From NCBI GenBank assembly GCA_963840885.1, contig CAWJAN010000001.1, positions 181,356 through 245,355 of the forward strand: a stretch of 64,000 bases of DNA, written 5' to 3'. The stretch is from an uncultured bacterium (lineage in GTDB: Bacteria > Patescibacteriota > Minisyncoccia > Phycocordibacterales > GWA1-40-21). Below the pieces are notes generated by a model that saw only the letters and a list, made by a program, of their open reading frames with translations, made no database searches and was not told where the DNA came from. Made by a program: the position numbers and the translations under genes. This document shows, piece after piece, positions 1-64,000 of the stretch; positions within the stretch are counted from its first letter, which is position 1; the number at the start of each line of letters is the position of its first letter.

Positions 1-157
1 CTCCCATCTGGCCGCTTTTTTCAACCATTTCTTTCCTTTTTTTGAGATCTGATTGAACGTCAAATTCCTCATAAGCCACTCCGTTGGCCTTAAAAAAAGC
101 CTTGGCTTCGCCGCAGTAATGGCATGTTGGCGTTGAATATATGGTTACCTTTTTCAT
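1..157 (-). CDS. Glutaredoxin/NrdH-like thiol-disulfide protein (3' end truncated by window start)
   Basis: Own translation of the minus strand from ATG at 157-155 gives MKKVTIYSTPTCHYCGEAKAFFKANGVAYEEFDVQSDLKKRKEMVEKSGQMG. This is a Grx/NrdH-like fold with a CHYC redox motif. It is not in the supplied ORF track because it runs off the window edge. Confidence 0.6.
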   Translation of the reverse strand, partial: MKKVTIYSTPTCHYCGEAKAFFKANGVAYEEFDVQSDLKKRKEMVEKSGQMG

Positions 158-201
158 ATCTTTTTAATTAAATGATTAACTTTGTTATTATACCATATCT
201 G

Positions 202-272
202 TGCGGGTGGCGGTAATCGAAACCGCGCCTCAACCTTGGGAAGGTCATATTCTGCCACTAAACTACACCCGC
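202..272 (-). tRNA. tRNA-Gly(CCC)
   Basis: The reverse complement folds as a cloverleaf: acceptor GCGGGTG/CACCCGC, anticodon stem TGACC/GGTTG with loop TTCCCAA (anticodon CCC), T-loop TTCGATT. CCA is not encoded. Confidence 0.8.
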
Positions 273-274
273 TT

Positions 275-652
275 TTATTTGAACCAGTTTAATATACTCT
301 GCCAGAAACCGACATTTTGGGAAGAATTGCCGCTAGATGAAGCGTCATTTTGACCAACCACTACTACTACGGTTTCTCCGGGCTTTGCCACATCGAATTT
401 ACTTCTTATCTCCTCGTCTACGCCTGTATCCGTATTAAGCTTGGTTATTGCTGTGCCAAGCATGTCTTCCCTGCTTTTAAGACTATCGTACTGATTCTTT
501 ACTTCATCAAAACCTTCAGTGCTTATCTTCTCTTTCTGGTATATCTCATATGTGGCTTTAGCAAGTATGAATATAAGAACTAGCAAAATAACCAGTGCTG
601 TCTTAGAATATAGCATTTTCCTTACCTTTCGTTTTTGTTGAAAATCCAGCAT
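275..652 (-). CDS. Septum formation initiator FtsB/DivIC-like protein
   Basis: It has an N-terminal TM helix, a coiled-coil region and a C-terminal ...AKPGETVVVV resembling the FtsB/DivIC family terminus. Assignment rests on architecture and that motif only. Confidence 0.45.
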   Translation of the reverse strand: MLDFQQKRKVRKMLYSKTALVILLVLIFILAKATYEIYQKEKISTEGFDEVKNQYDSLKSREDMLGTAITKLNTDTGVDEEIRSKFDVAKPGETVVVVVGQNDASSSGNSSQNVGFWQSILNWFK

Positions 653-878
653 TTTTATGTAATATTAAGAGATATACAAAAGTAATTTTATACGATTAAT
701 CGAAAAATAACAAAGATGCTTTTTCATAAAAAAACAAGAAAATACATAAACATAATTTGGTCTATAGTGGCGTTTCTCGTCATAATAAGCATGATAATAC
801 TCTATACTCCTTTCTGGAGATAAAGGTTTTCACGTACTGATTCTAAAAAAGCGTGGCTCGTGCCCCGCTTTTTTAGAA

Positions 879-2690
879 TCAGTCGTTTTTCATCATCTTG
901 AGAAACACGTCGTGATCTATGTTTACTCTTCCTCTTTCCTTCATCTTCTTTTTTCCTTTTTTCTGCTTTTCGCGCAGTTTCATTTTTCTTGTTATATCTC
1001 CGCCGTAAAGATAATCGGTAACGTCTTTTTTCATCGCCGACATGTGCTTTGAAGCGATTATCCTTCCCATTGCTTTGGCCTGGATTTTAAAACTGAACAT
1101 TTCCCTGGACATAACTTTTTCAAGCTTCTCCACCGCCTCTTCGCCTTCTTCCTGGACCCTTCTTCTTGCCACAATCCTTGTGAATGCGGCTACTGGCTCA
1201 TCGGCAACAAGTATTTCAAGCTTCACCACGTCTGCTTCCTTGCTTCCCATCATTTCATAAGAAATAGAAGCGTAACCGGATGTTATGCTTTTAAGCTCGT
1301 TGAAAAAATTCCTCATAAGCTCGCGAAGCGGCATTTCAAGCGTGAGCGATGTCCTGTTATCACCGAAACTTTCGGAATCTCCTATCACGGCTTCATGGTC
1401 GTAAAGCTGCTGCATTATTGCGCCTATGTATTGCTCCGGGGTGATGATCCTTACCCTTACCCATGGTTCCATGACTTTTTCTATAAGATAATCCTCAGGG
1501 AAAAGCGATGGGGAAAAAATCGTTTCTTTCTTTCCATTTTTGAAAGTTATTTCATAATTAATGCTTGGTGTAGTGACAATTAGCCTTAGATTGAATTCTC
1601 TTTTCAATCTTTCAACTATGATTTCAAGATGGAGCATCCCGAGGAAACCGCAGCGAAATCCCCTACCTAAAGTTCCTGATGTTTCTTCGTCATATGTAAA
1701 TGATGAATCGGAAAGCCTGAGCTTGCCTAATGCTAATTTGAGCATGGCGAAATCATCTGCGCCTTCAGGATAAATAGATGCCCAAACTACTGGTGAAGGC
1801 CTGAAATATCCGTGAAGCGGCGGCAAAGTATCGTTTATATATGCGATAGTGTCTCCTACCGATGCTATGTCCGATTCTTTTATTCCGGTCGTTATGTATC
1901 CTATTTCTCCGGCAGACAATGTCTCTTTTGGCACTTCTGAAGGAGAAAATATTCCCACTTCCGTTGCCGTAAAAGATTTTCCGGAAACCTTGAAAATGAG
2001 CTGCGTATTCTTTTTCGCTTCTCCGTTGAAAACCCTTACGAAAACCGTAACTCCGCTGTGATTTGAATATTTGAAATCAAAAACCAAAGCCCTGAAGGAT
2101 TTTTCGTCAATTTCCATCTTATAATTCTTTTCTCCTGATTCTCCTTTCGGTTCCGGAATCTTTTTTATTATCTCGTCCAAAAGCTCTCTCACCCCCTGTC
2201 CGGTTTTTCCGGAAACCTCGAGAATTTCGCTCTCATCTATTTTAAGAAGTTCGGCTATCTCTTCTTTTGTTTCCTTTATTCTTGCGAGAGGAGAATCTAT
2301 CTTGCTTATGACAGGAATTATTACCAAATCTGATTCTTTTGCCATATTAAGAGTAGTGAGCGTCTGCGCTTGCACGCCCTGCGTCGCATCAACAAGAAGA
2401 ATAGAGCCCTCAACGGCCTTAAGCGCGCGCGAAACCTCGTAAGAAAAATCTATGTGTCCTGGGGTATCTATCAGGTTCAATATGTATTCCTCGCCACAGT
2501 TTTTCCACTTCATCCTTACGGGCTGCATCTTTATCGTTATTCCTCTTTCTCTTTCAAGCTCCATGGAATCAAGCACCTGGTTCATCATCTTTCTCTTTTC
2601 TATGGTTCCGGTAATCTCAAGCATGCGGTCGGCTAAAGTCGACTTTCCATGGTCAATATGGGCTATAATGCTGAAATTTCGTATATTCAT
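879..2690 (-). CDS. lepA: Elongation factor 4 (LepA)
   Basis: [25 protein letters not shown]... is the canonical LepA GTPase N-terminus, followed by EF-G-like domains and the LepA C-terminal domain. The ORF-track start at 2708 adds 6 aa (MLLFEL). I favour the internal ATG at 2690-2688. Confidence 0.93.
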   Translation of the reverse strand: MNIRNFSIIAHIDHGKSTLADRMLEITGTIEKRKMMNQVLDSMELERERGITIKMQPVRMKWKNCGEEYILNLIDTPGHIDFSYEVSRALKAVEGSILLVDATQGVQAQTLTTLNMAKESDLVIIPVISKIDSPLARIKETKEEIAELLKIDESEILEVSGKTGQGVRELLDEIIKKIPEPKGESGEKNYKMEIDEKSFRALVFDFKYSNHSGVTVFVRVFNGEAKKNTQLIFKVSGKSFTATEVGIFSPSEVPKETLSAGEIGYITTGIKESDIASVGDTIAYINDTLPPLHGYFRPSPVVWASIYPEGADDFAMLKLALGKLRLSDSSFTYDEETSGTLGRGFRCGFLGMLHLEIIVERLKREFNLRLIVTTPSINYEITFKNGKKETIFSPSLFPEDYLIEKVMEPWVRVRIITPEQYIGAIMQQLYDHEAVIGDSESFGDNRTSLTLEMPLRELMRNFFNELKSITSGYASISYEMMGSKEADVVKLEILVADEPVAAFTRIVARRRVQEEGEEAVEKLEKVMSREMFSFKIQAKAMGRIIASKHMSAMKKDVTDYLYGGDITRKMKLREKQKKGKKKMKERGRVNIDHDVFLKMMKND

Positions 2691-2776
2691 CAGTTCGAAT
2701 AGTAGCAAAAAACTGGTAAAAATAAAGCTTATTTTTCATTGAAAAAAAATCTTAAAATGATATTATGCTTTGTGTT

Positions 2777-2860
2777 GCGCAGGTGGCGGAGTGGTCAATC
2801 GCAATTGACTGTAAATCAATCGCCCATTGGGCTACGTAGGTTCAAATCCTACCCTGCGCA
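2777..2860 (+). tRNA. tRNA-Tyr(GTA)
   Basis: Acceptor GCGCAGG/CCTGCGC with discriminator A. Anticodon arm ATTGA-CTGTAAA-TCAAT gives anticodon GTA. The long variable arm is typical of bacterial tRNA-Tyr. T-loop TTCAAAT. Confidence 0.85.
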
Positions 2861-2865
2861 CAAAA

Positions 2866-2896
2866 AATAAAAACCCGAAAGGGTTTTTATTTTTTG
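2866..2896. terminator. Rho-independent terminator hairpin (bidirectional)
   Basis: aaaaacccg-aaa-cgggttttt followed by a T-run. A-run/T-run on both sides. It lies between convergent tRNA-Tyr (+) and clpB (-). Confidence 0.6.
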
Positions 2897-2921
2897 TGCG
2901 CATAAGTCTTGTCTTTTGCTC

Positions 2922-5630
2922 TTAATTTTTAGATTCGAAAACGTCTTCGGAAATAAGATTCATGTTTTCTATTTCCCTTTCTATTATCGAGCCTCTTCTG
3001 CCTTTTTTTACTTCGAATGTAAGCTCATACCCCTTGGTTCCTATGGCAACAGATCCTCCTTTCACAATTCCTCCGGAAATTATCAGGGAAGAGATCGGAT
3101 TCAAAATCCTGTCCTGTATGAGCCTTTTCAGCGGCCTTGCTCCGTATTGCGGATTATAGCCTTCCTTGGCCAGATAATCGGATGCTTTGTCTGAAATATC
3201 CAAAGTTATTTCTTTAATGGAAAGCCTTTCTCTAACCTGTGCGATTTGTATGTCTACAATTTTTCTCACGGCTTCATGGCTGAGTATGTCGAATACTATG
3301 ATTTCATCGAGTCGATTCAGGAATTCCGGCCTGAAATGATCTTTCAGCGATGCCATGACTTTTTCCTTGATTGTATTGTATTCTGAAACTTTTTCCTTCG
3401 ATGTCGTGAATCCTATCTGCTCCATCTTGTCTATGAATTGAGCGCCTATATTGGATGTCATTATAATAACTGTATTTTTGAAATTCACTACCCTGCCTTT
3501 AGAATCCGTAAGCCTTCCGTTGTCGAGCACCTGCAGAAGAAGATTGAATACTTCCGGATGCGCCTTTTCGATTTCATCGAACAGGACAACGGAGTATGGC
3601 CTGTGCCTGACGGTTTCGGTCAGAGTTCCACCTTCTTCGTATCCCACGTATCCTGGCGGAGATCCTATGAGCTTCGATGTCGAATGCTTTTCCATAAACT
3701 CTGACATATCTACTCTTACCAATGCTTTGTCGTCATCAAAAAGGAATTCGGTAAGAGCTTTTGTGAGTTCTGTTTTTCCTACGCCGGTCGGTCCAAGAAA
3801 TATGAACGAGCCTATAGGCCTGTTGGGATCGCTGATTCCAGCCCTCGATCTTTTTATCGTATCGGAAATTTTCCTAACGGCTTCATCCTGTCCTATGATT
3901 CTTTTCCTGATCTCCTCTTCCATCCTGACAAGCTTATTTGCTTCAGATTCAAGCATTCTCGACACAGGAATACCTGTCCACTTTGAAACTACGGTGGCTA
4001 TGTCTTCTTCGTTTATTTCTTCTTTAAGGATTCTTCTTGATATCTGAAGTTTTTTTAATTTTTTAAGTTTCAAATCAAGATCTTTTTCCGCCTGAGGAAT
4101 CTTTCCGTATCTTATCTCGGCTGCCTTTGACAAATCTGCCCGTATTTCGGCATTATCTGCATCGATTCTAAATATTTCAAGCTGTTTTTTAAGATCCTTT
4201 ATTCCTGAAAGTATCTCTTTTTCAGTTGTCCAGCGCAGCTCCACATCTTTTGTCTTTTCTTTAAGGTCAGCGATTTCTTTTTCTATCACGTCCACTCTTT
4301 TCTTCGTCTCTTTCTTTTTTTCTCCGTCCATTTCCTTTTTAAGCGCTTCTTTTTCTATTTCCAGGCGCATAACCCTTCTTCTGGCTTCTTCAAGCACCGG
4401 CGGCATATTTTCAAGAGAAATTTTAAGCATCGATGACGCTTCGTCTATGAGGTCTACGGCTTTGTCGGGCAAAAACCTGTCCGTTATATATCTCGAGCTC
4501 AGATTAACCGCGGCCAAAATGGCGTCATCAGTAATCCTGACCCCGTGATACAGTTCGTATTTTTCCTTGAGTCCGCGCAAAATCGCTATAGCATCATCTA
4601 TGGACGGCTCACTGACGAGAACTGGCTGGAATCTCCTGGTAAGCGCTGAGTCCTTCTCTATCTTCTGGTATTCCTTTAGCGTAGTTGAACCTATAGTCCT
4701 GAGCTCGCCTCTTGCAAGGGCTGGCTTCAGCATATTCGACGCATCCATGGAACCCTCAGCGCTTCCGGCTCCAACTATGGTATGTATTTCATCTATGAAA
4801 AGTATCAGCTTGCCGTCAGATTTTTCTATTTCCTTAACTATTGCTTTCAGCCTTTCCTCAAACTCCCCCCGGTATTTTGTGCCTGCAATCAAGAGGCCAA
4901 GATCCAAAGAAACCAATTCTTTGTCTTTCAGTGATTCCGGAACATCTCCGGAAGCTATCCGTGCGGCAAGACCTTCCACTATTGCTGTTTTTCCCACGCC
5001 TGCTTCTCCTATGAGTATAGGATTATTTTTCGTCCTTCTAGAAAGTATTTGTATTATTCTTGAAATCTCTACGTCCCTTCCTATTACGGGATCCAGCTTG
5101 TTGTCGCGGGCCAGCTTGGTCATGTTTCTGGTATATTTCAAAATCGCTCGGTATTTTTTCGGCTGGCTTGTTTCATCTCCTTTCAAAGTTTTCAATTCCG
5201 ACAGGATTTTCAATATAGTTGCCTTGTCTATCTTGAATTTTACGAGCATATCCCGTGCCGAAGACGGCGCATCCGTTATGGCAAGAAAAAGATGTTCGGT
5301 TGAAATAAATTCGTCTTTCAAATCACTTGCTTCCCTGCCGGAAAGGTCTAGAATCTGCGCAAGCTCGGGAGTCAGGTAAATCTGATGCGGGCTCGAAAGC
5401 GTCGTGCCAGAACTTGATGATTCGATCATTTCTATAATGGTATCGGTAAACAATACTATGTCGATATCAAGCCTATCCAATATCGAGGAGACTACCGATT
5501 CTTCCTGAAGGATAAGTGCGGCAAGCAAATGCAAAGGATTGACGTGGTTTTGTCCGCGCTCTATTGCAAGCTCATGAGCTCTCCTTATGGCTTCTTTTGC
5601 TTTTGTGGTGAAATTATTGAATGGGGGCAT
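2922..5630 (-). CDS. clpB: ATP-dependent chaperone ClpB
   Basis: 902 aa. Clp N domain ([12 protein letters not shown]), two AAA+ modules with Walker [16 protein letters not shown] and [14 protein letters not shown], and a long coiled-coil middle domain. Confidence 0.93.
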
Positions 5631-5724
5631 ATATTTTTAAGTTTAAGGCAAAAATCAAAATTGTAAAACCAATCGTGAAAGAAGATTATAGATACGGCTT
5701 TAAAAAAGTCAAACTAGCCTTATT

Positions 5725-6606
5725 TTACTGGTTATTTGAGGAAGTTGCGATGGCATCAAGCGCATCTTGTATATCGCTTGCAGGAGCAAAAAGATCATTT
5801 TGGGCACTGCTTAGATATGTGGTTTTTATTCCCACTAAATCGCCGGAAAGATCGAGAAGTATGGATCCGGGAACAAAATTTTGCGACACGGAAGTTTCTA
5901 TGTAGCTTAGCGCTGGGGCCGTCGAATCGGTGCTTGAAACCTGGCCGGCATCTTTAGTTCCAATAGATGAGACTATTCCTGTGGCAACAGTATTTTTTGA
6001 ACTTCCGCCTATATATACTACTGATTGGCCGAGCTTTACATCCTCGCTTGATAAATTTGCCTTAACAAAAGGAGTGGATGAGCTTGTATCCGGCTTAATT
6101 TTAAGCAGAGCGATCTGCTCGCCGGAAACGGAGCGCAATATGGAAATTTCGTGAAGCTGTCCGTCATCTGTCGGTGTAAAATATCTTCCACTATCCTTCG
6201 TTATTATATTCTCATCAGTTGCTATTATTCCGTCATCAGTAACTACGACTCCGAGGCCAACAAGATTCATGGAGCTTAAGCCGAGCGACGGATCGCTATT
6301 GGTCCTGTATAACCTGACCAGGCTTTTGGTATTCTTATCGACTGCGCTAACAACTGCGTCGTCGGAATTAACTATGACCGTCTCTTTCACTATTTGTTGT
6401 CCTGTATTTGAAGTTGATGTGGCCGGTTGAGATACTATTTTTTCTACAGTTGTCTGAACCACCCTGTTTATCGTTTGCGTCACGCCCACTGGAGCTTGAT
6501 TCATGAGAGCAACAGCGACTATTCCGGTAGCCATGGAAGTAACGAAGCTTACGAGAAGCGTAAGTAATACTATTTGGTGTCTAGTTAGGTTTTCCATATA
6601 TTTCAC
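5725..6606 (-). CDS. Membrane-anchored trypsin-like (HtrA/S1C-like) domain protein, predicted catalytically inactive
   Basis: N-terminal signal-anchor, then a segment alignable to the HtrA protease fold (GQSVVYIGG...TVATGIVSSI...PGSILLDLSGDLVGI versus HtrA GNSGGPLVN..GEVIGIN). The His motif (TNAHV) is replaced by TDENII and the Asp motif DIALL by QIALL. Confidence 0.45.
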   Translation of the reverse strand: MKYMENLTRHQIVLLTLLVSFVTSMATGIVAVALMNQAPVGVTQTINRVVQTTVEKIVSQPATSTSNTGQQIVKETVIVNSDDAVVSAVDKNTKSLVRLYRTNSDPSLGLSSMNLVGLGVVVTDDGIIATDENIITKDSGRYFTPTDDGQLHEISILRSVSGEQIALLKIKPDTSSSTPFVKANLSSEDVKLGQSVVYIGGSSKNTVATGIVSSIGTKDAGQVSSTDSTAPALSYIETSVSQNFVPGSILLDLSGDLVGIKTTYLSSAQNDLFAPASDIQDALDAIATSSNNQ

Positions 6607-6628
6607 TGAATAATATGATAAAAAACCG

Positions 6629-7813
6629 CTACTTGCAAATGCCTGAGAGTTTTTTCAAAAGATACTCAATGTTGGAATTTTTTGTCGCGCGGCCCATTGA
6701 AATCCTGAGAGTGGATTTGACCCTCAAATTGATCTCTTCTTTTGTGGCATCGGTCTTTTCAGCTATATTCCTAACTACATAAGATTCCTCCTCCCCACTT
6801 GTGCAGGCGCTTGCCGAAGAAACTATGATTCCGGCCTCATCAAGCCGCAGCACGAGCATTTCCCCGTCTTCCCCAGGAATTGAAATGTCGATATTGTTTG
6901 GCAAGCGATTCTCCGAACAGCCGTTTATAATCACTCGCAGAATAATATTAATTATCTGGCTAAAAAAATAATCTCTTATTTTTGAAAGCCTTGCTGATTC
7001 TTTTTCTTTTAGTTTTTCAGTTATTCTTAAGGCTTCGGCAAATCCGACTATCAAAGGAATGTTTTCGGTGCCGCTGCGCAGACTGTTTTCCTGGCCTCCG
7101 CCGAAAATAACCGGTGAAATTTTTACGCCATCCCTCACATATAATGCGCCTATTCCTTTTGGCCCATAAATCTTCTGAGCATCTATGGTTATGAAATCCG
7201 CACCAAGTTCTTCGGCATTCATGTTCAAATATTGCGCAGCTTGAGACGCATCGATATGAAAATACGGGTAATCTACTCTTTCCACGCCAAAATCTTTTCT
7301 CTTGTGCCTTATTTCCTTTATGATTTCCCTTACCGGCTGGATAACCCCTATTTCTCCGTTTGCATATCCAACCGAAATCAAAACGGTCTCGGGTCTTACC
7401 ATTTCCCTAAGATCTTTCGGATTTACAAGGCCATATTCATCAACCTTAAGGTAATCGACTTCGCATCCTTCCTTCTCAAGTTCTTTGAAGCATTCGAGCA
7501 CTGAGCTATGTTCTATTTCGGTAGTTATAAAATGGGCTTTTTTGTTGCTTTCAAGGAAATGCCTTGCTGAGCCGAGAATGGCAAGATTATTTGCTTCTGT
7601 TCCTCCTGAAGTGAATATTATCTCCCTGGAATGTGCATTCAGAAAATCCGCGACGGTCTTTCTGGCCTCTGCCATTGCCTTTTTTGCCGATACGCCAAGA
7701 GAATGGATCGAGCTCGGATTGCCGAAATCATCGCTCCAAAAACCTTTCATTGCTTTGACTACCTTCTTCTCGCAAGGCGTGGTAGCGGAATAATCCAGGT
7801 ATATCTTTTTCAT
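6629..7813 (-). CDS. Cysteine desulfurase (class V aminotransferase, IscS/NifS-like)
   Basis: YLDYSATTPCEK... at the N-terminus, the PLP-lysine region IDAQKIYGPKGIGALYVR, and an SxxSACTSG-type active-site Cys loop (VSSASACTSGEE). Start chosen at the internal MKKIYLDY. The ORF track extends to 7843. Confidence 0.88.
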   Translation of the reverse strand: MKKIYLDYSATTPCEKKVVKAMKGFWSDDFGNPSSIHSLGVSAKKAMAEARKTVADFLNAHSREIIFTSGGTEANNLAILGSARHFLESNKKAHFITTEIEHSSVLECFKELEKEGCEVDYLKVDEYGLVNPKDLREMVRPETVLISVGYANGEIGVIQPVREIIKEIRHKRKDFGVERVDYPYFHIDASQAAQYLNMNAEELGADFITIDAQKIYGPKGIGALYVRDGVKISPVIFGGGQENSLRSGTENIPLIVGFAEALRITEKLKEKESARLSKIRDYFFSQIINIILRVIINGCSENRLPNNIDISIPGEDGEMLVLRLDEAGIIVSSASACTSGEEESYVVRNIAEKTDATKEEINLRVKSTLRISMGRATKNSNIEYLLKKLSGICK

Positions 7814-7867
7814 GAGAAAAACTATAGCAACTGGAGCGGACATTTACAATCTGACGGACTTTGAACA

Positions 7868-7900
7868 AAAATATAAAAAATGTATAATGCATCTGTTAAA
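7868..7900 (+). promoter_or_regulatory. Putative sigma70-type promoter
   Basis: TTGAAC -35 and TATAAT -10 separated by about 17 nt, read directly from the sequence, about 35 nt upstream of the ATG at 7932. Confidence 0.35.
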
Positions 7901-7931
7901 TAATTAGCAAAAAAATAATAACTCTGAATAA

Positions 7932-8393
7932 ATGTCTTACGATATGTATACGATAATTGGGACAATTGCGGTAATAGTGCTTCTAATAATCTGGGTCATG
8001 ATCCTAGAAATGAAACTGAAAAAACTTCTTGGCAGAAAAAGCGGAACGCTCGATGATGCTCTTGATAATCTCAGAAAGGATGTGGAGTACCTGAAAAAAT
8101 ATTCTGAGAAATCTTCGGATAAATTCGATATCATAGAAAAAAGACTGGCAAAAACAGTATCGGGAAATGAAACGATCCGATTCAACCCGTTCAAAGGAGA
8201 CGGTTCCGGCGGAAACCAGAGCTTCGCCACGGCTCTTATAAACAGCACAGGTGACGGAGTTATAATATCAAGCATTTATTCAAGAGACAGGATGAGCGTT
8301 TTCGCTAAGCCAATAAAAAATATGCGTTCGGAATACGAACTTACTGACGAGGAAAAAGAAATTCTGAAAAAAGCGAAAGACAGCCTTTTATAA
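7932..8393 (+). CDS. Membrane-anchored DUF4446-like protein
   Basis: N-terminal TM helix, then RFNPFKGDGSGGNQSF...GDGVIISSIYSRDRMSVFAKPI resembling the DUF4446 signature. No catalytic motif. Confidence 0.4.
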   Translation: MSYDMYTIIGTIAVIVLLIIWVMILEMKLKKLLGRKSGTLDDALDNLRKDVEYLKKYSEKSSDKFDIIEKRLAKTVSGNETIRFNPFKGDGSGGNQSFATALINSTGDGVIISSIYSRDRMSVFAKPIKNMRSEYELTDEEKEILKKAKDSLL

Positions 8394-8404
8394 ATAAAAA
8401 TTGA

Positions 8405-8445
8405 GCGGCGCAGGCCTTCGGCCTGCGCCGCTTTTTTATTTTTAA
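8405..8445 (+). terminator. Rho-independent terminator
   Basis: Perfect 12-bp GC-rich stem gcggcgcaggcc-ttcg-ggcctgcgccgc followed by TTTTTTATTTTT. Confidence 0.75.
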
Positions 8446-8518
8446 TTTCGTGTTATATTGGAAATATAAAAAACTGCGATGGAACAAATGCCATCTTTTT
8501 TAATTCCAAAAGAAAAAT

Positions 8519-10051
8519 ATGCCAAACAATGCCTCAAAAAGCATAGTGAAGCGTCCTACCATTGTCTGTATAATGGGGCATATTGATCATGGAAAATCCA
8601 CTCTCCTCGACTATATAAGAAAAACCAATATCGTAGATACGGAAGCCGGCGGAATCACCCAGCGTATTTCGGCTTATGAAGTAGTGCATAAAACTCCGCA
8701 AGGCAAGGAAGAAAAAATAACGTTCCTGGATACTCCCGGACATGAAGCATTCGGAACAATGAGGGTCTCTGGAACGAGCGTATCGGATATAGCCGTGCTT
8801 GTAGTTTCAGCGGAAGAAGGAGTGAAAAAACAGACTATGGAAGCATGGAAAGCCATAGAAAATGCGGGCATACCCTACATAGTCGCAATCAATAAGATAG
8901 ACAAGCCTGGAGCAAACGTAGAGAAGACAAAAAACAGCCTTGTTGAAAACGGAATTTATATAGAAGGATACGGAGGAAATGTCCCATCCGTGGTAATTTC
9001 CGCAAAAACAGGGCAAGGCGTTCCTGAACTCTTGGATATGATACTTTTGGTTGCCGAAATATCAGAACTCAAAGGAGATGCTGAAAAGCTTGCGGAAGGG
9101 ATAGTCATGGAAGCTCATCTCGACAAGCAGAAAGGGATTACGGCAGTTCTTATAATAAAAAACGGCTCGTTAAAAACAGGAATGTACGTGACCTCCGGAG
9201 GAGCTGTTGCTCCGACAAGGATAATGGAAAATTTTCTGAGTAAAAAGATAACCGAGGCCTCATTCTCTTCCCCTGTCCGCATAATAGGATTTGACAAGAT
9301 GCCTGAGGTCGGAAAGCCGTTTAAAACATTCTTAAGCAAAAAAGAAGCTGAGGCTTATATAGAAGAAGAGATGGATAAGGTTATCAAGGAGCCGGCCAAA
9401 AAACAGGAAAATCCTGAAGAAAATCCGGATGAAGTGGTTGTTAGAATAATGATACGAGCTCAAGTTGCCGGTGCTATACCGGCAATAGAGCACGAGATAA
9501 ACAAGGTCATAAATGACCCTGAAGTATTTGGAAAAATAAAAATTAAGATTGTCGGTTCTGGAATCGGAAATATAACCGAAAATGACGTTAAGCTGGCTTC
9601 GGGAAGAAATCCGGCAGCTATAGTAGGATTTGATGTGGAAACAGATTCTCCGGCAAAAACCCTTGCGGAAAGACTTGGAGTAGATATAAGGACATTTGAT
9701 ATAATTTACAAGATATCCGAATGGATAAAAGAAGAAGCTGTTAAAAAAATACCTAAACAAATGATAGAAGAGATTGTAGCGGAAGCAAAGATACTGAAAG
9801 TTTTCAGTTCAATGAAAGACAAATACGTAATCGGCGTAAGAGCCGAGAAAGGATTCATTTCAGTCGGACAAGAAGCCAAGATAATAAGGAAAGACGAGGA
9901 AATAGGAATAGGAAAGATAAAAGACTTGGAGAGAGATAGGACAAAAGTAAGCGAGGTTAAAGAAGGCATGGAATTCGGCTGCCAGTTCAAATCGGATATA
10001 GTTCCTGCCGCCGGAGACAAGCTTAGAATTACAAGGATTGTGGAAAAATAA
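8519..10051 (+). CDS. infB: Translation initiation factor IF-2 (short form, G-domain starts at the N-terminus)
   Basis: [17 protein letters not shown] (G1), DTPGHEAF (G3), NKID (G4), then the IF-2 beta-barrel and C-terminal domains. At 510 aa it lacks the long N-terminal region of typical bacterial IF-2. Confidence 0.9.
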
Positions 10052-10054
10052 GCC

Positions 10055-10381
10055 ATGTCAGAAACAAGAGACGAAAAAATAATAAAAATCATCAAGATAG
10101 CGGCTGCAAATTTTCTTGAAAGAGAGTCGAATGGATCATCCCTAATAACCGTAACGGACGTCAAACTTTCAAACGACGGCAAATATGCTACGATATTGTT
10201 TACTGTTTTGCCGGAAGACAAGCAGGATGCCGCTCTTGAATTTGCCAAAAGAATGCGCAGCGAATTCAAGGATTACATAAAGAAAAATACCAAGATCGGC
10301 ATTATTCCCATGTTTGATTTCGCCATAGACCTCGGCGAAAAACATAGGCAGAGGATAGACGAGATTTCTTCAAAAATATAA
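10055..10381 (+). CDS. rbfA: Ribosome-binding factor A
   Basis: About 108 aa. The layout (RESNGSSLITVTDVKLSNDGKYATILFTVL...) and its position immediately downstream of infB are consistent with the conserved infB-rbfA linkage. Confidence 0.72.
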   Translation: MSETRDEKIIKIIKIAAANFLERESNGSSLITVTDVKLSNDGKYATILFTVLPEDKQDAALEFAKRMRSEFKDYIKKNTKIGIIPMFDFAIDLGEKHRQRIDEISSKI

Positions 10382-10456
10382 GGCCCAGTAGCCAAGTGGT
10401 AAGGCAGAGATCTGCAAAATCTCTATGCGGCGGTTCAATTCCGCCCTGGGCCTCCA
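10382..10456 (+). tRNA. tRNA-Cys(GCA)
   Basis: Acceptor GGCCCAG/CTGGGCC. Anticodon arm GAGAT-CTGCAAA-ATCTC gives anticodon GCA. T-loop TTCAATT. The 3' CCA is encoded. Confidence 0.85.
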
Positions 10457-10486
10457 GAATTTTACAAAGTAAAATTCGGCGGAATT

Positions 10487-10568
10487 GCCCGGGTGGTGGA
10501 ATTGGTATACACGCACGACTTAAAATCGTGTCTCGAAAGAGATGTGGGTTCGATGCCCACCCCGGGCA
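10487..10568 (+). tRNA. tRNA-Leu(TAA)
   Basis: Acceptor GCCCGGG/CCCGGGC. Anticodon arm CACGA-CTTAAAA-TCGTG gives anticodon TAA. The long variable arm is typical of tRNA-Leu. T-loop TTCGATG. Confidence 0.85.
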
Positions 10569-10618
10569 CATATTATAAAACCCGGCTTTAAACCAGGTTT
10601 TAATTTTATACCTCCCTT

Positions 10619-11074
10619 TTATTCAATAATAATATCGAGTGACGGCTCTAACTTTTTGCATGCTTCTGCAATAAGACGCCGATGACAAAATTCTGGTGAT
10701 ATTTCAACGCATAAAATTGTAACATCGCGCTTGCAAGAAATCGCGTTCAATTCAGCCAGCCTTTTCTGAACCTTCGACATTTGCAAATACTCATTGAATT
10801 TTTCTGCAAATGCTTCCCAAGATAACTTGCCTTTGTAATATGATCCGACCAAAACAGGTCCTGGTGACAAATCCTGCCACCATTCATCAAAAGACTCTTT
10901 TGTAATATCTGAATCATGGGTGATGCCGTCACTTAAAGTATGGCGGCTCATGACTGATATGCGCAATTCATCTTTAGCTAATTTTTCAGCTTTTATGCAT
11001 TTTGTTTTTAGCGCCATTGTCTTTCTCCTTGGAATAAAAGGGCTTTCCTTTCTTATAAATAACATAAATGGCAT
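10619..11074 (-). CDS. DUF488 family protein
   Basis: The C-terminal TILCVEISPEFCHRRLIAEACKKL matches the DUF488 signature (LLC.E..P..CHR..L). The true start is probably an internal Met (MALKTK...). Confidence 0.55.
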   Translation of the reverse strand: MPFMLFIRKESPFIPRRKTMALKTKCIKAEKLAKDELRISVMSRHTLSDGITHDSDITKESFDEWWQDLSPGPVLVGSYYKGKLSWEAFAEKFNEYLQMSKVQKRLAELNAISCKRDVTILCVEISPEFCHRRLIAEACKKLEPSLDIIIE

Positions 11075-11144
11075 GTATTATCAATACAACTATGGCTTCA
11101 TTCATTGCCTTTTCCAATTTTCTCTGTTATTTTAATAAGCTGAT

Positions 11145-11217
11145 GCACCCATAGCTCAGTTGGTAGAGCAGATCCCTCTTAAGGATACGGTCGTAGGTTC
11201 GATCCCTACTGGGTGCA
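11145..11217 (+). tRNA. tRNA-Lys(CTT)
   Basis: Acceptor GCACCCA/TGGGTGC. D-arm GCTCAGTTGGTAGAGC. Anticodon loop CTCTTAA gives anticodon CTT. T-loop TTCGATC. Confidence 0.85.
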
Positions 11218-11221
11218 CATT

Positions 11222-11302
11222 GGGCGGGTGGTGAAATGGTAGACACGCTAGCCTTAGGAGCTAGTGCCGCAAGGCATGGAGGTTCAAGTCCTCTCCCGCC
11301 CA
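11222..11302 (+). tRNA. tRNA-Leu(TAG)
   Basis: Acceptor GGGCGGG/CCCGCCC. Anticodon arm CTAGC-CTTAGGA-GCTAG gives anticodon TAG. Long variable arm. T-loop TTCAAGT. Confidence 0.85.
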
Positions 11303-11379
11303 CTAATGTTTTCTTGACTTTAACCTGTATAAAAACTAAAATCTTATCAGGCTGATCTTATCCTTTAAGGAGGTTAAAA

Positions 11380-11670
11380 GTGTCTCAATTAAGCAAGGAG
11401 CGCATACTGGATTTTTCACGTGTAAGCTTGCTGGTTTTCGGAGAAAATTTTGATGCCGAAAATAAAAATTTATTTGATATCCTCGTAATCCATACTTATG
11501 TCTCCGGGCATAAGACGCGAATCTTCAACGCTATCGTTGTGGCTCTCAGCAACAACGTCATGCTATACGCGGGATTCAAGGAGATTGAAAAATTTGTCAC
11601 GATACTTGAAAAAGGCATCGTGGAACACGGCAAGAAACTGCATCGCAAAGAACACAACAGTAAAAAATAA
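11380..11670 (+). CDS. Hypothetical protein (GTG start)
   Basis: 96-aa ORF preceded by a strong RBS AAGGAGG 8 nt upstream of GTG, and followed by a terminator hairpin. No recognisable domain. Confidence 0.4.
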   Translation: MSQLSKERILDFSRVSLLVFGENFDAENKNLFDILVIHTYVSGHKTRIFNAIVVALSNNVMLYAGFKEIEKFVTILEKGIVEHGKKLHRKEHNSKK

Positions 11671-11672
11671 AA

Positions 11673-11708
11673 ATCGCCGCATCTTCTATGGTATGGCGAT
11701 TTTTTTAT
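11673..11708. terminator. Terminator hairpin between convergent genes
   Basis: atcgcc...ggcgat stem followed by TTTTTTATTATTT. It lies between the + ORF ending at 11670 and the ribonucleotide reductase gene ending at 11716. Confidence 0.5.
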
Positions 11709-11715
11709 TATTTGA

Positions 11716-14019
11716 TTAAGCTATTTCGCAAGTTCCCCCAACACAAGCCAATTCTTTCTTTACATCGGTCTCATCCCTTTTCTCGTACGTGATGATCTTT
11801 GAATAATCAATGTGCTCGAATTTCTTTATCATTTCCTTGTATCTCTTTTCATCTATCTCTTCATAAGGCGCAAGCTGGTATACGTGATTGTCGCGCGGCA
11901 AGAATGAAAGCCCGCCGAGAATATCCCAGTTTTCATAAAGCCAGTTTGCCACCTCTATCCATTCGCCGTCTCCGACAGAAACGGTAACGGAAGGATTGTG
12001 CTCGGTAAAATTCAATTTGACCATCTTCCAATGCTCAAGCTGCTGCAAAGCTGTCTGGTCATCTTTGAATATCGAGCCTTTCGGAGATTTGACCGGAAAT
12101 TCGAACACGAAAGTATTTGCTGTTTCTTTTGTCTGACCCACTTCAGGGAAATAAGGGACTCCCTGGTCGCGAAGCATTTTGAAAAGCGAATCTGTCGCGG
12201 AAATCCTGACTCTTCTTATATAATATGGCGCATATCTAGGATGCATTCCTGAAGAAAAGTTGAAAGTCTGGGAAGAATTTCCATCCGGCTTCACGCATGT
12301 AATCGCGGTTGAAGGAGTGACGCCGAATCTTTTGGCAAAAATTTTATTGGTTTTTATCGTTTCGTCCCTCATTTTCTGGAGCATTTTCGGAGTTCGCACC
12401 AGTTCGCAGTCCCATTGCCCTGCAAGACCCACGCCGAGCAATCTTTCCCTTTCGCAATTCTCTTTCCATTCCTTTGACAGATATGGGAAATTAGTAAGGG
12501 TAGACTGATAGGTGCCTATTATGGTGGCTATCCTTGTTTTTCTGAGTATTGAAGCTTCTGTATCGCCTTCCCTGGCTATTACATTCGTAAGGTTGCAGAA
12601 TTGCTTGGATTGCAGGATTATTTCACCGCAAGGATTAACGCCTATAAGCGGCTTATTGGTAAGCGCATGGCCGTCATATACGCCATCCTGCTTCCAGATT
12701 TTCAGCCTCCTTTCCGGAAGAGTATTCGGTATGCTACCCCTGTTGAATATTCCCCTTTCTCCTGTGCCGGATTTCATAAGGGCAATCCATTCGTCCATGA
12801 ATTCCTCTTCTGTCGGCTTTTGCATATAAACTGCAGAGTTGTTGGCTAGAGACCTTTGGCCTTCCGTAAGATAAAACTGGCCTTTTTTGGCATCGCGTAT
12901 CTTTTCATCCTCCAAATCAGAAAGAGAAATCATGGCGCTTCTTCTGACACCGCCGGAAACGACAATTTCTCCGATTTTGCACATGATGTCATGCGCGTCT
13001 ATATTTTCCAATCTCTTTCCCTGTCTTTTCAATATCTTGGCGCGCGCGAAATCCAAAAGATTTCTGAGAGGATCGGGTCCCGAAGATTTTCCTCCCATAG
13101 TTTTAAGCCTGGCTCCTGCCGGGCGGAGTTTTGAATAATCGAATTCTATGTCCATTCCATCTGCCCAAGTTTTGAGACCGAGAGTCAGAGAATCGCACCA
13201 GCCTTCTTTGCTGTCATCAACAATATGCGTAGGCAATTTTTTCCCGGTCTGTCTCTGGATTTGTGGTAAAGCCTGGATGTTCAAACTCTCAGCCGACCAT
13301 CCTACTCCTGTACCGCACATGCAGATGTACATTATCTCCGCAAAATCCTGCCACTTGTTCGGAGCAATGTAAGAGCAATTGTATGCACAGACATTTGTCC
13401 TGTCCGCTGCTGGTCCGGCAAATTGCAAAAGCCTCATCGAAGGCATTGCTTCCTGTTTCAGGATAGCTTCGCGGATTTCTTTGTATTCGGCATCTGTAAG
13501 TTTTTTTCCGAGATTTTTTTTCATGAAGGCCATGTATCTGTCCACGGTTTCAATCCAAGTTTCCCTCCTTTCCTCTTCCGGAATCCATTTTGAATATGTC
13601 CTGTAATAAACGAATTCGCCTAAAGGATTGCTGAAATATTTTTTGCTTTCTTCGGCAAGTTTTTTAAGATGAGGAGGAACAACCAAGCCTTGTGATCTTA
13701 TACTGTTTCTTTCCTGTCTGTATAATATGTATTCTTTCGATGATTTTACGTATTCTGAAAGTATGAGTTCCTTTTCCACTATATCCTGTATTCCTTCAAC
13801 GTCCGGCAAAAAATCCTTGAATTTCTTGGCTATTCTGACAAGTTCGGCTAAAACCTTATTCGCAACAAGCTCGGCTTCTTCAGTGGATCCCTCACCGCTT
13901 ACCGCCATCGCTTTGCTTATGGCATTTGTGATTTTTTGAAGATTAAAAGGGACTACCTGACCGTCTCTTTTCTTGATGCTCTTTATAAGGTGAGATCTGC
14001 CTGCTCCAGTTTTTACCAT
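11716..14019 (-). CDS. Ribonucleotide reductase catalytic subunit with N-terminal ATP-cone; class II (B12-dependent)-like or NrdA-like
   Basis: N-terminal ATP-cone (IKKRDGQVVPFNLQKITNAISKA). Active-site NPCGEIILQ...FCNLTNV (thiyl-radical Cys/Glu loop shared by class I/II reductases). C-terminal redox-shuttle cysteines CVGGTCEIA. No glycyl-radical RVCGY motif, so not class III. No small-subunit (nrdB) gene in the window, which favours a monomeric class II enzyme (inference). Confidence 0.85.
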   Translation of the reverse strand: MVKTGAGRSHLIKSIKKRDGQVVPFNLQKITNAISKAMAVSGEGSTEEAELVANKVLAELVRIAKKFKDFLPDVEGIQDIVEKELILSEYVKSSKEYILYRQERNSIRSQGLVVPPHLKKLAEESKKYFSNPLGEFVYYRTYSKWIPEEERRETWIETVDRYMAFMKKNLGKKLTDAEYKEIREAILKQEAMPSMRLLQFAGPAADRTNVCAYNCSYIAPNKWQDFAEIMYICMCGTGVGWSAESLNIQALPQIQRQTGKKLPTHIVDDSKEGWCDSLTLGLKTWADGMDIEFDYSKLRPAGARLKTMGGKSSGPDPLRNLLDFARAKILKRQGKRLENIDAHDIMCKIGEIVVSGGVRRSAMISLSDLEDEKIRDAKKGQFYLTEGQRSLANNSAVYMQKPTEEEFMDEWIALMKSGTGERGIFNRGSIPNTLPERRLKIWKQDGVYDGHALTNKPLIGVNPCGEIILQSKQFCNLTNVIAREGDTEASILRKTRIATIIGTYQSTLTNFPYLSKEWKENCERERLLGVGLAGQWDCELVRTPKMLQKMRDETIKTNKIFAKRFGVTPSTAITCVKPDGNSSQTFNFSSGMHPRYAPYYIRRVRISATDSLFKMLRDQGVPYFPEVGQTKETANTFVFEFPVKSPKGSIFKDDQTALQQLEHWKMVKLNFTEHNPSVTVSVGDGEWIEVANWLYENWDILGGLSFLPRDNHVYQLAPYEEIDEKRYKEMIKKFEHIDYSKIITYEKRDETDVKKELACVGGTCEIA

Positions 14020-14261
14020 TTTTTTAAAATTATTTTGCCGTTTGCTTGCACAAGTTCGCTTCGGGCTTGTTTGTAAATTGTTTTAATAATTTTAACCCAA
14101 CAACAGAAAGAAAAAAACATAAAATGGCTGTTTTTTAGGAAAATAAATTAAAAATCTGACAGTGTAAAGAACCTCACTGTAATACGCCTTAAAAATATGG
14201 AGATTTTAGGGTGTTTTTTTACAAAAAGCCTTCCGGCTCTTTTTTATTTTATGTTTTAAAA

Positions 14262-14292
14262 TGAAAAATGCCGGTTTGAACGGCATTTTTCT
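14262..14292. terminator. Bidirectional terminator hairpin
   Basis: aaaaatgccg-gtttgaa-cggcattttt. T-run on the minus strand directly downstream of the DUF192 gene. Confidence 0.55.
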
Positions 14293-14310
14293 TAAAAAAT
14301 CCGGTAAATC

Positions 14311-14784
14311 TTATAAAAATTTCATACTATCACCTACTTTTATATTATTTTTATCTGAAAATCCGGCTGGCACTTCCAAAACATATCTTGCTTCATAATT
14401 TTCTCCGAAAACCGTCGGGTAAGTATCCGTCGCCAGATTTTTTTCAACTCCAACTACTGAGAAGCTATCAGAAATCCATAAAATATCCAGCGGAAATTCC
14501 ATATCCTTCATCCAAAATCCGTAATTCCCCGGCTTATCAAAGGCAAAGAGCATTCCTTCATCAGCATTCAATCCGGTTTTTCCAGAAAGGCCGAGCGTAA
14601 GCTTGCAATAATCGTCTGCAATAATTGTTTTTAGATTTTTGTTTCCCAAAATAATATCCTGTTCTGAATAATTTCCGCATTCGCTCGTATATATAGGCCC
14701 AGTTATGAAATTCCTATAGACAAAAATCCCTAGTATAAAAATAATCAGAATTCCGAGTATAACGGCTAAGATTTTGTTTTTCAT
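14311..14784 (-). CDS. DUF192 (COG1430) family secreted/membrane-anchored protein
   Basis: N-terminal TM helix, then GMLFAFDKPGNYGFWMKDMEFPLDILWISD...YVLEVPAGF matching the DUF192 pattern (GMLF..FWMKN..PLDI.F...YVLE). Confidence 0.6.
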   Translation of the reverse strand: MKNKILAVILGILIIFILGIFVYRNFITGPIYTSECGNYSEQDIILGNKNLKTIIADDYCKLTLGLSGKTGLNADEGMLFAFDKPGNYGFWMKDMEFPLDILWISDSFSVVGVEKNLATDTYPTVFGENYEARYVLEVPAGFSDKNNIKVGDSMKFL

Positions 14785-14799
14785 GATATCAATTTATTC

Positions 14800-14888
14800 T
14801 GGCGGAGGGTGCGAGATTCGAACTCGCGGTGGATTGCTCCACACAGACTTTCCAGGTCTGCGCACTAGACCAACTATGCGAACCCTCC
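14800..14888 (-). tRNA. tRNA-Ser(GGA)
   Basis: The reverse complement gives acceptor GGAGGGT/ACCCTCC, anticodon arm CAGAC-CTGGAAA-GTCTG (anticodon GGA), a long variable arm, T-loop TTCGAAT and an encoded CCA. Confidence 0.85.
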
Positions 14889-14956
14889 ATACACCGCATC
14901 ATACTTGAAAAAAATATTTTTTCAATTGAGTTTTGGCAAACTGGCTGAAAAATTAT

Positions 14957-15643
14957 TCAGATAGAACGGTAGACTATAAGGCTGAGAACTGCAAAAAATA
15001 TCGCCGTATATAAAGTATATGTTGCCATTAGCAGGCTGAATTGGCTTCCCGTCATGAGAAATAGAAAGATAAATCCAACTCCTACGCTTTCAAGAACCAT
15101 TTTTATTTTTCCTATTGTCTTTGCGGGCACCACCTTTCCTTTGAATCTGTAATATGCGGAAGCAATGAGCAATAATTCTATAGAAATTATTGCGATCGCT
15201 ATCCTTGGGCTCAAAAATTCAAAAATTACTGTTCCGCCGACAATTCCTATAAGAAGCTTATCTGTGATAGGGTCGAATACTATTCCCCAATCAGTAATTT
15301 TTTTTCTTGTTCTTGCTATGGCGCCATCAAGCGCGTCCGAAAAGGCCGATATAACAAAAAGTACCGTGGCTGTTTCATATTGTCCGGTATTCAGCAGCCA
15401 TAATATGAAAGGAATGGAAACGAATCTGAAAACAGTCACATAATTCGGCCTTACCCATGAAGGGAAAGCCCAAAGAAAAAGGCTATCTATTATTCTGTCG
15501 GTAAAAGTCACCTTGGCTATATATTCCGGCCTAGGATCGTCAAAAACCCTGAAAAGGAGCCTCTTTATATCGATTTTTTGAGCTACCTTCTGTGCAACTT
15601 TTCCCTTGAAAACAAGCTTTTTATCTGGATTTTCGTTTTGCAT
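14957..15643 (-). CDS. CDP-alcohol phosphatidyltransferase family protein
   Basis: Multi-TM protein with the family motif DALDGAIAR...G...D...D (AFSDALDGAIARTRKKITDWGIVFDPITD). Substrate specificity not assignable. Confidence 0.75.
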   Translation of the reverse strand: MQNENPDKKLVFKGKVAQKVAQKIDIKRLLFRVFDDPRPEYIAKVTFTDRIIDSLFLWAFPSWVRPNYVTVFRFVSIPFILWLLNTGQYETATVLFVISAFSDALDGAIARTRKKITDWGIVFDPITDKLLIGIVGGTVIFEFLSPRIAIAIISIELLLIASAYYRFKGKVVPAKTIGKIKMVLESVGVGFIFLFLMTGSQFSLLMATYTLYTAIFFAVLSLIVYRSI

Positions 15644-16310
15644 TTCTCTTTATCTTTTTTTTCATGCGTGAAGAAATATTTTGAAGATCGCTGTATTTTA
15701 CAGTCTTATTTTTGCCGGTTACCTTGGCTTTGTACATCGCCGTATCAGCTTCCTTTACGACTTTTTCCGCCGAGATGCCGCTTGCCTGCGCTACTCCTAT
15801 ACTCACGGTAACTTTTATCTTATCGTAATCCGGAATCTTTATTTCATTTATCTTCAATCTGAGTCCCTCAGCCTTATCATACGCTTCATTTTCATCGGCA
15901 CCCAATAGCATGACACCCATCTCTTCTCCTCCAAGCCTTGCCGGAAAATCCCTGTCCCATATCTTTCTTTTTAAAACGCCGGCGACAGTTTTTAAAACCC
16001 TGTCCCCTATGGCATGTCCGTAAGTATCGTTTATTTTTTTGAAATTATCTATGTCTATGAACAAGACGGATATCTTGGTGAAACCGAAATGCTCGTGCCT
16101 TTCGTGGTGATCCTTATGAAAGATCATGCTTAGATTTTTTACCAGCTCTTCGTAAAAAAATTGCCTTGTTTTCAGTCCCGTCAGGCTGTCATGTATGATG
16201 TCCTGTTCCAAAGTCTTTATCTTTTTTTTCAATTGGAAATTTTCCTTCTGCAGATTGACCACCTGGAAAAACATCTTTAGCTTGTCTACATTTGATAATT
16301 CTTTTGCCAT
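15621..16310 (-). CDS. GGDEF-domain diguanylate cyclase-like protein (GGEEM variant)
   Basis: An N-terminal coiled coil, then a GGDEF domain: DSLTGLKTRQFF, ISVLFIDIDNFKKINDTYGH, and the A-site RLGGEEM (F to M). The I-site RxxD is only partly present (WDRD...). Confidence 0.78.
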   Translation of the reverse strand: MAKELSNVDKLKMFFQVVNLQKENFQLKKKIKTLEQDIIHDSLTGLKTRQFFYEELVKNLSMIFHKDHHERHEHFGFTKISVLFIDIDNFKKINDTYGHAIGDRVLKTVAGVLKRKIWDRDFPARLGGEEMGVMLLGADENEAYDKAEGLRLKINEIKIPDYDKIKVTVSIGVAQASGISAEKVVKEADTAMYKAKVTGKNKTVKYSDLQNISSRMKKKIKRNAKRKSR

Positions 16311-16312
16311 AT

Positions 16313-17194
16313 TTAATTCATATTAGTTAATGCCTTGATTCTTTCTTCAACCGGCGGATGAGTGCTGAAAAGATTTGAGACCTTCTTGCCTGCATTGCCG
16401 AAAGGATTCGCTATGAAAAGATGCGCTGTGGCGTGATTTGGATTTTTCATCGGAATATTTGCAGCGGAAATCTTACGCAATGCCGAAGCAAGTCCTTCAG
16501 GATATCTTGTCAGAAGCGCCCCCGATGCGTCCGCTAAAAACTCCCTTTTTCTGGATATGGCAAGCTGTATAAGCGTAGCCGCAATCGGTGATAATATTAT
16601 AAAAATAATTCCTATAATCTGCAAAATGCCTCCGCCCTTCTCCTCGTCGCTTCTTCCGAAAAACATTCCTCTTGTGAAAATATTGGCAAGGATTGATACG
16701 AATCCTACAAGAACAACTACTATAGTGGAAAGCAGTATATCCCTGTTCCCTATATGAGAAAGCTCGTGCGCTATAACTCCTTCAAGCTCATTTTTATCAA
16801 GTATTTTCAAAAGACCGGTTGTTACGCATACGGTAGCGTGATTTTTATCCCTGCCGGTAGCAAAAGCGTTAGGAGAAGGATCGCTTATTATGAAAACTTT
16901 CGGCATAGGCAGCCCAGCTGTAATGGAAAGATTCTGCACATCATTATAAAGGTCGAAATATTCTTCCCTTTTAGCTTCTTTTGCTCCGGACATCGAAAGG
17001 ACTATTTTGTCTGAATACCAATATCCGGCTATATTCATTAAGACGCTGAAGATTATGGCTATGTACAATATGCTTTCGTCATTATAGTAATAGCTTATGA
17101 AATATCCTATTCCTATGACTAAAGATAAAAACATGGCCATTAAAAACCATGTTTTTGTTACATTCTTTGACTGTTGTGTATACAGCGTCGCCAC
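16313..17194 (-). CDS. htpX: Zinc metalloprotease HtpX (peptidase M48)
   Basis: HELSHIGNRD HExxH motif. Four TM segments arranged as in HtpX. It is of HtpX size (293 aa). Confidence 0.85.
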   Translation of the reverse strand: MATLYTQQSKNVTKTWFLMAMFLSLVIGIGYFISYYYNDESILYIAIIFSVLMNIAGYWYSDKIVLSMSGAKEAKREEYFDLYNDVQNLSITAGLPMPKVFIISDPSPNAFATGRDKNHATVCVTTGLLKILDKNELEGVIAHELSHIGNRDILLSTIVVVLVGFVSILANIFTRGMFFGRSDEEKGGGILQIIGIIFIILSPIAATLIQLAISRKREFLADASGALLTRYPEGLASALRKISAANIPMKNPNHATAHLFIANPFGNAGKKVSNLFSTHPPVEERIKALTNMN

Positions 17195-17210
17195 TTTAAT
17201 TTTTACTTAA

Positions 17211-17687
17211 CTATGCTATATGATGCGCCTGATGATGGTATTCCGACTTTCCGAAACCTAAGATAGGATAAAATATGAATGGAAGAAAAATCAACCCTAG
17301 AGTGAACCATATTCCTCTTTTGAAGACTTTCGAGAGTTCATAAACGACTATCAATCCCACGACCATATTCACAAATGGAACGAAATACAGCAGAACCCAC
17401 CACAGCGGCCTGTTTATGACTTCAAGCATCACTACAAGATTGTATATCGGAACGATTGAGGCCCATCCGGGCTTGCCGGCTTTTTTGAAGATCCTCCATA
17501 TTCCTGCAATAGTAAAAATTGAAACCAAAAATGTTATGAGGAATATGAACGGCGTGAGCCATACTATTCCGATGAATGCTAATGCTTCTTTCTGGCAAGG
17601 GACCATCTGCCCGTTTACCCAGCAGAAAACATTCGGATGGTTAGACCAGGAATATGCGGAAGCGAATAAACTTGAAAATGAATTCAT
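17211..17687 (-). CDS. Small multi-TM membrane protein (DUF5684-like)
   Basis: AGKPGWASIVPIYNLVVMLEVINRPLWWVLLYFVPFVN resembles the DUF5684 membrane-protein signature. No catalytic motifs. Confidence 0.4.
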   Translation of the reverse strand: MNSFSSLFASAYSWSNHPNVFCWVNGQMVPCQKEALAFIGIVWLTPFIFLITFLVSIFTIAGIWRIFKKAGKPGWASIVPIYNLVVMLEVINRPLWWVLLYFVPFVNMVVGLIVVYELSKVFKRGIWFTLGLIFLPFIFYPILGFGKSEYHHQAHHIA

Positions 17688-17713
17688 AATATTTTTAAAT
17701 TAAAGCTTATAAT

Positions 17714-18268
17714 TTAAAACTTTACATCAACGGGCTTTTTTGCTGCAGCATCTGATTCATCAAGGGTGAACATTTCCATCTTCATGAAGTGAAAAACTTT
17801 GGCTACCATATTGCTCGGAAAAGAATCTATGGCTATGTTTAAGTCCCTTACATTGCCGTTATAAAACCTTCTTGCAGACTGTATCTTGTTTTCGGTATCG
17901 GAAAGCTCCGCCTGCAAAGACAGGAAGTTCTGGTTGGCCTTAAGATCCGGATATGCTTCTGCAATGGCAAAGACGCTTTTCAGCGCGCTTGCAAGAGCGT
18001 TTTCTGTTTTGCCTTTGTCTACTATGTTCTGCGCTCCCATTGCCGCAGCCCTTGCCTTTGTAACATTTTCAAATGCCTCGCTTTCATGAGCGGCATAACC
18101 TTTTACGGTATTTACAAGATTCGGAATAAGGTCGTATCTCCTTTTAAGCTGTACATCTATGTCAGACCAGGCTTCCTTTGCCCTGTTTATGAAAGTTATG
18201 AATTTATTGTATGAATAAATTCCCCATACAACGATGACCAATAAAATAACCAATAATATATTACCCAT
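17714..18268 (-). CDS. lemA: LemA family protein
   Basis: N-terminal TM helix, then the LemA signature (YNKFITFINRAKEAWSDIDVQLKRRYDLIPNLV...FLSLQAELSDTENKIQSARRFYNGNVRDLN). Confidence 0.85.
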   Translation of the reverse strand: MGNILLVILLVIVVWGIYSYNKFITFINRAKEAWSDIDVQLKRRYDLIPNLVNTVKGYAAHESEAFENVTKARAAAMGAQNIVDKGKTENALASALKSVFAIAEAYPDLKANQNFLSLQAELSDTENKIQSARRFYNGNVRDLNIAIDSFPSNMVAKVFHFMKMEMFTLDESDAAAKKPVDVKF

Positions 18269-18435
18269 AACGATTGAAATAATTGCAAATAAATGAGCGT
18301 TTTAGTTCTAAATTAGATTGCACTGCTCAAAAAGCATTATATCATAACCGGCCGGAATATGAACAGGCTCTTGAAATTGTCGCATTAAGCCTGTCTTTGA
18401 CTTTGAAATATTCTTTTGCTATACTTCCAGAGACA

Positions 18436-18660
18436 ATGATATTCTTACCGTATTTACAGATAATTCTTGCCGTACTTCTTGTCGCGGCTATCTTAATGCA
18501 GAGATCCGAAGCTTCAACCGGAGGAATTTTTGGCGGTACTGACAATTGGAATGCCGCTTATCACACGAGACGCGGGTTCGAAAAGACGCTTTTCGATATA
18601 ACAATAGCTCTCGGCGTACTCTTTACGATTGCTTCGGTTTTGGCTCTTATATTGAAATAA
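18436..18660 (+). CDS. secG: Preprotein translocase subunit SecG
   Basis: 74 aa from an internal ATG. Two TM helices flanking ...LMQRSEASTGGIFGG..., which matches SecG (LLQ.GKG.G.G.FGG). The ORF-track N-terminal extension from 18283 looks non-coding. Confidence 0.7.
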   Translation: MIFLPYLQIILAVLLVAAILMQRSEASTGGIFGGTDNWNAAYHTRRGFEKTLFDITIALGVLFTIASVLALILK

Positions 18661-18801
18661 TATTCGCCAAGCACGCCACTGAATAATATTGTTGCACGTT
18701 ATTGCTGATTCATTACGTATAGTATATATATTATAAAAATAATTTTAATCTAAAAGAGGTTTGGCCATAATTACGGCCCGAATCGCACTCCTATAAGAAG
18801 A

Positions 18802-20562
18802 ATGAAAAAAGAAATAAAACAAATCCTTAATAAGAGATGGGATATTGAATTTTTCGGAGAATTATCAAAAACGATATCCGCATTCAGCCTGACCGAAAAA
18901 ATAATATTTTATGCTCTGATCGGATTATTCGTAATATCAGGAATCTTCCTCTTAAATGATGTGAGCAAATCATATACCTTGAATGTGCCTGTTAACGGAG
19001 GGCAGCTGAAGGAAGGAATAGTCGGTTCGCCGAGATTCATAAACCCTGTCCTTGCTGTTTCAGATGTTGATCATGATCTTACTCAGCTCGTATATTCCGG
19101 CCTTGTAAAAATAACTCCGGAAAATGATATTGTTCCGGATTTGGCCAAAGATTACCAGATATCATCTGACGGCCTCACATACACATTCGACCTGAAAGAC
19201 GATCTTTATTTCCAGGACGGAACAAAGCTCACGACTGATGATGTGGTATTCACAATAAATGAAATCCAGGACGGAACCATAAAAAGCCCGCTAAGGCCTG
19301 AGTTTTACGATGTGCAGGTTCAAAAGATAGACGACAAAAAAATACAATTTATCCTTAAAAAGCCTTATGCTCCTTTTCTGGAAAATCTTACTGTGGGCAT
19401 CTTGCCTAAGCATATATGGGGCAATCTTTCATCGGAGGAATTTCCTCTGAGCCAGTACAATCTTGAACCTGTGGGATCCGGGCCTTATGAAATAAGCAAA
19501 ATGTACACGACGCAAAAAGATATGCTTCTTATACCTACTTATTACGAACTTGAGCCTTTCGACAAGTATGCTTCCGGCAAGCCTTATATAGACAGCTTGG
19601 TAATAAATTTCTATAAGGACGAAAAATCTCTTATAACGGCATATGATAATGGCGACATAGAAGCGATAAATTCGATTTCTCCGGACGGAATGGGTTCAGT
19701 TAAGGAACAAAGCGGAGCGGTAATAAAAACGGCTCCCCTTCCTAAAGAATTCATGGTCTTTTTCAATCAGAACCAGTCTGAGGCGCTTTCTTATCCTGAA
19801 GTCAGGCAGGCGCTAAGCGAATCTGTCGACAGAAATCAGCTGGTAGATCAAGTGCTAGACGGCTATGGCATACCTCTATACGGCCCGATACCCGTAGGAT
19901 TTCTTGGAAATGAACAAGCGACCAATACGAATAGCTATAATCTCGCCGATGCACAAGCGCTTCTTGCAAAAAACGGATGGACGATGTCTACGACAACGGG
20001 CGATTTGGTAAAAAAAGTCAGCAAGACAAAAACAGTGGAGCTTTCAATGACTCTGGCGACCCTGAACAGCCCTAACCTTGAAGAAGCCGCGAATCTGGTA
20101 AAGGCGAACTGGGAAAAGCTTGGCGCCAAAGTCGACGTCCAGGAATTCGATTTCGGAAGCCTTCAGCAAAACGTAATAAGGCCGAGAAAATTCGATGCTC
20201 TTCTTTACGGGCTTGTCGTCGGAAGAGATATGGATTTCTTCGCATTCTGGCATTCATCGCAAAGAAATGACCCGGGCCTCAATATATCAATGTATGCGAA
20301 CAGCAAAGTAGACAAGCTTCTTGAAGATGCCCGGGCTACGCTTGATCAGACAGAACGCACAAATGACTATATGTCTTTCCAGAACGACATAGAAAATGAC
20401 AATCCTGCCGTTTTCCTTTATTCTCCGGAATTCACGTATATAGTTCCTGGCAATATACAGAATATGGATATCAATACAATAACCATGCCTTCTGAAAGAT
20501 TCTTGAATGTTAACGAATGGTATATAGAAACCAATAACCTTTGGAAGATATTCGCCAAATAA
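18802..20562 (+). CDS. ABC transporter substrate-binding protein, family 5 (peptide/nickel-binding type), membrane-anchored
   Basis: N-terminal TM anchor, then an SBP_bac_5-type domain (GIVGSPRFINPVLAVSDVDHDLTQLVYSGLV..., DGTKLTTDDVVFTI). No permease or ATPase gene is adjacent. Confidence 0.78.
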   Translation: MKKEIKQILNKRWDIEFFGELSKTISAFSLTEKIIFYALIGLFVISGIFLLNDVSKSYTLNVPVNGGQLKEGIVGSPRFINPVLAVSDVDHDLTQLVYSGLVKITPENDIVPDLAKDYQISSDGLTYTFDLKDDLYFQDGTKLTTDDVVFTINEIQDGTIKSPLRPEFYDVQVQKIDDKKIQFILKKPYAPFLENLTVGILPKHIWGNLSSEEFPLSQYNLEPVGSGPYEISKMYTTQKDMLLIPTYYELEPFDKYASGKPYIDSLVINFYKDEKSLITAYDNGDIEAINSISPDGMGSVKEQSGAVIKTAPLPKEFMVFFNQNQSEALSYPEVRQALSESVDRNQLVDQVLDGYGIPLYGPIPVGFLGNEQATNTNSYNLADAQALLAKNGWTMSTTTGDLVKKVSKTKTVELSMTLATLNSPNLEEAANLVKANWEKLGAKVDVQEFDFGSLQQNVIRPRKFDALLYGLVVGRDMDFFAFWHSSQRNDPGLNISMYANSKVDKLLEDARATLDQTERTNDYMSFQNDIENDNPAVFLYSPEFTYIVPGNIQNMDINTITMPSERFLNVNEWYIETNNLWKIFAK

Positions 20563-20641
20563 AATAATCCTTCAGGATTGTTTTACCAGGCAAAAAATTT
20601 ATAAGTTTAATTTTATCAAAGCCGCCGATAGCGGAAAAAAT

Positions 20642-22651
20642 ATGTTAAGAAACCAATTTAATCAGCACGATAACAGAAGAAGAATGGGCCATAGGCCGCA
20701 CAAGACAGCCGGGCCGGCAAGGCCGGGCGATAATCTTCCGCCAAGAAGATCTTTTTCTCCGCTTGCGGAAGATCAGGCGGCTATTTTCGACAAAAATCTG
20801 TCCGGAATCCTAAGCGATAACAATGCCGGCGGTCATGAGCACCGGGACGGAAGAATGCCTTTTCAAAAAAGAAGGCCTTTCAACAGAAACCCTAGGAGAG
20901 GTGAAAAGCCCAAAGTAGGCCTTATAAGAAAGGTCACTTCGGAAACTGCCAAGAAAAATGAAGAGATAGTTCCTCCTATAGAAAAAGGCATAGTAAGAAT
21001 AATACCTCTTGGAGGAGTTGAGGAGGTTGGAAAAAATATGACTGCCGTGGAATACGGCGACGACATAATCGTTATCGATGCCGGAATGCAGTTCAAGACT
21101 GAAGAGACTCCCGGCATAGATTTCATGCTTCCTAACACTAAATACCTGGAACAGAGAAAGCATAAGATCAAAGCTCTGGTCATAACTCATGGACACCTAG
21201 ACCATATAGGAGCTATACCATTCATAATGGAGCCTCTTGGAAATCCTCCGATTTACACAAGAGAATTCGGCGCGCTTATAATCAAAAAAAGGCAGTCTGA
21301 ATTCCCTCACCTTCCGGAATTAAATATGAAAATAGTTGAGCAGACTACAGATTTTCTTCCAATAACGGAAAATATAAAAATAAGATTTTTCGGAATCACA
21401 CATTCCATACCTGAGTCCACCGGAGTAATAATAAATACGCCTGTAGGAGACATAGTTACCACGGGCGATGTAAGGCTTGATAATGTGGACGGCGTGCCCA
21501 CGGAAGAAGAAATCGAACAGTATGAGCTCTTTCAGAAAAGAGAAGCTTTGCTTCTGCTTGTCGATTCTACGGGAATCGAAAGACCGGGATGGGGCATCTC
21601 CGAAGAAGTGGTTGTAAAGACGATAAGTGATATTGTAAGCAATGCACCGGCAAGGATAATAATCGCGACATTCGCTTCGCAAGTCGAAAGAATAATAAAA
21701 TTCATAGAAATAGCCAAAAATTTCAACAGAAAGGTTGTTATTGAAGGAAGAAGCATGAAAAACAATGTGGAAGTCATAAAATTCCTTAAGCTTGCGGATA
21801 CGAGCCATATAATCCCGATAGAAGAAATGGAAAATCATCCGCCTCATAAGCTCATGATACTTTCTACCGGAGCGCAGGGAGAAGAATTCGCTGCACTCAT
21901 GAGAATGGCCAATGATTCGCACAAATACATAAAGCTTAACAAAACGGATACGATAGTCCTTTCATCATCGGTAATTCCCGGCAATGAAAGAGCTATAGCG
22001 ACGCTCAAAGACAATCTTTACAGGCATGATTCAAGGATAATCACGTATGCCGAAAGCGATGTGCATGCTGGAGGACACGGAAAGCGCGGAGAGCTTGAGT
22101 GGATTCACAGGCATATTCCCCACAGATTCCTAATGCCGGTACATGGACACCACTTCATGCTTAAGATGCATGCGGAGCTTGCCGTTTCTGTCGGCATGCC
22201 GAGAGAAAATGTCGTTGTTCCGGATAATGGAAGCATAATAGAGATATACGACAACGGATCAAAAATCAGGATAAGGAAAGAGAAAGCGCCTTCAGGAATA
22301 GTCATGGTCGACGGTTTTTCCGTCGGAGACGTCCAAGAAGTAGTCATAAGGGACAGGCAGATGCTCGCTAAGGACGGAATGTTCGTAATCATTGCAAGCA
22401 TAGATGTAAGCACAGGAAGACTTAGAAAATCACCGGATATAATATCCAGAGGATTCATCTATCTGAAAGAATCTCAGGATCTACTTAAGAATGCGAGGCT
22501 TATAATAAAGAAGACTGTGGAGGAAGGGGCGCACGGAAATCCTATAAATTTCGAAATGATAAAGGATGAGATAACCGACAATATAAGCAGATATCTCTTC
22601 CAGCAGACAGCAAAGAGGCCGATGGTAATACCTGTGGTAATAGGAGTATAG
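20642..22651 (+). CDS. rnj: Ribonuclease J with Arg-rich N-terminal extension
   Basis: Metallo-beta-lactamase motif ITHGHLDHIGAIPF, a beta-CASP domain and an RNase J C-terminal domain. A roughly 110-aa basic low-complexity N-terminal extension precedes the catalytic core. Confidence 0.88.
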   Translation: MLRNQFNQHDNRRRMGHRPHKTAGPARPGDNLPPRRSFSPLAEDQAAIFDKNLSGILSDNNAGGHEHRDGRMPFQKRRPFNRNPRRGEKPKVGLIRKVTSETAKKNEEIVPPIEKGIVRIIPLGGVEEVGKNMTAVEYGDDIIVIDAGMQFKTEETPGIDFMLPNTKYLEQRKHKIKALVITHGHLDHIGAIPFIMEPLGNPPIYTREFGALIIKKRQSEFPHLPELNMKIVEQTTDFLPITENIKIRFFGITHSIPESTGVIINTPVGDIVTTGDVRLDNVDGVPTEEEIEQYELFQKREALLLLVDSTGIERPGWGISEEVVVKTISDIVSNAPARIIIATFASQVERIIKFIEIAKNFNRKVVIEGRSMKNNVEVIKFLKLADTSHIIPIEEMENHPPHKLMILSTGAQGEEFAALMRMANDSHKYIKLNKTDTIVLSSSVIPGNERAIATLKDNLYRHDSRIITYAESDVHAGGHGKRGELEWIHRHIPHRFLMPVHGHHFMLKMHAELAVSVGMPRENVVVPDNGSIIEIYDNGSKIRIRKEKAPSGIVMVDGFSVGDVQEVVIRDRQMLAKDGMFVIIASIDVSTGRLRKSPDIISRGFIYLKESQDLLKNARLIIKKTVEEGAHGNPINFEMIKDEITDNISRYLFQQTAKRPMVIPVVIGV

Positions 22652-22671
22652 CCAATAATATAAAATCTCAA

Positions 22672-22702
22672 AAAGCGGCGCCCGAAGGCGCCGCTTTTTT
22701 AT
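22672..22702. terminator. Bidirectional rho-independent terminator
   Basis: aaaagcggcgcc-cgaa-ggcgccgctttttt. It lies between convergent rnj (+) and the MFS transporter gene (-). Confidence 0.75.
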
Positions 22703-22710
22703 AATAAAAA

Positions 22711-23886
22711 TCAAAGAGTGTCTTTTATGGACAAGCTATACCTTATTCCGAAAAGCATTATGAATGCGAGCGCAAAGAAAAGATACTGAAAATTGAAATA
22801 TGCTAGAAACAAGGTCGCAACAAGCGGAGCTATTATGTATGTAAGCGGTATCATCGATCTGTACAAACTTATTATATTCGCATCCTTATCCCCTATTTTT
22901 TTGAAAAAATAAGTATCAGTCATAACCTCAACCATGGAAGATCCTACTCTGGTTATGAATAAAACTATGGCCCAAACCCAAAAATTTTTATTGCTTATGA
23001 ACGGTATGAAAGCAGTAGAAAAAGCTATTATTATAAAACCGGCAGTAAGTATCTCCTTTTCGCCAAGCACCTTGTCGGCAATCCATCCGAGCGGAGGCTC
23101 TAGTATGACGAAAGGCAGAAGCATTACAGTGAATATTTTACCTATCGTAAGCCAATCGAAACCCATATTTATATTCATATATATGGGCATATATATCGTC
23201 ATCCAGGCGTAAAAAAACTGCAAAAGAAAAAAAGATGCCGTTATAAACTGGACGTCTTTCATTCCCAAGATCTCTTTAGCTGTATTTAATATATCAAACT
23301 CCTTGTATTCCGGATCTTTGAAATCTTTCATTTCCCAGAACAATATGAAAATTATCGGTATCATAAAAAGCGCTGCGACTAAAAATGCATTGTGATAGCC
23401 GGATTGCCCTACTATAAGACCGGAAAGAAATGGGCATATGAGCCAGGCAAAATTTTCTATGGAAAGGTAAACTCCTCTTATGTCTCCGGTATTTATGTTT
23501 GCAGAGTCATGTTCAACGAATATATCCAAAGAAAGGCTTATTATGCCGGAAGCGGCAGAACTTATTATATAGAAAAGTATTATGGGCCATATGCTTTTTA
23601 AAATACCCATAGCCAAAAGAGACAAAAGGGTGAGGCAGGAAGCAAAGATGGCTGTCTTGTAGTTTCCATATCTCTTAAGAATCTTTGGCATCAATAGAAA
23701 CGTTACCAGCGAAACAACGGAAGCGCCGGCAAAAACATAACCAACCGTTTTTTCTCCGATGATAGCGCTAAAAAAGCTCGAAGTTATATATGATGGTATG
23801 GCAAAACGAAAAGAAATTATAAATCCCAGGACGTACAATGACAGCAAAGAAGATTTTCTTAAGATTGGCTTGATGTCCGGAATCAT
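22711..23886 (-). CDS. MFS-type transporter
   Basis: 391 aa with about 12 predicted TM helices in two 6-helix halves. No substrate assignment is possible. Confidence 0.65.
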   Translation of the reverse strand: MIPDIKPILRKSSLLSLYVLGFIISFRFAIPSYITSSFFSAIIGEKTVGYVFAGASVVSLVTFLLMPKILKRYGNYKTAIFASCLTLLSLLAMGILKSIWPIILFYIISSAASGIISLSLDIFVEHDSANINTGDIRGVYLSIENFAWLICPFLSGLIVGQSGYHNAFLVAALFMIPIIFILFWEMKDFKDPEYKEFDILNTAKEILGMKDVQFITASFFLLQFFYAWMTIYMPIYMNINMGFDWLTIGKIFTVMLLPFVILEPPLGWIADKVLGEKEILTAGFIIIAFSTAFIPFISNKNFWVWAIVLFITRVGSSMVEVMTDTYFFKKIGDKDANIISLYRSMIPLTYIIAPLVATLFLAYFNFQYLFFALAFIMLFGIRYSLSIKDTL

Positions 23887-23910
23887 GTGTATATAATAGC
23901 GGAAAAAAAA

Positions 23911-24369
23911 TTATTTTAATTTAACCGGCACGAAAAAAGATTTTGAGAAAGAAGGATCACCTGATGGATTGTCGTTTGAAAATACCAGGAGCCCGCTGCC
24001 GGTGCTTGTGGAATTGTCATATGTTATTTCGGCAGTGAAGTTCACGAAACTTGTCGTAGCCCAGTCGCTCTCAGCAGTGGCAATCCCCGATCCTATGATA
24101 TTTTCATTTTCATCATACAGCTTTACTGGAAAACTTGCCTCAAAAAACCAATTGCCTTTCGCTTTACCGGATATTTTTATCGGGCTTGAGACCGTATCGT
24201 TCGGCTTAGGATAAAATACGGATATCTCCGAACTTGTGGATTCTGTCTGCTGATAACTATTTAATGGGGTTAAATTACTATTTCTTCCCCAATCAAAGAC
24301 AAGCGCCGCTATAAAAAATAATATAGCCAGGATAACTATGTAAAAAATTATTTTCCACTTGATATTCAT
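23911..24369 (-). CDS. Secreted Gmad2-like immunoglobulin-fold protein (N-terminal TM anchor)
   Basis: Signal anchor followed by a beta-rich domain (GNWFFEASFPVKLYDENENIIGSGIATAESDWATTSFVNFTAEITYD) resembling Gmad2/GerMN-associated Ig-like domains. Low confidence. Confidence 0.4.
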   Translation of the reverse strand: MNIKWKIIFYIVILAILFFIAALVFDWGRNSNLTPLNSYQQTESTSSEISVFYPKPNDTVSSPIKISGKAKGNWFFEASFPVKLYDENENIIGSGIATAESDWATTSFVNFTAEITYDNSTSTGSGLLVFSNDNPSGDPSFSKSFFVPVKLK

Positions 24370-24375
24370 TGGTTT

Positions 24376-24756
24376 TTATTGCGGCAATTCGCAGCCTGTG
24401 GCATCGGAGAGCTGTTGGAGAGTCTGGCCTTCAACAAATCCCTCTATTCTCGTGCTTGTGCCTACAATCCATGTAGGAAAGCCTTGAATGCCCTTGTCTG
24501 TGCAAAGCTGTGTCTGTTCCGTGCATTCAACATAGTTTATATACTGAACTGAATCGCCCAAAGCCGCCTTATTTGCCTGGCAATGAGGGCACCAATAGGC
24601 TCCGTACATGACGGCCCCTTTTTGTGTAAGACACTGGGTAAAAGCATCATATTTTCCAGGTTCTGGAGCTTTCTTAGTTCCCATAAATGACAAGACCGTT
24701 ACAAGTATTATTACTATGACAGTTCCCCAAATTATTATTTTATTTTCTTTTTTCAT
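24376..24756 (-). CDS. Membrane-anchored thioredoxin-fold protein with CPHC active site
   Basis: TM anchor then GAVMYGAYWCPHCQANK...GFPTWIV. This is a CxxC thioredoxin-like redox motif and the cis-Pro loop region. Confidence 0.65.
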   Translation of the reverse strand: MKKENKIIIWGTVIVIILVTVLSFMGTKKAPEPGKYDAFTQCLTQKGAVMYGAYWCPHCQANKAALGDSVQYINYVECTEQTQLCTDKGIQGFPTWIVGTSTRIEGFVEGQTLQQLSDATGCELPQ

Positions 24757-24780
24757 GTTTGTCGTTAAATTAAAATTTAT

Positions 24781-25278
24781 TTATTCTTTGCAGCAATCGA
24801 CTAGCTTACCCATTATGTCATTCATCGTCCAGGGTTTTTCTTCTTCTGCCGTCTTTTTCAAGCCTTCTATATTTATAAGCTTGAGCCTTAGGGCAAAGAA
24901 CATATTGAACATCTTATAAGCTTCTCCGAAAACCTCTTTGGCTTCATCCTTTTTGCCGTCAGCCTGCAATTTTGTCCCCACTTCAAAAAGCCTCATGGAA
25001 GTGGCGAGCAGATGTTTTGATGCGCACCATGTCTCACCTTCAGTTTTCTCTATCATTTTTGCCAGAAGTTTAGCTCTGGTAGCGCGGACTTCCGTAAGAA
25101 AATCGAAATATTCCGGCTTGTTTGTCTTTGCTCCGGTAAAGAAAAAATGCTCTTCAAGGCTTATAAGATTCATTATGGCTATAGCCAGATCTTCCTCGGT
25201 GGAAAGGTCGAATTTTTTGCCTTTTTTAAGCTCATCGATCTTCTTGAGGACCTCTTCGTAATTCATCTCATTTTTCAT
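24781..25278 (-). CDS. Hypothetical protein
   Basis: 165-aa ORF with no recognisable motif. It lies between the Trx-like gene and the CcdA-like gene on the same strand. It ends in ...DCCKE. Confidence 0.35.
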   Translation of the reverse strand: MKNEMNYEEVLKKIDELKKGKKFDLSTEEDLAIAIMNLISLEEHFFFTGAKTNKPEYFDFLTEVRATRAKLLAKMIEKTEGETWCASKHLLATSMRLFEVGTKLQADGKKDEAKEVFGEAYKMFNMFFALRLKLINIEGLKKTAEEEKPWTMNDIMGKLVDCCKE

Positions 25279-25297
25279 AATATATTTCCTGAAAGGC

Positions 25298-26080
25298 CTA
25301 TTGTATCACAAAGATAAGCATACCCAAAAGAATCATCGCTAATGACAGCCATATCCTTGCTTCCTTAGTTTCAGCCCTTCTCACTTCGTCCATAGCTTCC
25401 AGAACTTTCTTGTTTGAAGCTATTATAAGGGCAATGAACAGGGGCAGAACAAATACTATGTTATAGAAAAATAGATAGCCAAGGCCTTTTATAAAGGTGG
25501 CATGATCGTGCAAAAGCCCGAGGACGAACAAATACGGGCCTCCGGTGCAGGGAAATTCGAATATTCCAACGATGAAACCTAGGAATAATGTCGTCGGTAT
25601 AGTCGCTTTTTCTACAAGCGCAGCTATTTTGTTGTATGCAAATTCTGGAATCTTCAGCTTTATGGGAAAATGCGGAATGATCTGGTCGAGAAAGCCTGTC
25701 AGACCGAATGCGATGATGGCGCCTGCGCCGATTTTCGTCAAAAGATCTGGGACTTGGAATAAGGACAGGGCTTTAAGGAAACCGAGGCCTATAAGCACGT
25801 ACGTTGCAAAAATACCGAATACGAATGAAAATCCGGCCCAAAAAATATTTTCTCTTGATCTGCCCAGGCTGAATAAGAATGCCATTGTAAGAAACAGGAC
25901 AGAGAAAGCGCATGGATTCGTGCTGTCTATAAGAGCTGATACGGCGATAAGCCCGGGAAGCCAACCCTTGTATTCTTTTATCGTGGGAATCTTAAAATGA
26001 AAAACTCCGGAATACAGCAATGCAAGAAAAATTACAGCAAGTATGAGTATTATTATGGCGGTTCTTTTCCTGTTATTCAT
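25298..26080 (-). CDS. ccdA: CcdA/DsbD-family thiol-disulfide transporter membrane protein
   Basis: Six-TM protein with the two conserved Cys-containing motifs ...NPCAF... and ...FPCTGGP... characteristic of CcdA/DsbD-beta. Confidence 0.7.
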   Translation of the reverse strand: MNNRKRTAIIILILAVIFLALLYSGVFHFKIPTIKEYKGWLPGLIAVSALIDSTNPCAFSVLFLTMAFLFSLGRSRENIFWAGFSFVFGIFATYVLIGLGFLKALSLFQVPDLLTKIGAGAIIAFGLTGFLDQIIPHFPIKLKIPEFAYNKIAALVEKATIPTTLFLGFIVGIFEFPCTGGPYLFVLGLLHDHATFIKGLGYLFFYNIVFVLPLFIALIIASNKKVLEAMDEVRRAETKEARIWLSLAMILLGMLIFVIQ

Positions 26081-26082
26081 GA

Positions 26083-27726
26083 TTATTTTTTAGCTTTCGG
26101 CAAATCTACGTAAAATGTCGTTCCCTTGCCCTCACCTTCAGAATCAAACCATACCTTGCCATTGTGTGATTTTATTACGCCTTTGACAAAGACCAGACCA
26201 TAACCTGAACTCTGGACATTTACTTCTATTGAATCGCGTCCGACTCCGCCTGCTTTAAACAGCCTAGGCCTGTCCTCTTCCTTTACGCCTACTCCCGTAT
26301 CTTTTATCGATACGAGCACTTCTCCGTATTTTTCGTAAAGATTTATATTTATGCTTCCTCTTGGCGTATAATTTATGGAATTATCTATCAGATTCCTAAA
26401 AGCCTCGCCAAGATATTTTTCGTCTCCCATTACATAATGATCGCCATCGTCTATATTCAATGTTATATTTAGGCCCTTTTTCTCAGCTGTCTGCTTGTTC
26501 TTTTCGAAAGTTTTTTTAAGAAGTTCTCCAAGGTCAATCTTTTTCATATCATAAATGAGAGTTCCGTTCTCTGCGCTTGCCCCCTGTAAAATCTGAGAAA
26601 CGAATTCTACGCCGGTATTTGTCTGTTCCAAACCTTCCTTAAGAAGAGGAGCCGCGGACTTCGGCATATCTCCGTAATCTTCCGTCAAAAGCTCTGCAAA
26701 AATATCCTTGTTCTTCCCGAGATAGCCTTTTATCTGGTGATTCATTATATGAATAAGGGTCTTTTGGCCAGCATTTGCTGTTTCAAGTTCCTCCAGCAAT
26801 GACGTCTCCTTTTTTATTCCTCGCACAAGAGTCAGGCCAAGAATACTGGATATTATAAGAGTTATGCCCGTAAGGACTTTTACTGTATCAGTCTGGCTTT
26901 CCAAATAAAAGAACTGGGAGCCGACCAAAATTATCAAAGCCCATACGAGCGCCTGGGCCCACAATAATTTAATATTAAACGCTTTGAATTTTACTATAGA
27001 GTAAGCCATGAAGCCTATGAATATGACCATGGCCAACAAACCGTATGATTCTACGACATAGCCGGATGATATGCCTTGATCTGTCAGATAACTAGAAATA
27101 AAGGCGGTTGTAAAGAAGCCTAGCAAAAAAAGAATGGCGCCGGAAGAGACAAGGATCACTTCTTTTTTTCTTTCTTTTTTGCTCTTTATGACCCCTTGCA
27201 CAATAAGGAATAACAACCAAATACAAATGAAGATTTCGGAATAATGAAGATAGGTTATGAAGAACCCTGTATTGGCCCAGCAATTTAGATAATCGAAATT
27301 CAATAGATTATAAGTCGTCGGCGTCATTATTATAATCGGTAAAAATATTATTCCAAGGATTATTTTGTATGGGAACGGCAAATCTCTCTGATTTATAAAT
27401 GCGTATGTAAAATAAAGGCCGCTTGCATAAATTAAAAACTCGAATATTCCCGTTGAAGCCCATGCGAACATGATGATTCTGCTGTCAAAACTGAGCCACG
27501 TAAATAGATCCAATACAGACCATATTGCAAAGCATATTGTCATCGATAAAAGAGCTTTGCTTACCAAAGATCTTTTATTTTTTATCAAGACTAAAATGCC
27601 TATCAATAAAGCGAGAATGACTGTCGGTATATGTGAATAATATAAAATACCGATGGAATTTCCATCTAAAACGCTGGATAATGAGGCTGAGCAGGTTGAT
27701 AGGTTGGTAATAAAATTATATCCCAT
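26083..27726 (-). CDS. Sensor histidine kinase with large N-terminal polytopic membrane domain
   Basis: Seven or more TM helices, a coiled coil, an H-box-like IHIMNHQIKGYL, and an HATPase_c G2 box (GYGLVFVKGVIKSHNGKVWFDSEGEGKGTTFYVDLP). No cognate response regulator is adjacent. Confidence 0.72.
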   Translation of the reverse strand: MGYNFITNLSTCSASLSSVLDGNSIGILYYSHIPTVILALLIGILVLIKNKRSLVSKALLSMTICFAIWSVLDLFTWLSFDSRIIMFAWASTGIFEFLIYASGLYFTYAFINQRDLPFPYKIILGIIFLPIIIMTPTTYNLLNFDYLNCWANTGFFITYLHYSEIFICIWLLFLIVQGVIKSKKERKKEVILVSSGAILFLLGFFTTAFISSYLTDQGISSGYVVESYGLLAMVIFIGFMAYSIVKFKAFNIKLLWAQALVWALIILVGSQFFYLESQTDTVKVLTGITLIISSILGLTLVRGIKKETSLLEELETANAGQKTLIHIMNHQIKGYLGKNKDIFAELLTEDYGDMPKSAAPLLKEGLEQTNTGVEFVSQILQGASAENGTLIYDMKKIDLGELLKKTFEKNKQTAEKKGLNITLNIDDGDHYVMGDEKYLGEAFRNLIDNSINYTPRGSININLYEKYGEVLVSIKDTGVGVKEEDRPRLFKAGGVGRDSIEVNVQSSGYGLVFVKGVIKSHNGKVWFDSEGEGKGTTFYVDLPKAKK

Positions 27727-27739
27727 TTGGCAAAAAAAA

Positions 27740-28558
27740 TTATTTGATCAATTCATCCATATACTTCGGATGGCTAGACCATATCTTATCATTTACTTCT
27801 TCGGATGGAACCCCTTCGACTATAAGAGGTTTGATGCCGAAATATTCTTCAATCTCCTTGAATGCCGGCTCTACTATGCGCTCAGTGAATCTGCCTTCCT
27901 TTCCATCTTTTATAAAATTCTCAAAAAGAATCCCATTTCTTATGAAAAGAGCAAGATACTTAGAATAATATTTATAGGCTTTTTTGCCCATAGCATTAAA
28001 AATGGGAGATGCGTCGAATAGTTCGATATCGGGAAATCTCGTTTTCAATATTCTATGGTGAAAATCCACCAGATTTTCTCCCCACAAGGTTGTTATATCG
28101 CTGAACTTCTTATTCTCTAGATTGCCGTTCTCCAAATCAACAACTTTTCTTGTCTTAAAAATTTTTTTGTTTGTTTTTTTATCAAATCTGTCGAAAATCC
28201 TCAATTTGACCAGATTAACCTTGCTGGGATTCGTTGAACAAAATAAATCGTCCAAATATTCATAACACAGAGGTTTAAGGCCGCATTTTATCGAAAAATC
28301 TATGAATCTGGTAAATTCAATGTCGGGAGACGCTATATTATGCACTATCAAAAGCTTTGGCTGATTTTTAATGACTTCTGGCATATCCATGTTTAAAAAT
28401 GCATTAACTTTCTTCTCCAAATCGCCGTCATTCCATCTTTTCCATATTTCTTTTTTAGCCTCTTCAAGAGGGGTGTAAAAATCGAATTTTTCCTGCATAA
28501 GGCTTAATTTTCTAATTCGCTGCTGCATTCTATTCCATCCGCATTGCCGATCTGGCAA
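27740..28558 (-). CDS. Hypothetical protein
   Basis: 272-aa ORF with no recognisable motif. It overlaps the upstream ORF by 55 nt, so the true start is probably the internal MQEKFDFY near 28498. Confidence 0.35.
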   Translation of the reverse strand: MPDRQCGWNRMQQRIRKLSLMQEKFDFYTPLEEAKKEIWKRWNDGDLEKKVNAFLNMDMPEVIKNQPKLLIVHNIASPDIEFTRFIDFSIKCGLKPLCYEYLDDLFCSTNPSKVNLVKLRIFDRFDKKTNKKIFKTRKVVDLENGNLENKKFSDITTLWGENLVDFHHRILKTRFPDIELFDASPIFNAMGKKAYKYYSKYLALFIRNGILFENFIKDGKEGRFTERIVEPAFKEIEEYFGIKPLIVEGVPSEEVNDKIWSSHPKYMDELIK

Positions 28559-28914
28559 AGTTCATATGAACAGTTATCTTCTCCGGTATTGCACATCAAT
28601 TCCGGGCAAGATATACCTCCGGACGCATCTTCATTGCATACGGCTGTAATATTATTGGCATTTTTATGTATCAATTTATAATAGCTTGTCTGTTCTGATG
28701 AATCTGAAGAACAAGAAGGGTCTACGGAAGGATCGCATTGATTAACAAAACAATTCTCAATTTTTGGATCACAAGATACCTGTGCGATAATCTGATAATC
28801 CTTCAGAACGAATAATTTTACGAAAGTGACCAGAAGAGAGATAAAAATAAGCGAGAAAAATATGATATAAAATATTTTGTCCGCTTTTCCGATTTTTTTT
28901 ATTTCTTGTTCCAT
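28504..28914 (-). CDS. Cysteine-rich small secreted/membrane-anchored protein
   Basis: N-terminal TM helix followed by a 14-Cys C-terminal region (CDPKIENCFVNQCDPSVDPSC...CPELMCNTGEDNCSYELCQ...). Confidence 0.4.
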   Translation of the reverse strand: MEQEIKKIGKADKIFYIIFFSLIFISLLVTFVKLFVLKDYQIIAQVSCDPKIENCFVNQCDPSVDPSCSSDSSEQTSYYKLIHKNANNITAVCNEDASGGISCPELMCNTGEDNCSYELCQIGNADGIECSSELEN

Positions 28915-28964
28915 GATGCTGATTGCCTCTGATAATTATACATTAAAAACTGGATGAAAAAAGT

Positions 28965-29621
28965 CTAAAAACCGCGTAAAAACAATTTTTTAATAATTTC
29001 TCCCACTAATGACATCAAAAAACTCCAGGCGGTGCAGCTGATAATGGTGCTGACTATGAATATTTTCATGTCCTTGCGTTCTATTTTCCCGAATCTTCCC
29101 TTCCTCATAAAAACAGTGGTCTTGAAAGAATCCTGGAATATCGAAAAGACAAAAAATGTAAAAAATCCTTCATATTTTAAAGCCCATGATATGAATTTGG
29201 AGTTTTTCCCCTTTTCTTTCAGCTCTTCGTATGCCTCGACGCCGAACCAATCTATGCCCATTTTCTGATACCACAGGAAAAACCCCATATTTATAATAAG
29301 AGCGCCTATGGAAGCGACTACCGAGCCCCATAAAACACCGAGTTCAAATTGCAGCCAAATCCAAAATGGAAAATCATAGAGAAAATCTATCGCTTCCATG
29401 ATTCCCCATCCGGCAGCCATAGTGATTATTTTTTTCCAATTTTTGGAAATAACGCAAAGGATAAGGAAAATCGTTGCTGAAAACCACACCGTTTGCTCGC
29501 TAACTAGAGCGATGATAATGGAAGAAACTATAAGCACAAGGAATATTGCGTAAAAAAGTCCGTCTTTCTTGCTCATCTTTTTTTCTTTCTGCATAAAAAA
29601 TCTATTTGGATTTGATATCAT
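28965..29621 (-). CDS. Hypothetical polytopic membrane protein
   Basis: 218 aa with 5-6 hydrophobic helices. No motif recognised. Confidence 0.4.
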   Translation of the reverse strand: MISNPNRFFMQKEKKMSKKDGLFYAIFLVLIVSSIIIALVSEQTVWFSATIFLILCVISKNWKKIITMAAGWGIMEAIDFLYDFPFWIWLQFELGVLWGSVVASIGALIINMGFFLWYQKMGIDWFGVEAYEELKEKGKNSKFISWALKYEGFFTFFVFSIFQDSFKTTVFMRKGRFGKIERKDMKIFIVSTIISCTAWSFLMSLVGEIIKKLFLRGF

Positions 29622-29740
29622 TATAAGTTAGAAAACAAAAAATAAGAAATAGTGTTATAAACTATGATTCATTTACTAATATTTTTTATTATGATAATTT
29701 AGAATAAGCTGTACAAAAAATCCGGAAAAGGAGGCTGAAC

Positions 29741-30010
29741 GTGCCTAAAAAGAATAAGGACAGGGTCGCTCTTCCTTTCCGTGTTGATCCGGATTGGCTG
29801 AAGAAAAAAACATATGTGCCAAACGGCGTAAAAATCGTTTTTACAGGCCGCTTGCCCATAAAATTCATGCAAATGAATATACTCGGCGGAAGCGGTCTTG
29901 AGATGTTTTTCAGGGGTTTTCCATTCACTTTCGAACAGAAAATGGCTGAAGACCTGATTAGAAAAGGCTTTGCCAAAAAGTTTATGGAAAAATCGAAAAG
30001 CCCCGGATGA
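29741..30010 (+). CDS. Hypothetical small protein
   Basis: 89-aa ORF preceded by an AAAGGAGG RBS and followed by a strong terminator. The minus-strand ORF overlapping it (29689-29976) is rejected. Confidence 0.4.
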   Translation: MPKKNKDRVALPFRVDPDWLKKKTYVPNGVKIVFTGRLPIKFMQMNILGGSGLEMFFRGFPFTFEQKMAEDLIRKGFAKKFMEKSKSPG

Positions 30011-30027
30011 ACGGGGCTTTTTTTATA
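29997..30027. terminator. Bidirectional rho-independent terminator
   Basis: aaaagccccg-gatgaa-cggggcttttttt. Confidence 0.75.
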
Positions 30028-30028
30028 T

Positions 30029-30661
30029 TTATTTAAGATAAACTATGATATCGAAAGTGTTTTTAGGATTTCCGCCCGGAACGAAATCGCTAAGCGTAAG
30101 CTTTATTGGCGTTCCTGAGGGAATTCCAAGAGCAACGCTGTTCAGGGAAATTATGGAAGATGCCACGTCCATCGTCGAAGTTGATATTGTTCCGCTTGAG
30201 AAAATGGAAACTGGAATTCCGGAAGGCCTCCATCCTGTTCCGTTCACATCATAAAATACCTGGACGGTTCCGGCTATTTGCTGAGTATCTGTCCATACGC
30301 AAGGGTATTTGCTCTCGCCCGCTATATCAAGAGTCCCTTTTATTGTAAGCGGAAATCCTATGCTGCTTCCGGAAACCGGATATGATACGTGAAGATTGCA
30401 TTTTTGATTGGCTGACTGAGCGGTGTTTGTTGTAGTAGTTGTTTTAACTGGAGCATTTGAACCTGATGTTGTTTTTGTATTTGTTTCAGCAACATTTGTA
30501 GAACTCGCCTGCTGTACGCTCGGAACAGTGTACGAAGCTTTATTACCGCCTGTCAAAAATAAGAGTATCAGAAGTATGACTAAAGCGCCGGCAATTAATA
30601 AATATTTTGCTTGTTTTTGATTAAGTTTTTCCATAGATAATATTATAACTCTCTTTCCCAT
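30029..30661 (-). CDS. Secreted Thr/Ser-rich protein with Gmad2-like Ig-fold domain
   Basis: TM anchor, a Thr-rich linker, then a beta-rich domain with two Cys (CNLHVSYPVSGSS...YPCVWTD...VQVFYDVNG). It is a paralogue-like relative of the 23911-24369 product. Confidence 0.4.
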   Translation of the reverse strand: MGKRVIILSMEKLNQKQAKYLLIAGALVILLILLFLTGGNKASYTVPSVQQASSTNVAETNTKTTSGSNAPVKTTTTTNTAQSANQKCNLHVSYPVSGSSIGFPLTIKGTLDIAGESKYPCVWTDTQQIAGTVQVFYDVNGTGWRPSGIPVSIFSSGTISTSTMDVASSIISLNSVALGIPSGTPIKLTLSDFVPGGNPKNTFDIIVYLK

Positions 30662-30730
30662 TTTTATACAACCAGCTTAAAAATTAATTTAAACCTTGAA
30701 TTTATTGGGCTTTTCAAGTATCCTAGGACG

Positions 30731-30774
30731 TATTGCGGGATCGTCCCTGGCCGGGCAGGCTAATGGTAGGACAC
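30731..30774 (+). repeat. Duplicated 5' fragment of tRNA-Gln (acceptor 5' strand + D-arm) with a 14-nt insertion
   Basis: attGCGGGATCGTC[cctggccgggcagg]CTAATGGTAGGACACA matches tRNA-Gln 31016-31046 (attGCGGGATCGTCTAATGGTAGGACACA), apart from the bracketed insert. It diverges immediately after ACACA. Confidence 0.6.
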
Positions 30775-30775
30775 A

Positions 30776-31034
30776 AATGCAGTATTATTTATATATTTTA
30801 AAAAGTTTGAAAGATAGTAAGCACTACGTTGGCATTACTTCAAATTTAGAAGATAGATTAAAATATCATAATGCAGGCAAAGTTAAATCAACCAAAAGCA
30901 GAAGACCATTCATTATTCTATATATTGAAAAATATAGTAGTAGAATTGAAGCAAGAAAAAGAGAAGTGTATTTGAAAAGTTACAAAGGCAGCAAAGAAAA
31001 ATTGACCTTGATCGAAAATTGCGGGATCGTCTAA
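30776..31034 (+). CDS. GIY-YIG nuclease-family small protein (YhbQ/UPF0213-like)
   Basis: 86 aa from ATG 30776. YYLYILKSLKDSKHYVGITSNLEDRLKYHNAGK...SRRPFIILYIE...REVYLKSYKG is the GIY-YIG/URI fold. The last 5 codons and stop are encoded by the first 15 nt of tRNA-Gln. The ORF-track N-terminal extension back to 30696 would read through the tRNA fragment and is rejected. Confidence 0.68.
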
Positions 31035-31089
31035 TGGTAGGACACATCCCTCTGGAGGATGTTATCTTGGTTCGAGTCCAAGTCCCGCA
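31019..31089 (+). tRNA. tRNA-Gln(CTG)
   Basis: Acceptor UGCGGGA/UCCCGCA with U1-A72 and discriminator G73 (classical tRNA-Gln identity features). Anticodon arm CATCC-CTCTGGA-GGATG gives anticodon CTG. T-loop TTCGAGT. Confidence 0.8.
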
Positions 31090-31110
31090 GCAAAAATGAA
31101 CGCAGTGATT

Positions 31111-31250
31111 TTTTGCTGCGGGAAGAAGCTCTGGGAGAGCTTCTTCTTGGACTCGAAGCCCGATTGAGCATATTTTATGAGTAAAGCGAAATAAAATATC
31201 CAATCGGGATACTGAGTCTGTAAGACTCGAGTCCAAGTCCCGCAGCAAAT
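31111..31250 (+). repeat. tRNA-3'-end-mimicking palindromic element, copy 1 (next to tRNA-Gln)
   Basis: Outer arms tttgctgcggga / tcccgcagcaaa are the complement and a copy of the tRNA-Gln 3' terminus. The hairpin is gaagctctgggagagcttc. Inner arms cttggactcgaa / ctcgagtccaag are the complement and a copy of the tRNA-Gln T-arm. The conserved core is GCCCGATTGAG...CCAATCGGGATACTGAGTCTGTAAGACTCGAG. The same core and architecture occur at 44937-45080. Confidence 0.5.
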
Positions 31251-31344
31251 AATTTTTCCTATAGATCTATGTCGGTAAATAGTATTGTGCAACTAAATAA
31301 AAAGTCCCTCAGTAAATGAAGGACTTGTAATCTTAAAAATCTTT

Positions 31345-31376
31345 TGAGGGGATGAGCTTACGGCTCATCCTCTTTA
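31345..31376 (+). terminator. Putative terminator hairpin
   Basis: ggatgagc-ttac-ggctcatcc followed by tctttattatgttt. It is downstream of the tRNA-Gln/element unit. Confidence 0.4.
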
Positions 31377-31446
31377 TTATGTTTGACATAGTGATTTTAT
31401 CGTGTTAATTTTAAATAGGACGACTTATCGTAAGTTAGGGGGAAAA

Positions 31447-31686
31447 ATGCTATTTTCAAATAAAAGGCATCCTGAACTTGGTCCGGATGAAGTCTGGATA
31501 ACGAACACTGATCTTGAAGGTTTTTCCAAAATTAAATGGAAAACCAAAAGAATGGGAGACTTAGCATATGATTTATACGGCAAGATCATAAACGGATACA
31601 ATGGGTCAAAAGTTTTGCCGGTTTTCGTCAAGAAATCCGAGATTATGCTGAAAAAGCCTCAGCTTCTCAAAGAGCTCGGGATATGA
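31447..31686 (+). CDS. Hypothetical small protein
   Basis: 79 aa from the ATG preceded by AGGGGG. The ORF track offers a longer 94-aa version from 31402. No motif recognised. Confidence 0.35.
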   Translation: MLFSNKRHPELGPDEVWITNTDLEGFSKIKWKTKRMGDLAYDLYGKIINGYNGSKVLPVFVKKSEIMLKKPQLLKELGI

Positions 31687-31690
31687 ATTT

Positions 31691-31729
31691 AAAAGCGCAA
31701 TACATGAAAATATTGCGCTTTTTTTTATT
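31691..31729. terminator. Bidirectional rho-independent terminator
   Basis: aaaagcgcaata-catgaaaa-tattgcgctttttttt. Confidence 0.7.
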
Positions 31730-31733
31730 TAAA

Positions 31734-33101
31734 TCAAAAACCTTTCCAGGTATTTAGAAACCTTTCCCTCTCCTCTTTATTGCGCTCCCTCCAGATAAGC
31801 CATGCTATGAGGAAAAATATGAAAAGCAAGATTATGATTGCGAATAATATTATGAGCAAATCCATATATGGATTGCTGACGGAACTGACATCAAATTTTC
31901 CCTGGCTTGCGAATACCGGCTCATTTTTTGAATTGTATCCGGTTATATAAAATGAATAAAGCGTATCTTTAGGGAAATTCTGTATGACGGCCTGGAATGT
32001 CTTTCCCTTGATATCGTTATTGAAAAGATAAGAGAAGGTCTTGCTGGAATCAGCGGCATCCACTACCGTAAGCACAATTGATTTTATGCCCGCCGGCATT
32101 TTGCTTGCATCCGTAGTTATTATAAGCGGGGTCTTTGCGTCTACCGTTATGGTGCTAGATGATATCTTCAGATTCGAACTTTGCTGCGTAAAAACAAAAC
32201 TTGGATATGAAGTGGTTGAAGATGCTGATGACGTCGTGGAAGCCTGGCCTCCTGCACCAGAAGGAACAGTTGTCGTTCCTGTGCCTGATACCGGATATAT
32301 TGGAAATACCGGAACAGTGGATGAAGGAGATGATATAGGAATTGTGCTTGTCGTTCCGGAAGGTGGCACCAGATAAATCTTGGTTATAAGAGCATTGGAA
32401 AGGTTCCCATTCCTATTGTAAGAAAAGGCGGAATAATAATATGTTTTTCCATATGAAAGATTAAAGTCTATGGCGCTCTCCCCTGTTCCCGAATAAACCA
32501 GGAATCCGTCAACCGGATTTGCAGGAAAGAAAGTATCTGACCTGACTATCTTAACGCTTCCGAAATCCACGCTGTTAGGATTATTCCAGCTAAGCATCGC
32601 ATTATTAAGATTCTGCGTGGCCGTAAAATTTAGAATTGTCGGCGTGACTACTATTCCGCCTACTCCGGCATTTACCGGCGAAGCGGGCGGCGTCGAAGTG
32701 CTTGATGTGGAAATGACGCAGCTGTATGTAGTAAGAAGTTCAAGGCGCACTACAGATGTGGCTCCGCTTCCGCTTAGATTTATCGTCGTAGTCGGGCAAG
32801 ACGGGCTTGAAACCGAATATGAATTTGACCCGGAAATTTTCGTCACTTTGAAATAAACGCCGGATGTAGACGCGACGAATGTGACGTCCGAAGAATTGTC
32901 CAAGGTCACGTCGGCATAATTTGAATTCACGTCTATATTAGTGAATTGGCCTGATGTGGCAAAAATGATGCCTGGTGAGGCGGTATCAGACGTCAAAAAA
33001 GAAAAGTTTGTTGTTCCAGATATCTGAGCATCGTTAACCGCAAGCGCCATAATCGGCGCAAGAAGGAATCCGATTGAAACGATTGATATTTTTTTAAGCA
33101 T
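31734..33101 (-). CDS. Cell-surface Ser/Thr-rich protein with signal peptide and C-terminal TM anchor
   Basis: N-terminal signal MLKKISIVSIGFLLAPIMALA, low-complexity S/T/P-rich regions, and a C-terminal hydrophobic helix plus charged tail (LLIILFAIIILLFIFFLIAWLIWRERNKEERERF). Confidence 0.5.
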   Translation of the reverse strand: MLKKISIVSIGFLLAPIMALAVNDAQISGTTNFSFLTSDTASPGIIFATSGQFTNIDVNSNYADVTLDNSSDVTFVASTSGVYFKVTKISGSNSYSVSSPSCPTTTINLSGSGATSVVRLELLTTYSCVISTSSTSTPPASPVNAGVGGIVVTPTILNFTATQNLNNAMLSWNNPNSVDFGSVKIVRSDTFFPANPVDGFLVYSGTGESAIDFNLSYGKTYYYSAFSYNRNGNLSNALITKIYLVPPSGTTSTIPISSPSSTVPVFPIYPVSGTGTTTVPSGAGGQASTTSSASSTTSYPSFVFTQQSSNLKISSSTITVDAKTPLIITTDASKMPAGIKSIVLTVVDAADSSKTFSYLFNNDIKGKTFQAVIQNFPKDTLYSFYITGYNSKNEPVFASQGKFDVSSVSNPYMDLLIILFAIIILLFIFFLIAWLIWRERNKEERERFLNTWKGF

Positions 33102-33460
33102 TATTTTGAATTGGTTCCGGAAGCATTCAGGATGACGGGATTTGAAACGGGTATTTTCTGTATATTTATTATCTGATTTTTAGCGTAATCGTAAATTATG
33201 GTTATGTCCGGATATATTATCACCCTGTCCCCGTCCTCGGCGTTTGCAAAAAGCGTCGGAGACAATTGTTTTGCGGCATTTATATCTGTGATGACTGCCA
33301 TGCTCGGAGCCGTGTTCTCATTAAGCAGCATGATTGAACCGAGCCTTAAAAGAACTGATGCATCGGATGCCGTAGGCTTATGGGAAAAAGCGTAATAAAG
33401 CCAGATGACCACGAGTATGGTTATGAGCAAGGTCAGGGTTGTTTTGAGATAATTTTTCAT
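33101..33460 (-). CDS. Small membrane-anchored hypothetical protein
   Basis: 119 aa with an N-terminal TM helix. Its start overlaps the downstream gene's stop by 1 nt (translationally coupled). Confidence 0.4.
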   Translation of the reverse strand: MKNYLKTTLTLLITILVVIWLYYAFSHKPTASDASVLLRLGSIMLLNENTAPSMAVITDINAAKQLSPTLFANAEDGDRVIIYPDITIIYDYAKNQIINIQKIPVSNPVILNASGTNSK

Positions 33461-33502
33461 ATTTTTTATTTAGTTACTTAGGCTTCTATCCGAGTAATTT
33501 TA

Positions 33503-36500
33503 TTAATTGGCCATTATACTTGCACCAATTACGTTGCTAGGAGATGCGCCTGTACCAGTACATGTATTCAACATATCTAGCACATCTCCCGCAGAAGCTG
33601 ACACCGTATGCGTTGTATCATGACAAGCGCTCGCACCTGCTGCTATAGTGCATGTAAGTGCCGTGCTTGCTCCATTTAGCCTAAGAACATATACTTCTGA
33701 GTCATTTACCGGAACATTAGAACGAGTTACTACATAAAGTTTGCTCAAAGTTGTAGCCACAGGCAATGGCGTAGGAATAACGCTAGTTTCGGTGCTGCTA
33801 TCATCAGCCGCACCAAAGTAAGTGGCGAATCCTCCTCCCGAACAACTAATGCTGCCATAGTTCTGGGTATTGCCAAATCGAATCATAGAACCAATGCCGA
33901 CTGTATTTCCGGTTCCTCCGTTTGCAATAGGAAGGGTACCGGTAACAGCGCTTGCCGATGCTAGGTTCACTTGGCCAAACGCAAGCGCAGTGCCTCCAGT
34001 ATTAACTACCAAAACTTGATTGGCCGTGCCCTGTATAGAAGCATTGTCTGCTGTAGCGTTTCCTGTAACCCCAAGAACGGATCTCGCGGAACCCTGTGTA
34101 AGATTAGCAAACGGAAGACGTCCAGTTACTCCATTTGCAAGATTTATTTGCGCCCATGCCGGATTATTAGAAGTGCCCGTATTAGAAAGATAACTTGTTG
34201 CGGATGTATTTTTTGCTAATGCCGAAATTGTATTTGCCGCCGAACCGTAAAGGATATCGCCTTGCGATGCTGCATTCGGAAGCACGAGCGTTGACCATGC
34301 AGGCGCTGTTCCCGCTCCGCCGGAACGCAAGAATGAACCGGCCGTAACATCTATTAGTTTTGAAAGCGTTGTTGCAGCACTTGCATAAAGAATATCGCCG
34401 GTTGTATAAGTTGTTTGTCCTGTTCCTCCGTTTGCCGCTATCAAACTTCCGCCGGAAAGTGAAAGTGTTCCTGATGTTGTAATAGGTGTGCCGGTAAACG
34501 TAAGGCCGATAGTCGAAGATGCAGCAACGCTTGTAACTGTTCCTCCAGCAGAGCTAGAAGTAGAAATAACATTTCCATTTGCATCTACTCCGAGAAAAGA
34601 GTTCGCTAGATTTAAAATTTTTAAACCGTTTGTAGTTGTAGTGCCTGTTACAGAAAGAGCTGTATTCGGAGTGGATGTGCCTATTCCTACATTACCATTC
34701 AAAAGCTCGATATTTCCTGAATTATCAAGAAGGATTTTTTCATTGCTCGATGTAGATGTTCCGCCTTGGAATAATGCGACTGAAGTCGAAGACTGCCTTG
34801 ATGCGATTACAAATTGATTGGTGAAGAAAGTTGCGGATGGATTTCCATATTGGAAAGATGCCGATAGAGTGCCATTCGAATCATACATATTCATACCAGC
34901 ATACGAGGTGTTTAAAGTTGATTGATTCCTTATTGTCGCATCCCCGGAAGAAGCTATTGTGAGAGGAGCTGCGGTTATAGTGCTCGTACCAATACTGACA
35001 TTTCCTCCGGCTGCGTAATAAATATTATTTCCGGATGTCGTCCACTGGGATGAGGTAATACCGAGCGTTGAAGTTGACATCCATGCCAAGCCATCCGTTG
35101 CCGTGGAACTCGCCGCAAGAATCTGTCCATCTGAACCTATACCCAGACGGACATTGTTTGATCCGTCGCTTGAAATCAAGTCTCCTTTTGTTGTTATTGG
35201 AGAAAGGCTATTGAAAGCCGAAGTAGCCGTGGTTTGGCCCGTGCCGCCCTGGCTGATTCCGACCGTTCCCGTTGAAGTGAGATTTTTTGAACTGTCAGTG
35301 AAAATAGCTGCTGATGCGGCAAGACCTGGATAATTGGCGGTGCCGCTTATTGTTGTCGTTATACCTGATCTGCCTATGGAAACTGAAGTCGATGTTGATG
35401 CTCCGAGGTTTAATGCTCCCGCGGAATAAATATTGAGCGAACCTGCGCCGGTGGACCAAGTCGATGTCGCCCCGCCGGTGAGCGTCAATGCTCCCCCGGA
35501 AGTAAAACTGGAAGCTCCAGTAGGAGTTAACAACACTGATCCTGCACCTGAAGCGGTAAAATTTCCTGATGTAAGGGTCAAGGCAATATTTGTAGAAGCG
35601 GCTGTAGTGATTGACGAGCCTCCGTCATAAGCGCTTTGCAATGTCGGCGAAGATATCGATGACCATTTTATGCCGCTTGCTTGGGTTGAATCAACGGTTA
35701 AAACCTGTCCATTGGTTCCAGAAACCGGCAATCTTATATTATTTGTTCCATTATGAACTATGATATCGCCTTTTGTCGTAAGCGGAGACAATGCATTAAA
35801 TCCTGCTGTCTGTGTTGTCTGACCTGTGCCGCCATTTGTAATTCCCAAAGTTCCAGACAGAGTCAATGTTCCAGAATCCGTAATCGGGCTTCCGGAGAAT
35901 GAGAGTCCGGACAATGTCGTTGAAGCTGCAACGCTTGTCACTGTTCCTGAATTTCCATCTGCCCAGGCAAGGCCGGTTGAAGCACCTGAGCTTGCAATGA
36001 GAAATTGTCCGTTTGAACCGACACTGAGTTTCACATTATCTGAACCATCACTTGAAATTATGTCGCCTTTCGCAGTAATCGGAGACAAATTATTAAATGC
36101 GGTCGTGGTTGCCGCAGCTCCGGTTCCGCCATTTGCAACATTTAATGTTCCTGTAAGGACTAAAGTTCCTGAAGTTGAAACTGGTCCGCCAGTAAATGTA
36201 AATCCTGTAGTTCCCCCTGATGCATCAACACTCATTACAGTTCCGTTGTCTTCATCATCTCCCCAATCAAAGCCGGTCGGTGAAGTTGAAGAGGCACGTA
36301 AAAATAAGCCATCAGTACCGGTTGCAAGAGCTGTAATTGTATCCGGAGAGGACCAGTAAGCCAGAGTATTTGTTGCTCCGGATCCTGAATTAACTATAAA
36401 TGTTGAAGATGCATATGAGAAAGAAGGAAAGGCGGATGAAGCGTAAGTGAAAGACGGATATGTCGAGGTTGCATCTGCGATTGAGAGATATGTCGCTGCG

Positions 36501-38995
36501 GCGGAGGTTGTGGAAAGTTTTGCATCAAGCGTTGCTTGCAGATCTGCTTGGTCAGAAAGAAGGCCTGTGATGGATCCCCAGCTTACAGCAGCGGCAGATG
36601 TGGCCGACCAGTCGAAACCTGTCGGAGAAGTGGACGAGGCTCGCAAAAATTGTCCTGGAAGTCCGGTTGTGATGGTTCCGAGTCCATGCAAAGAAGACCA
36701 ATATGTAATCGTATTCGTGGCACCGGTTCCATTTGCAAAAGTGGACGATGCATATGGGAATGAAACATATGTCGCCGCGGCGGAAGTCGTGGAAAGATAG
36801 CCGCCGAGAGAAGATTGCGTCGCATATGTTGAAGAACCGTAATCGTAAGTGACGAAAGTGGATGATGCGTAAGTGAAAGACGGATATGTCGAGGTTGCAT
36901 CCGCGATTGAGAGATATGTCGCTGCGGCGGAGGTTGTGGAAAGTTTTGCATCAAGCGTTGCTTGCAGATCTGCTTGGTCAGAAAGAAGGCCTGTGATGGA
37001 TCCCCAATCAACGGTTGTTGTTGTGGTAGCCACCCAGTCAAAACCGCTTGCGGATGTTGAAGATGCGGTAAGGAAATATCCTGGCGTTCCGCTTGGAATA
37101 GTTCCCAGAGTTCCTGTCCCGCTCCAATAAGGAATGGTTTTTGCAACGCCATTCCCTGCTCCGGCTACAAAAGTCGATGAAGCGTTCGTGATAGTCAGAT
37201 ATGTCGCCGCGGCGGAAGTCGTGGAAAGATAGCCGCCGAGAGAAGATTGCGTCGCATATGTTGATGAACCGTAATCATAAGTTGCGAAGGCCGAAGAAGC
37301 ATAGGCGAAAGACGGATATGTAGACGTGGCGTCTGATATCGCAAGGTATGTGCTTGCGGCGGAAGTCGTGGAAAGATAGCCGTCAAGGCTTGTCGTCGAA
37401 ATATAGCCTGCCGGATTTGAAGAGAGATAATATGTCGATGATGCCTCATCTATAGACAGATAAGTCGATGATGCGTATGTAAACGAAACATATGTTGCTG
37501 CGGCGGAAGTCGTGGAAAGAAAACCTACCGAAGAAGTTGGCGAAGTCCATGACAAACTGCCGGAGCCGTCGGTAGTCAAAACATAACCGGCTGAACCGTC
37601 TGAATCCGGAAAGGTGTATGTTGTAGAGCTTGTAATCGAATTCGGAATAAATCCGACATAGCCAGAAGTGGAAGCCGAGAGCCTCAGTTCTCCTTTTACA
37701 TCAAGGGCTGATCCGGGAATTGTCGTGCCTATGCCGACATTGCCATCGCCATCGATTATCATGCGCTCATTTGTCGTATCGGCGCCGCCGGTGATAAATT
37801 TTATTGAGGAATCGCCGCCGGTTAAAGCTGAAGGGAAAAGCGTGCCGATTACAAGATCATTTCCTCCGCTCACTAAAAATCCGTTATCCGGGCCTCCAAG
37901 CGGAAACGTAGGATTGTTATATCCGGAAGATGTTATGCCCATTGTCATGGAATTTTGTTGCGGATAGGGACTGTCATGATTGTCGGCGCCCGCAGATAAG
38001 ACAGAAGCTGCTGCGTTGCCTGCATTCCTGTTGGTAACATTCAAAAACAAGTTGTCATTGATATCTCCGTTGCCGGTTATGGTTCCTGGGTTTCCTGGGT
38101 CAGCTTCGACTCTGAATTTTTCTGTTCCGAAAGAATCCGATCCTACGAGGACCTGGCCTGCATTATTTATTATAAAAGGCGTAGTATCATTTGGTTCATC
38201 GTCTACTTGGAAACTGTTTCCGTCGCCAAGATTTTTTACATATAATGGCATCGCCGTGGAACCTGCTTGGGTTCTTACCTCCACTATAGCCGGGTTTCCA
38301 GTCGCTGTTGACGGAGAGCTCTCGCCAAAAACCATTCCTGTCTGATCCGGACTTGCCAAAGACCAGTTCCATGCCTGAGGATTGTCTCCATTATCTATCG
38401 TATTGCCTGCGGTTGCCGCAAACAAAGAAGAAAGCGTTGTGGCTGGAGTTGAGGAACTGAGAAGTTCCAGCCAGTTTGAAAGAGTACTCGGCGGAGTAGC
38501 TGAAAGTATGTAAGATTTGTTTTCATCGGTCCTTATGGCGACATCTCCCACATCGGCTGAAAGCGCAAGCATAGATGCTTCATCGCTGACTACATAGGTA
38601 TGCGTAATGACAAGAGATGGCAATTGAGAAGCGAAAACTTGGCCGTTTCCATCAAGCGTAGCTACTCCGCCAGGAACACCTACCGGCAAATTGCTCATCG
38701 GCACGACTCCGGACGAATCGAGAGGAGCTATACCGTTTGCATCGCCTACTCCGAGCCCGGCATTCGATAAAGCATTGGTGACTGAAACCCAAATGGCATT
38801 CCCGGATGAATCTGAAGACAATATGAAATTATTATTCGCTCCGCTTTCGAATTTTAAAGCGCCGGAAACGGTAAGGCTTCCGCCTGTTGAAATATTCGTA
38901 CCTATTGTAGTAGCTGCAAAAACCAAAGCAGGAGCGATGGCCAATCCCATCGATAATGAAACTGAAAACAAAATTTTATATGTTTTTATTTTCAT
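33503..38995 (-). CDS. Giant (1830 aa) secreted repeat protein / putative adhesin with phage tail-fibre-like NGGTG motifs
   Basis: Signal peptide MKIKTYKILFSVSLSMGLAIAPALVFAA. G/S/T/A-rich beta-strand repeats. Five or more copies of (A/I/S)NGGTG(x)T...(F/A)N(N/A/S)L..(I/L)T.KGD. Roughly 142-aa near-identical tandem repeats (WGSITGLLSDQADLQATLDAKLSTTSAAATYLSIADATSTYPSFTYASS occurs twice verbatim). Higher local GC than its surroundings. The many internal + and - ORFs in the track are artefacts of the repeats. Confidence 0.8.
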   Translation of the reverse strand: MKIKTYKILFSVSLSMGLAIAPALVFAATTIGTNISTGGSLTVSGALKFESGANNNFILSSDSSGNAIWVSVTNALSNAGLGVGDANGIAPLDSSGVVPMSNLPVGVPGGVATLDGNGQVFASQLPSLVITHTYVVSDEASMLALSADVGDVAIRTDENKSYILSATPPSTLSNWLELLSSSTPATTLSSLFAATAGNTIDNGDNPQAWNWSLASPDQTGMVFGESSPSTATGNPAIVEVRTQAGSTAMPLYVKNLGDGNSFQVDDEPNDTTPFIINNAGQVLVGSDSFGTEKFRVEADPGNPGTITGNGDINDNLFLNVTNRNAGNAAASVLSAGADNHDSPYPQQNSMTMGITSSGYNNPTFPLGGPDNGFLVSGGNDLVIGTLFPSALTGGDSSIKFITGGADTTNERMIIDGDGNVGIGTTIPGSALDVKGELRLSASTSGYVGFIPNSITSSTTYTFPDSDGSAGYVLTTDGSGSLSWTSPTSSVGFLSTTSAAATYVSFTYASSTYLSIDEASSTYYLSSNPAGYISTTSLDGYLSTTSAASTYLAISDATSTYPSFAYASSAFATYDYGSSTYATQSSLGGYLSTTSAAATYLTITNASSTFVAGAGNGVAKTIPYWSGTGTLGTIPSGTPGYFLTASSTSASGFDWVATTTTTVDWGSITGLLSDQADLQATLDAKLSTTSAAATYLSIADATSTYPSFTYASSTFVTYDYGSSTYATQSSLGGYLSTTSAAATYVSFPYASSTFANGTGATNTITYWSSLHGLGTITTGLPGQFLRASSTSPTGFDWSATSAAAVSWGSITGLLSDQADLQATLDAKLSTTSAAATYLSIADATSTYPSFTYASSAFPSFSYASSTFIVNSGSGATNTLAYWSSPDTITALATGTDGLFLRASSTSPTGFDWGDDEDNGTVMSVDASGGTTGFTFTGGPVSTSGTLVLTGTLNVANGGTGAAATTTAFNNLSPITAKGDIISSDGSDNVKLSVGSNGQFLIASSGASTGLAWADGNSGTVTSVAASTTLSGLSFSGSPITDSGTLTLSGTLGITNGGTGQTTQTAGFNALSPLTTKGDIIVHNGTNNIRLPVSGTNGQVLTVDSTQASGIKWSSISSPTLQSAYDGGSSITTAASTNIALTLTSGNFTASGAGSVLLTPTGASSFTSGGALTLTGGATSTWSTGAGSLNIYSAGALNLGASTSTSVSIGRSGITTTISGTANYPGLAASAAIFTDSSKNLTSTGTVGISQGGTGQTTATSAFNSLSPITTKGDLISSDGSNNVRLGIGSDGQILAASSTATDGLAWMSTSTLGITSSQWTTSGNNIYYAAGGNVSIGTSTITAAPLTIASSGDATIRNQSTLNTSYAGMNMYDSNGTLSASFQYGNPSATFFTNQFVIASRQSSTSVALFQGGTSTSSNEKILLDNSGNIELLNGNVGIGTSTPNTALSVTGTTTTNGLKILNLANSFLGVDANGNVISTSSSAGGTVTSVAASSTIGLTFTGTPITTSGTLSLSGGSLIAANGGTGQTTYTTGDILYASAATTLSKLIDVTAGSFLRSGGAGTAPAWSTLVLPNAASQGDILYGSAANTISALAKNTSATSYLSNTGTSNNPAWAQINLANGVTGRLPFANLTQGSARSVLGVTGNATADNASIQGTANQVLVVNTGGTALAFGQVNLASASAVTGTLPIANGGTGNTVGIGSMIRFGNTQNYGSISCSGGGFATYFGAADDSSTETSVIPTPLPVATTLSKLYVVTRSNVPVNDSEVYVLRLNGASTALTCTIAAGASACHDTTHTVSASAGDVLDMLNTCTGTGASPSNVIGASIMAN
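36440..37300 (-). repeat. Near-identical ~426-bp tandem nucleotide repeats inside the giant surface-protein gene
   Basis: A stretch of roughly 130 nt beginning gaaagacggatatgtcgaggttgcatc... and ending ...gatggatcccca recurs at about 36441 and 36867, with a further degenerate copy after that. Period about 426 bp = 142 codons, in frame. Confidence 0.6.
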
Positions 38996-38998
38996 TTT

Positions 38999-40138
38999 TT
39001 AATTTTTATCCGATGTCCTTATCGTTATATTCGTGGAACCGGAAAGCGAAGTTGAAGAACCCGGTTCTGGCAATGTCAGATTGGCATCATTATTTCCCGA
39101 TGAATCTTTTATCGTTCCTCCGTTTAATTCGAGAGAAGATGAGTTTTGGTAATCCAGAGGAGAGGCAGAATCACCCTGCTTTATGTAATACAAGAATATG
39201 ATGAATCTGGAGCCTGAACCGCTCAGATAAGATACGGCTGAAGTCTGTGAATCTCCGGTCACAAGCATAAGCTCCGGCTTGCCGGAAACATACACTGGAC
39301 GATTGAAAGAAACTATTACCGGAATCCTTCCTGATTTGAAGGTTCCGCTGAGTATCGGGGAAATTACGGAAGTTACAGTTGCTCCGATATTTGAGACATC
39401 CTGTTTCGTATCTTTCATGTTCTGTGTTTCCGAATCGGCTTCGCTTGAAGTCGAGACCGAATCATTTTGATTATCTTCGACAGGAACGGTGGTTGTTGAT
39501 ATTTCCGTCGAAGTTGCGTCGCTTGCTTCGGTTGATGAGGAAACATCGGCATTCTCTGTGCTTGTGGAATTAGATTCATCCGAAACGGTGGAAGTCGCAG
39601 TCGATGTGCTTGCCGAATTATCGCTATCGCTTGATGTCGCCTGAGTTTCATCAAAAGAATTTTCCGTGCTTGTAGAAGACTGCAAATCTTGCGCGGAAGT
39701 CGAGGATGCGGTGACGGCCGTTGATGTCGCATCGGAAGATGAGGCTGCAGAAACGGAATCGGAACTCGTGCTCGTCGGATCTGTCGATGTTGAAGAATCT
39801 CCCGGCAATACCGGAGCATTATCCGTAGTCGTAGATTCCGCTCCGTTTCCGTCGCCGGAAACAGGAGCGGTTATTTCCGAAAAAGTATCTCCTATCGAAT
39901 CATCGATTACCGAAGTCGTCGATATAGAATCGCTTGAAGTCAGGTCGTTTATCGTGGATGTGGAAATGATGCTTTCTATGGTGCCGGTCGCCGATTCTTC
40001 ATCTGCAAAGGCGAAGCCGTTTTTTGACAGGGCCACGCTGAATAAATTGTAAGCAAAAATAAAGACAAATATGGCCAGAATGGTCCTGTAAAAATAGCTA
40101 CTATCTGCAATTATTTTTCTTAGTTTATGTGGATACAT
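38999..40138 (-). CDS. Secreted Ser/Thr/Asp-rich low-complexity protein (N-terminal signal anchor)
   Basis: N-terminal TM/signal (ILAIFVFIFAYNLFSVALS), then a roughly 250-aa S/T/D/A low-complexity region and a more ordered C-terminal roughly 110 aa. It sits immediately upstream of the giant gene on the same strand. Confidence 0.5.
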   Translation of the reverse strand: MYPHKLRKIIADSSYFYRTILAIFVFIFAYNLFSVALSKNGFAFADEESATGTIESIISTSTINDLTSSDSISTTSVIDDSIGDTFSEITAPVSGDGNGAESTTTDNAPVLPGDSSTSTDPTSTSSDSVSAASSSDATSTAVTASSTSAQDLQSSTSTENSFDETQATSSDSDNSASTSTATSTVSDESNSTSTENADVSSSTEASDATSTEISTTTVPVEDNQNDSVSTSSEADSETQNMKDTKQDVSNIGATVTSVISPILSGTFKSGRIPVIVSFNRPVYVSGKPELMLVTGDSQTSAVSYLSGSGSRFIIFLYYIKQGDSASPLDYQNSSSLELNGGTIKDSSGNNDANLTLPEPGSSTSLSGSTNITIRTSDKN

Positions 40139-40899
40139 ACTATGCTCTAAATTATATCAATAAAGCGTTCTATAATAAAGGGGTTTGGCGGCAGTTGATA
40201 ACTATTAATTTAAGCTTGGCTTATGCCTGTTATAATAAGCCTGTGATAAGAAAAATATTCTATAAATTCTTCAGGAATTTGGCCATGTTTTGGAGCGGAT
40301 ACAACCTGATTTTTCAGGCAATCGCTATCCTCCTTACTTACTTTATAGTCACAAGCGATTTTGACTGGAAATTTTTTGAATTCACAAGAATCATTCCTAC
40401 ATCTGTCTACTTCCCTGCTATCATTATGGGCGGGCTTTTGCCTATTTTCATTCCGATTTTTTTCCTGGGATACGGAAATGCTAAAAACGATAAAAGTATT
40501 TCTTTATCTGGGGTAGCTCTCGGCCAATCGGCAATAATAGGGCTTCTGATTTCCGGGTTCTATAAAATCTTTACCGGAAGAATCCAGCCGAACCTTTACA
40601 ATACCGTCACCGATATAAGCAAGGAATTCAATTTTGGATTCATGAGGCACGGAGTTTTTTGGGGGTGGCCTTCAAGCCACACTACTGTGGCTTTCGCCAT
40701 GGCCATAACCCTTATTTATCTTTATCCAAAAAATAAAGCTTTGATTGTACTCTCGCTCATATATGCATTTTATGTGGGAATAGCCGTATCGATGAGCATA
40801 CATTGGTTTTCGGAATTCGTGGCCGGAGCTATATTCGGAACCATTATAGGAATGATAGTCGGAAAGACTTTTGCCGATTATAAAAAAACCTCCGCATAG
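40129..40899 (+). CDS. PAP2-superfamily phosphatase (BcrC/PgpB-like), start uncertain
   Basis: Multi-TM protein with PAP2 motifs (KIFTGRIQP; WGWPSSHT as the PSGH-type motif; SIHWFSEFVAG as the SRx5Hx3D/E-type motif). The ORF-track start overlaps the divergent upstream gene by 10 nt. The internal Met near 40285 (MFWSGYNL, giving about 204 aa) is more plausible. Confidence 0.55.
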   Translation: MDTYYALNYINKAFYNKGVWRQLITINLSLAYACYNKPVIRKIFYKFFRNLAMFWSGYNLIFQAIAILLTYFIVTSDFDWKFFEFTRIIPTSVYFPAIIMGGLLPIFIPIFFLGYGNAKNDKSISLSGVALGQSAIIGLLISGFYKIFTGRIQPNLYNTVTDISKEFNFGFMRHGVFWGWPSSHTTVAFAMAITLIYLYPKNKALIVLSLIYAFYVGIAVSMSIHWFSEFVAGAIFGTIIGMIVGKTFADYKKTSA

Positions 40900-40916
40900 G
40901 CGGAGGTTTTTTTATT
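40884..40916. terminator. Bidirectional rho-independent terminator
   Basis: aaaaaacctccgc-atag-gcggaggttttttt between convergent PAP2 (+) and ftsX (-). Confidence 0.72.
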
Positions 40917-41848
40917 TAATTTTTAAGATATTTCTGGACAGCCAGGTAGCTCGCTATCGAACCGAGAAGAACTCCGGATCCGAACAAGATTCCGAAAATA
41001 ATGAAGAAATTCTGCATATAATAATCGAAAATATCAAAACCTACAAAGTAGGTGCCGTAATACATGTTTAAGAAATATGTCGAAGCGGCAAAAAAAGTTA
41101 TGACAAGAAATGCGGAAATCACTCCGCAGAATATTCCGCTGACGACAAACGGCCCTTTGATGAATTTTCTCGATGCACCGACGAGATGCATTACGGAAAT
41201 CTCGTCTCTCGACATGTAGATGGAAAGCTTTATGGTATTGAAAACTATGAGTATGGATATGGCTATGAAAATGATGGCCAGCCAAAGGCCGATAGAATCC
41301 ACGGAATTCAATATTTTGGAAGCGCGGTCTATTATAAGCTTATTTTTGGAATAATTTACACTGTCTATTATTTTTGTGCTGCTTGCCGAGAGAAGCTCAT
41401 TGCTGTCAGAATTCAGGAAATCGGCTATGCCTTCGTATTGCGACGGATCTTTTGCTTTTATATTGAGTGATGCGCCGAGCGGATTCGTGCCGAGCTCATC
41501 GAGAGCTTGCAAAGTGAGCTGGTCTCCTTGATTTTTTGTCTTGAAATCAGCAAGCGCCTGGTCAGCCGAAACATATTCTACGGAAGATACTTCGGGAAGC
41601 GCTTCTAGAGATTTCTTCACGGCAAGAACATCCGGCTCTGTAGCATCAGTGACGAAATAGACGCTTATATCGACTTTATCCTTCACTTGGTTGACTCCGT
41701 AATTCACGAGTCCGCTCATCAGTACTGTGCCTGAAATTATAAAAAGGGTTATCGTCATGATGACGACTGAAGATAAGGAAACGAATCCGTTCCTGAAGAA
41801 ATTCTGCAATCCAGATTTCCAAACCCTTTTTGTATTTAGCCAGAACAT
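40916..41848 (-). CDS. ftsX: Cell-division ABC transporter permease FtsX
   Basis: FtsX topology: N-terminal TM, a large periplasmic loop, and three C-terminal TM helices. Characteristic N-terminus MFWLNTKRVWKSGLQNFFRNGFVSLSSVVIMTITLF. It lies directly downstream of ftsE. Confidence 0.85.
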   Translation of the reverse strand: MFWLNTKRVWKSGLQNFFRNGFVSLSSVVIMTITLFIISGTVLMSGLVNYGVNQVKDKVDISVYFVTDATEPDVLAVKKSLEALPEVSSVEYVSADQALADFKTKNQGDQLTLQALDELGTNPLGASLNIKAKDPSQYEGIADFLNSDSNELLSASSTKIIDSVNYSKNKLIIDRASKILNSVDSIGLWLAIIFIAISILIVFNTIKLSIYMSRDEISVMHLVGASRKFIKGPFVVSGIFCGVISAFLVITFFAASTYFLNMYYGTYFVGFDIFDYYMQNFFIIFGILFGSGVLLGSIASYLAVQKYLKN

Positions 41849-41864
41849 TTTTTTTATTATAGCA

Positions 41865-42551
41865 TTAAATGACGTATTTTCCCGTTGGATCGTCCCTTAT
41901 GATTTTTCCGTTTTCTATGGTAATGACTCTTTTTTCCAGGGAATCTATGACCCCCTTGTTGTGCGTGGTCAAGATTATCGTCGTTCCCAGATCGTTTATC
42001 TTTTTTAGAATCCTGATGACTTCGTTCGTATTTATAGGATCGAGATTCCCAGTAGGTTCATCGGCGATTATTATATCCGGCTGGTTCACTATGGCTCTTG
42101 CTATGGCCACCCTCTGCTTTTCCCCGCCGGAAAGCTCACCGGGAAAATTCAATGCCTTGCTCGCAAGATCTACAAGCTCAAGAACATGCGGGACGTCCGC
42201 CTGTATCTCTTCTTCACTTCTTCCTGAAACTTCCATGGCGAAAGCTATGTTTTCATAAACCGTCTTATTGGACAGGAGCTTGAAATCCTGGAATATCGTG
42301 CCGATTTTCCTTCTGAAATGAGGGATTTCGTTTTTCTTAAGCTTGTGCACGTCTATCGATTCATAAAAAACCCTTCCGCTCGTAGGCTTTTCTTCGGCTA
42401 AAAGCATCTTTATCATAGTAGTCTTGCCGGCTCCAGAATGTCCTACGATAGAAACGAATTCTTTAGGTTCAATTTTTGTAGTTGCTTCATCCAGCGCTAC
42501 CGTTCCGTCAGGATAAACCTTGGTAACTTTCTCGAAAATTATCATAAGCAA
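41865..42551 (-). CDS. ftsE: Cell-division ABC transporter ATP-binding protein FtsE
   Basis: Walker A GHSGAGKTT, ABC signature LSGGEKQRVAIARA, Walker B IIIADEPT. The N-terminus (M)IIFEKVTKVYPDG is FtsE-like. Confidence 0.9.
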   Translation of the reverse strand: MLMIIFEKVTKVYPDGTVALDEATTKIEPKEFVSIVGHSGAGKTTMIKMLLAEEKPTSGRVFYESIDVHKLKKNEIPHFRRKIGTIFQDFKLLSNKTVYENIAFAMEVSGRSEEEIQADVPHVLELVDLASKALNFPGELSGGEKQRVAIARAIVNQPDIIIADEPTGNLDPINTNEVIRILKKINDLGTTIILTTHNKGVIDSLEKRVITIENGKIIRDDPTGKYVI

Positions 42552-42616
42552 TCATTATAACATCTGGATATATCAATTCAACTTTATTTAATTCAACTGC
42601 CGGCCATTTTTAGCTA

Positions 42617-43489
42617 TTATTTCAGTTCCCTTTCCGCTTCTATGAATTCATCAAGGTCGCCGCCTAAAACTTTTTCTATGTTAGCAGTTTCCACATTGGT
42701 CCTATGGTCCTTTATCATCTTATACGGATGAAAAACGTACGAGCGTATCTGGTTTCCCCAGTTTATGGATATGGTTTTGCTTATATGCATGCCGCTTCGT
42801 TCGGCTTTTTTCTCTTCTTCCTTTAGCTTGTAAAGCTTTCCTTTCAAAATCTGCATTGCTTTTTCCTTGTTCTGGACCTGAGATCTTTGCGAAGCGCTTC
42901 GTACTGAAATTCCCGTCGGAATATGCGTGATTCTGACAGCCGTTTCTCTCTTGTTTACATTCTGTCCGCCAGGGCCTCCCGCCTTTGACATCTCAATCTT
43001 AAGATCGCTTTCGTTAATTGGGATTTCGCCGTCTTTTTCTATTTTCGGAAGCACCTCTACCATTGAAAATGAAGTTTGCCTTAGATTTTTGGAATTAAAT
43101 GGCGACAAACGCACCAGCCGGTGCACTCCCGACTCGTTTTTCAAAAGGCCGTAGGCATTCGGGCCGGTTATCTCAGCGGTAACATTCCTGTATCCGCCAT
43201 GGTCGTTTTCCGATTCGTCTATTATATGGAAGTTCCAATTTTTCCTTTCCGCATATTTCCTGTACATATCCAAGAGAATCCTGGAAAAATCCTCGGCATC
43301 GTCTCCGCCTGCGCCTGAAAATATATTCATTATGGCGTGTCCGGAATCATATTTGTTTTTTCCGGAAATCTCGGATTTAAGAAAATTTATTTCCTTCAGC
43401 ACTGCCTGGGCCTTGTTCTTATCGTTCCAAAAATCTGGGTTTTTAATCTCTTCTTCCAGCTGTTTTAGCTTTTGTTCCATTTCATTCAT
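42617..43489 (-). CDS. prfB: Peptide chain release factor 2 (short, no programmed frameshift evident)
   Basis: SPF tripeptide motif (RLSPFNS) and GGQ motif (GPGGQNVNKRETAVRITHIPTG). At 290 aa the N-terminal domain is shortened. Immediately upstream is a terminator hairpin, not a short frameshifted ORF. Confidence 0.85.
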   Translation of the reverse strand: MNEMEQKLKQLEEEIKNPDFWNDKNKAQAVLKEINFLKSEISGKNKYDSGHAIMNIFSGAGGDDAEDFSRILLDMYRKYAERKNWNFHIIDESENDHGGYRNVTAEITGPNAYGLLKNESGVHRLVRLSPFNSKNLRQTSFSMVEVLPKIEKDGEIPINESDLKIEMSKAGGPGGQNVNKRETAVRITHIPTGISVRSASQRSQVQNKEKAMQILKGKLYKLKEEEKKAERSGMHISKTISINWGNQIRSYVFHPYKMIKDHRTNVETANIEKVLGGDLDEFIEAERELK

Positions 43490-43529
43490 GGTTTGAATTA
43501 TAACAGAATTTTTTTATAAAATTAAAAAA

Positions 43530-43560
43530 TAAAAACCCCCTTGGATTCAACCAAGGGGGC
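43530..43560 (-). terminator. Rho-independent terminator (minus strand)
   Basis: Perfect 9-bp stem cccccttgg-attcaa-ccaaggggg, with a T-run on the minus strand (A-run 43510-43535 on the plus strand). Confidence 0.6.
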
Positions 43561-43970
43561 GAAGAAGTTCTTATTAGGTGTGGGGCATCGCCTGACAACT
43601 TACGGCATCTACCTGATCGATAGCGATTTTTTAATTCGCCGATGGAACAGTCGCCTGTGCACGCGGTCATTTTACCGCAGCAAAAGTTGTCTTACAGCCG
43701 TGGGATTCCTCCCTAACAGAGAGAATATCTCCGTAGTCCGGCAGTTGACGCCTAACTTCTTGCGGATCAACAGTAATGTTGATATCTTCCACTAAACTTT
43801 TAAGATGCAAAAGCGATTATCGGCTTTGTTTTACCGGTATGCCGATGCCTTAAAAGTGCCCTAAAAGAACGTTCATACTTTTTACCACATTTAAATTATT
43901 ATGCAAGGGCTGTTTATTCTTTGCAAAAAATAGGAAAATCGCTTAAGATTCAAATTGTTTTTGCAGCCAA

Positions 43971-44046
43971 GCCGTTGTAGCTCAGTCGGTAGAGCACGTC
44001 ATTGGTAATGACGAGGTCACCGGTTCGATCCCGGTCAACGGCTCCA
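43971..44046 (+). tRNA. tRNA-Thr(GGT)
   Basis: Acceptor GCCGTTG/CAACGGC. Anticodon arm CGTCA-TTGGTAA-TGACG gives anticodon GGT. T-loop TTCGATC. CCA is encoded. Confidence 0.85.
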
Positions 44047-44137
44047 TTTTAAAAAATGTTAGTTTTTAAAATGATGCCTATAAGTAGCTGTTCTGGCAGG
44101 TATCACCGCGAAGCAGATTAACAATTTGGGAAATAAT

Positions 44138-44210
44138 GCCGAAGTAGCTCAGTTGGTAGAGCACATCTTTCGTAAAGATGGGGTCGCCGGTTCGATCCCG
44201 GCCTTCGGCT
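44138..44210 (+). tRNA. tRNA-Thr(CGT)
   Basis: Acceptor GCCGAAG/CTTCGGC. Anticodon arm CATCT-TTCGTAA-AGATG gives anticodon CGT. T-loop TTCGATC. Confidence 0.85.
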
Positions 44211-44251
44211 CAAATTATCTTTTGGACTTGTTTATGCTATTATAACCGCAT

Positions 44252-44794
44252 ATGTTTTGGAGCAGAATGGGTTTCAGGACTTTCATACTTTATTTGGTAA
44301 AAGGGATACTGCCCGGAATTTTTCTGATGATACTGTCTGTTTTTCTTCTTTTGATAAAAAGCTATCTCGTAAGCGGAGCTAATTCAGAAATAATACAGCT
44401 GGGAAATTCGTATCAGATAATAATAACCGTTGCAGGCATACTTATGATTGCAGCGTTTCCCATCATAGCTCTCGGAATAATAATAAATATGTGGCGCTAT
44501 TGGAGAATCCAATACAAGCTGGAAGATGATGTGCTCAGATTCAACCGAGGAATAATAAGCGTTAAAGAACTCTCCATACCGTATACAAAAATAGAAGACG
44601 TGGACCTTGATCAGAGCGTTCTCGGGAGAATTTTCGGAGTCGCAAGATTATCCATAATAACATCAGGACGCGAAGAAAAAGGAGCCACTAGCGAAACGGA
44701 AATGATTTTCAATATGATAGACATAGGTAAAGCCAGGGATCTCCAAAAAGAACTGATATCAAGAGGAAGTGTGCAAAAAGTCAAAGAAATTTAA
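44252..44794 (+). CDS. Bacterial PH-domain (bPH_2/DUF304, YdbS/YdbT-like) membrane protein
   Basis: Two N-terminal TM helices flank a short loop. Then RFNRGIISVKELSIPYTKIEDVDLDQSVLGRIFGVARLSIITSG, the characteristic bPH_2 signature. Confidence 0.7.
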   Translation: MFWSRMGFRTFILYLVKGILPGIFLMILSVFLLLIKSYLVSGANSEIIQLGNSYQIIITVAGILMIAAFPIIALGIIINMWRYWRIQYKLEDDVLRFNRGIISVKELSIPYTKIEDVDLDQSVLGRIFGVARLSIITSGREEKGATSETEMIFNMIDIGKARDLQKELISRGSVQKVKEI

Positions 44795-44818
44795 AACCGC
44801 CCAAAAGGCGGTTTTTTC
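44794..44818 (+). terminator. Rho-independent terminator
   Basis: aaaaccgcc-caaaa-ggcggtttttt immediately after the stop codon. Confidence 0.65.
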
Positions 44819-44821
44819 ATG

Positions 44822-44895
44822 CGCGGGTGACCGGACTCGAACCGGCGACCTCTCCCGTGACAGGGGAGCGTTCTAACCAACTGAACTACACCCGC
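44822..44895 (-). tRNA. tRNA-Asp(GTC)
   Basis: The reverse complement gives acceptor GCGGGTG/CACCCGC, anticodon arm CTCCC-CTGTCAC-GGGAG (anticodon GTC), and T-loop TTCGAGT. Confidence 0.85.
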
Positions 44896-44936
44896 AAACG
44901 TTTAAAAAGGATATCAGAAATTTTTATTTCTTCAAT

Positions 44937-45080
44937 TCCTTTTGTGTCGACGGGTGGATTCGAGTCTTACAGACTCAGTACCCCGATTGGATTTTTCCGT
45001 TCATTTTCATTCCGGAAAAATTCTCAATCGGGCTTCGAATCCACCACGAAACTGCCATCCGGCAGTTTCTCGTCTGCACA
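44937..45080 (-). repeat. tRNA-3'-end-mimicking palindromic element, copy 2 (next to tRNA-Met/CAT)
   Basis: On the minus strand: tgtgcagacga (imperfect complement of the tRNA-Met 3' end) - hairpin gaaactgccggatggcagtttc - gtggtggattcgaa (complement of the tRNA-Met T-arm) - GCCCGATTGAG - 33-nt spacer - CCAATCGGGGTACTGAGTCTGTAAGACTCGAA - tccacccgtcgacacaaaa (copy of the tRNA-Met 3' end). Same order and core as 31111-31250. Confidence 0.5.
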
Positions 45081-45111
45081 AATATAAAACAATAAATTGT
45101 CTTATATTTTG

Positions 45112-45185
45112 TGTCGACGGGTGGATTCGAACCACCGACCTTAGCTTTATGAGTGCTACGCTCTAACCACCTGAGCTACGCCGAC
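45112..45185 (-). tRNA. tRNA with CAT anticodon (Met elongator or Ile2-lysidine type)
   Basis: The reverse complement gives acceptor GTCGGCG/CGTCGAC (one G-U), D-arm GCTCAGGTGGTTAGAGC, anticodon loop CTCATAA (CAT), and T-arm GGTGG-TTCGAAT-CCACC. Confidence 0.78.
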
Positions 45186-45284
45186 ATTAAAAATTTCACC
45201 GAGTTAATATAGCATTTTTTACCGTGTTTTCAAATTAAATGCCGATTTCGTTTTGCCGAAATCGGCATTTAATTTTTCTATTGT

Positions 45285-45353
45285 TGCGGGGGCCCGAGTT
45301 GCACGGACATCTCAAGGTTATGAGCCTCGCGAATTACTGTTACTCTACCCCGC
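45285..45353 (-). tRNA. Atypical tRNA-like gene with CAT anticodon (short D-arm, T-loop TGCAACT); possible divergent tRNA or pseudogene
   Basis: The reverse complement gives acceptor GCGGGGT/CCCCCGC (6 bp plus one mismatch), anticodon arm CGAGG-CTCATAA-CCTTG (CAT), and T-arm GTCCG-TGCAACT-CGGGC lacking the usual TTC. Only 17 nt lie between the acceptor and anticodon stems. Confidence 0.4.
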
Positions 45354-45426
45354 TATTTAGGCTTAATATGCTACAGAAAAAATACCAAAAAGTCAATTTT
45401 TTGTATTAATAAACGGAGAAAAAATA

Positions 45427-46074
45427 TTATATTATTTCAAATTCGCTGAAAACTTTTTCGTAAAGTCCTATCACTCTTTTTGCTTCCCTTTGGCTCAGCA
45501 TGAAATCAGATCCCTCATGCGCAATCGCATTCCTTATCTTATGGGCTTCCCAGGCATCTTCAATGCTTTGAAAATCTGAAGGGTCTACGGCCTTAAGCTT
45601 GTCGCCCATATTCTCTCCCGGAAGCTCGAGCTGATCAAGAAGATCGCTCAAAATTATATCCGCTTCTATTATGGCGAATTTCCATTTATTCGGATCTTCC
45701 GAATTTATATTGTCCAAAACCACTTTCCATTTCGGATGCTGGTTTTCATTTGCAAAAACTTCAGCACCGGCTCCTTCCGGCGGAAGGACTTTTGATATGA
45801 CGGCTTCCCTCATCTTATGGTATCTATGCACGTAAATGGCAAGGACTATGACTGCTGCAGCCGAAAACAATGCCGAGACGATGGCAAATTTTGCAAAATA
45901 ATTCAAAAAATAATATGAGATGACGTTATAGTAGGAAGTCAGCTTGTCTTTATTAAGGCTAAGCCAGACTGCGGCCGAACTTATCAAACTCAAAGCTATA
46001 AAAGCTATAACTGCTAGTTCTAGCGGAGTATCTATATGACTTGGACCTGGAGCTTTTGGAGCTTTTTCTGCCAT
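45427..46074 (-). CDS. Hypothetical membrane-anchored protein
   Basis: 215 aa with two N-terminal TM helices and an acidic C-terminal soluble domain. No motif recognised. Confidence 0.4.
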   Translation of the reverse strand: MAEKAPKAPGPSHIDTPLELAVIAFIALSLISSAAVWLSLNKDKLTSYYNVISYYFLNYFAKFAIVSALFSAAAVIVLAIYVHRYHKMREAVISKVLPPEGAGAEVFANENQHPKWKVVLDNINSEDPNKWKFAIIEADIILSDLLDQLELPGENMGDKLKAVDPSDFQSIEDAWEAHKIRNAIAHEGSDFMLSQREAKRVIGLYEKVFSEFEII

Positions 46075-46078
46075 ATTT

Positions 46079-46333
46079 TTACCCTGTTAAATAAGATTTG
46101 ATTCTTTTTCTAATAAATGACTTGCCATGATATGTTTTAAGATATTTTTCTCGATGCGTTGCGTCTTGTTGATTATGGCAAACTTCATAATATACAAGTT
46201 TAAACGGTTTTCTATCTTTTGTCGAATTAACGTTCCCTTTATTATGTTCATCAAATCTTAACTTTAAATTTTTAGTGAAACCTGTATAAAACTTCTTATC
46301 TTTTTGTGATTGCAGTACATATGTATAATACAT
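46079..46333 (-). CDS. GIY-YIG nuclease-family small protein (YhbQ/UPF0213-like), second copy
   Basis: MYYTYVLQSQKDKKFYTGFTKNLKLRFDEHNKG...STKDRKPFKLVYYE...REKYLKTYHGK is the GIY-YIG fold. It is a paralogue of the 30776-31034 product. Confidence 0.7.
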   Translation of the reverse strand: MYYTYVLQSQKDKKFYTGFTKNLKLRFDEHNKGNVNSTKDRKPFKLVYYEVCHNQQDATHREKYLKTYHGKSFIRKRIKSYLTG

Positions 46334-46382
46334 GAGTAATGAAATTTAAAGCTATTTAACAGGGTGAATTATAGCACTAGAA

Positions 46383-47831
46383 TTATTTTTCATCCAAGAA
46401 ACTTTTGGAAACAGCGAAAAGCGTGCCCTCTCCGAGATGATCCGCTATTAACTGAATTCCGATAGGCATTTTCTTTCCGCCAATATCCTTGAATCCGGCC
46501 GGAACGGATATGGCAGGGATTCCGGCAAGGTTTATCGGCACGGTAAAAATATCTTCAAGATACATGGCGAGTGGATCGTTGACTTTCTCCCCGATTTTGA
46601 AAGCTACCGATGGAGCAGTCGGAGTAGCTATCACATCGACTTTTTCAAAAGCTTTTTTATAATCTTCTTTTATGAGTTCGCGCACAAGATTGGCTTTATT
46701 GTAATATGCATCGTAATAGCCGGAAGAAAGAACATAAGTTCCGAGAATTATCCTTCTTTTGACTTCCCTGCCTAGGCCATTTTGCCTGGAGAGGAAATAA
46801 TCTTCGATTCCTGTTTTGCCGGAAACCCTTTCGCCGTATCTCATGCCGTCAAAGCGCGCCATGTTCGATGAAACTTCTGCAGGAACTATTACGTAATAAA
46901 CCGCCAGGGAATATTTAAGATTCGGCAATTTTATATCGATGATTTCATGACCAAGTTTTTTTAATTTTTCCAGAGACGCTTCAAAAGCTTCCAGAACATC
47001 TTTATCTATTCCGCCGACATTCAAAAAATCTCTCGGAACTCCTATTTTAAATTTCTTGCTTGATGAGATTTCTGGAGATTTTTTATTCGGAAGCGAAGTG
47101 CTGTCCATCTTATCGTGCCCCTTTATTGCTTCATACAGAATTTCCGCATCCTCTATGTTTTTTCCAAAAGTTCCTATTTGATCGAGAGATGAGCCCATGG
47201 CCATGAGGCCGTATCTTGAGACAGCGCCATATGTAGGCTTGAGCCCGACTATTCCGCAAAAGCTTGCCGGCTGCCTTATGGAGCCGCCGGTATCGGAGCC
47301 TAAAGCTACAAGAGCTTCGTCCGCCGCAACGGCGGCGGCAGAACCTCCGCTCGAGCCGCCTGGAACTCTTTCATTGTCTATAGGATTTTTTGTAACTCCG
47401 TATGCTGAATTTTCGGTTGAACCGCCCATTGCGAATTCATCCATATTTGTCCTGCCGATGATCACCGCTCCGTGCTCGCGCTGCAATTTTTCTATGACTG
47501 TTGCATCATATGTGGCTTTGTAGTTTTCAAGAATTTTGGAGGCGGAGCTGGCTATTTTTCCTTTTACTAAAATATTATCTTTTACGGCAATAGGAATTCC
47601 CATCAGAAGCGGAAAATCTTTTTTGACTTTGTTCGCTTCCGATATCGCTTTGTCAGCAAAGCTAGCTTGCTCAAGCACATTGTCATAAACTTCAAGGTAC
47701 GCATGAATATCTTTGTCCTTTTTCTTTATTTCATCCAGATACGCTTTGGCGAGATCGCTTGCCGAATACTCTCCTTTCTTGAAGGCTTCATGGGCTTTTT
47801 TTATAGTAAGATTTTTTAAATCAATAGGCAT
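46383..47831 (-). CDS. gatA: Glutamyl-tRNA(Gln) amidotransferase subunit A
   Basis: Amidase signature GGSSGGSAAAVAA, the catalytic Ser-cisSer-Lys context, and the operon position after gatC. Confidence 0.93.
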   Translation of the reverse strand: MPIDLKNLTIKKAHEAFKKGEYSASDLAKAYLDEIKKKDKDIHAYLEVYDNVLEQASFADKAISEANKVKKDFPLLMGIPIAVKDNILVKGKIASSASKILENYKATYDATVIEKLQREHGAVIIGRTNMDEFAMGGSTENSAYGVTKNPIDNERVPGGSSGGSAAAVAADEALVALGSDTGGSIRQPASFCGIVGLKPTYGAVSRYGLMAMGSSLDQIGTFGKNIEDAEILYEAIKGHDKMDSTSLPNKKSPEISSSKKFKIGVPRDFLNVGGIDKDVLEAFEASLEKLKKLGHEIIDIKLPNLKYSLAVYYVIVPAEVSSNMARFDGMRYGERVSGKTGIEDYFLSRQNGLGREVKRRIILGTYVLSSGYYDAYYNKANLVRELIKEDYKKAFEKVDVIATPTAPSVAFKIGEKVNDPLAMYLEDIFTVPINLAGIPAISVPAGFKDIGGKKMPIGIQLIADHLGEGTLFAVSKSFLDEK

Positions 47832-48115
47832 CAGAGTATTTTTTTGACTTTAAGATAATTATCCTGTGATTCCGGCATGTCTGCGACTATATCTTTTGTA
47901 TTTTTTCCGCTCTCAGCAGGATTTTCATCAAGCCTTGTGACATTTCTGTGTTCGCCGGCCTTTTTCTCTTCGCTCATCGTCGAAGCTACATCTTTTATCT
48001 GGGAAACATAGCCTAAAATAGAGCCTATGTCTTTAAGAAGGCTTTTCTTCTCATTTTCGGAGAGCTCGATTCTGGCAAGCTTAGCCAAGTGTTCTATATC
48101 TTTTATTTCCAACAT
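47831..48115 (-). CDS. gatC: Glutamyl-tRNA(Gln) amidotransferase subunit C
   Basis: About 94 aa. N-terminus MLEIKDIEHLAKLARIELSENEKKSLLKDIGSILGYV is typical GatC. Its stop/start overlaps gatA. Confidence 0.85.
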   Translation of the reverse strand: MLEIKDIEHLAKLARIELSENEKKSLLKDIGSILGYVSQIKDVASTMSEEKKAGEHRNVTRLDENPAESGKNTKDIVADMPESQDNYLKVKKIL

Positions 48116-48133
48116 AAAATCAATACTAGCACT

Positions 48134-50182
<2,049 letters not shown>

Positions 50183-50758
50183 TTACTGGATATAAGAAAA
50201 ACTCATACCTCTTTCAACTCTTCTTCCCGCAATCTGGGAATTGTGGCCAAATGTCTCTATTGTCGTATCGACGGTTCCATTTGTGGCATTGTATATCTTG
50301 CTTATATATATATCGGAAGCGGGATCGAGAGGATTGCTGGAAAATTTGAAAAAATTCACCATTGGGTTTTGAGAAAAATAACCGAGGCCGGATTCCACAA
50401 AATTCAGGCTTGCCGGGTCTGTGCTTCCGCTTAAATCCACATTCACCGTATTGCCAGCGCAAGTTATCTGCGTCGCGGCGACATTTATTCCGCAATCAGC
50501 AGTGCTTTGATCTATACAGGCCGGAATCGCGCCTTTGACTATATCCCAGTAAATGGCGCATTCTCTTGCACTGTCGGCGGCATAATATGCCTGAGCAGAA
50601 TCCCTTGCGGAAGTCGCAATATCTATTTCCTTAAGCGAAATATTGAAAATGGAAAGGCCGAGAGATATGAGAACGCTCGAAAGAAGCACGGCGAAAAGCA
50701 GGGCGAATCCTGATTCTTTTGTTGCTGATGCGGCTTTTTTTGTATCAGATAAAATCAT
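50183..50758 (-). CDS. Hypothetical secreted protein with pilin-like N-terminal hydrophobic segment (no Glu+5)
   Basis: The N-terminus KESGFALLFAVLLSSVLISLGLSIF resembles a prepilin leader and helix but lacks the conserved E at +5 after the G/F site. The remainder is Cys-containing and beta-rich. Confidence 0.33.
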   Translation of the reverse strand: MILSDTKKAASATKESGFALLFAVLLSSVLISLGLSIFNISLKEIDIATSARDSAQAYYAADSARECAIYWDIVKGAIPACIDQSTADCGINVAATQITCAGNTVNVDLSGSTDPASLNFVESGLGYFSQNPMVNFFKFSSNPLDPASDIYISKIYNATNGTVDTTIETFGHNSQIAGRRVERGMSFSYIQ

Positions 50759-50982
50759 CTGTTTGAAAATCTGTGCTTACTGTATTTTACGATATTTTTA
50801 AAAATAAAGCTAAAATTATAATCGCTTTGGAAATAATCGGTCTGCTGCCTAATACTTGATATATCTCATTTATTGTAGTATAACATCGCCAGGACCTTAA
50901 AATCATTTTTGTTTGGTTTAAGGAAGTTCTTATCCAACTCAATATCTTTTCACAGTCAACTTTCTTCAAAAAGGAGTGTAAG

Positions 50983-51972
50983 ATGAAAAAAGCTTTGCTT
51001 TGTTTTGCCGTATTCGTTGCCGTCTTTTCGGCAGCGATTGTCATGACCTCGTGCGGAGGAGGTAATCCTGCCGGACCGGGAGGCGGAGGAAGCAGCCAGA
51101 CGCCGGGAATAACCTGCATCAATAATCAGGGAACGGTGGTGCCATGCGCTCCATCTTTCACGGCAACGCCGACGCCTACCGGAACATGGTATACGCCGAC
51201 GCCGACGGACACGATGACTCCCTGCTTTATTTCAACGGGGACTCCTTGCGGACCGGGTATACCGACTATACCGCCGACTGGTACCTTTACGATGACACCT
51301 ACTATCACGTCTACGGTTACTAAAACGCCGACGGCAACTCCGACTTCGACTCCCTCGAGCCACAATGTATATTTTGTGATTTCGGGAACTTTTGTCGGAG
51401 GAGGAACGATCAATACGTCGAATTCCACAGCAGGTTCATCTGAAGAAGTGGATGAGACGGTGTCGCCGATTTCACGAACATCATCGACGTATGCGTTTAA
51501 TTCCGGAGATTTGATTTTTGCGTCAATCGGAAACATACCGCCTGGACCATATTACAATATGTCTAATTCGACTGTTGAAATATGGGTTGACGGATCGCTT
51601 TGGCGCTCTGCTTCATTGCCTTCAGGTGTGGCTACAGGAAATAATGTATTATTAAATGAGACTGTTCCTGTGGATACATCGAGTACGCCTGCCGGAACTC
51701 CGGTAAACGTATCATATACGGTTACATCGAATAATCCTGGGGATTTTTCCGTAACATATAATCTGCCGGACGGAGGACAAGTATCGGTTTCTCAAAATGA
51801 ATCCTTTACTTCGGGAACTCTTCAGTTTTATCCGGGAGAAGTGGCGAAAATCGAAGGGACGAGCTTGAGCGGAAGGACGGATAATTTTACGTCTACGATT
51901 CTGGTGAGTAGTTCATCTGTTGCTCAGATAACCGCTGCAAGCGATGCGGTTACAGAGTACACGATGCCTTGA
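50983..51972 (+). CDS. Predicted lipoprotein, Thr/Pro-rich (paralogue of 55009-55764)
   Basis: Lipobox VMTSCGG (signal peptidase II-type), then NPAGPGGGG and a T/P-rich linker and a beta-rich C-terminal domain. It shares the ...C..(x)NPAGPG... N-terminal architecture with the 55009 product. Confidence 0.55.
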   Translation: MKKALLCFAVFVAVFSAAIVMTSCGGGNPAGPGGGGSSQTPGITCINNQGTVVPCAPSFTATPTPTGTWYTPTPTDTMTPCFISTGTPCGPGIPTIPPTGTFTMTPTITSTVTKTPTATPTSTPSSHNVYFVISGTFVGGGTINTSNSTAGSSEEVDETVSPISRTSSTYAFNSGDLIFASIGNIPPGPYYNMSNSTVEIWVDGSLWRSASLPSGVATGNNVLLNETVPVDTSSTPAGTPVNVSYTVTSNNPGDFSVTYNLPDGGQVSVSQNESFTSGTLQFYPGEVAKIEGTSLSGRTDNFTSTILVSSSSVAQITAASDAVTEYTMP

Positions 51973-51984
51973 TCCAAAGTCATG

Positions 51985-52020
51985 CGGGCCCGGTTCATAT
52001 TATGAACCGGGCTTTTTTAT
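51985..52020. terminator. Bidirectional rho-independent terminator
   Basis: gcgggcccggttcata-tta-tgaaccgggcttttttatt. Confidence 0.65.
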
Positions 52021-52027
52021 TAAATAA

Positions 52028-52573
52028 TTATTTCAAATAAAGAAGAGCGAAAATATGCCAAGTTTTTATATCACCTTTCATAGTCAAACCTTTTCCAAAA
52101 TCTTCAGAAGTAAAATATGGTTTTTTATCCAAAATGCCAAGCGCTTCTGTTTTTGAATAGAAACTCATCGTATTGGCATGAATATCAACCCATTCATCTT
52201 CAACGCCAAAAAGAGTGAAATAAATAAAGCCTCCGGTTTTAAGATTATCAAAGGCTGTTTTTACTATCCTTTTTACTTCTGATTTATCGTGAATAAACGG
52301 CAAGATATTTGACATGATGATGCCATCGAAACTCTTATCAAAATCAAATTTTTCTACGGGTTCGTTTATAAGTTCATAATCGTTATCTTTAACCTTATGA
52401 AATCTACCATCCGCAAGAGAAAGTTTTTCTTTATCTTTATCTACAAGCAAAACATGGTATCCTGATTCAAAAAAAGGTTCTGAAACCGAACCATCGCCGC
52501 AGCCCAAATCCGCTAAAAACCCGTGTTTCTTGAGCATATGTTCTTTTTGAAGTTTTTTGAATAAAGCTATCAC
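52028..52573 (-). CDS. Class I SAM-dependent methyltransferase
   Basis: SAM-binding motif I LADLGCGDGSVS and a post-I acidic residue (LLVDKD). 181 aa, a small Rossmann-fold methyltransferase. Confidence 0.72.
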   Translation of the reverse strand: MIALFKKLQKEHMLKKHGFLADLGCGDGSVSEPFFESGYHVLLVDKDKEKLSLADGRFHKVKDNDYELINEPVEKFDFDKSFDGIIMSNILPFIHDKSEVKRIVKTAFDNLKTGGFIYFTLFGVEDEWVDIHANTMSFYSKTEALGILDKKPYFTSEDFGKGLTMKGDIKTWHIFALLYLK

Positions 52574-52591
52574 TAAAATATACTCGATTAT

Positions 52592-53347
52592 CTACAATTT
52601 TATTAGCGAATCTTTTAGCACATCGAGATGTCCCCTCCCATATACCACGAAAACATCCTTATCAGATTTTAAATTTTCCTCAATGGCTTTTAGTAAATAC
52701 TCATTTCTTAATTCTGTTCTTTTTGAAACAATCTCATTGATAATCGTATCTTTTTTTCTTGGATCAGATATTGAAGAAATAAATTTTTTATCTTCCAATT
52801 TTTGTTCGCCAAACAGTTTTTTATGCCTGCCATAAAACCAATCAGTTGTAGGGGTAAATTTATAAATATCAGAAAATTTCGTCTCTTTTTCTATGGAATT
52901 TTTTTCCAATGATTGCTCAAGAGTAAGTTTTCGTTCTGTGCGGAACCATATTAATAAGCTTTGAATTATAAATGCATAAGCTACATCTTGCGGATCAAAT
53001 AATTCACATAATTTTCTGCGCTGTTCTTCACCATTTGGTTCAGGATATATAACTTTGGCATTACCTTCATGGGCAAGACAATACGCCGCTCCGATTTCTC
53101 CGTATAAATTTATCGCCTCTTGAAAATTATTTATGCTTTTAAGATTTTGTTCGCTCTTTTTATTGCTTTCTACAATGACAACTTTGTTTTTTGAACTGTT
53201 ATTTATAAAAAATTTCCATGTATTCGATAGAAGATCAAATTGGGGATGCTTGGTATCATTAGAATGAAGAGCACCAAAAAAACATAGTGTGCTTCCATTT
53301 TCGGCATATTTAACTAATATAGAATTGAAATTATCGTTATAGGCCAT
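52592..53347 (-). CDS. TraB/GumN/Tiki-family protein (putative peptidase/peptide-signal processing)
   Basis: Two family-type motifs: TLCFFGALHSND (G-x-x-H) near the N-terminus and VFVVYGRGHLDVL (G-x-G-H-L) near the C-terminus, as in TraB/PrgY/GumN/Tiki. Tentative. Confidence 0.45.
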   Translation of the reverse strand: MAYNDNFNSILVKYAENGSTLCFFGALHSNDTKHPQFDLLSNTWKFFINNSSKNKVVIVESNKKSEQNLKSINNFQEAINLYGEIGAAYCLAHEGNAKVIYPEPNGEEQRRKLCELFDPQDVAYAFIIQSLLIWFRTERKLTLEQSLEKNSIEKETKFSDIYKFTPTTDWFYGRHKKLFGEQKLEDKKFISSISDPRKKDTIINEIVSKRTELRNEYLLKAIEENLKSDKDVFVVYGRGHLDVLKDSLIKL

Positions 53348-53383
53348 AAAAAATCGGATAGTATATAGAATATACTATCCGAT
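53348..53383 (-). terminator. Intrinsic terminator/attenuator directly after the precursor-peptide gene
   Basis: Perfect 14-bp inverted repeat atcggatagtatat-aga-atatactatccgat. On the minus strand it is followed by TTTTT, which runs into the ATG of the downstream TraB-like gene. Confidence 0.55.
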
Positions 53384-53403
53384 TTGGCAAGAATTCTCAA
53401 ACC

Positions 53404-53577
53404 TCACTGATCAGTGTTGTCGAGATATTCATCACCATACTGGATATCCGGATAAGTATAATCATCATACTCATCCGAACTCATCCGAGTACTTGCCGTT
53501 GGTAATGGCAACCGGTCAACACGCGAAAAAGCTCCGCGTAATGCCTTAATGCCTTTTTCTTCTGCAAGAACTGACAT
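53404..53577 (-). CDS. Candidate RiPP precursor peptide (57 aa) with Tyr-x-Asp-rich C-terminus
   Basis: Own translation: MSVLAEEKGIKALRGAFSRVDRLPLPTASTRMSSDEYDDYTYPDIQYGDEYLDNTDQ. It is preceded by an AAGGAGG RBS 7 nt upstream of the ATG and sits 44 nt downstream of the rSAM/SPASM gene on the same strand. It is not in the supplied ORF track. Confidence 0.55.
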   Translation of the reverse strand: MSVLAEEKGIKALRGAFSRVDRLPLPTASTRMSSDEYDDYTYPDIQYGDEYLDNTDQ

Positions 53578-53621
53578 GCTTTCCTCCTTAATGAAATCAA
53601 AGCAAGTTTGTTGCTATATAT

Positions 53622-54707
53622 TTACACGATAGCATTCGTAACTGCCGGATGCGCTTTCAGATACTTGCTTATATGCTCATAAAATGCCAAACGGCTGCCG
53701 CAATATGCATAATGCGGAGAAATGTCGCCATCGTCGATACGGTGAGCAACGCAACCGTTATGGCAAAATGTCTGCATGGGACATAACTTGCACTTATCAG
53801 GCATTCTAAACGTTTGCTCTGAGAATACCCTGTGTTCTTGTGATTCAAGAACTTCAGCAAAAGATTTTGCCTCAGTTATTTGTCCAAAACACACAGATCT
53901 TCCTAAGCGTTCGCATGGATAAACTTTGCCATCATAATCTACGAGCATCCAACTGGAACAAGTCCCGCGAAAGGTACACAACTGAGCAGCACGGTTCCTG
54001 GTCCAAGCTAGAATTCCATCTATTTCACGCACCCGTATATCCGGACGATCAAGTGAGATCCATTCTTCAAAGATATTCTTTAAAAAATTAGTCCACGCAT
54101 CGTCACTTATAGCAAACTTATCGCGTTCAAAATCTGTAGCTGTATTGTAAAAGGCATTGAACGCAATGCTTGTAAAACCAGATTCGACTAGTCCGCGAAG
54201 CATTTCTGCTCCGCGTTCCGAATTGCGTTTTGTTACAACACAGATAACTGATGGTTTTATTCCTGACTCACGAAGAATTCTTACGCCGTTCATTACTCTT
54301 GAATATGAACCGTGACCATAAAAACTTACCCTGTCAGCATCGTGCGTTTGGGAAATTCCATCAACACTAACACCAACCTTGAAATCATTGGAAAGTAAGA
54401 AATCAGCCCATTCGCGATTTATAAGTGTCGCATTAGTCTGAATCGTATTTTTCCACTGCTTATCTGGATGTTTTCTTTGAAGCTGAATCACTTCTTTGAA
54501 AAAATCTAGGCCGGCTAACGTTGGTTCTCCGCCAAGCCAATGCATTCGTTGGATTTTCTGTGGCAACTGTGCCAAAGAATTTATGAGTGCTTTAAGAATT
54601 TCATAAGGCATAATGCGTTTACTGCCCTGATCAAAATCACGATCACGGCAATATGTACATCGAAGATTACAAAAATCTCCAACTATTTTAGCTTGAATTG
54701 CTGGCAT
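53622..54707 (-). CDS. Radical SAM / SPASM-domain peptide-modifying enzyme (anSME-family maturase)
   Basis: CNLRCTYC (CxxxCxxC radical-SAM cluster) at residues 13-20. The C-terminal Cys cluster CERLGRSVCFG...CKLCPMQTFCHNGCVAHR is typical of SPASM/twitch auxiliary [4Fe-4S] domains. Confidence 0.85.
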   Translation of the reverse strand: MPAIQAKIVGDFCNLRCTYCRDRDFDQGSKRIMPYEILKALINSLAQLPQKIQRMHWLGGEPTLAGLDFFKEVIQLQRKHPDKQWKNTIQTNATLINREWADFLLSNDFKVGVSVDGISQTHDADRVSFYGHGSYSRVMNGVRILRESGIKPSVICVVTKRNSERGAEMLRGLVESGFTSIAFNAFYNTATDFERDKFAISDDAWTNFLKNIFEEWISLDRPDIRVREIDGILAWTRNRAAQLCTFRGTCSSWMLVDYDGKVYPCERLGRSVCFGQITEAKSFAEVLESQEHRVFSEQTFRMPDKCKLCPMQTFCHNGCVAHRIDDGDISPHYAYCGSRLAFYEHISKYLKAHPAVTNAIV

Positions 54708-55008
54708 TTTAGTTCACCACCTTTCATTATTTAAAAGAACTTAGGAAAAAACTCTTTGGATGTGCCTAAATATTCAAGCTTACCGAAAGAGTTATTTTCT
54801 GATTCAATTTTAACAATCAATTTAATCTTGTCAAACCGTGGTTCAAAAACCCTTTATTTATGGCCCTAAAATTGGCTTATCCACAGGGATTTGACTTTTT
54901 ATTATTTAATAGTATAATATTGACAAGGCTAAAGAGTTGTTCTTTAGTTAAGTTGTACCTTCAAAACTTAATACTACGACTACAAATAAATTTCCGAGGA
55001 GGAAAATT

Positions 55009-55764
55009 ATGAAGAGAATTATGCTTTTGCTGCTTCTGATTCTCCCGGTTGTCTTTCTTTCCGCCTCGTGCGCTCAGAAAGATAATCCGGCTGGACCAGG
55101 TCCGAGTAATACGCCGACGGCAACGCCGGTGGTAAGTGCAACGCCAAGCGTTTCAGCCACTGCTACGCCCACCACTACGGTGACGTACAGTGTCCGAGTT
55201 CAGATGAGCGGTGATTTCACCGCTGCTGGTGGAATTGATGTGAATTCCTTAGATGGGATACATCATTTTTCCACTTCGCCGTTTTCCTACGATGCGACCT
55301 TTACAAGGGTCTATTCAGCGGCAACGACGCTCCATCTGTCTTGTGATACCACTGATGGGACATATACCATGAACAATGCCGTGATAACGGTATCGTTCAA
55401 TGGAGTAGAGTGGGCACCCACTTTACCCTACGTCCTGACAAATGGTAATTACCTCGGTTTAGAAGGTCCTATCCCAGCAAGCTTGACGGTAGTCAATACC
55501 GGCTCGCCTGTCGATGTCTATTACACGGATACTGGGTCTTCAGGAACTTCTTGGTGGTTAGCAAACGGCTGGACCATGGGTGTCGTTACCGCTGGTCCTG
55601 TTACGTCTCCGACGTATCAGTTCTATAGCGGAGATATGGCACGTCTGGTGACGTGCACCGGCGGTGGCGGATGCAATGATACCGCAACCATTTATGCCGG
55701 AGGCTCCCCAGTAACAACCAACACCTACCTTTACGGAAATGATATCAGTTATACCATTCCGTAA
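55009..55764 (+). CDS. Predicted lipoprotein, Thr/Pro-rich (paralogue of 50983-51972)
   Basis: Lipobox LSASCAQ, then NPAGPGPS and a T/P/A-rich linker and a beta-rich C-terminal domain. Confidence 0.55.
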   Translation: MKRIMLLLLLILPVVFLSASCAQKDNPAGPGPSNTPTATPVVSATPSVSATATPTTTVTYSVRVQMSGDFTAAGGIDVNSLDGIHHFSTSPFSYDATFTRVYSAATTLHLSCDTTDGTYTMNNAVITVSFNGVEWAPTLPYVLTNGNYLGLEGPIPASLTVVNTGSPVDVYYTDTGSSGTSWWLANGWTMGVVTAGPVTSPTYQFYSGDMARLVTCTGGGGCNDTATIYAGGSPVTTNTYLYGNDISYTIP

Positions 55765-55791
55765 AAATAAAAGTCGTAAGTTTTAGTTTCA

Positions 55792-55830
55792 AAAAGGCCC
55801 TGTATCGAAAGATACAGGGCCTATTTTTTA
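55792..55830. terminator. Bidirectional rho-independent terminator
   Basis: aaaaggccctgtatc-gaaa-gatacagggcctatttttt. Confidence 0.65.
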
Positions 55831-55834
55831 TATT

Positions 55835-56467
55835 TTAATTCACAATGTAAGGATTGTTCGAGTAGTTGTATATATAATCCTCGAGGTTTATGTAGTTTTG
55901 TGATGGATTGATTCCCCATTCTACTCTTATACGCACCAGGGCTTCCCCTGGAGTTGTGGTAGTAGAAATATTCAGATATCGGTTAAAACCTGATGGTATT
56001 CCTTGTGATAAATTATAATTTACAAAATTTCCTTGCGGATCATTTGTTATTCTTAATGTATGGGCAATCTGAGTTTTATTGATGGCATTAGAAAGATTTA
56101 ACTGAGTTGTATCTATATTGCAAGATTTTTTTCTTGTCTGAATATTTACCGTATCTAAACTACATGCACTCTCGTTTCCAACACAAAAACAAGAATAGCC
56201 GTCACCGCTATCAGCAAACGGCCAGAGCCAAAACGTATTAGTCGTAGCATTCGAAAGCGCCACTTCATCGCGGATATTTTTTACCGCTTCCATGGCATCC
56301 TGCGCCATGTATGCGGCAATCATCTGGTCTGTGGACTGCGTGGCCGACTGAGTTCCCCTCTGCGCCAAGCTCATAGGCCCGGCGATGGCGACCATAAGAA
56401 TGGAAATCGCCACAAGCGCTTCTACAAGCGTGAATCCTTTTATTTTTTTGCTGAATGTTTTTTTCAT
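55835..56467 (-). CDS. Type IV pilin-like protein (minor pilin/pseudopilin)
   Basis: Prepilin leader and N-methylation site MKKTFSKKIKG|FTLVEALVAISIL (G/FTLxE with Glu+5). I chose the internal start. The ORF-track extension to 56539 overlaps the upstream pilin gene. Confidence 0.75.
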   Translation of the reverse strand: MKKTFSKKIKGFTLVEALVAISILMVAIAGPMSLAQRGTQSATQSTDQMIAAYMAQDAMEAVKNIRDEVALSNATTNTFWLWPFADSGDGYSCFCVGNESACSLDTVNIQTRKKSCNIDTTQLNLSNAINKTQIAHTLRITNDPQGNFVNYNLSQGIPSGFNRYLNISTTTTPGEALVRIRVEWGINPSQNYINLEDYIYNYSNNPYIVN

Positions 56468-56492
56468 AATAAAATTTATTAAATGCTGGGGT

Positions 56493-57131
56493 TTATCTCG
56501 ATCTCTGAGAAATCGTCGTCTGAAGGGCAAAGGTGACATTTCCGATTTTGGACTCGACGGAACCCTGAAGCGTTATCAAGACTCTCGGCTGTGTGCCGGC
56601 ATCAATGGAAGGATCAGAATTATAAACATAAAACTTCATGCTGGTTATGTTCACCGTCGATGTCGGAGCGGTCAGGCTCTGCCATGCTCCTGTCTGAGCG
56701 CAATTGAAATTGCTTTTCGTGGCATCGCACATCTGTATATTGCCGTCGCCCGCTGAAAGCATCGAGGATGGAACGAATTTGTAATATATAACATCTCCGG
56801 GAACCAGATTGCCGAGCGCATCCAAAGACGGAGTCGCCGTGTATACGATGCCTGTTCCGCCACTTGTGCAATCGGTATTTTGAGTGAAAGAATTGCTGTC
56901 CGCGGAACATCCATAATGCGTGCCTGTCCTCATATCCCTTGAAATGCTGTCTAATGCGAAGGAAACATTGTCCACGACAGTCTTTATAGCTTCATTTTTT
57001 TTATTGGTATTTATAACCGTAAACAAAGCACCTACGGAAATGACCATGACAGACATGAAAACAGCGATGGCGACAAGCATCTCTACAAGAGTAAAACCTT
57101 TATTCTTTTTTATGAAACTATCTTTGAACAT
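56493..57131 (-). CDS. Type IV pilin-like protein (minor pilin/pseudopilin)
   Basis: MFKDSFIKKNKG|FTLVEMLVAIAVF is a class III signal peptide with Glu+5. Confidence 0.75.
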   Translation of the reverse strand: MFKDSFIKKNKGFTLVEMLVAIAVFMSVMVISVGALFTVINTNKKNEAIKTVVDNVSFALDSISRDMRTGTHYGCSADSNSFTQNTDCTSGGTGIVYTATPSLDALGNLVPGDVIYYKFVPSSMLSAGDGNIQMCDATKSNFNCAQTGAWQSLTAPTSTVNITSMKFYVYNSDPSIDAGTQPRVLITLQGSVESKIGNVTFALQTTISQRSR

Positions 57132-57774
57132 AAATTTGTCCGAGTCCCGTTACCACAATGCTTGATGTCGCACCATCAGCGGAAGAAACAGTAATTTTTG
57201 CATAATTTTGGGCTTTTGTCGTGTTGCCGCCGGCATCCGTATATATAAGGGCGTTCGGAGAAGGCCTTTTGAAAATTATATATAAATCGTTTGCCGGCCC
57301 GAGAATATTGTTCTTGCAATCCGTTTCATTATCCCCTACGCATATCTGTGATATGAAAAAACCGTTTTTTACATTGTATTTTTGGATGCATTGCAAATCG
57401 TTTATCGTGCATTGGAACGAGGTGTTGTTATTTGAGATATCAAAATACGGCCAAGCGGTTATCGTATCGGGAACGGAAAAAACCATGAAGCTGTCATTGC
57501 CAAGATTGGACGGGCTGAAATATACTCCATACGAAGGGAAAGATGATGTGTGTATGGATTCCTGCACTCCAGATCCGTATACTTGTGTCTGCCTGATGGT
57601 CAAAGACATATCATATACGAGATTATTTAGAAGTATGGAATTATTGAATCCGCCTTGCGTAAAAAGCACAACCGTAGTGAGTAAAACGAAAATGACTATG
57701 GTTACCATGAGCTCTATGAGTGTAAATCCCTTTTTCAATCCGGCTCTTTTTTTATTTTTTAGAAAATGTTTCAT
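57118..57774 (-). CDS. Type IV pilin-like protein (minor pilin/pseudopilin)
   Basis: MKHFLKNKKRAGLKKG|FTLIELMVTIVIF is a class III signal peptide with Glu+5. Confidence 0.75.
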   Translation of the reverse strand: MKHFLKNKKRAGLKKGFTLIELMVTIVIFVLLTTVVLFTQGGFNNSILLNNLVYDMSLTIRQTQVYGSGVQESIHTSSFPSYGVYFSPSNLGNDSFMVFSVPDTITAWPYFDISNNNTSFQCTINDLQCIQKYNVKNGFFISQICVGDNETDCKNNILGPANDLYIIFKRPSPNALIYTDAGGNTTKAQNYAKITVSSADGATSSIVVTGLGQIYVQR

Positions 57775-57784
57775 ACAAAAATTT

Positions 57785-58573
57785 TTAAAAACCTATGAGG
57801 CTTCCGAGATTCCATCCTGTGATTATCTGGAGCAAGACCCCGAGAGCTATGAACGGAGCAAAAGGTATCTCGCTCTTAATCGTGATATGATGGCGCTTCA
57901 GAATTTTAAGCTTCTCAAACGCAATCAGGATAAGGCTCCATATGGCACCTATCCAGAAAGCGGAGATTATAGCAAAAATTCCGCCGGAAAATCCCAGCAT
58001 CCATCCGACTCCGAGAGCAAGCTTTGCGTCGCCGAAGCCCATCCATCTGCCTTCCGACACGAGCCATAATGCCCCGAAAAAAGCGAATAGGATTATTCCT
58101 CCAAGAAAATCCATGCCGGCCTGGCCGGAAAAAATATTCAGGAATCCGTAGCTGAAGAATATTATAAGGGCGGCAATGGCATTGAAAGGATAAACGAATC
58201 CGTCAGGAATTATCTTGTGTCCCAAATCGTATGCGGTTATGACTATGAGTAATGATGCTGCCAAAAGATAAAGTATGAGTATCCAAGAAAATCCTATCTG
58301 CCAGAAAAGCGCCGCGTATGAAAGGCCGGTAAAAAACTCAATCCAGAAATATTGGGCGGATATCTTGCTATTGCAGTTCAGGCATCTTCCTTTCAAAAAA
58401 ATAAAGCTCCACAGAGGCACAAGCTCATACCAAAAAAGGTGCTTGCCGCAGCTCAGGCATTTTGACCTGCCGCTCATGAAAGACATGTTCGTGTTGTAGC
58501 GGAAAACGACTACATTTAAGAAGCTTCCTATTATGGTGCCGAATATGAAAAAAATTATAATGTTGAACAGCAT
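57785..58573 (-). CDS. pilD: Prepilin peptidase (A24 family; leader peptidase/N-methyltransferase)
   Basis: N-terminal Zn-binding CxxC...CxxC (CLSCGKHL...CLNCNSKI). Eight TM helices. Conserved Asp-containing segments (AYDLGHKIIPD ... GFGDAKL). Confidence 0.88.
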   Translation of the reverse strand: MLFNIIIFFIFGTIIGSFLNVVVFRYNTNMSFMSGRSKCLSCGKHLFWYELVPLWSFIFLKGRCLNCNSKISAQYFWIEFFTGLSYAALFWQIGFSWILILYLLAASLLIVITAYDLGHKIIPDGFVYPFNAIAALIIFFSYGFLNIFSGQAGMDFLGGIILFAFFGALWLVSEGRWMGFGDAKLALGVGWMLGFSGGIFAIISAFWIGAIWSLILIAFEKLKILKRHHITIKSEIPFAPFIALGVLLQIITGWNLGSLIGF

Positions 58574-58580
58574 TTTTATT

Positions 58581-59102
58581 TTACAAAGGCATTACATCGT
58601 AAATCTTCGGATTGGAAGACGCGTCGACTCTCTGGCTTTCATCGGCTCCGGAGCACTCCAGAAAATTCGTTCCTCCGTCATCAGTTGAAGTTATGCCTGT
58701 GGAATCCAGGCCTTTTTTCTGCAAAAGAATCTGGTTGTTTGTTTCGAGCGTAGTCCAGAGCTGATAAAAAGTGCAATATGTGTTAAAAGACGATGAGCTG
58801 TCTTTTGCCACAAGCGGAAAATATCCGTACGGACTTTGGGTGGACGGATCGGCAGGAACGGACGGCAAAAATCCAGCGGTAACCAAATCTTGCAAAGCCG
58901 GAGGATACTGGTGATTCTTATTGTAATACTCTTCAAGGGAAAGCTTGATGAGGCTTATGTCGGATATTCTGGTGCTATCCCTTCCCTGCGCCTTCGAAGC
59001 GTCAAAAGCGGAATAGGTAATGGTAGTGAGTATGCCTATGATTGCAACTACGACCAGAATCTCTATCAAAGTGAAGCCTTTTTGTTTTTTAAAACGCAAC
59101 AT
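58581..59102 (-). CDS. Type IV pilin-like protein
   Basis: MLRFKKQKG|FTLIEILVVVAIIGIL is a class III signal peptide with Glu+5. Confidence 0.75.
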   Translation of the reverse strand: MLRFKKQKGFTLIEILVVVAIIGILTTITYSAFDASKAQGRDSTRISDISLIKLSLEEYYNKNHQYPPALQDLVTAGFLPSVPADPSTQSPYGYFPLVAKDSSSSFNTYCTFYQLWTTLETNNQILLQKKGLDSTGITSTDDGGTNFLECSGADESQRVDASSNPKIYDVMPL

Positions 59103-59137
59103 TATTCTTTGATTATACCAATCATTGCCATAAAAAA

Positions 59138-59162
59138 CAAAAACCCCTTGCGGGGCTTTTGT
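59138..59162 (-). terminator. Rho-independent terminator after the major-pilin gene
   Basis: ccccttgcgggg hairpin with a T-run on the minus strand (plus strand aaaaacaaaaaccccttgcggggctttt). Confidence 0.5.
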
Positions 59163-59184
59163 TAATAAAATCCGTTAAGAGATT

Positions 59185-59598
59185 CTATTGGCAATCAGTC
59201 GATGAGGCAACATTGGCTGTTGTGCCTTTTGAAGCACCTGAGCTTCCAGCACACCAGTATGTGTCGCTTCCTTCGGCAACCTTGAGAGGCGCTGAAGCTG
59301 ACCAATCATTTGCGGTAGCAATACACATGCCTGCACCACCTCCTGTTGAAGTGGCATTTGCAAACATATTTGCAAATGTCGTATCACCGCACAAGCCTGT
59401 ATAGCTGTTTGGTGTTTGGCTGCTGTAATACAATTCTCCTTGGGCTCTCATAGAGGCCAATTCTGATTTGACTGCAGCATTTGCACCCTTTGCTCTTGCG
59501 GAGTTAAGCGATGCCAAGACCACCGATGAAAGAATACCGATGATGGCGATAACCACCAAAAGTTCGATCAATGTAAAACCTTTTTGATATTTTCTCAT
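59185..59598 (-). CDS. pilA: Type IV major pilin candidate (PilA-like)
   Basis: MRKYQKG|FTLIELLVVIAIIGILSSVVLASL. 137 aa. A C-terminal Cys pair (CAGSSGASKGTTANVASSTDC) looks like a D-region disulfide. It has its own downstream terminator. Confidence 0.72.
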   Translation of the reverse strand: MRKYQKGFTLIELLVVIAIIGILSSVVLASLNSARAKGANAAVKSELASMRAQGELYYSSQTPNSYTGLCGDTTFANMFANATSTGGGAGMCIATANDWSASAPLKVAEGSDTYWCAGSSGASKGTTANVASSTDCQ

Positions 59599-59837
59599 AA
59601 AGTGTTTAATTCCTATCGATAAAAATTAACTTTGATAAACGCTTTTTCAAAACCAATCCGCTTGCTCAAGGCGGATAAAATTTGAAAAACTGATTTTTCG
59701 CGAAAAATCAGAAAGCTTGCCTGTAATTATAGCGTATATTTTTTCAAAAATGAAAAGCTGTCATGTGGATAAGAGAAAATGCGGCGCCGTAAGGCGCCGC
59801 ATTTTTACTTTCTACTCAGAACTTTATTAACTTAATC

Positions 59838-61046
59838 TTATGCTCCTGCCGATATGGAATAAATAGGAACGAGAACGGCAGCCATGAGGAAAGCCACACC
59901 AAGACCTAAGATCACTATCATTGAAGGTTCGATAAGGCCGACTATGGAATCTATGGAGTTGGTGACTTCCCTGTTATAAAAACTTGCGAGAGTCTTGAGG
60001 ATATTGCCGAGCTGTCCTGTTTCTTCGCCTATCTTCACCATCTGCACGAATATTCCCGGAATCTCTTTGTGCTTGCCGAGAGCTTCGGAAACGGAACTTC
60101 CGGATTTAACATCCTCTTCAGTTCTCTGCATGATTGATTTGAAAACGCTGTTTCCTACGATGCTTGAAGTTATGTCGAGAACTCTGACCATAGGTATTCC
60201 GGAGACGATCATAGTATTCATATTATCGGCTATTCTTGCCAGATACAATTTCAGATATAAATCTTTTACCAAAGGGACGCTGATTTTAGCTTCATCATAA
60301 GACATCTTTCCGGCATTGGTTTTCAGATATCTCCAAAGGAAAAAACCGGCGATTACGAGAGCTATCAGAAGTATGATTCCGTAATTGACAAAAAAACTTG
60401 AAATACCGAGAACCACCTGCGTATAAAACGGTATAGCCTGGCCGGATTGGGTAAGAATATCGCTTATCTTAGGTATTACGAAAGTAAGCATAAGAATCAT
60501 GACTACGATAAAAGTGCATACGACAAATGCGGGATAGATAAGTGCTGTTTCCACTTTTGATGTTACTTCGTAAGTCCTGTCGAGATAATCGGCCAGATAC
60601 ATGAATGTCTGGTCGAGCTTTCCCGATTCTTCTCCGGATTTGACCATGTTTATATAGAAATCAGAAAATGCTTCCGGATGCTTTGATAGCGCCGTGGAGA
60701 TGGGGGTTCCTCCTTGAAGATCGTCGGCTACTTCTTTGAGTATTCTTCGCAAAATCGGCTTTTCCGACTGCGCGGCAAGAAGCTGAAAAACTCTTAGAGC
60801 AGAAACCTGGGCTTCAAAAAGGGTGGAAATCTGTCTTGAAAGTATGACTACGTCCTTGTTTGAAACTCTGTCAAAAAAAGTTATGTTCTTTGACAAAAGC
60901 GATCCAGATTCTTCTTCCGGCTTTATAGTGACTATGGACAAGCCTCTTTTCTGCAAAGCGCTTATGGCCAAGTCAATATTCACTGCATCAACCGTCCCTT
61001 CTTTTGAAGCGCCTGTCTGATCCAATGCTTTGTATCTAAAAGTCAT
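59838..61046 (-). CDS. pilC: Type IV pilus assembly platform protein PilC (GspF family)
   Basis: 402 aa with two tandem T2SSF domains and three TM helices. Its position between pilT and the pilin genes supports the call. Confidence 0.88.
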   Translation of the reverse strand: MTFRYKALDQTGASKEGTVDAVNIDLAISALQKRGLSIVTIKPEEESGSLLSKNITFFDRVSNKDVVILSRQISTLFEAQVSALRVFQLLAAQSEKPILRRILKEVADDLQGGTPISTALSKHPEAFSDFYINMVKSGEESGKLDQTFMYLADYLDRTYEVTSKVETALIYPAFVVCTFIVVMILMLTFVIPKISDILTQSGQAIPFYTQVVLGISSFFVNYGIILLIALVIAGFFLWRYLKTNAGKMSYDEAKISVPLVKDLYLKLYLARIADNMNTMIVSGIPMVRVLDITSSIVGNSVFKSIMQRTEEDVKSGSSVSEALGKHKEIPGIFVQMVKIGEETGQLGNILKTLASFYNREVTNSIDSIVGLIEPSMIVILGLGVAFLMAAVLVPIYSISAGA

Positions 61047-61066
61047 ATTTTTATTTTAATCTTAAT

Positions 61067-62131
61067 TTATAGCATTCTCTGCAAAATCTTCGAATCCGTA
61101 GCATAAACATATGCATTCTCAACAGTTATTTCTCCCCTGGCAACAAGTTCCGCCAGGCTTCTGTTCATATCAACCATTCCTTCCTGCGAACTTGTTTCTA
61201 TGACTGAATTTATTTCATGAATCCTGTTTTCCCTGATGAGATTTGATACGGCATTATTATTCATCAAAAGTTCGTATGCAGGAATAAGGCCGCCGGAAAC
61301 TCTTGGAATAAGCCTTTGCGAAAGTATTCCCATCAAGCTTCCGGCCAGCTGGATTCTTATCTGTCCCTGCTGTTCGGCAGGAAAAGAATCTATGATTCTT
61401 GAAATTGTCTGCGCCGCGGAATTCGTATGAAGCGTGGAAAAAACCAAATGCCCGGTTTCCGCAGCGGTCACAGCTGTGCCTATGGTGTCTATCCCTCTCA
61501 TCTCTCCGATCATAGCCACATTTATGTCTTCCCTGAACATGCTCTGCAGGGCTGTAGGGAAATCTTTCGTATCAAGCCTTATTTCTCTCTGATCCACTAT
61601 GGATTTTTTCTGTTCGAAAACATACTCGATGGGATCTTCGATTGTTATTATATGTTCGGTTCTGGATTCATTTATCTCTTCTATCATTGCGGCGAGCGTA
61701 GTGGTTTTTCCATGGCCTATCGGTCCGACGACAAGGAAGAATCCCTGTGGCTTTTCAGTGAAAGATTTGAGTATGTCGGGAAGATTGAGCTCTTTGAAAT
61801 TCCTGATCTTTTTAGGAATGAGTCTCAGCGCTATGCCTATTTTCCCTTGCTGGAAGAAACAATTGCCCCTGAACCTGTTTCCGTTTTCTGCTCCGTAAGA
61901 AAAATCAAATTCTTTTTTATTCAGGAATTCATCAAAATTTTCCTTTCCTATGAGCTCGTTCAGAAGCCCTCTTACTTCATCTGAGCTGAATTCTTCTTTC
62001 TTTACAAGAGGAAGAAGAAGGCCTGTAACCCTTATTATGGGCTTTCTTCCTTCTCCTATGTGCAGGTCCGAAGCTCCTTCTTCTGAAACTATCTTGACCA
62101 GGTCATTTAATTCTTCTTTGTAATTCATCAA
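61067..62131 (-). CDS. pilT: Type IV pilus retraction ATPase PilT
   Basis: Walker A GPIGHGKTTT, Asp and His boxes. 354 aa is PilT-size, and it lacks the PilB N-terminal domains. Confidence 0.88.
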   Translation of the reverse strand: MMNYKEELNDLVKIVSEEGASDLHIGEGRKPIIRVTGLLLPLVKKEEFSSDEVRGLLNELIGKENFDEFLNKKEFDFSYGAENGNRFRGNCFFQQGKIGIALRLIPKKIRNFKELNLPDILKSFTEKPQGFFLVVGPIGHGKTTTLAAMIEEINESRTEHIITIEDPIEYVFEQKKSIVDQREIRLDTKDFPTALQSMFREDINVAMIGEMRGIDTIGTAVTAAETGHLVFSTLHTNSAAQTISRIIDSFPAEQQGQIRIQLAGSLMGILSQRLIPRVSGGLIPAYELLMNNNAVSNLIRENRIHEINSVIETSSQEGMVDMNRSLAELVARGEITVENAYVYATDSKILQRML

Positions 62132-62165
62132 TTTTTTGTTATTTTTTCGGTTAAAAATTTTCTGG

Positions 62166-62555
62166 CTACTCCATCGTCTTATCGTAAATCTTGAAAACTT
62201 CGTCTACGACTTCCGAAGGTATTGTGGTGGCCTTTATTATATAGCCGTTGAAGCCCATTTCTTTTGCCCTTTCTATGTCTGCCGATGTTCCTTGATTCGT
62301 CAAAATGACCGAGACCATGCTATTTACAAGATTTCCTTTCTTCATCTCGTCGTATATGGCGAAACCGTCCATATTCGGCATAACGAGATCAATTATCAGT
62401 ATATCGGGCTTGAAATCCCCTTTCAATATGGAAATTGCGTCCTGTCCGTTATCAGCCGTCTTGACGTCGCAATTATTTTTTTCAAACTTCATCGCATACA
62501 TGCCGAGAAGAAAGTTGTCGTCATCGACTATTAAAATCTTTTTCTTTTCTGCCAT
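62166..62555 (-). CDS. Single-domain response regulator (CheY-like receiver)
   Basis: KILIVDDDNFLLG, phospho-acceptor Asp in ILIIDLVMPNMDG, and conserved T/K later in the fold. It has no output domain and sits between pilT and pilB. Confidence 0.8.
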   Translation of the reverse strand: MAEKKKILIVDDDNFLLGMYAMKFEKNNCDVKTADNGQDAISILKGDFKPDILIIDLVMPNMDGFAIYDEMKKGNLVNSMVSVILTNQGTSADIERAKEMGFNGYIIKATTIPSEVVDEVFKIYDKTME

Positions 62556-62594
62556 AATTATACTCGGCTAATTATATCACTTATAAAGAACGAA

Positions 62595-64000
62595 TTACAA
62601 TTGATTCACTTCCTCGAATGGTATTTCTTTGTTTACTGACTTTATTATCGCGTCTTCTTTCATCGTAAGAAGGCCTTGTTTTCTTGCCACCTTGAATACT
62701 TCCGATTCTACCGGATTTTTCAGAATGACATCTTCTATTTCCGGGCTCATCTTGAACATTTCAAATACGCCTATCCTGCCTTTGACTCCAGTAGGGCATT
62801 GCGGAGTCGATTCGGCTTCATATATTTGTTTGCCTGTAGGAATTTCATCCCTGAAAGCCGATGGAACGTCTTGGAATTGCTTATCTATCATGGACTGAAT
62901 GCTTTCCGTAATAGGCGCCGGCTTCCCGGTATCCGGGCAAAGCTTCCTGACAAGCCTTTGGGCAACCGCCAATATAAGAGTGGGCGGAATAAGATATGGA
63001 TCAACGCCCATATCTATAAGTCTTGGAACAACTCCTGTTGCGCTGTTTGTGTGTATTGTTGAGAGAACCAAGTGTCCGGTAAGCGCCGCTTGCACAGCAA
63101 GCTGGGCAGTTTCTTTGTCTCTGATTTCTCCGACCATTATGATGTTGGGGTCTTGCCTTAATGTAGTACGCAGGCCGTTTGCGAAATCGTATCCGATTTC
63201 CGGAAAAACCTGCGACTGGCTTACGCCGTCTATATTGTATTCGATAGGATCTTCAAGAGAAAGTACGTTCTGGGTATTTTTGTCTATTTCTTCAAGAATC
63301 GCATAAAGCGTAGTCGTCTTACCGGAACCGGTCGGACCTGAAATCAAAATCATTCCATACGGCCTCTGCGTGGCATCTCGGAGCATCTTAAGATATCTTT
63401 TGGAAAATCCCATTTCTTCGAGCTTCCTTATTCCTCTTTCCTGATCAAGTATCCTCATAACGACTTTTTCGCCGTAATACGTGGGGAAAGTCGAAACACG
63501 GAAATCTATTTTCCTTCCTTCTATTTTTGCGGAAAATCTTCCGTCTTGCGGCTTTCTTTTTTCGTCGAGGCGCATATTGGAAAGTATTTTTATCCTGGCA
63601 ACCACAGCCTGGTGAACTTCAAGCGGCAATACGAGGCTGGTATTAAGGATTCCATCCACCCTGAATCTGACGCGGATTTTATCCGACATGGCTTCGATAT
63701 GAACGTCTGACGCATTGCCTTCTGTCGCATATCTGAGTATTGTGGCTACGATCTTCGTGACCGGAGCGTCTTCTATTATCTTTGTTTCTACTTTTTTATC
63801 TTTATCCTTGTCGGAAGTTATTTCTATATTTTCAAGATCAGTCGAAAGCTCAGATTCAAGCTCGGTAAGGGCCTTGGTGACTTCCCCGGAAAGGCCTTTG
63901 TAGCTGCTGATGACTTTCTTGTAATCCTTTTCTGAAATTATGAAAATCTTATACGGAATATTCAGCTTGCCGACGATAAAATTTATGGCGTCTCTGGCTT
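62595..64000 (-). CDS. pilB: Type IV pilus assembly ATPase PilB (GspE family), N-terminus beyond window end
   Basis: Walker A GPTGSGKTT and a tetracysteine-like region. The ORF-track start (MSDKIRVRF at 63689) is internal. My in-frame translation upstream continues without stops to the window edge and includes the GspE N2/N-terminal signature VTKIVATILRYATEGNASDVHIE. Confidence 0.88.
   Translation of the reverse strand, partial: ARDAINFIVGKLNIPYKIFIISEKDYKKVISSYKGLSGEVTKALTELESELSTDLENIEITSDKDKDKKVETKIIEDAPVTKIVATILRYATEGNASDVHIEAMSDKIRVRFRVDGILNTSLVLPLEVHQAVVARIKILSNMRLDEKRKPQDGRFSAKIEGRKIDFRVSTFPTYYGEKVVMRILDQERGIRKLEEMGFSKRYLKMLRDATQRPYGMILISGPTGSGKTTTLYAILEEIDKNTQNVLSLEDPIEYNIDGVSQSQVFPEIGYDFANGLRTTLRQDPNIIMVGEIRDKETAQLAVQAALTGHLVLSTIHTNSATGVVPRLIDMGVDPYLIPPTLILAVAQRLVRKLCPDTGKPAPITESIQSMIDKQFQDVPSAFRDEIPTGKQIYEAESTPQCPTGVKGRIGVFEMFKMSPEIEDVILKNPVESEVFKVARKQGLLTMKEDAIIKSVNKEIPFEEVNQL

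Follow-up and report, generated by a model that had tools for sequence, protein, structure and literature searches.

Type-A elements, candidate small non-coding insertions on the 3' side of tRNA genes in Candidatus Paceibacterota

Several described systems insert at tRNA genes or carry a segment that matches their target, and the traits named here recur in, or are proposed for, the element reported below. Islands and prophages that integrate at tRNA genes, and CIMEs, are inserted on the 3' side of the tRNA, which is kept intact by a repeat starting in the T-loop; they accrete in tandem at one tRNA and their presence varies among relatives. The identity block of T-loop-integrating islands reportedly begins in the T-loop and stops shortly beyond the tRNA end. 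In E. coli tyrT, 178-bp tandem repeats are said to end each in the last 19 nt of tRNA-Tyr, and there too the repeated units 3' of a tRNA carry its 3' end, in X-E-X-E-X arrays. The MITE-like Correia/NEMIS, REPIN/BIME, RUP and ERIC sequences are small, non-coding, multi-copy and intergenic, form long hairpins, are co-transcribed with neighbouring genes and are mobilised in trans. Integron attC sites and the attP(+) of CTX phage are imperfect palindromes that fold as one strand, in which structure is kept more than sequence, the stem is a duplex copy of the chromosomal target and the layout is target, inverted copy, insert, target. In group II introns (EBS/IBS), IS200/IS605 elements (guide tetranucleotides) and IS110 (bridge RNA), a variable segment complementary to the target lies between conserved modules and the target junction falls inside the helix made by this segment. 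The dual guides of TIGR-Tas, which is defined by a k-turn of box C (RUGAUGA) and box D (CUGA), two 8-12-nt spacers and an adjacent Nop-domain protein, are a non-mobile analogue of the guide-like arm described here (PMC12045711).

The stretch of DNA that was analysed, 64 kb long and called the window, holds two copies of what we call the type-A element, and ARAGORN and Rfam place a same-strand tRNA directly upstream of both (Table 1). The layout is a complement of the T-loop and the 3' strand of the T-stem, a core built as a three-way junction, and a copy of the tRNA 3' end. Within the core, the 29-nt motif AATCGGGRTACTGAGTCTGTAAGACTCGA was found exactly twice in 64 kb, against none expected from 100 shuffles, and a second core string, TCGAAGCCCGATTGAG, likewise occurs exactly twice in the window. 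This agrees with the initial annotation, which had described two copies with a common core at these places; it had put their extent at about 140 nt, and with the distal repeat they span 155 nt (Gln) and 167 nt (Met). Only the upstream tRNAs were called when tRNAs and pseudogenes were searched for with RF00005 and ARAGORN, and none was called within 31095-31249 or 44940-45106 even at E<=10. A recent segmental duplication of a tRNA with its element, a reading that the initial annotation had itself raised, was rejected, since the tRNAs are not the same, the window copies show no relation in P2, in H1 or in the distal part of P4, and further copies lie at other tRNAs elsewhere.

Each copy ends, as had been noted, in a copy of the tRNA 3' terminus that includes 3-4 nt of trailer. 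The direct repeat, which begins at T55 of the T-loop, is exact over 23 nt in the Gln copy (tcgagtccaagtcccgcagcaaa) and over 24 nt in the Met copy (tcgaatccacccgtcgacacaaaa), and in the Gln copy its distal member supplies the 3' strands of helices P3 and P1. The hairpin that had been read as GNRA-capped is GAGTCTGTAAGACTC, 15 nt long, which forms either 5 bp with the pentaloop UGUAA or 6 bp with GUA; one A had been counted twice. P2 is unlike in sequence between the two copies and the hairpin is kept. Both pairs of arms had been taken to derive from the neighbouring tRNA. This holds for the inner arms, which are exact 12-nt complements of T54-N65 in both copies, and fails for the outer arms as a family feature or part of the design: the outer (acceptor) arm is missing in L009, L010 and L017 and weak in L012, L016 and L018. 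In the Gln copy the outer arm is ttttttgctgcggga in H1, the complement of the acceptor 3' strand and trailer, and when the whole transcript is folded H1 has the 3' end of the tRNA itself as its partner in the minimum-free-energy structure. In the Met copy, for which an outer pair had been listed as well, tttgtgcagacga is an acceptor complement with two internal mismatches (gtgCAgacg against cgtcGAcac). The acceptor-strand complement matches the tRNA's own trailer over 14 nt (Gln) and >20 nt (Met) and the distal copy's trailer over 12 nt in either case, and its best partner is thus the tRNA itself.

Table 1. Positions of the two type-A copies, their parts and neighbouring features in the window
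Feature	Positions	Strand	Remarks
Type-A element, Gln copy	31095-31249	+	inserted DNA plus distal repeat; 3' of tRNA-Gln
tRNA-Gln(CTG), intact	31020-31091	+	ARAGORN; Rfam 59.8 bits; T54 = 31071
Gln proximal repeat X1	31072-31094	+	T55 to 3 nt past tRNA end
Gln trailer hairpin H1, remainder	31095-31123	+	loop GAACGCAGTGA (GA mini-hairpin motif), then ttttttgctgcggga
Gln hairpin P2	31124-31144	+	9-bp stem, G-rich loop (gcucUGGGAgagc)
Gln left (inner) arm cttggactcgaa	31146-31157	+	exact complement (0 mismatches) of tRNA-Gln T54-N65; 5' strand of helix P3
Gln type-A core	31158-31226	+	junction G, P4, junction AUACU, P5; 103 bits with covariance model R1
Gln P4	31159-31208	+	cccgauug/caaucggg, bulged A, AU stem capped by GA mini-hairpin
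Gln junction AUACU	31209-31213	+	within type-A core
Gln P5	31214-31228	+	GAGUC-UGUAA-GACUC; final two bases are T55-C56 of distal repeat
Gln distal repeat X2	31227-31249	+	exact 23-nt copy of tRNA-Gln 3' end (T55 through discriminator, then caaa)
Type-A element, Met copy	44940-45106	-	inserted DNA plus distal repeat; 3' of tRNA-Met
tRNA-Met(CAT), intact	45111-45185	-	ARAGORN and Rfam
Met proximal repeat X1	45107-45130	-	from comparison of repeat limits
Met trailer hairpin H1, remainder	45070-45106	-	near-perfect palindrome with tRNA 3' end and trailer; terminates in tttgtgcagacga
Met hairpin P2	45048-45069	-	gaaacugcc-GGAU-ggcaguuuc
Met left (inner) arm ggtggattcgaa	45034-45045	-	exact complement of tRNA-Met T54-N65
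Met type-A core	44964-45033	-	98.5 bits with covariance model
Met P4	44982-45032	-	
Met junction	44977-44981	-	
Met P5	44962-44976	-	overlaps repeat by 2 nt
Met distal repeat X2	44940-44963	-	exact 24-nt copy of tRNA-Met 3' end
tRNA-Asp	44821-44895	-	next gene of the tRNA-Met operon; ARAGORN
Terminator-like site	44793-44815	-	3' of tRNA-Asp; only such site on this strand

At least 17 type-A copies were found on 11 contigs from different metagenomes. All full-length copies with a visible upstream flank lie 25-75 nt 3' of a same-strand tRNA gene, and the tie to tRNA 3' ends proposed from the window extends, in other metagenomes, to copies after Leu, Glu, Val, Ile, His and Ser tRNAs. Ten different tRNAs hold type-A copies, and the same core stands at Gln, Met, Leu-GAG, Leu-TAG, Glu, Val-TAC, Ile, His and Ser-GCT. 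One metagenome scan gave 11 copies at 10 loci, with a same-strand tRNA just upstream at nine of the ten; the remaining locus, L014, is cut by the contig end. Covariance model R1 found six further copies, some of which have compensatory P5 stems (GAACC/GGUUC, GAAGC/GCUUC, GACCC/GGGUU). The 70-nt core is near-identical, with few bases differing, across ten tRNAs on contigs of different metagenomes, and this conservation is partly ascertained because the copies outside the window all stem from a search that required the exact P5 sequence. When 185,579 representative genomes were scanned for ATCGGGNTACTGAGN9CTCGA, only eight matches were obtained, which were chance matches in unrelated phyla, and no element was found by scans of viral contigs or by phage BLAST. 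The unpaired GAA, GAG, GUAC and UGUAA are unchanged even in diverged copies, and a GA mini-hairpin caps both the trailer hairpins and P4. The P2 loop UGGGA is common to the window Gln, L018, L017-His and L009-Ser copies, and in the first three of these the P2 loop and core are alike and the arms unlike. H1 is unlike in every copy, which means that the left boundary of the element is not conserved, and this makes a classical transposase that acts on two defined ends unlikely. From the sequence comparison, the mobile unit probably starts at P2, since P2 is common to three type-A copies and to both members of a pair with a different core, type D.

In every type-A copy the repeat starts at T55 and it ends 1-8 nt beyond the tRNA, with lengths of 20, 21, 22, 23, 23, 24, 25 and 30 nt, and 84 nt in L009, so that the T55 end alone is fixed. 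The complement, of 10-17 nt, lies just left of the core and always terminates opposite T54; it varies between copies and yet is flanked by the conserved modules P2 and core. An exact inverted copy of at least 9 nt, anchored at T54 and within 400 nt downstream, was found for 12 of the 51 tRNAs examined, whereas the same test upstream gave none of 51, the longest match being 8 nt. Mismatches in the arm are concentrated away from the core, with 10 of 14 at positions 11-12. The inner arm and the terminal copy track the neighbouring tRNA in nearly all copies. The initial annotation had named arms that match no adjacent tRNA as evidence against its reading, and such a case is found in part: the arms of L011 both fit a sequence like tRNA-Leu, whereas the adjacent gene is tRNA-Val, and L017 holds a solo 3' fragment with no tRNA nearer than 1.5 kb. 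Three older copies (L017-His, L021-Asp and L024-Asp) have a decayed distal repeat and an arm that is perfect against the tRNA; in L017-His this repeat differs at 3 of 20 aligned positions and by two small gaps. A perfect arm with a decayed repeat suits a role in insertion no better than it suits pairing of arm and tRNA in the transcript. Lying between conserved modules, the variable segment has the behaviour of a target guide; for an arm to fit a new tRNA, distal mismatches would have to be tolerated and selection to follow, or a step would have to be templated. Three sources of the arm were rejected, namely fold-back copying, hairpin-capped ends and template switching in several steps, as they give the topology only with ad hoc steps, mainly because P2 interrupts the complement.

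For both window copies the folding energy is about -70 kcal/mol; compared to shuffles, this gives z-scores of -8 and -9. Paired cells amounted to 93.5%, compared to 83.4% in shuffles, none of 500 of which reached 93.5%, and to 28-52% in slid controls. Fifteen helix pairs are changed on both sides, with G-U pairs and compensatory changes present, and 11 of 11 copies have a sense strand more stable than the antisense strand, the margin being 2.6-18.9 kcal/mol. When the whole transcript is folded, the minimum-free-energy structure of 10 of 11 copies joins the arm to the T-arm half of the tRNA itself, and this fold beats that of the tRNA plus a separate hairpin by 6-14 kcal/mol. In the modelled structure the complement and the first two bases of P5 would hold the duplicated tRNA segment in one continuous sense-strand helix, inside which the junction of core and repeat is predicted to fall. 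The computed single-strand structure is well supported and may be read equally as that of an RNA or of single-stranded DNA.

Genomes with and without the element were compared, as the initial annotation had proposed. In L019 and L022, whose GatA is 81-83% identical, the spacers between tRNA-Met and tRNA-Asp are 84-90 nt long and have no element, and the window sequence directly past the Met distal repeat aligns with the tRNA-Met trailer of both. That the orthologous interval is empty in these relatives shows that the element is an insertion. Similarly, tRNA-Gln is without the element in L022, L024 and L028. Only 2 of the 13 window tRNAs carry one which, together with the absence in close relatives, shows that it is dispensable. 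A promoter-like site lies 5' of tRNA-Met and the sole terminator-like site lies beyond tRNA-Asp, which puts the Met copy inside the transcription unit; judging from these predicted sites, at least the Met copy is probably co-transcribed with its tRNA operon. The empty sites and the single-strand structure keep alive both halves of the earlier suggestion, a mobile element or a structured RNA, and the two do not exclude each other.

Three more core types (B, C and D) have unrelated cores and the same architecture, at Ser, Leu, Asp, Val and Met tRNAs, and single genomes hold several copies of a core type. In L024, both type-D copies have the same P2 and core and unlike arms. Two identical units stand in tandem in L013, and in L018 and L009 two different cores stand behind a single tRNA. 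Beside these, a coreless hairpin that recruits the tRNA 3' end was seen after tRNA-Tyr (window 2856-2901), and an orphan 10-nt inverted copy of the T-arm after tRNA-Cys (10478-10487).

Among the 50 window ORFs, all housekeeping or of unknown function, none encodes a recombinase, a transposase or a reverse transcriptase. Neither the window nor about 60 kb of other loci with the element yielded an integrase; no tyrosine or serine recombinase was found among ORFs common to these loci, no HUH protein in the window, and no autonomous relative with the same ends. Four GIY-YIG ORFs, two near the window copies and two in L013, were considered as helpers and rejected; their closest homologs lie directly upstream of tRNA-Gln in five element-free contexts, which links the nuclease to tRNA-Gln and not to the element. 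An NYN nuclease and a 2'-5' RNA-ligase-like protein encoded between the full copy and the solo fragment in L017 were likewise rejected, being non-recurrent and missing from the window. Rfam 15 gave no match for type A (E<=10) or for types B-D (E<=1), and neither there nor in a full-text literature search was a description of the element found, in keeping with the earlier statement that no element with this layout is described. Self-cleaving ribozymes (hammerhead, twister, twister-sister, pistol, hatchet, hairpin and HDV-like) had no Rfam 15 match, and the arrangement CUGANGA...GAAA round a three-way junction was not found by eye.

Comparison with the known systems gave partial likeness in each case. 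Compared to islands and CIMEs, the element shares the exact tRNA 3'-end repeat of 20-30 nt from T55 onward; it is, however, about 150 bp and not kilobases long, has no integrase in or near it in the window and loci searched, places one core with a matching repeat at ten tRNAs where an integrase family has one attP and one target tRNA, and holds an internal inverted T-arm half and helices that covary on one strand. Correia/NEMIS and similar sequences have conserved terminal inverted repeats and short fixed duplications, whereas here the arms are target-derived and unlike in each copy, the 20-30-nt duplication has one fixed and one variable end, and the target is always a tRNA gene. A MITE was rejected for the same differences, since the paired arms are tRNA-derived, the core does not end in inverted repeats (GCCCGATT... 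and ...TGTAAGAC), and the varying repeat length does not suit the duplication of a fixed-stagger transposase. IS200/IS605-derived PATE or REPIN have conserved subterminal hairpins at both ends, leave the target unduplicated and go with a TnpA/RAYT gene in the genome; here the conserved hairpin (P5) is confined to the right end and the target is duplicated. The guide systems differ in that no reverse transcriptase, TnpA, IS110 recombinase or Tas/Nop protein, no box C/D and no catalytic RNA match was found here, that the complement is contiguous over 10-17 nt, and that the target is also duplicated. TIGR-Tas and box C/D guides were rejected because the bulge of the GA motif is on the wrong strand for a k-turn and none of the 50 ORFs encodes a Nop-domain protein. 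An attC or CTX-type site was also rejected: by direct reading CTCGAAG...CTCGAG is off the R-box (RYYYAAC...GTTRRRY) and dif-like consensus, no recombinase was found and the stem sequence changes with the tRNA. The tyrT repeats belong to a single locus in one lineage, without a core common to different tRNAs and without an inverted T-arm copy; their arrays can be compared to the one in L013.

On balance, we think it probable that type A is one member of a class of small, non-coding, non-autonomous insertions on the 3' side of tRNA genes in Candidatus Paceibacterota (Patescibacteria/CPR), type A itself being a previously undescribed family of about 150-base non-coding insertions. Duplication of the stretch between T55 and a point just past the tRNA end keeps the tRNA intact, one copy completing it and the other terminating the element. 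The element would be copied to new tRNA genes in trans by an enzyme that it does not encode, and this enzyme would break or join at T54/T55, with the near-universal T-loop as the common anchor. The internal complement may serve as a guide or splint which picks the tRNA and aligns the target strand with the 3' end of the element, while the other junction would be imprecise and give the variable repeat length. The folded form could be RNA or a single-stranded lagging-strand template, and by sequestering the spare tRNA tail it would leave tRNA maturation undisturbed; the outer acceptor complement would be a secondary extension of the trailer hairpin, outside the core design. A bolder proposal, which we regard as unlikely, is that this is a new protein-less mobile unit in which an exchangeable 10-17-nt segment pairs with the T-loop and T-stem strand of the tRNA gene or transcript and directs insertion at T54/T55, either by host or helper activity or by a catalytic single-strand core, as a natural programmable guide-directed system.

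Insertion by such a class has to be weighed against other readings, of which a functional structured non-coding RNA that rides on tRNA transcription, its spread as DNA being a side effect, is a real possibility although a lesser one, and is compatible with mobility. RNase Z and RNase P would cut such an RNA, with its tRNA-like terminal helix of acceptor and T-arm, out of the tRNA precursor; P1 would be its acceptor stem, P2 with its GG loop would resemble a D-arm, P4 an anticodon arm and P5 with its U-G-N-R-A pentaloop a T-arm, and it might act in tRNA metabolism, for example by pairing with the tRNA 3' half in the precursor or as a tRNA mimic or decoy. It would account for the sense-strand-specific structure with its G-U pairs and compensatory changes, for the invariant unpaired bases in diverged copies, for the Met copy inside a tRNA operon, for arms still perfectly complementary in three copies with decayed distal repeats, and for the arm-to-T-arm fold favoured in 10 of 11 copies; against this, the element is dispensable, four unrelated cores with one layout are hard to square with one function of the RNA, several copies have no acceptor-like helix P1, and Rfam holds no such family. 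We consider it improbable that the copies are miniature satellites or remnants of tRNA-integrating islands, served by a tyrosine integrase encoded elsewhere that would recombine an attP holding the tRNA 3' end with the T-loop of the gene, with the repeats as attL and attR, the core as protein-binding sites and the arrays formed by accretion. The repeat does have the extent of the classical identity block, two different elements stand in tandem behind one tRNA, sites are empty in relatives, and in L017-His the tRNA-side repeat matches the arm and the distal repeat differs, as expected if the element had brought its own copy. However, besides the small size and the lack of an integrase in the window and the loci searched, an element-borne attP cannot supply matching repeats at ten tRNAs, covarying and strand-asymmetric helices are not double-stranded protein sites, and no half-site like the T-stem 5' strand lies beside the distal T-loop; nor does the simple att-site remnant of the initial annotation explain one core at ten tRNAs or the internal complement.

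Two further readings were weighed. Slippage or template switching at T-arm and terminator hairpins, with the core as a common hairpin module and no mobility, would fit the coreless tRNA-end hairpins after tRNA-Tyr and tRNA-Cys and the one GA mini-hairpin that caps both trailer hairpins and P4, but it is very unlikely given a near-identical 70-nt core at ten differing tRNAs from different metagenomes, several copies of each core type per genome and a right junction exact at T55 in all type-A copies. Harder still to credit is an intron-like insert in the T-loop, whereby the mature tRNA would consist of the 5' part and the distal repeat after removal of X1 to core. Patescibacteria are rich in tRNA introns (PMC13011429), and in 10 of 11 copies this very topology is the thermodynamically favoured one for the full transcript; yet the tRNA with the proximal repeat is intact and normal-scoring in every copy, and the distal repeat is decayed and no longer fits the 5' half in L011, L017-His and L024-Asp. 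A group I intron was rejected, as no Intron_gpI match was obtained and the tRNA is complete without removal, and an archaeal intron because the bulge-helix-bulge motif does not fit.

Were the RNA functional instead, it would be a new class of tRNA-linked structured RNAs absent from Rfam. The repeats of the element can mislead the annotation of tRNAs and assembly in Patescibacteria, and the elements are markers of recent DNA exchange between lineages. A variable target-complementary segment between conserved modules is the signature behind the discoveries of group II introns, IS110 bridge RNA and CRISPR; if the insertion reading is right, the target here is a near-universal T-loop with an adjustable extension, and the insertion chemistry and the helper enzyme would be worth finding. 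Genome-reduced CPR bacteria would then host a class of tiny parasites of tRNA genes, with at least four core types, which leave the tRNA unharmed by duplicating its tail and clamping the spare copy in a helix.

Across the window 13 tRNA genes were found with ARAGORN and Rfam, and two of them, tRNA-Gln(CTG) and tRNA-Met(CAT), bear a downstream element. The long core motif of the element occurs exactly twice in the 64 kb, where 0 occurrences are expected in shuffled sequence, and a shorter left motif likewise has two exact occurrences. On the tRNA strand, read 5' to 3', the order at both loci is the tRNA with the proximal repeat X1, the trailer hairpin H1, helix P2, a left arm, the core, and the distal repeat X2. 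X1 is the final 19-20 nt of the tRNA, from T55, with 3-4 nt of trailer, the left arm is 12 nt exactly complementary to T54-N65, and X2 repeats X1 exactly (23 nt in the Gln copy and 24 nt in the Met copy). When folded in isolation each element has an energy of about -70 kcal/mol (z = -8 and -9); P1 pairs the acceptor complement with the acceptor portion of X2, P3 pairs the left arm with the T portion of X2 and encloses a three-way junction that bears P4 and P5, and P2 is a separate helix. The initial annotation had given the small hairpin a GNRA cap, which is wrong because P5, GAGUCUGUAAGACUC, is only 15 nt long and forms 5 bp with a UGUAA pentaloop; the outer arm that it described at tRNA-Met is indeed there but pairs with two mismatches. 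Rfam returned no family match for the window elements even at E<=10. A mini-hairpin motif, GA-[R(c nnn g)Y]-GA-A, such as GAGCGAAGCGAA or GAACGCAGUGA, caps P4 and many tRNA-trailer hairpins, those of the compared contigs L009, L011, L016, and L018 among them; its R-Y pair covaries (G-C or A-U) and the motif is similar to d(GCGAAGC), a hairpin of very high stability, and to tandem sheared G-A motifs.

The window is a stretch of ordinary chromosome. When 50 of its ORFs were compared to Pfam, all were either housekeeping (including LepA, ClpB, IF-2, RNR, RNase J, GatA, LigA, RF, FtsEX, and type IV pilus) or without assigned function, and no recombinase, transposase, reverse transcriptase or Nop-domain protein was among them. 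GatA homologs with 67-83% identity come from sources named, for example, Candidatus Paceibacterota and Pacebacteria, and therefore the host is a CPR/Patescibacteria bacterium; CCA is mostly not encoded in its tRNA genes. A 455-aa Ser/Thr-rich ORF directly downstream of the Gln copy, which has no Pfam match, and an 1830-aa ORF with many repeated STTSAAATYLS-like units are probably surface proteins. Relatives whose GatA is 81-83% identical keep the order gatCA, small ORF, tRNA-Met, tRNA-Met, tRNA-Asp, and two of them (L019 and L022) have a Met-Asp spacer of 84-90 nt that lacks the element. The sequence directly after X2 in the window, aaaaggaattgaagaaataaaaatttctgatat, aligns with aaaagaaaaatgttgaaagaatagagtttttctgttac, which directly follows tRNA-Met in L019. 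Thus, the window has gained about 167 nt compared to the empty site, and this gain includes one additional 24-nt copy of the tRNA end. The tRNA-Gln genes of L022, L024, and L028 are likewise without element.

Coordinates of the elements and of associated features (L numbers are compared metagenome or relative contigs)
Feature	Contig	Position	Strand	Remark
tRNA-Gln(CTG)	window	31020-31091	+	ARAGORN, Rfam
Element after tRNA-Gln	window	31095-31249	+	type A
Mini-hairpin motif sites	window	31096-31108, 31178-31192
tRNA-Met(CAT)	window	45111-45185	-	ARAGORN, Rfam
Element after tRNA-Met	window	44940-45106	-	type A
455-aa ORF	window	31734-33101
1830-aa ORF	window	33503-38995	-
Small GIY-YIG nuclease ORF	window	30696-31034	+	ends within 5' end of tRNA-Gln
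Second GIY-YIG ORF	window	46124-46336	-	inserted between gatA and next ORF
GIY-YIG homologs	L024	10001-10369
	L025	10001-10246
	L028	10001-10261
Type B	L009			tRNA-Ser-TGA; second unit behind tRNA-Leu
Type C	L021			tRNA-Asp (17-nt contiguous complement)
	L009			tRNA-Val
Type D	L024			tRNA-Asp and tRNA-Met2
Core loci, types B, C, D	L009	1290-1486	-
	L009	11056-11150	+
	L009	9100-9394	-
	L021	12818-13040
	L024	1500-1662	-
	L024	2040-2200	-
Hairpin with orphan left arm	window	10457-10487		between tRNA-Cys and tRNA-Leu(TAA)
Terminator after tRNA-Tyr	window	2856-2901
Tandem ~120-nt units	L021	12502-12742		upstream of tRNA-Asp
NYN nuclease and 2'-5' RNA-ligase-like genes	L017	4571-6009

A scan of one genome per species with a relaxed core pattern gave chance matches only. 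When metagenomes were scanned for GGNTACTGAGTCTGTAAGACTC, 11 copies were found on 10 contigs from different projects. In every locus that retains its upstream flank, the element is preceded at 34-75 nt by a tRNA gene of the same orientation: Leu-GAG (twice), Glu, Val-GAC, Val-TAC, Ile (two tandem units), His, Leu-TAG, and Ser-GCT. The tRNA 3' end is repeated directly after P5 in 9 of 10 cases; this repeat is exact except for single-run C-length differences in L015 and L016, and it starts at T55, and its other end varies from a few nt short of the annotated tRNA end to 8 nt past it. A covariance model built from 12 copies added a copy after tRNA-His in L017, one after tRNA-Ser in L013, diverged second units in L018 and L011, and a solo 3' fragment in L017. 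The diverged copies have compensatory P5 stems (GAACC/GGUUC, GAAGC/GCUUC, and GACCC/GGGUU) and retain the loop UGUAA and the junction GUAC, so P5 is a real hairpin with a conserved loop. The left arm, the core, and X2 are general across copies. The outer acceptor complement is long in the window copies, partial in L013 and L015, and absent from the single-hairpin copies in L009, L010, and L017; where present it is extended by a complement of the trailer of the same tRNA, and with the tRNA 3' end it forms H1, of 14 bp at Gln and about 24 bp at Met.

A script was used that took the 51 tRNAs of the compared loci and searched the 400 nt on either side of each for the longest exact inverted copy with its anchor at T54. 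Such a copy of 9-17 nt was found downstream of 12 of them, and in the upstream control it was 8 nt at most. Besides type A, the core family to which both window copies belong, this search detected three other cores (types B, C, and D), each at two tRNAs and none with an Rfam match, that have the same architecture of hairpin, T-arm complement, core, and tRNA-end copy. The left arm terminates exactly opposite T54 in all types; on the right side, the junction falls at T55 in type A and at about T60 in types B-D. P2 and the core are common to both type-D copies, which differ in the arm between these modules; likewise, three type-A copies (at tRNA-Gln of the window, in L018, and at tRNA-His of L017) agree in the UGGGA loop of P2 and in the core and differ in their arms. 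Therefore, the target-complementary segment is internal to the repeated unit and is neither a captured flank nor a target duplication. In 16 left arms, 10 of the 14 arm-tRNA mismatches are at positions 11-12, the core-distal end. An orphan left arm, ggcggaattg, lies behind a hairpin of 9 bp in the window; it complements the T-loop/T-stem 3' strand of tRNA-Cys exactly (chance about 3e-5) and has neither a core nor a second tRNA-end copy.

The elements also form arrays. In L013 a unit occurs twice in identical form (X-E-X-E-X), in L018 a single tRNA-Ser is followed by two type-A-like units that differ from each other, and in L009 an 84-nt perfect repeat (X, hairpin, and left arm) lies on both sides of a type-A core, followed by the type-B core and a decayed third X. 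The clearest exception is L011, where the arms pair mutually and resemble the tRNA-Leu-GAG end of L009; the gene next to the element is tRNA-Val-GAC, and between them lies that tRNA's own trailer hairpin. In the tRNA-His copy of L017 the left arm is perfect against the tRNA and X2 deviates at several positions; P5, X2, and 17 nt of flank are repeated 1.5 kb away as the fragment, and between the two lie genes for an NYN nuclease and a 2'-5' RNA-ligase-like protein (2H phosphoesterase). A weak NYN homolog lies 3 kb from the elements in L013. Upstream of tRNA-Asp in L021 two tandem units share internal sequence and each starts with the first 12 nt of the tRNA (gcgatcgtagct), a 5'-end counterpart of the 3'-end duplications.

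In a 12-sequence alignment 93.5% of cells are standard pairs compared to 83.4% when shuffled (0 of 500 shuffles reached this), both sides change at 15 pairs, and pairing falls to 28-52% when the partner is slid by 1-3 columns. Covariation at 7 of 9 P3 pairs is expected because the 3' strand of P3 is a tRNA copy; in P4 there are C-G to U-A changes in L010 and L018 and one position is G-U in 8 of 12 copies. For each of the 11 copies tested, the fold of the tRNA-sense strand is more stable than that of its complement, by 2.6-18.9 kcal/mol, and this strand holds the majority of G-U pairs, hence the structure belongs to one strand, which would be the transcript or the sense DNA strand when single-stranded. 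Orientation cannot separate RNA from single-stranded DNA, because in genes that are transcribed in the direction of replication it is the sense strand that serves as lagging-strand template. The Met copy, located between tRNA-Met and tRNA-Asp, is almost certainly transcribed, as indicated by a promoter-like site upstream of tRNA-Met and the sole terminator-like site on that strand after tRNA-Asp. In minimum free energy folds of the whole tRNA and element transcript the left arm pairs with its own tRNA's T-arm half in 10 of 11 copies and the tRNA 5' half pairs with X2, topologically a tRNA with a 150-nt T-loop insert; this beats the tRNA with a separate hairpin by 6-14 kcal/mol, in energies computed without tRNA tertiary structure, and is partly trivial because the two repeats are identical. 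Co-transcriptional folding would yield a normal tRNA.

On balance we favor reading these as small non-autonomous insertion elements at tRNA genes. A functional tRNA-linked RNA, which is compatible with mobility, is possible but doubtful: invariant unpaired nucleotides and arm-tRNA complementarity that is perfect even in copies with decayed X2 speak for it, but the element is dispensable and its layout is common to four unrelated cores. That it is a miniature satellite of integrase-driven islands is rather unlikely, because although this would account for the repeat and the arrays, it leaves unexplained the many tRNAs per core and the strand-specific covariation, and no integrase was found among the 50 window ORFs or in about 60 kb of other element-bearing loci. 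Purely local palindrome growth is contradicted by the data and very improbable. The data also contradict a T-loop intron, a reading that would fit the rearranged fold and is the least probable of these, since every tRNA is complete with X1, and X2 is decayed and misfits the 5' half in L011, at tRNA-His of L017, and at tRNA-Asp of L024. Patescibacteria tRNAs often carry group I introns, at position 35/36, and the phylum lacks group II introns, which argues against a retro-mobile route (PMC13011429).

Both window copies have a GIY-YIG nuclease gene nearby, and such genes also occur in L013. The closest homologs of the one at tRNA-Gln (60-73% identity) are 4-50 nt upstream of tRNA-Gln(CTG or TTG) on several Patescibacteria contigs, and at the site of the second there is no gene in the relatives L019, L021, and L022. 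We rejected the nuclease as a helper of the element because these closest homologs are upstream of tRNA-Gln in five element-free contexts; its pairing with tRNA-Gln is a conserved, separate feature. The TIGR-Tas systems of Parcubacteria target both DNA strands with dual guides (PMC12045711), but here there are no box C/D motifs, and the ORFs scanned include no Nop protein.

For the insertion element the data show insertion polymorphism and a target duplication whose T55 end is fixed and whose other end is variable. In the fold, the left arm and the first two P5 bases keep the duplicated tRNA strand within one helix that runs without a break through P5 and P3 and encloses the core/X2 junction. 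A probable explanation is that the element, as RNA or single-stranded DNA, would be copied to tRNA genes through an activity that works at T54/T55, though any specific chemistry is much less certain than the overall reading. The near-universal T-loop would give 7 nt of pairing to any tRNA and the next 3-5 nt would tune the choice, tolerance of distal mismatches may allow occasional moves from tRNA to tRNA without re-templating 22 nt, and the second junction would be made imprecisely. The outer acceptor complement may be secondary, by outward growth of the trailer hairpin. A like tendency is seen where the element is absent, after tRNA-Tyr in the window: the intrinsic terminator there is a perfect 21-bp palindrome whose outer 6 bp use the last 6 nt of the tRNA (gcgcac...gtgcgc), which shows that trailer hairpins can recruit the acceptor 3' strand without any element.

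The layout is undescribed in Rfam 15 and in the open-access papers searched. The element shares its tRNA-end repeat with integrative islands, its size and palindromic fold with MITE-like repeats, and its internal target-complementary segment with guide-bearing elements. Small non-autonomous insertion elements are a kind already known, to which it would add a variant with this layout; that its mechanism is of a categorically new type has a low but real probability.

Follow-up and report, generated by a model that had tools for sequence, protein, structure and literature searches.

Why does the sequence between two neighbouring tRNA genes of a Patescibacteria genome end in a copy of the first of them, and what lies in front of that copy? 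The question is raised by a window of 64,000 nucleotides, the whole stretch of DNA analysed here, on the minus strand of which tRNA-Met(CAT) is followed by a 31-nt spacer, an element of about 143 nt (the Met element) and then tRNA-Asp. An earlier note had described the element as the second copy of a sequence that mimics a tRNA end. The reading that we prefer, with a probability of about 0.45, is that the Met element is a copy of a conserved, non-coding, transcribed structured RNA cassette that lies directly 3' of tRNA genes in Patescibacteria.

An insert between duplicated tRNA ends

The window contains the 20-mer TCGAATCCACCCGTCGACAC at just two places, 45111-45130 and 44944-44963, each on the minus strand; in 100 shuffles it was matched nowhere. 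The two copies, read from the sequence, stay identical across the trailer AAAA, so that the direct repeat comprises 24 nt (45130-45107 and 44963-44940); their flanks are unlike, ggt before and t after the one against gac before and g after the other. The terminus had been described as a copy of the T-loop and T-stem 3' strand, the acceptor 3' strand and the trailer of tRNA-Met, and this is borne out by the exact repeat. As the duplicated terminus stops at 44940, the end proposed for the element, 44937, overshoots by 3 nt into the flank. The AT-rich spacer of 31 nt is found as described (45111-45081), and so is the other copy, which lies on the plus strand behind tRNA-Gln(CTG) and repeats the 3' end of that tRNA in its last 23 nt (31227-31249, identical to 31072-31094).

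In its genomic form the Met element is thus an insertion of about 165 nt between duplicated tRNA 3' thirds, which are 24 nt long and extend from T55 to 5 nt past the discriminator. We call these direct copies X, and the strands complementary to them X' (Table 1). The downstream X adjoins the ancestral flank, as is known from the empty sites of relatives: at 81-83% GatA identity the Met-Asp spacer measures 84-90 nt and the element is absent, and the window sequence downstream of the Met element aligns with this empty spacer.

Table 1. Features of the Met element, its sister copy and their surroundings (positions in the window)
Feature	Position	Strand	Description	Basis
tRNA-Met(CAT)	45112-45185	-	Host of the Met element	ARAGORN and Rfam (tRNA model, 65.5 bits)
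tRNA-Asp(GTC)	44822-44895	-	Downstream gene, same probable transcription unit	ARAGORN and Rfam
Promoter-like site TTGAAA-16-TATATT	45233-45206	-	5' of tRNA-Met	
Terminator-like site	44815-44793	-	Behind tRNA-Asp; only such site on the minus strand here	
Upstream X	45130-45107	-	Last third of tRNA-Met from T55 (45130) and 5 nt of trailer (to 45107)	
Spacer	45081-45106	-	AT-rich; apex of the long inverted repeat of tRNA 3' end and trailer with X'acc	Sequence, folds
X'acc, tttgtgcagacg	45071-45082	-	Complementary to acceptor 3' strand and trailer, cgtcgacacaaa	
Hairpin A, gaaactgcc-ggat-ggcagtttc	45048-45069	-		Fold
X'T, ggtggattcgaa	45034-45045	-	Exact reverse complement of tRNA positions 54-65 (whole T-loop and T-stem 3' strand)	
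Hairpin B	44982-45032	-	Conserved base CCCGATTG-A-G ... C-CAATCGGG, bulged A, variable covarying upper stem, tip	
Junction GTACT, then hairpin C GAGTC-TGTAA-GACTC	44962-44981	-		Sequence, alignment
Downstream X, tcgaatccacccgtcgacacaaaa	44940-44963	-	Supplies P3 3' strand (44961-44953) and acceptor-like 3' strand	
tRNA-Gln(CTG)	31020-31091	+	Host of the sister copy	
Sister copy ("copy 1")	about 31112-31249	+	Behind tRNA-Gln(CTG)	Covariance-model match, 108 bits
Sister X'acc	31112-31123	+		
Sister hairpin A	about 31124-31145	+		
Sister X'T	31146-31157	+		
Sister hairpin B	31159-31208	+		
Sister junction and hairpin C	31209-31228	+		
Sister X	31227-31249	+		

Beyond what the earlier note had seen, the 5' half of the Met element is the reverse complement of the tRNA-Met 3' third: its two 5' arms, X'acc and X'T, correspond to positions 54-73 of the neighbouring tRNA and the trailer. 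X'acc is paired at 8 of 10 positions in an ungapped register, and the first 9 nt of X'T pair with the downstream X to form helix P3. The spacer contains a weak hairpin (ataagacaa/ttgttttat); in folds and a motif scan, the same apex carries a GC-rich terminator-like hairpin or a GA/GNA mini-hairpin in many other members of the family described below.

The element had also been placed inside a probable Met-Asp transcription unit, and the signals around it agree. With a promoter-like site 5' of tRNA-Met and the sole terminator-like site 3' of tRNA-Asp, co-transcription of the Met element with both tRNAs is plausible from the sequence. Against its reading as an RNA cassette, many family members have a strong terminator-like hairpin and a T-run between the tRNA and X', so that read-through into the element would be limited.

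No known class accounts for the element. ARAGORN and Rfam call the flanking tRNAs only, and for the tRNA model (RF00005), which would also pick up a tRNA pseudogene, 44937-45082 is empty to E 10; in the fold of the Met element the T-loop sequence is paired in P3, and the D-arm and anticodon arm are absent. ARAGORN finds no tmRNA in the window, nor does Rfam give a match to one. Rfam 15, searched with both copies at gathering thresholds and at permissive E-values, returns tRNAs and chance-level matches only, and 44780-45400 and 30700-31320 have no match to self-cleaving ribozymes or group I/II introns (E up to 10 / up to 1). Compared by eye, the hammerhead fails because the junction strands (GAAG 5' of hairpin B, RUACUG 3' of it) are wrongly ordered, and the hairpin ribozyme core fails in strand order or in sequence.

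A family behind many tRNAs

The Met element belongs to a Patescibacteria-wide family that sits behind many different tRNAs, which the earlier note had not recorded either. When 185,579 species, each represented by one genome, are scanned for the exact hairpin C 19-mer, 15 loci are found, all in Patescibacteria (7 Saccharibacteria, 3 Paceibacterota, 1 Parcubacteria, 1 Minisyncoccia and 3 "Patescibacteria group"), and a metagenome scan gives 13 further loci. In every readable case a tRNA gene lies on the same strand about 105-140 nt upstream, and the 3' end of the element copies that tRNA. About 35 copies were collected in all; they follow at least 15 tRNA species and share the strand of the tRNA without exception; the class II tRNAs Leu and Ser account for 16 of the 28 typed cases. 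Each member is built of acceptor- and T-complementary strands, hairpin A, a three-way junction with hairpins B and C, and a direct copy of the tRNA 3' third.

These features are captured in a covariance model, R1, which comprises P3 and hairpins B and C, with the loop C-UGUAA-G, the junction RUACUG and the hairpin B base CCYGATTG-A-G/C-CAATYGGG; the family definition also requires a location 3' of a tRNA and matched arms, and the Met element falls within it. R1 scores the Met element at 105.5 bits (E = 2.6e-29; 44941-45047, minus strand) and the sister copy at 108.1 bits, values that are partly by construction since both are in the seed alignment. Diverged copies outside the seed, behind other tRNAs, score 45-96 bits. 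R1 also finds more diverged copies behind other tRNAs within the same 8-kb loci, and in the window exactly two copies. Cassettes are borne by 2 of the 13 tRNA genes in the window and by 4 of the 21 other tRNA genes of the carrier loci. Thus, tiny as Patescibacteria genomes are, roughly one tRNA gene in five or six bears a cassette. A second, unrelated-looking core family has the same arm design (L007, L025); to it belongs the structured element behind tRNA-Asp in the close relative L007, which was considered as a homologue and is missed by R1.

The copies differ in number and in state of preservation. Two near-identical loci have one and two perfect tandem units, respectively (L017 and L029), some copies are decayed or truncated (L018a, L014a, L021), and hybrid copies occur (for example L027). 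The cassette would be gained and lost as a unit, recombination between the direct repeats giving rise to empty sites and tandem arrays. The core is near-identical between distant CPR (Patescibacteria) lineages and classes, which argues for horizontal spread. Taken together, gain and loss as a unit and the near-identical cores lead us to class the cassette with accessory or selfish RNA elements rather than with essential genes.

No protein is consistently associated with the elements. Clustering of the ORFs within 3 kb of about 30 copies reveals no recurrent partner and no mobility or recombinase-like protein; the neighbours that recur are syntenic housekeeping genes (rplS, a pseudouridine synthase, uppS, a recG-like gene), and Pfam likewise assigns the neighbouring genes to housekeeping. 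Small genes for GIY-YIG homologues lie upstream of some element-bearing tRNAs (tRNA-Gln of the window, L017), and others are found beside an unrelated tRNA (L019) or with no tRNA nearby (46079-46333 of the window). As most elements lack such a gene, the two are judged independent. GC skew over the 64 kb gives no usable signal for the direction of replication or for a lagging-strand-template bias. Full-text literature searches on tRNA-like, tRNA-linked or GIY-YIG elements of CPR turned up no description of the element; a folded non-coding element of about 140-145 nt directly 3' of tRNA genes in these bacteria is apparently undescribed so far.

A direct repeat of a tRNA 3' part around an insert (24 nt for Met, 23 nt for Gln) is what an integrative element would leave behind. 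One could therefore take the Met element for an inert scar: a prophage or genomic island would have integrated in the T-loop of the tRNA and then lost its interior, so that attL and attR were left joined. A tRNA 3'-end repeat around foreign sequence agrees with this and with the general principle (PMC9897764), and the decayed copies mentioned above fit as well. Such a scar is very improbable. A core of about 105 nt is shared by copies behind at least 15 tRNA species from several CPR classes; its three helices have each undergone compensatory changes, and its loops are invariant. Islands that decayed independently of one another could not have given rise to this, so that the idea is largely refuted. 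Furthermore, there is no long form and no viral, phage or plasmid match, and tRNA-specific reverse complements are foreign to att scars.

The layout of a conserved scaffold followed by a variable 3' segment of about 20-24 nt, identical to adjacent genomic sequence, recalls the omega-RNA of TnpB. The element might be a guide RNA, akin to the omega-RNAs of TnpB and IscB or the bridge RNA of IS110, that directs a mobile-element enzyme and has the 3' segment derived from the tRNA as its guide. We consider this extremely unlikely: no TnpB, IscB or IS110 gene is found in or near the elements, Rfam gives no match, the supposed guide X is paired in the predicted fold with the scaffold's own 5' arms (X'), and the intact target, the tRNA, adjoins.

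The fold and the tRNA-matched arms

Folding of the sense strand yields a three-way junction in which P3 meets hairpins B and C; against shuffled sequence the two copies in the window reach folding z-scores of -8.9 and -9.7. In an alignment of 34 distinct sequences 91.9% of the cells pair, and 24 of 32 pairs show changes on both sides; none of 500 shuffles equals this, and slid registers reach at most 51% paired. Both-side changes occur at 15 of the 18 pairs of hairpin B. The stem of hairpin C covaries in diverged copies (GAACC/GGTTC, GAAAC/GTTTC, GAAGC/GCTTC), and its loop C-UGUAA-G is invariant in every aligned copy. Hairpin A is specific to the family, with a base of the type GAGAAAG...CTTTCG in Paceibacteria and a top that varies with its pairing kept; it is missing from one copy (L019).

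In 16 of 17 copies the sense strand folds more stably than the antisense strand (mean difference -6.7 kcal/mol), and one position of hairpin B has G-U, a pair that favours the sense strand, as its commonest pair. Such strand-specific folding is no proof of RNA, since G-T wobbles, GNA triloops and tandem G-A pairs are stable in single-stranded DNA too. Single-stranded DNA might be the functional form, the element being a miniature non-autonomous integrative element, the X':X duplex of which would serve a recombinase acting in trans as a hairpin attachment site. The folded sense strand would rebuild a duplex copy of the tRNA from the T-loop to the 3' end, in the manner of the CTX-phage attP and the integron attC, and the order X, X', X fits such a site after integration. 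The apex loops are often C-GNA-G triloops with tandem G-A pairs (motif scan; for example GAGCGAAGCGA and GAACGCAGTGA), which form extraordinarily stable mini-hairpins in DNA. The direct repeat, too, spans the T-loop to a few nucleotides past the tRNA end, which is said to be the classic identity block of T-loop-targeting integrases; the sublocation classes of tRNA genes, the T-loop among them, reportedly go back to Williams in 2002. Tandem arrays and empty sites are seen, many tRNAs are occupied, and the cores are near-identical across phyla. That an insert is flanked by one complete and one partial tRNA gene is a general principle (PMC9897764).

We nevertheless find it quite unlikely that DNA is the functional form. 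No integrase gene accompanies the repeat: the insert of about 143 nt is without a credible ORF, and among the genes within 3 kb of about 30 copies no recombinase, HUH or transposase gene is recurrent. None of the about 35 copies is a cargo-bearing version. The core is missing from 2.9 million viral contigs, searched with the hairpin C 17-mer, a hairpin B/junction pattern and a variant hairpin C; two contigs that match the 17-mer do so by chance, as all flanking features are missing. The element has no BLAST match among GenBank phages or PLSDB plasmids, and there is no true attP-type match in the viral contigs, phages or plasmids. A covarying three-way junction with invariant loops would be superfluous for an attachment site, and the re-matching of the arms to new tRNAs would be left unexplained. 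The element is no MITE either: MITEs have element-specific terminal inverted repeats, a target duplication of 2-10 bp and dispersed insertion sites, whereas here the inverted arms repeat the local target and change from tRNA to tRNA, 23-26 nt are duplicated, and all copies lie directly 3' of a tRNA.

On the reading of the Met element as a transcribed RNA cassette, transcription would start with tRNA-Met at the promoter-like site and run on into tRNA-Asp. The cassette brings a second X, so that X' would have a spare X to pair with and the tRNA would be free to adopt its cloverleaf. This pairing would produce an extended coaxial helix of acceptor/T type, capped by the conserved junction, which could be freed by RNase P and RNase Z. 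The helix would display the invariant C-UGUAA-G loop, the bulged-A site of hairpin B and the GA/GNA mini-hairpins to a trans-acting factor or for a tertiary contact.

Drift in the family bears on this scheme. The terminal tRNA-like segment, X, is the least constrained part and has drifted or been replaced in several members; in at least seven copies this concerns the acceptor part of the downstream X, and X' there still matches the real tRNA. A cis helix X':X therefore fits poorly as the functional unit. The terminal copy behind the mimicry of a tRNA end that the earlier note had proposed is confirmed, yet the mimicry may not be a function: it may follow, as a by-product, from the cassette's position in, or entry into, the tRNA gene.

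The same drift suggests that the arms might be guides, X'acc, X'T and the 5' strand of hairpin C pairing in cis or in trans with the 3' third of the cognate pre-tRNA (positions 52-76). The junction and hairpins would then attract, or themselves provide, an activity for the processing, modification, checking or sequestration of the tRNA, and the downstream X would be an internal competitor or a placeholder. In seven copies with a diverged X, X'T is complementary to the real tRNA at 10-12 of 12 positions (L014a, L033b, L008, L018b, L023, L016b, L021), and in four copies X'acc is so at 10 of 10, compared with 4-7 of 10 for their own X (L027, L018b, L023, L016b). GAA of the junction completes the pairing with T54-T55-C56 of the real tRNA, not with CTC of the main-type own X, and the inverted repeat with the real tRNA reaches through the non-functional trailer, in L016b over about 29 bp without a mismatch. 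The minimum free energy (MFE) fold of the whole transcript also pairs X' with the tRNA's own 3' third. Two or three guide arms parted by a conserved hairpin recall H/ACA pockets and hammerhead-type designs of arm, core and arm. However, the same pattern is expected if the real tRNA 3' third came with the cassette and co-evolved with X', the downstream X being displaced junk. Pairing of X' with the tRNA would unfold an essential tRNA, no recurrent protein gene lies near the elements, and we know of no RNA-guided system of tRNA modification or processing in bacteria. Guidance by the arms is in our view rather unlikely.

The whole-transcript fold can be taken in yet another way. For both Met and Gln, its full form is a cloverleaf made with the downstream X and a structured T-loop insertion of about 155 nt, as if the true tRNA consisted of the upstream 5' two-thirds and the downstream X, and everything between them, including the upstream X sequestered by X', were removed like an intron. 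Introns do exist in CPR tRNAs, and the tRNA before one element (L035) has a group I intron (RF00028, 51 bits). Yet the upstream tRNA is always complete and of normal score, the acceptor strand of the downstream X is lost in several copies (L016b, L018b, L014a, L021), Rfam gives no intron or ribozyme family match, and no splicing machinery for such a T-loop site in bacteria is known to us. An intron thus seems highly improbable.

Returning to the RNA cassette, we know of no mechanism for three tRNA-specific segments between two conserved modules, which counts against it; we have also devised no scheme of recombination, transposition or templating that would give X'acc, A, X'T, B, C and X matched to each new tRNA. 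It is conceivable, although doubtful, that the cassettes are a new class of tRNA-specific "programmable" RNA elements, with a conserved structured core and arms that the 3' third of one tRNA has templated, or that selection has fitted to it. The arms would act as guides on the cognate pre-tRNA (in processing, modification, protection or sequestration) or direct insertion into that tRNA gene by an undescribed mechanism. The existence of a second core family whose arms are designed alike suggests that the principle is general in Patescibacteria rather than confined to a single case.

If the elements act as RNA, they form a new, widespread structured RNA family in which three tRNA-specific segments are interleaved with conserved modules. 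This would point to bacterial tRNAs being subject to an RNA-guided activity or to a protein-less element that homes to tRNA genes in a new way, and either would be new biology. If they are recombination scars with a structural bias, they are of minor interest. In any case, the tRNA-fragment duplications can confuse tRNA annotation and genomic-island prediction in CPR, and R1 offers a handle for a full census.

Comparison with known systems

Elements that integrate in tRNA genes resemble the cassettes in having an intact tRNA and a partial copy (from the T-loop to a few nucleotides past the tRNA) with foreign DNA between them, relatives with empty sites, and possible tandem arrays. In contrast to them, the insert here is about 140 nt and not kilobases long, encodes no integrase or other protein, contains reverse-complement tRNA copies and a covarying strand-specific structure, and occurs at many tRNA species. 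The CTX-phage attP hairpin and the integron attC share with the element an inverted repeat that rebuilds the target as a hairpin and a strand-specific fold, as well as the order of target copy, inverted copy and target copy once integrated. Unlike them, the element has no associated recombinase, has a conserved three-way junction with invariant loops, and targets a tRNA gene in place of dif or attI.

At the tyrT locus of Escherichia coli, 178-bp tandem repeats end in the 3' terminus of tRNA-Tyr; they are co-transcribed and processed by the tRNA-end enzymes, and rtT RNA (RF00391) is processed from them. There, too, units 3' of a tRNA gene end in a copy of the tRNA 3' end and vary in tandem number. 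The likeness is organisational only: RF00391 is missing from the Rfam E-value lists, there is no sequence similarity, and tyrT is a single-locus peculiarity of one tRNA, whereas the family combines a conserved three-way junction with complementary arms that match the respective tRNA.

RNase P and RNase Z also free tRNA-like RNAs such as mascRNA, viral tRNA-like structures and the bacterial YrlA. As modelled, the element would share with these an acceptor-type helix stacked on a second helix and a tRNA-like 3' end beside tRNA-processing signals. It differs from them in having no T-loop, D-arm or anticodon arm, the T-loop sequence being buried in a helix, and in that the acceptor-like part is the least conserved.

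The last comparison is with systems of guide arms. To our knowledge, none of the H/ACA, box C/D or exon-binding kind acts on tRNAs in bacteria. The core motifs of H/ACA and box C/D RNAs and of the hammerhead are absent (Rfam), and the element, unlike these, carries its own copy of the "substrate". In archaea, the box C/D intron of pre-tRNA-Trp guides methylation of its own tRNA, and tRNA introns pair with exons. The element resembles such introns, the H/ACA and box C/D guides and the arms of the hammerhead in that tRNA-specific arms surround conserved modules and are encoded beside or within the tRNA they match.

Site and anatomy of the Met copy

As the earlier note described, an element lies on the minus strand behind tRNA-Met(CAT) and a 31-nt AT spacer and ahead of tRNA-Asp, and this order is borne out by ARAGORN, Rfam and the sequence. 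Its terminus, tcgaatccacccgtcgacacaaaa, is indeed a copy of the tRNA-Met 3' end including the trailer caaaa: it repeats exactly 24 nt, from T55 through the discriminator and the trailer. The coordinates assigned to the element hold except at its end, which is 44940 rather than 44937. The 20-mer core of the repeat is present twice in the window, and 100 shuffles gave no occurrence. The sister copy, copy 1 of the earlier note, exists as well; it lies 3' of tRNA-Gln(CTG) and ends in a duplicate of that tRNA's 3' end. Here X denotes the direct copy of the host tRNA 3' third, and X'acc and X'T (together X') the element strands complementary to it; L numbers are comparison loci from other genomes or metagenomes, with a or b for separate copies at one locus.

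Positions of the tRNA genes and element parts (window positions unless a locus is named)
Feature	Positions	Strand	Remark
tRNA-Met(CAT)	45185-45112	minus	ARAGORN, Rfam
AT-rich spacer, 31 nt		minus	between tRNA-Met(CAT) and structured stretch; sequence
Met copy X'acc	45082-45071	minus	complementary to acceptor 3' strand and trailer
Met copy hairpin A	45069-45048	minus	
Met copy X'T	45045-45034	minus	exact reverse complement of tRNA positions 54-65 (whole T-loop and T-stem 3' strand)
Met copy single G		minus	between X'T and hairpin B
Met copy hairpin B	45032-44982	minus	
Met copy junction GTACT		minus	between hairpins B and C
Met copy hairpin C, GAGTC-TGTAA-GACTC	44976-44962	minus	then X
Met copy X, 24 nt	44963-44940	minus	duplicate of 45130-45107
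tRNA-Asp(GTC)	44895-44822	minus	ARAGORN, Rfam; 3' of structured stretch
tRNA-Gln(CTG)	31020-31091	plus	host of Gln copy
Gln copy mini-hairpin	31098-31108		a few nt past tRNA discriminator (spacer apex)
Gln copy X, 23 nt	31227-31249	plus	duplicate of tRNA-Gln 3' end
Second-family copy, L007	12857-13050		3' of tRNA-Asp; close relative of window organism
Second-family copies, L025	1480-1310 and ~9390-9130	minus	hosts tRNA-Ser(TGA) and tRNA-Val(TAC)

The Met and Gln copies share one fold, with z-scores of -8.9 and -9.7, respectively, against shuffled sequence. Helix P3, the pairing of X'T with X, closes the three-way junction whose other two arms are hairpins B and C, and X'acc pairs with the remainder of X in an acceptor-like stem. 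The tRNA-derived parts of the two copies are wholly different, with complementarity kept in each, and the copies are identical over the blocks TCGAAGCCCGATTGAG and CCAATCGGGrTACTGAGTCTGTAAGACTCGA. At each host tRNA, three tRNA-specific segments (X'acc, X'T and X) are interleaved with conserved modules. A mini-hairpin, GA-R-Y-G-N-A-R-Y-GA (e.g. GAGCGAAGCGA and GAACGCAGTGA), recurs in many copies, capping the spacer apex and/or hairpin B; its triloop is C-GNA-G, its R:Y pair covaries, tandem G-A pairs stand on both sides, and about 15 of its 25 matches in 316 kb fall inside elements. Rfam 15 gives no match to the element even at E-values up to 10, and ARAGORN finds no tRNA or tmRNA within it.

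The window holds a second tRNA-Met(CAT) (45283-45354, minus strand; Rfam only 42.7 bits), initiator-like in view of its A1/A72 mismatch and unusual T-arm.

Covariation and the partner of the complementary strands

Covariation was assessed in 34 distinct sequences aligned to R1, a covariance model of the element core (helix P3 and the junction with hairpins B and C). Standard pairs make up 91.9% of the cells, and 24 of the 32 pairs show two-sided changes; none of 500 shuffles attains any of the measures, and with slid partners at most 51% is paired. The hairpin C stem is constant in exact-match copies and covaries in the diverged ones (GAACC/GGTTC, GAAAC/GTTTC, GAAGC/GCTTC, GACCC/GGGTT), and its loop C-UGUAA-G is invariant throughout, diverged copies included. 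In diverged copies the 3' strand of hairpin C, GGTTC, equals tRNA positions 52-56, and X then spans 52-76. Judged by these sequences, selection acts on the structure of the sense strand, and the covariation contradicts the reading of the element as an inert att scar, which is very improbable. At one hairpin B position G-U is the most frequent pair, and the sense-strand fold beats the antisense fold in 16 of 17 copies; therefore, it is the tRNA-sense strand that folds, either in the form of RNA or, possibly, of single-stranded DNA.

X' has two possible partners, the spare downstream X or the 3' third of the real tRNA, with which it makes a long inverted repeat with the spacer at its apex. In seven copies whose own X has diverged, X'T is still complementary to the real tRNA at 10-12 of 12 positions; X'acc matches the real tRNA at 10 of 10 in L027, L018b, L023 and L016b, against 4-7 of 10 for their own X. 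Two readings fit. The 3' third of the real tRNA may belong to the cassette and co-evolve with X', the downstream X being the displaced original end, now decaying, which follows the logic of integrative elements (PMC9897764). Alternatively, X' may be a guide or clamp on the real tRNA; as an account of the element, such a tRNA-directed function is doubtful.

In the minimum-free-energy fold of the whole tRNA and element transcript, the tRNA's own 3' third is paired with X' and the downstream X completes the cloverleaf, resulting in a tRNA with a ~155-nt T-loop insertion. This fold is isoenergetic with that of a tRNA plus a separate element. It would suit a T-loop intron, but the upstream tRNAs are intact and the downstream X is decayed, which makes this reading highly improbable.

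Distribution, gain and loss

The 19-mer TACTGAGTCTGTAAGACTC occurs at 15 loci in a scan of one genome per GTDB species, all in Patescibacteria (CPR), with lineages including Saccharibacteria, Paceibacterota, Parcubacteria and Minisyncoccia; a metagenome scan added 13 loci. By its GatA protein, the window itself belongs to Paceibacterota. Every readable locus has a same-strand tRNA gene, the same architecture, the motif, and then the 3' end of the tRNA in duplicate. In the window R1 detects two copies and no others; elsewhere it detects more diverged copies behind other tRNAs within the same 8-kb loci (L017, Ile and Ser; L014, His and Leu; L016, Leu and Ile; L018, Leu and Arg; L033, Leu and His). 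The hosts are tRNAs for Leu (CAA, CAG, GAG, TAG), Ser (GCT, GGA, ACT), Val (TAC, GAC), His, Ile (TAT, GAT), Arg (GCG, TCT), Glu, Gln and Met/CAT, and one tRNA split by a group I intron. Leu and Ser, with 16 of the 28 typed and phylogenetically non-independent hosts, look over-represented.

The group I intron (L035 4881-5195, plus strand; Rfam RF00028, 51.2 bits) lies inside the tRNA preceding the element copy, and because of this interruption ARAGORN misses that tRNA. In several loci (L017, L021, L029, L034) tRNA-Ser(ACT) stands head-to-head with tRNA-Ser(GCT).

A screen of all 80 tRNAs of the examined loci, for inverted and direct copies of their 3' ends, found a second core, which differs from the first, shares its arm design and is not detected by R1. 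Its copies share the motifs AGCCGGAGC...GCGAGGC, AGGGTCGTG and, immediately 5' of the X copy, GTCGAGGGAG; the L007 copy has a fold z-score of -10.5. The L025 spacer carries the mini-hairpin GAACGCAGTGA, the same as in the window Gln copy. The second core and the common mini-hairpin therefore indicate that the tRNA-matched design is general in Patescibacteria.

In its gain and loss the element acts like a cassette. Three relatives (GatA 81-83% identical) were compared at the Met-Asp site. In L003 and L005 the tRNA-Met/tRNA-Asp gap is just 84-90 nt and the element is absent; the L007 interval, ~240 nt, contains tandem tRNA-Asp 5'-like fragments and no R1 element. The L003 and L005 spacers align to the window sequence 3' of the element's X; therefore, the downstream X runs straight into the ancestral flank, and 5 nt of ancestral trailer form part of the direct repeat. 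In L005 tRNA-Gln is bare. The near-identical contigs L017 (7285-7135) and L029 (4441-4739) carry one and two perfect tandem units, respectively, with a 148-nt period, a copy-number polymorphism 3' of tRNA-Ile(TAT). Tandem or partial second units are also present in L025, L034, L027 and L016, and truncated copies exist (e.g. L018a). The L027 copy is a hybrid, in which X'acc fits the adjacent tRNA-Val and a Leu-type tRNA is the source of X'T and X. One hairpin B tip subtype is common to the Gln (window), Val (L012) and Ile (L017) copies. Hairpin A type tracks the lineage of the host rather than the tRNA; within lineages, therefore, the core has passed from one tRNA species to another. The occurrence of near-identical cores in different CPR classes speaks for horizontal spread.

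No mobility-suggestive protein family recurs near element copies, and neither a cargo-bearing form nor a phage, plasmid or viral-contig match was found. It is unlikely that the element belongs to a miniature integrative element and serves it, folded as single-stranded DNA, as a hairpin attachment site. The least credible candidate is a guide RNA of the OMEGA or bridge type, there being no effector gene.

Other tRNA fragments and nuclease genes were observed. The window stretch 30734-31034 (plus strand) opens, just 5' of the real tRNA-Gln, with a tRNA-Gln 5' fragment matching tRNA positions 1-27, composed of tgcgggatcgtc, a 14-nt insert cctggccgggcagg and ctaatggtaggacaca. Directly 3' of the fragment lies a GIY-YIG ORF (30777-31034, plus; 85 aa; Pfam PF01541, E = 2e-16) with its stop codon within the D-loop of the real tRNA-Gln; thus, the 5' part of the tRNA stands as a direct repeat on either side of the nuclease gene, a mirror image of the element's 3' duplication. 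A second small GIY-YIG ORF (46079-46333, minus; 84 aa, 48% identical to the first) forms an insertion between gatA and the following ORF, where the corresponding gap is only ~40-90 nt in the three relatives. Homologous ORFs occur immediately upstream of tRNAs in L017 and L019. At L033 4548-6018, an NYN-domain nuclease (PF01936) and a 2'-5' RNA ligase/2H phosphoesterase (PF13563), both acting on RNA ends, are flanked on one side by a complete element 3' of tRNA-His (4372-4476) and on the other by a ~58-nt repeat of its right end and flank (about 5960-6018); in this single case the pair could be cargo or a separate insertion. Just 5' of real tRNAs, L005 has one Met-like tRNA 5'-end fragment (12343-12378) and L007 two tandem ~69-nt units with a tRNA-Asp-like start (12590-12740). 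An 1830-aa ORF of the window (33503-38995, minus), probably a repeat-domain surface protein, contains diverged tandem repeats (36297-37542) with 63-85% identity between units, which measure ~144-147 nt and ~426-432 nt.

Proposed role and comparison with known systems

The best explanation, to which we give a probability of about 0.45, is that the element is a structured RNA cassette which is attached to tRNA genes and transcribed. Transcription would run from the putative tRNA-Met promoter (45233-45206) to a terminator-like site past tRNA-Asp. The spare X would let the element fold independently, and RNase P and RNase Z might then release it, with the conserved loops offered to a partner. The direct repeats would provide for gain and loss of the cassette.

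The element resembles several known systems in part. Integrative elements that target tRNA genes leave a similar direct repeat; the tyrT/rtT repeats of E. coli are tandem units ending in a tRNA 3' end, as in the element arrays; guide RNAs and ribozymes have a like arm/core/arm layout; and folded single-strand attachment sites show the same X...X'...X order. By their defining tests, the element is none of these. Rfam and a full-text search, mainly of openly accessible literature, returned no description of it, and it is rated as outside the known kinds. Should it prove to act as an attachment module at the DNA level, its proper place would be among the tRNA-targeting integrative elements, as a variant.

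Follow-up and report, generated by a model that had tools for sequence, protein, structure and literature searches.

The described products to which the locus reported here is most readily compared are the Y-x-D triceptides, in which the radical-SAM (rSAM)/SPASM enzyme YxdB (WP_226048651.1) of the YxdA/YxdB system links Tyr-C3 to Asp-Cβ (Sugiyama et al., 2022, J Am Chem Soc 144:11580, as summarised in the review PMC11002830). DarE and other cyclophane-forming rSAM enzymes are in sequence most like anaerobic sulfatase maturases (anSMEs) but catalyze different chemistry (PMC10288494); the darobactin and dynobactin maturases DarE and DynA join aromatic side chains to the Cβ of the residue two positions away, and the anSME-like enzyme TvgB makes cyclopropylglycine, a chemistry unrelated to cyclophanes (PMC9062424). 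A protease is said to be absent from most rSAM-cyclophane clusters (PMC12957482). Among CPR bacteria, loci with a SPASM rSAM enzyme, a UbiE-like methyltransferase, and a Tiki/TraB peptidase have been noted (Makarova et al., 2022; PMC8939145), and precursors were mostly not found in the CPR "Branch 2" ATP-grasp loci (PMC8939145).

The window (the whole 64-kb stretch of DNA that was analysed) encodes on its minus strand, in this order, an rSAM/SPASM enzyme, a 57-aa peptide, a hairpin with a T-run, a 251-aa protein, and a 181-aa methyltransferase (Table 1). We interpret this arrangement as a RiPP cassette of the triceptide type, carried by a CPR (Patescibacteria) bacterium, with a probability of roughly 0.6 for this explanation as a whole. 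The cassette is a real conserved peptide-modification system of these ultra-small bacteria, and by analogy its products are most likely small Tyr-Asp cross-linked peptides, a chemical type that has already been described. The sequence-only reading had proposed a peptide-modification system made up of four co-directional genes, and both the genes and all of the features that it described are present where it placed them; its RiPP-type interpretation is supported by the conserved pairing of the rSAM gene with a peptide gene and by the conservation of Y-x-D as a unit.

Table 1. Features of the cassette and its flanks, in window coordinates.
Feature	Position	Strand	Basis
Candidate sigma-70-like promoter 5' of the rSAM gene	54807..54834	-	TTGACA, 16 nt spacer, TAAAAT, TG extension
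Radical-SAM/SPASM peptide maturase, 361 aa	53622..54707	-	Pfam and NCBIfam scans, 29 homologs, tree
Precursor peptide, 57 aa	53404..53577	-	ORF, homologous peptides, motif statistics
Intrinsic-terminator-like hairpin and T-run	53348..53384	-	Folding; conserved position
TraB/Tiki-fold protein, 251 aa, putative metal-dependent peptidase	52592..53347	-	Model, fold matches
Class I SAM-dependent methyltransferase (181 aa, initiating at GTG) in the same orientation as the Tiki-like gene	52028..52573	-	Pfam scan
GC-rich hairpin (13 bp) separating the methyltransferase gene from a convergent lipoprotein gene	51986..52014	.	Sequence scan

The identity of the rSAM enzyme, previously read from the motif CNLRCTYC (residues 13–20) and a C-terminal SPASM-type Cys cluster, is borne out by Pfam scores above cutoff (Radical_SAM PF04055, 69.6 bits; SPASM PF13186, 36.3 bits) and by the full Cys set, which comprises the CX3CX2C residues C13, C17, and C20 and eight auxiliary-cluster residues (C244, C250, C265, C306, C309, C315, C319, and C336), all of them invariant or nearly so across 29 homologs. 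The gene is preceded by the Shine-Dalgarno sequence AAAGGTGGTGA. As judged from the model coordinates matched in the scan, the enzyme carries no N-terminal recognition (RRE) domain or extension, as is also the case for the anSME, XyeB, YhhB, FxsB, and GrrM models. None of the curated cyclophane-synthase cutoffs was reached (score/cutoff in bits: XyeB 65/450, GrrM/OscB 119/310, FxsB 94/370, YhhB 109/445, AmcB 131/425), and the anSME (267 bits) and DynA (205 bits) models were nearer. In a neighbor-joining tree the rSAM enzymes that adjoin Y-x-D peptides are monophyletic in 98 of 100 bootstraps, and the neighboring clades adjoin short peptides with aromatic-x-D/N motifs; the deep nodes are weakly supported (53–69%), and the deep branching must be regarded as soft because the anSME grouping itself reaches only 63%. 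No cultured organism appears among the names of the best 120 rSAM homologs, and those that are named are MAG proteins or JGI entries labeled "uncharacterized protein"; the majority are nameless.

The 57-aa ORF, which lacks a gene call in the public collection, starts 44 nt past the rSAM stop codon behind a perfect AAGGAGG ribosome-binding site, confirming what had been read from the sequence. It encodes a leader motif (ALRGAFSRV, residues 12–20) followed by LPLP, and an acidic C-terminal part with four Y-x-D motifs (YDD at residue 37, YPD at 42, YGD at 47, and YLD at 51). The small ORF and its motifs, the absence of which from orthologous loci would have spoken against a precursor function, recur 3' of the rSAM gene as 18 different peptides, all of which have A-L-x-x-[AV]-x-x-R-[IVT] as their leader motif. 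Of the 80 Tyr beyond this motif, 72 are followed by Asp at +2, against an Asp background of 22%; shuffled peptides contain 17.3 +/- 3.4 Y-x-D motifs, and none of 5000 shuffles reached the observed 72. The middle residue of the motif is variable across the 18 peptides.

The succession of rSAM gene, small ORF, hairpin, and ~250-aa gene repeats on many genomes and contigs with unrelated flanking genes, so the arrangement is not due to chance. This conserved three-part core (rSAM, peptide, and hairpin, then the TraB/Tiki-fold gene) was found in more than 25 CPR loci. By tblastn, the Tiki-like gene lies 3' of the rSAM gene in all loci of at least 44% identity that have downstream sequence, with one exception (L012). 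Starting from the Tiki-like gene (at least 40% identity, with over 1 kb of sequence available upstream), the rSAM gene was found upstream in 11 of 14 loci, and a Y-x-D ORF was seen in 10 of these 11 rSAM-carrying loci. The expectation that related CPR genomes would share the same four-gene cassette thus holds for the rSAM, peptide, hairpin, and Tiki-like core and fails for the methyltransferase, which is missing from nearly all rSAM-peptide-Tiki cassettes and is therefore not a core partner, as had been supposed.

The hairpin that follows the peptide gene was missed by a simple terminator scanner. It has a perfect 15-bp stem (53384–53370 pairs with 53366–53352), in agreement with the original description, closed by a loop of 3 nt, and its T-run reaches up to the next ATG; it folds with -23.1 kcal/mol (z = -5.07), and none of 200 shuffles folds as well. 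A hairpin with a T-run occupies the same position in all 11 related loci examined, with differing stem sequences. Its 3' arm includes a -10-like TATACT; a -10-like box is located 4–15 nt before the ATG of the Tiki-like gene, where a Shine-Dalgarno sequence is absent. The hairpin had been labeled an attenuator; it looks more like a terminator with the next gene's own -10 box immediately after it, and we therefore propose two transcription units. Its structure and conservation are observed, and both are consistent with a rho-independent terminator. The candidate promoter 5' of the rSAM gene matches the consensus at 11 of 12 positions, as a consensus match only, and sigma-70-like sites are not enriched in the region (15 found, 11.5 expected). 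The GC-rich hairpin beyond the methyltransferase gene, with its T-run on the plus strand, likely marks the end of a transcription unit.

The 251-aa protein had been assigned to the TraB/Tiki family, and its fold bears this out: a confident structure model matches TraB, ChaN, RRSP, and EreC. The match to Pfam TraB_PrgY_gumN (PF01963) is weak (20.1 bits, below the cutoff of 26.8), and among 40 members of the family PF01963 is touched weakly by five and DUF5694 by four, all below cutoff. Across 40 diverse homologs, no columns are invariant other than G25, H28, E60, R214, G237, and H240. These residues fit GxxH...E...R...GxxH, the active-site signature of the Tiki/TraB superfamily, and together with the modeled fold they suggest that the protein is probably a metal-dependent hydrolase. 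Inspection by eye revealed no signal peptide or transmembrane segment, indicating a soluble protein. It differs from the described Tiki/TraB/PrgY/GumN superfamily (which includes ChaN, the Ere esterases, and the RRSP and PMT-C1 toxin domains) in that no Pfam model captures the 250-aa family, in its small size (about 250 aa) and solubility without a membrane anchor, and in being linked with RiPP genes, not with genes for conjugation or pheromones. The methyltransferase was confirmed as such by a Methyltransf_25 score above cutoff (42.9 bits).

The enzyme has two aspects that must be weighed against a triceptide assignment, the first being its resemblance to sulfatase maturases. TIGR03942 is its top HMM match (1.7e-79) and that of all 29 family members, anSMEcpe is the nearest solved structure (167 bits; anSME structures PDB 4K36-4K39), and the two share their length, the lack of an N-terminal extension, and a three-cluster layout of CX3CX2C plus an eight-Cys SPASM domain. 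On this reading the enzyme would be an anSME or another protein maturase and would act on a substrate other than the small ORF. We consider this very improbable. The enzyme scores well short of the TIGR03942 equivalog cutoff (267.5 versus 349.45 bits) and also misses the NF010321 and NF010308 cutoffs, and its clade, separate with 98% bootstrap support, does not belong to the branch in which anSMEcpe is found together with all five loci that show a sulfatase signature; no Y-x-D-clade locus has such a signature. Within the window, neither the sulfatase C/S-x-P-x-R signature (six frames of the 64 kb) nor a sulfatase domain (ten long ORFs scanned) was found. Firm clustering with anSMEs and a sulfatase in the genome had been named as what would overturn a peptide-modification role, and the enzyme is instead placed below the anSME cutoff and outside the sulfatase-linked branch, beside a conserved 3' peptide gene. 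By alignment, the residue after the third auxiliary Cys is Glu (YPCE) rather than the Asp of anSMEs (YPCD); that Asp is the proposed anSME base.

A broader doubt concerns what the enzyme does to the Y-x-D peptide. It might instead form a C-O or C-N link, oxidize Asp (e.g., toward aminomalonate), decarboxylate, or epimerize, making this a different RiPP type, and the scores below cutoff for every curated cyclophane-synthase model, the proximity to anSME and DynA, and a match of only 50 bits to the solved triceptide synthase ChlB all favor this possibility. A three-residue cyclophane-forming rSAM enzyme (3-CyFE) reportedly makes formylglycine or aminomalonate in vitro, which we count on the same side. 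The anSME-like subfamily also includes unrelated chemistry such as that of TvgB (PMC9062424; PMC11002830). We nevertheless regard a different modification as improbable, although less so than a sulfatase-maturase function, given that the strict i/i+2 spacing with a variable middle residue is the pattern that defines triceptide substrates, that the Y-x-D motif has a published outcome with YxdB, and that neighboring rSAM clades are associated with W-x-D/N repeats, as in known Trp triceptides. The triceptide assignment is further consistent with the presence of an rSAM/SPASM enzyme beside a short precursor composed of aromatic-x-X triplets, with the lack of an RRE domain, and with a motif repeated several times per peptide, all as in the 3-CyFE triceptides. 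The comparison with YxdB itself was made by motif (the Tyr-x-Asp triplet) and published description, and Tyr-C3 to Asp-Cβ chemistry is thus suggested for the cassette by motif analogy. Unlike the 3-CyFE triceptide systems, the clade is found in CPR bacteria and has a Tiki/TraB-fold gene as constant partner, in contrast to the reported lack of a protease in most rSAM-cyclophane clusters (PMC12957482). No exporter was found in the window cassette, which counts against the triceptide explanation. DynA is the second-best model for the enzyme, yet the scores lie far under the DarE/DynA cutoffs (450 and 650 bits), a W-x-W/K motif is missing from the precursor, there is no ABC-transporter operon, and the host belongs to the CPR, not to the Gammaproteobacteria. 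The CPR "Branch 2" graspetide loci share the same radiation and the same accessory set of SPASM rSAM enzyme, UbiE-like methyltransferase, and Tiki/TraB protein (PMC8939145), and an ATP-grasp gene is indeed present in two of the loci searched (L009 and L102); none was found in the window by tblastn with the MvdD-like ligase of L102 as query, nor in nearly all other Y-x-D cassettes. Because the rSAM enzyme comes with a Y-x-D precursor of its own, we regard the cassette as an independent module rather than a graspetide accessory.

PrgY/TraB controls enterococcal pheromones and is proposed to degrade or sequester the peptide. By this precedent, the Tiki-like protein could serve in self-protection or turnover by degrading or sequestering the peptide, or could simply be an unrelated syntenic enzyme, with a general protease cutting the leader. 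Its gene apparently has its own promoter after a terminator, close relatives (40–53% identity) occur without rSAM or peptide genes (L086, L093, and L103), and the Tiki superfamily includes non-proteases such as the haem binder ChaN and the Ere esterases. Since it seems to form a separate transcription unit and occurs in these rSAM-free loci, its role could be other than leader removal; we nonetheless judge this alternative unlikely, in view of its tight positional tie to the rSAM and peptide genes over roughly 44–74% rSAM identity, its association also with differently typed peptides (L045, L051, and L062), its invariant putative catalytic residues, and its lack of the PrgY/TraB membrane anchor. 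In L102 a relative adjoins another type of RiPP ligase, an MvdD-type ATP-grasp enzyme, a pairing in line with the Tiki/TraB peptidases that have been predicted for graspetide loci of CPR bacteria (PMC8939145). For the methyltransferase, a genuine tailoring function (O-methylation of the Asp carboxylate or Tyr hydroxyl, or N-methylation of a new N-terminus), defining a methylated product subfamily, is likewise rather doubtful. The gene directly follows the Tiki-like gene, with an overlap in L119, a JGI contig, and L086 and an 18-nt gap in the window; the linkage is ancestral to the subclade, as shown by the deleted relic that L088 retains; there is weak likeness to RiPP methyltransferases (daptide model, E 7e-5; cypemycin CypM, 28 bits); and UbiE-like methyltransferases have been noted in CPR RiPP loci (PMC8939145). 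However, a full cassette with methyltransferase is found only in the window, L119, and the one JGI contig, the gene being missing from all other rSAM-peptide-Tiki cassettes (more than 20), and L088 has lost it with the rest of the cassette intact. Equally similar orthologs (59% identity) stand alone in unrelated contexts (L120-L123), and in L086 the gene is kept beside the Tiki-like gene despite the absence of rSAM and peptide genes. The methyltransferase is a facultative add-on of one subclade.

Under the triceptide explanation, the rSAM enzyme and the 57-aa precursor, whose order and spacing are observed, would be co-transcribed from a promoter near 54834, and the enzyme would recognize the precursor, probably via the conserved leader AL..A..R[IV]..LP.P. 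By analogy with YxdB, a 5'-deoxyadenosyl radical would abstract hydrogen from the residue two positions past each Tyr, turning all four Y-x-D motifs into three-residue cyclophanes (Tyr-C3 to Asp-Cβ), with a loss of 2 Da per ring. The strong hairpin would terminate the rSAM-peptide transcript, and the Tiki-like gene would be transcribed from its own -10 box with little or no leader. The Tiki-fold hydrolase, to which we ascribe activity because of its fold, invariant residues, and co-location, would most likely remove the leader and/or cut between the repeats to yield small, very acidic cyclophane peptides. The methyltransferase, in the one subclade that has it, may act in optional tailoring or may be a co-located gene.

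The sequence-only reading had considered the architecture to be undescribed. This was overstated, as Y-x-D triceptides made by YxdB have been published (PMC11002830) and similar CPR gene sets have been noted (PMC8939145), so that the kind of chemistry is already known. What appears to be new, from sequence comparison, is a CPR-specific clade of rSAM enzymes, together with an unusual conserved Tiki-fold partner as a putative processing enzyme. We tentatively suggest, at distinctly less than even odds, that the 250-aa Tiki-fold proteins are an unrecognised class of RiPP peptidase shared by rSAM and ATP-grasp pathways of CPR bacteria, here releasing Tyr-Asp cyclophanes. If so, the Tiki-fold protein would supply the "missing protease" of a cyclophane RiPP family, the triceptides concerned would form a family apparently confined to CPR bacteria, and the tiny, highly acidic Tyr-Asp cyclophanes might help an episymbiont in its dealings with its host or in metal-ion binding.

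Comparison with homologous loci (handles L001-L123) bears out the central claim of the sequence-only reading, that the cassette is a peptide-modification system: a conserved Tyr-x-Asp (Y-x-D) precursor is encoded beside a radical-SAM (rSAM) enzyme, and the cassette is a RiPP system. All four ORFs on the minus strand are present, with the spacing and the hairpin that this reading described (see the table), and an exact-sequence look-up found neither the window peptide nor the window rSAM protein recorded as a called gene. Among the rSAM homologs listed, about 40 clusters share 56-74% identity with the window enzyme and about 55 share 44-50%; all that are named derive from CPR/Patescibacteria or unclassified MAGs. 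The only names given among the best 120 homologs, the majority of which are nameless, are MAG labels or JGI 'uncharacterized protein', and two family members are labeled 'hypothetical' and 'Radical SAM core domain-containing protein' in the databases. Across contigs with differing flanks, the gene order is always rSAM, then an ORF of 51-72 aa, then a gene of ~250 aa.

Features of the cassette, its surroundings and related loci (window positions unless a locus handle is given)
Feature	Position	Strand	Basis or description
rSAM/SPASM enzyme, 361 aa	53622-54707	-	CNLRCTYC motif; Pfam 69.6 (radical-SAM) and 36.3 bits (SPASM), both above cutoffs
Peptide ORF, 57 aa	53404-53577	-	Start 44 nt past rSAM stop; AAGGAGG upstream
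Hairpin and T-run	Stem 53384-53370 / 53366-53352	-	15-bp perfect stem, 3-nt loop, T-run up to next ATG
Tiki-like protein, 251 aa	52592-53347	-	TraB_PrgY_gumN model, 20.1 bits vs. cutoff 26.8
Class I SAM methyltransferase, 181 aa	52028-52573	-	Pfam scan
Lipoprotein-like paralogs	50983-51972 and 55009-55764	+	Signal peptide and Cys, Thr/Pro-rich linker
Three pseudopilin-like genes	55835-57774	-	KGFTL[VI]E N-termini, by motif
Prepilin-peptidase-like membrane protein	57785-58573	-	By motif
T2SSF protein	59838-61046	-	Pfam
W-x-D/N peptides	L032:6102-6293, L049:6112-6288, L037:6077-6271, L051:6095-6289		
Trp/Cys peptide	L020:6062-6169		
Anaerolineae cluster	L050:4950-7896		
MvdD pre-ATP-grasp-domain gene	L102:2714-3745		
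Tiki-like gene	L102:3810-4556		
Methyltransferase relic	L088:4701-4830		After Tiki-like gene

The small ORF and its Y-x-D motifs recur in orthologous loci, from which 18 distinct peptides with a common leader were gathered for motif analysis. The leader motif A-L-x-x-[AV]-x-x-R-[IVT] is present in 18/18, mostly followed by LP.P, and the C-terminal part of the peptides is very acidic. Past the leader motif, 72 of 80 Tyr residues have Asp at +2, against an Asp background of 22%; composition-matched shuffles contain 17.3 ± 3.4 Y-x-D motifs and 0/5000 reach the observed 72, counts that are not fully independent because the 18 peptides are mutually related. The middle residue is variable (D, S, V, Q, G or P), and the number and placement of the motifs vary, with 4 to 9 per peptide in the high-identity tier and four in the window peptide (YDD-37, YPD-42, YGD-47, and YLD-51). 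Such a pattern would be expected of a substrate in which the modified unit is residue i together with residue i+2.

Triceptides are RiPPs with three-residue cyclophanes joining residues i and i+2 (PMC11002830). Both the Tyr-x-Asp triceptide motif and its product have been described: the enzyme YxdB (WP_226048651.1) is reported to form a C3(Tyr)-Cβ(Asp) linkage, credited in a review to Sugiyama et al. 2022 (PMC11002830). YxdB and the CPR cassette have the Tyr-x-Asp motif in common, and the CPR clade may be orthologous to YxdB or a lineage of its own. The kind of system is already known, being triceptide-type with a Tyr-x-Asp motif, and by analogy with YxdB the cassette chemistry itself is probably not new. 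Given this precedent and an earlier mention of the accessory genes in CPR loci, the architecture cannot be called undescribed, as the sequence-only reading had it. We found no literature linking triceptides with CPR bacteria; what appears to be new is a CPR-specific enzyme clade and, above all, its constant Tiki/TraB-fold (Tiki-like) partner.

An alternative reading of the rSAM protein is that of an anaerobic sulfatase-maturating enzyme (anSME). Its best profile is TIGR03942 (anSME; 267.5 bits, under the cutoff of 349.45), followed by the dynobactin maturase DynA (205 bits), PapB and DarW/DarE, and then by the cyclophane synthases AmcB, GrrM/OscB, YhhB, FxsB, and XyeB, for all of which the window enzyme scores far under the cutoffs; the ranking with anSME first holds in 29 rSAM family members. 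The nearest solved structure is the Clostridium perfringens anSME (anSMEcpe; 167 bits), with CteB at 57 and the triceptide synthase ChlB at 50 bits. Family members share the radical-SAM triad plus eight conserved auxiliary cysteines, the same number as in anSMEs. According to the literature, anSME-like sequence does not foretell anSME chemistry. In a neighbor-joining tree of 90 collected enzymes together with anSMEcpe, CteB, and ChlB, all five loci with a sulfatase signature fall in the branch with anSMEcpe and none in the Y-x-D clade, which is supported by 98/100 bootstraps (100/100 for the window's subclade). Nearly every member of the window enzyme's clade has a Tiki-like neighbor, and most have a Y-x-D peptide; the two nearest neighboring clades also adjoin short peptides, the deeper groupings being weak (53-69%). 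No sulfatase signature was found in any frame of the 64-kb window, and the ten long window ORFs that were scanned are housekeeping or transport genes. With a score below the TIGR03942 cutoff, no sulfatase in the window and the Y-x-D clade outside the anSMEcpe branch, the sulfatase-maturase reading was rejected; the combination that the sequence-only reading had set against its own proposal, a firm grouping with anSMEs plus a sulfatase substrate, was seen neither in the tree nor in the 64-kb window.

A neighboring CPR rSAM clade (L031-L054; 33-36% identity to the window enzyme) is associated with peptides that have a similar leader (A..GA..R) and cores of W-x-D/N repeats, for example GWDNWPDWDNGPDFPNWEDIGGPPPK; this clade is probably a Trp-type triceptide family. 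The Tiki-like gene also lies beside a few of these more distant rSAM enzymes with W-type peptides (L045/L115, L051, and L062). The second neighboring clade, from MAGs of Bacilli, Clostridia, and Alphaproteobacteria, has peptides ending in ...W[RK]G...NW.KC; in gut MAGs of these classes, the rSAM homologs (L020, L021, L026, L034, L036, and L038; 34-37% identity) precede peptides of 31-36 aa that end in NWRGTLSNWIKC or a close variant, with two Trp and a terminal Cys conserved. A Tyr-type, triceptide-like cluster outside the CPR, in an Anaerolineae MAG (L050), lacks a Tiki-like gene; it encodes an rSAM enzyme (32% identity), a pair of Tyr-rich peptides carrying Y-x-D/N/S motifs (...HDYTYNDSPYADDPHAYSPSHSYTSN), and a protein of 406 aa.

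Word-indexed protein searches recovered few Tiki-like or methyltransferase relatives; the size of the Tiki-like family emerged only from an exhaustive HMMER search, with 413 representative clusters at E ≤ 1e-3, of which 154 reach E ≤ 1e-10. No Pfam model captures this family. The sole invariant columns in 40 diverse members are G25, H28, E60, R214, G237, and H240, a GxxH...E...R...GxxH pattern, which is the superfamily signature. Unlike PrgY/TraB, the window protein has no visible signal peptide or membrane segment. In the tier of at least 44% identity, all loci with enough downstream sequence except L012 have the Tiki-like gene behind those for the rSAM enzyme and the peptide. When metagenomes were scanned with an alignment of 10 Tiki-like sequences as query, 11/14 loci (at least 40% identity, >1 kb upstream) had an rSAM gene, and 10 of these 11 a Y-x-D ORF. 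Among the loci without rSAM, L102 places its Tiki-like gene (42% identity to the window gene) immediately behind one that encodes an MvdD pre-ATP-grasp domain (28 bits, narrowly over the cutoff of 27), a pairing which suggests that graspetide-type pathways, too, make use of this peptidase family. In L093, an S9 peptidase and an ABC exporter are encoded close by, and L103 has no obvious RiPP gene.

Makarova et al. had already described accessory genes of CPR ATP-grasp loci that encode SPASM rSAM enzymes, UbiE-like methyltransferases, and peptidases of the 'Tiki/TraB family'; for most of those loci they found no precursor (PMC8939145). That the window cassette is itself an ATP-grasp hybrid is ruled out by the lack of an ATP-grasp gene in the 64 kb. 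Neither TraB nor Tiki appears in a review devoted to RiPP leader peptidases (PMC10885120). Most rSAM-cyclophane clusters lack a known protease, with one C39 and one S9 enzyme as the only characterized cases, and for this reason the mature products of most clusters are unknown (2026 paper, PMC12957482). The Tiki-like partner is a candidate for this missing protease, and we infer it to be a putative RiPP-processing hydrolase common to different pathway types. A search of the window for a dedicated exporter found only an unrelated ABC ATPase, ~10 kb from the cassette.

The window hairpin folds at -23.1 kcal/mol (z = -5.07 vs. dinucleotide shuffles) and was missed by a simple terminator scanner. 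A strong stem-loop with a T-run separates the peptide and Tiki-like genes in 11/11 related loci folded; the stems differ, so structure and position are conserved rather than sequence. In most loci the T-run is followed straight away by a -10-like box (TAATAT, TAGTAT, or TATACT, often preceded by TGn), and 4-15 nt past this box lies the Tiki-like ATG without a Shine-Dalgarno sequence; strong Shine-Dalgarno sequences precede the genes for the rSAM enzyme and the peptide. This junction occurs in the window (53348-53400) and in L001, L004, L006, L007, L010, L011, L014, L016, L019, and L088; a canonical promoter (TTGACA-17-TATAGT) precedes the L086 Tiki-like gene. Because a -10-like box and a close ATG lacking a Shine-Dalgarno sequence follow the T-run, the hairpin, which had been taken for an attenuator within one operon, reads rather as the putative terminator of an rSAM-peptide transcript; the Tiki-like gene (with the methyltransferase gene where present) would form a separate, short-leader transcript. 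The sequence features suggest leaderless or very short-leader mRNAs for the Tiki-like gene in CPR bacteria.

Of the four genes proposed as a set, rSAM, peptide, and Tiki-like recur, whereas the methyltransferase is not part of the conserved core. The full cassette is present in L119 and a JGI contig, in which the Tiki-like and methyltransferase genes overlap. In L086, the source of the Tiki-like protein most similar to the window's (53% identity), an orthologous methyltransferase gene (55%) comes after the Tiki-like one, and neither an rSAM gene nor a peptide lies within 12.8 kb. The nearest relative of the window rSAM enzyme (74%) is encoded in L088, which retains an internally deleted methyltransferase relic in which codons 1-31 (61% identity) are joined directly to the C-terminal KTWHIFHSLYFE (KTWHIF..LY); this is accessory-gene loss caught in progress. 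The gene is absent from the other loci of both surveys, and orthologs of the same identity level (59%) occur in unrelated contexts (L120-L123). Given this distribution, the methyltransferase is a facultative, putatively co-transcribed neighbor in one subclade, and it is rather doubtful that it methylates the peptide.

The L003/L004 cassette (rSAM, peptide, Tiki-like) and the lone methyltransferase of L123 have the same flanks, DnaJ on one side and a block of histidine kinase plus tRNA synthetase on the other, suggesting one chromosomal site at which differing cassette parts were retained or lost. In the 9135-bp contig of JGI sample 3300056388, the four-gene cassette is followed downstream by an M16 peptidase, a 50-aa ORF and two more radical-SAM genes on the opposite strand (468 and 479 aa, one with SPASM), which may be a second RiPP cluster beside the first. 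The lipoprotein-like paralogs flanking the window cassette have C-terminal domains 30% identical over 139 aa (E 2e-9) and match no Pfam family above threshold; they are not detectably related to the look-alikes in L086 and L088 and were not counted as part of the system. A type IV pilus/type II secretion-like block (55835-63689, minus strand) adjoins the cassette.

Triceptides and kindred rSAM cyclophane peptides are studied for their strained macrocycles and as antibiotics (darobactin, dynobactin). A constant protease-fold partner gene opens a path to the mature product that can be tested directly, and it may furnish RiPP engineering with a new type of peptidase. The cassette is a second RiPP type, beside graspetides, in the very small biosynthetic repertoire of the CPR/Patescibacteria, and its retention despite reduced genomes points to a function in competition or in dealings with the host.
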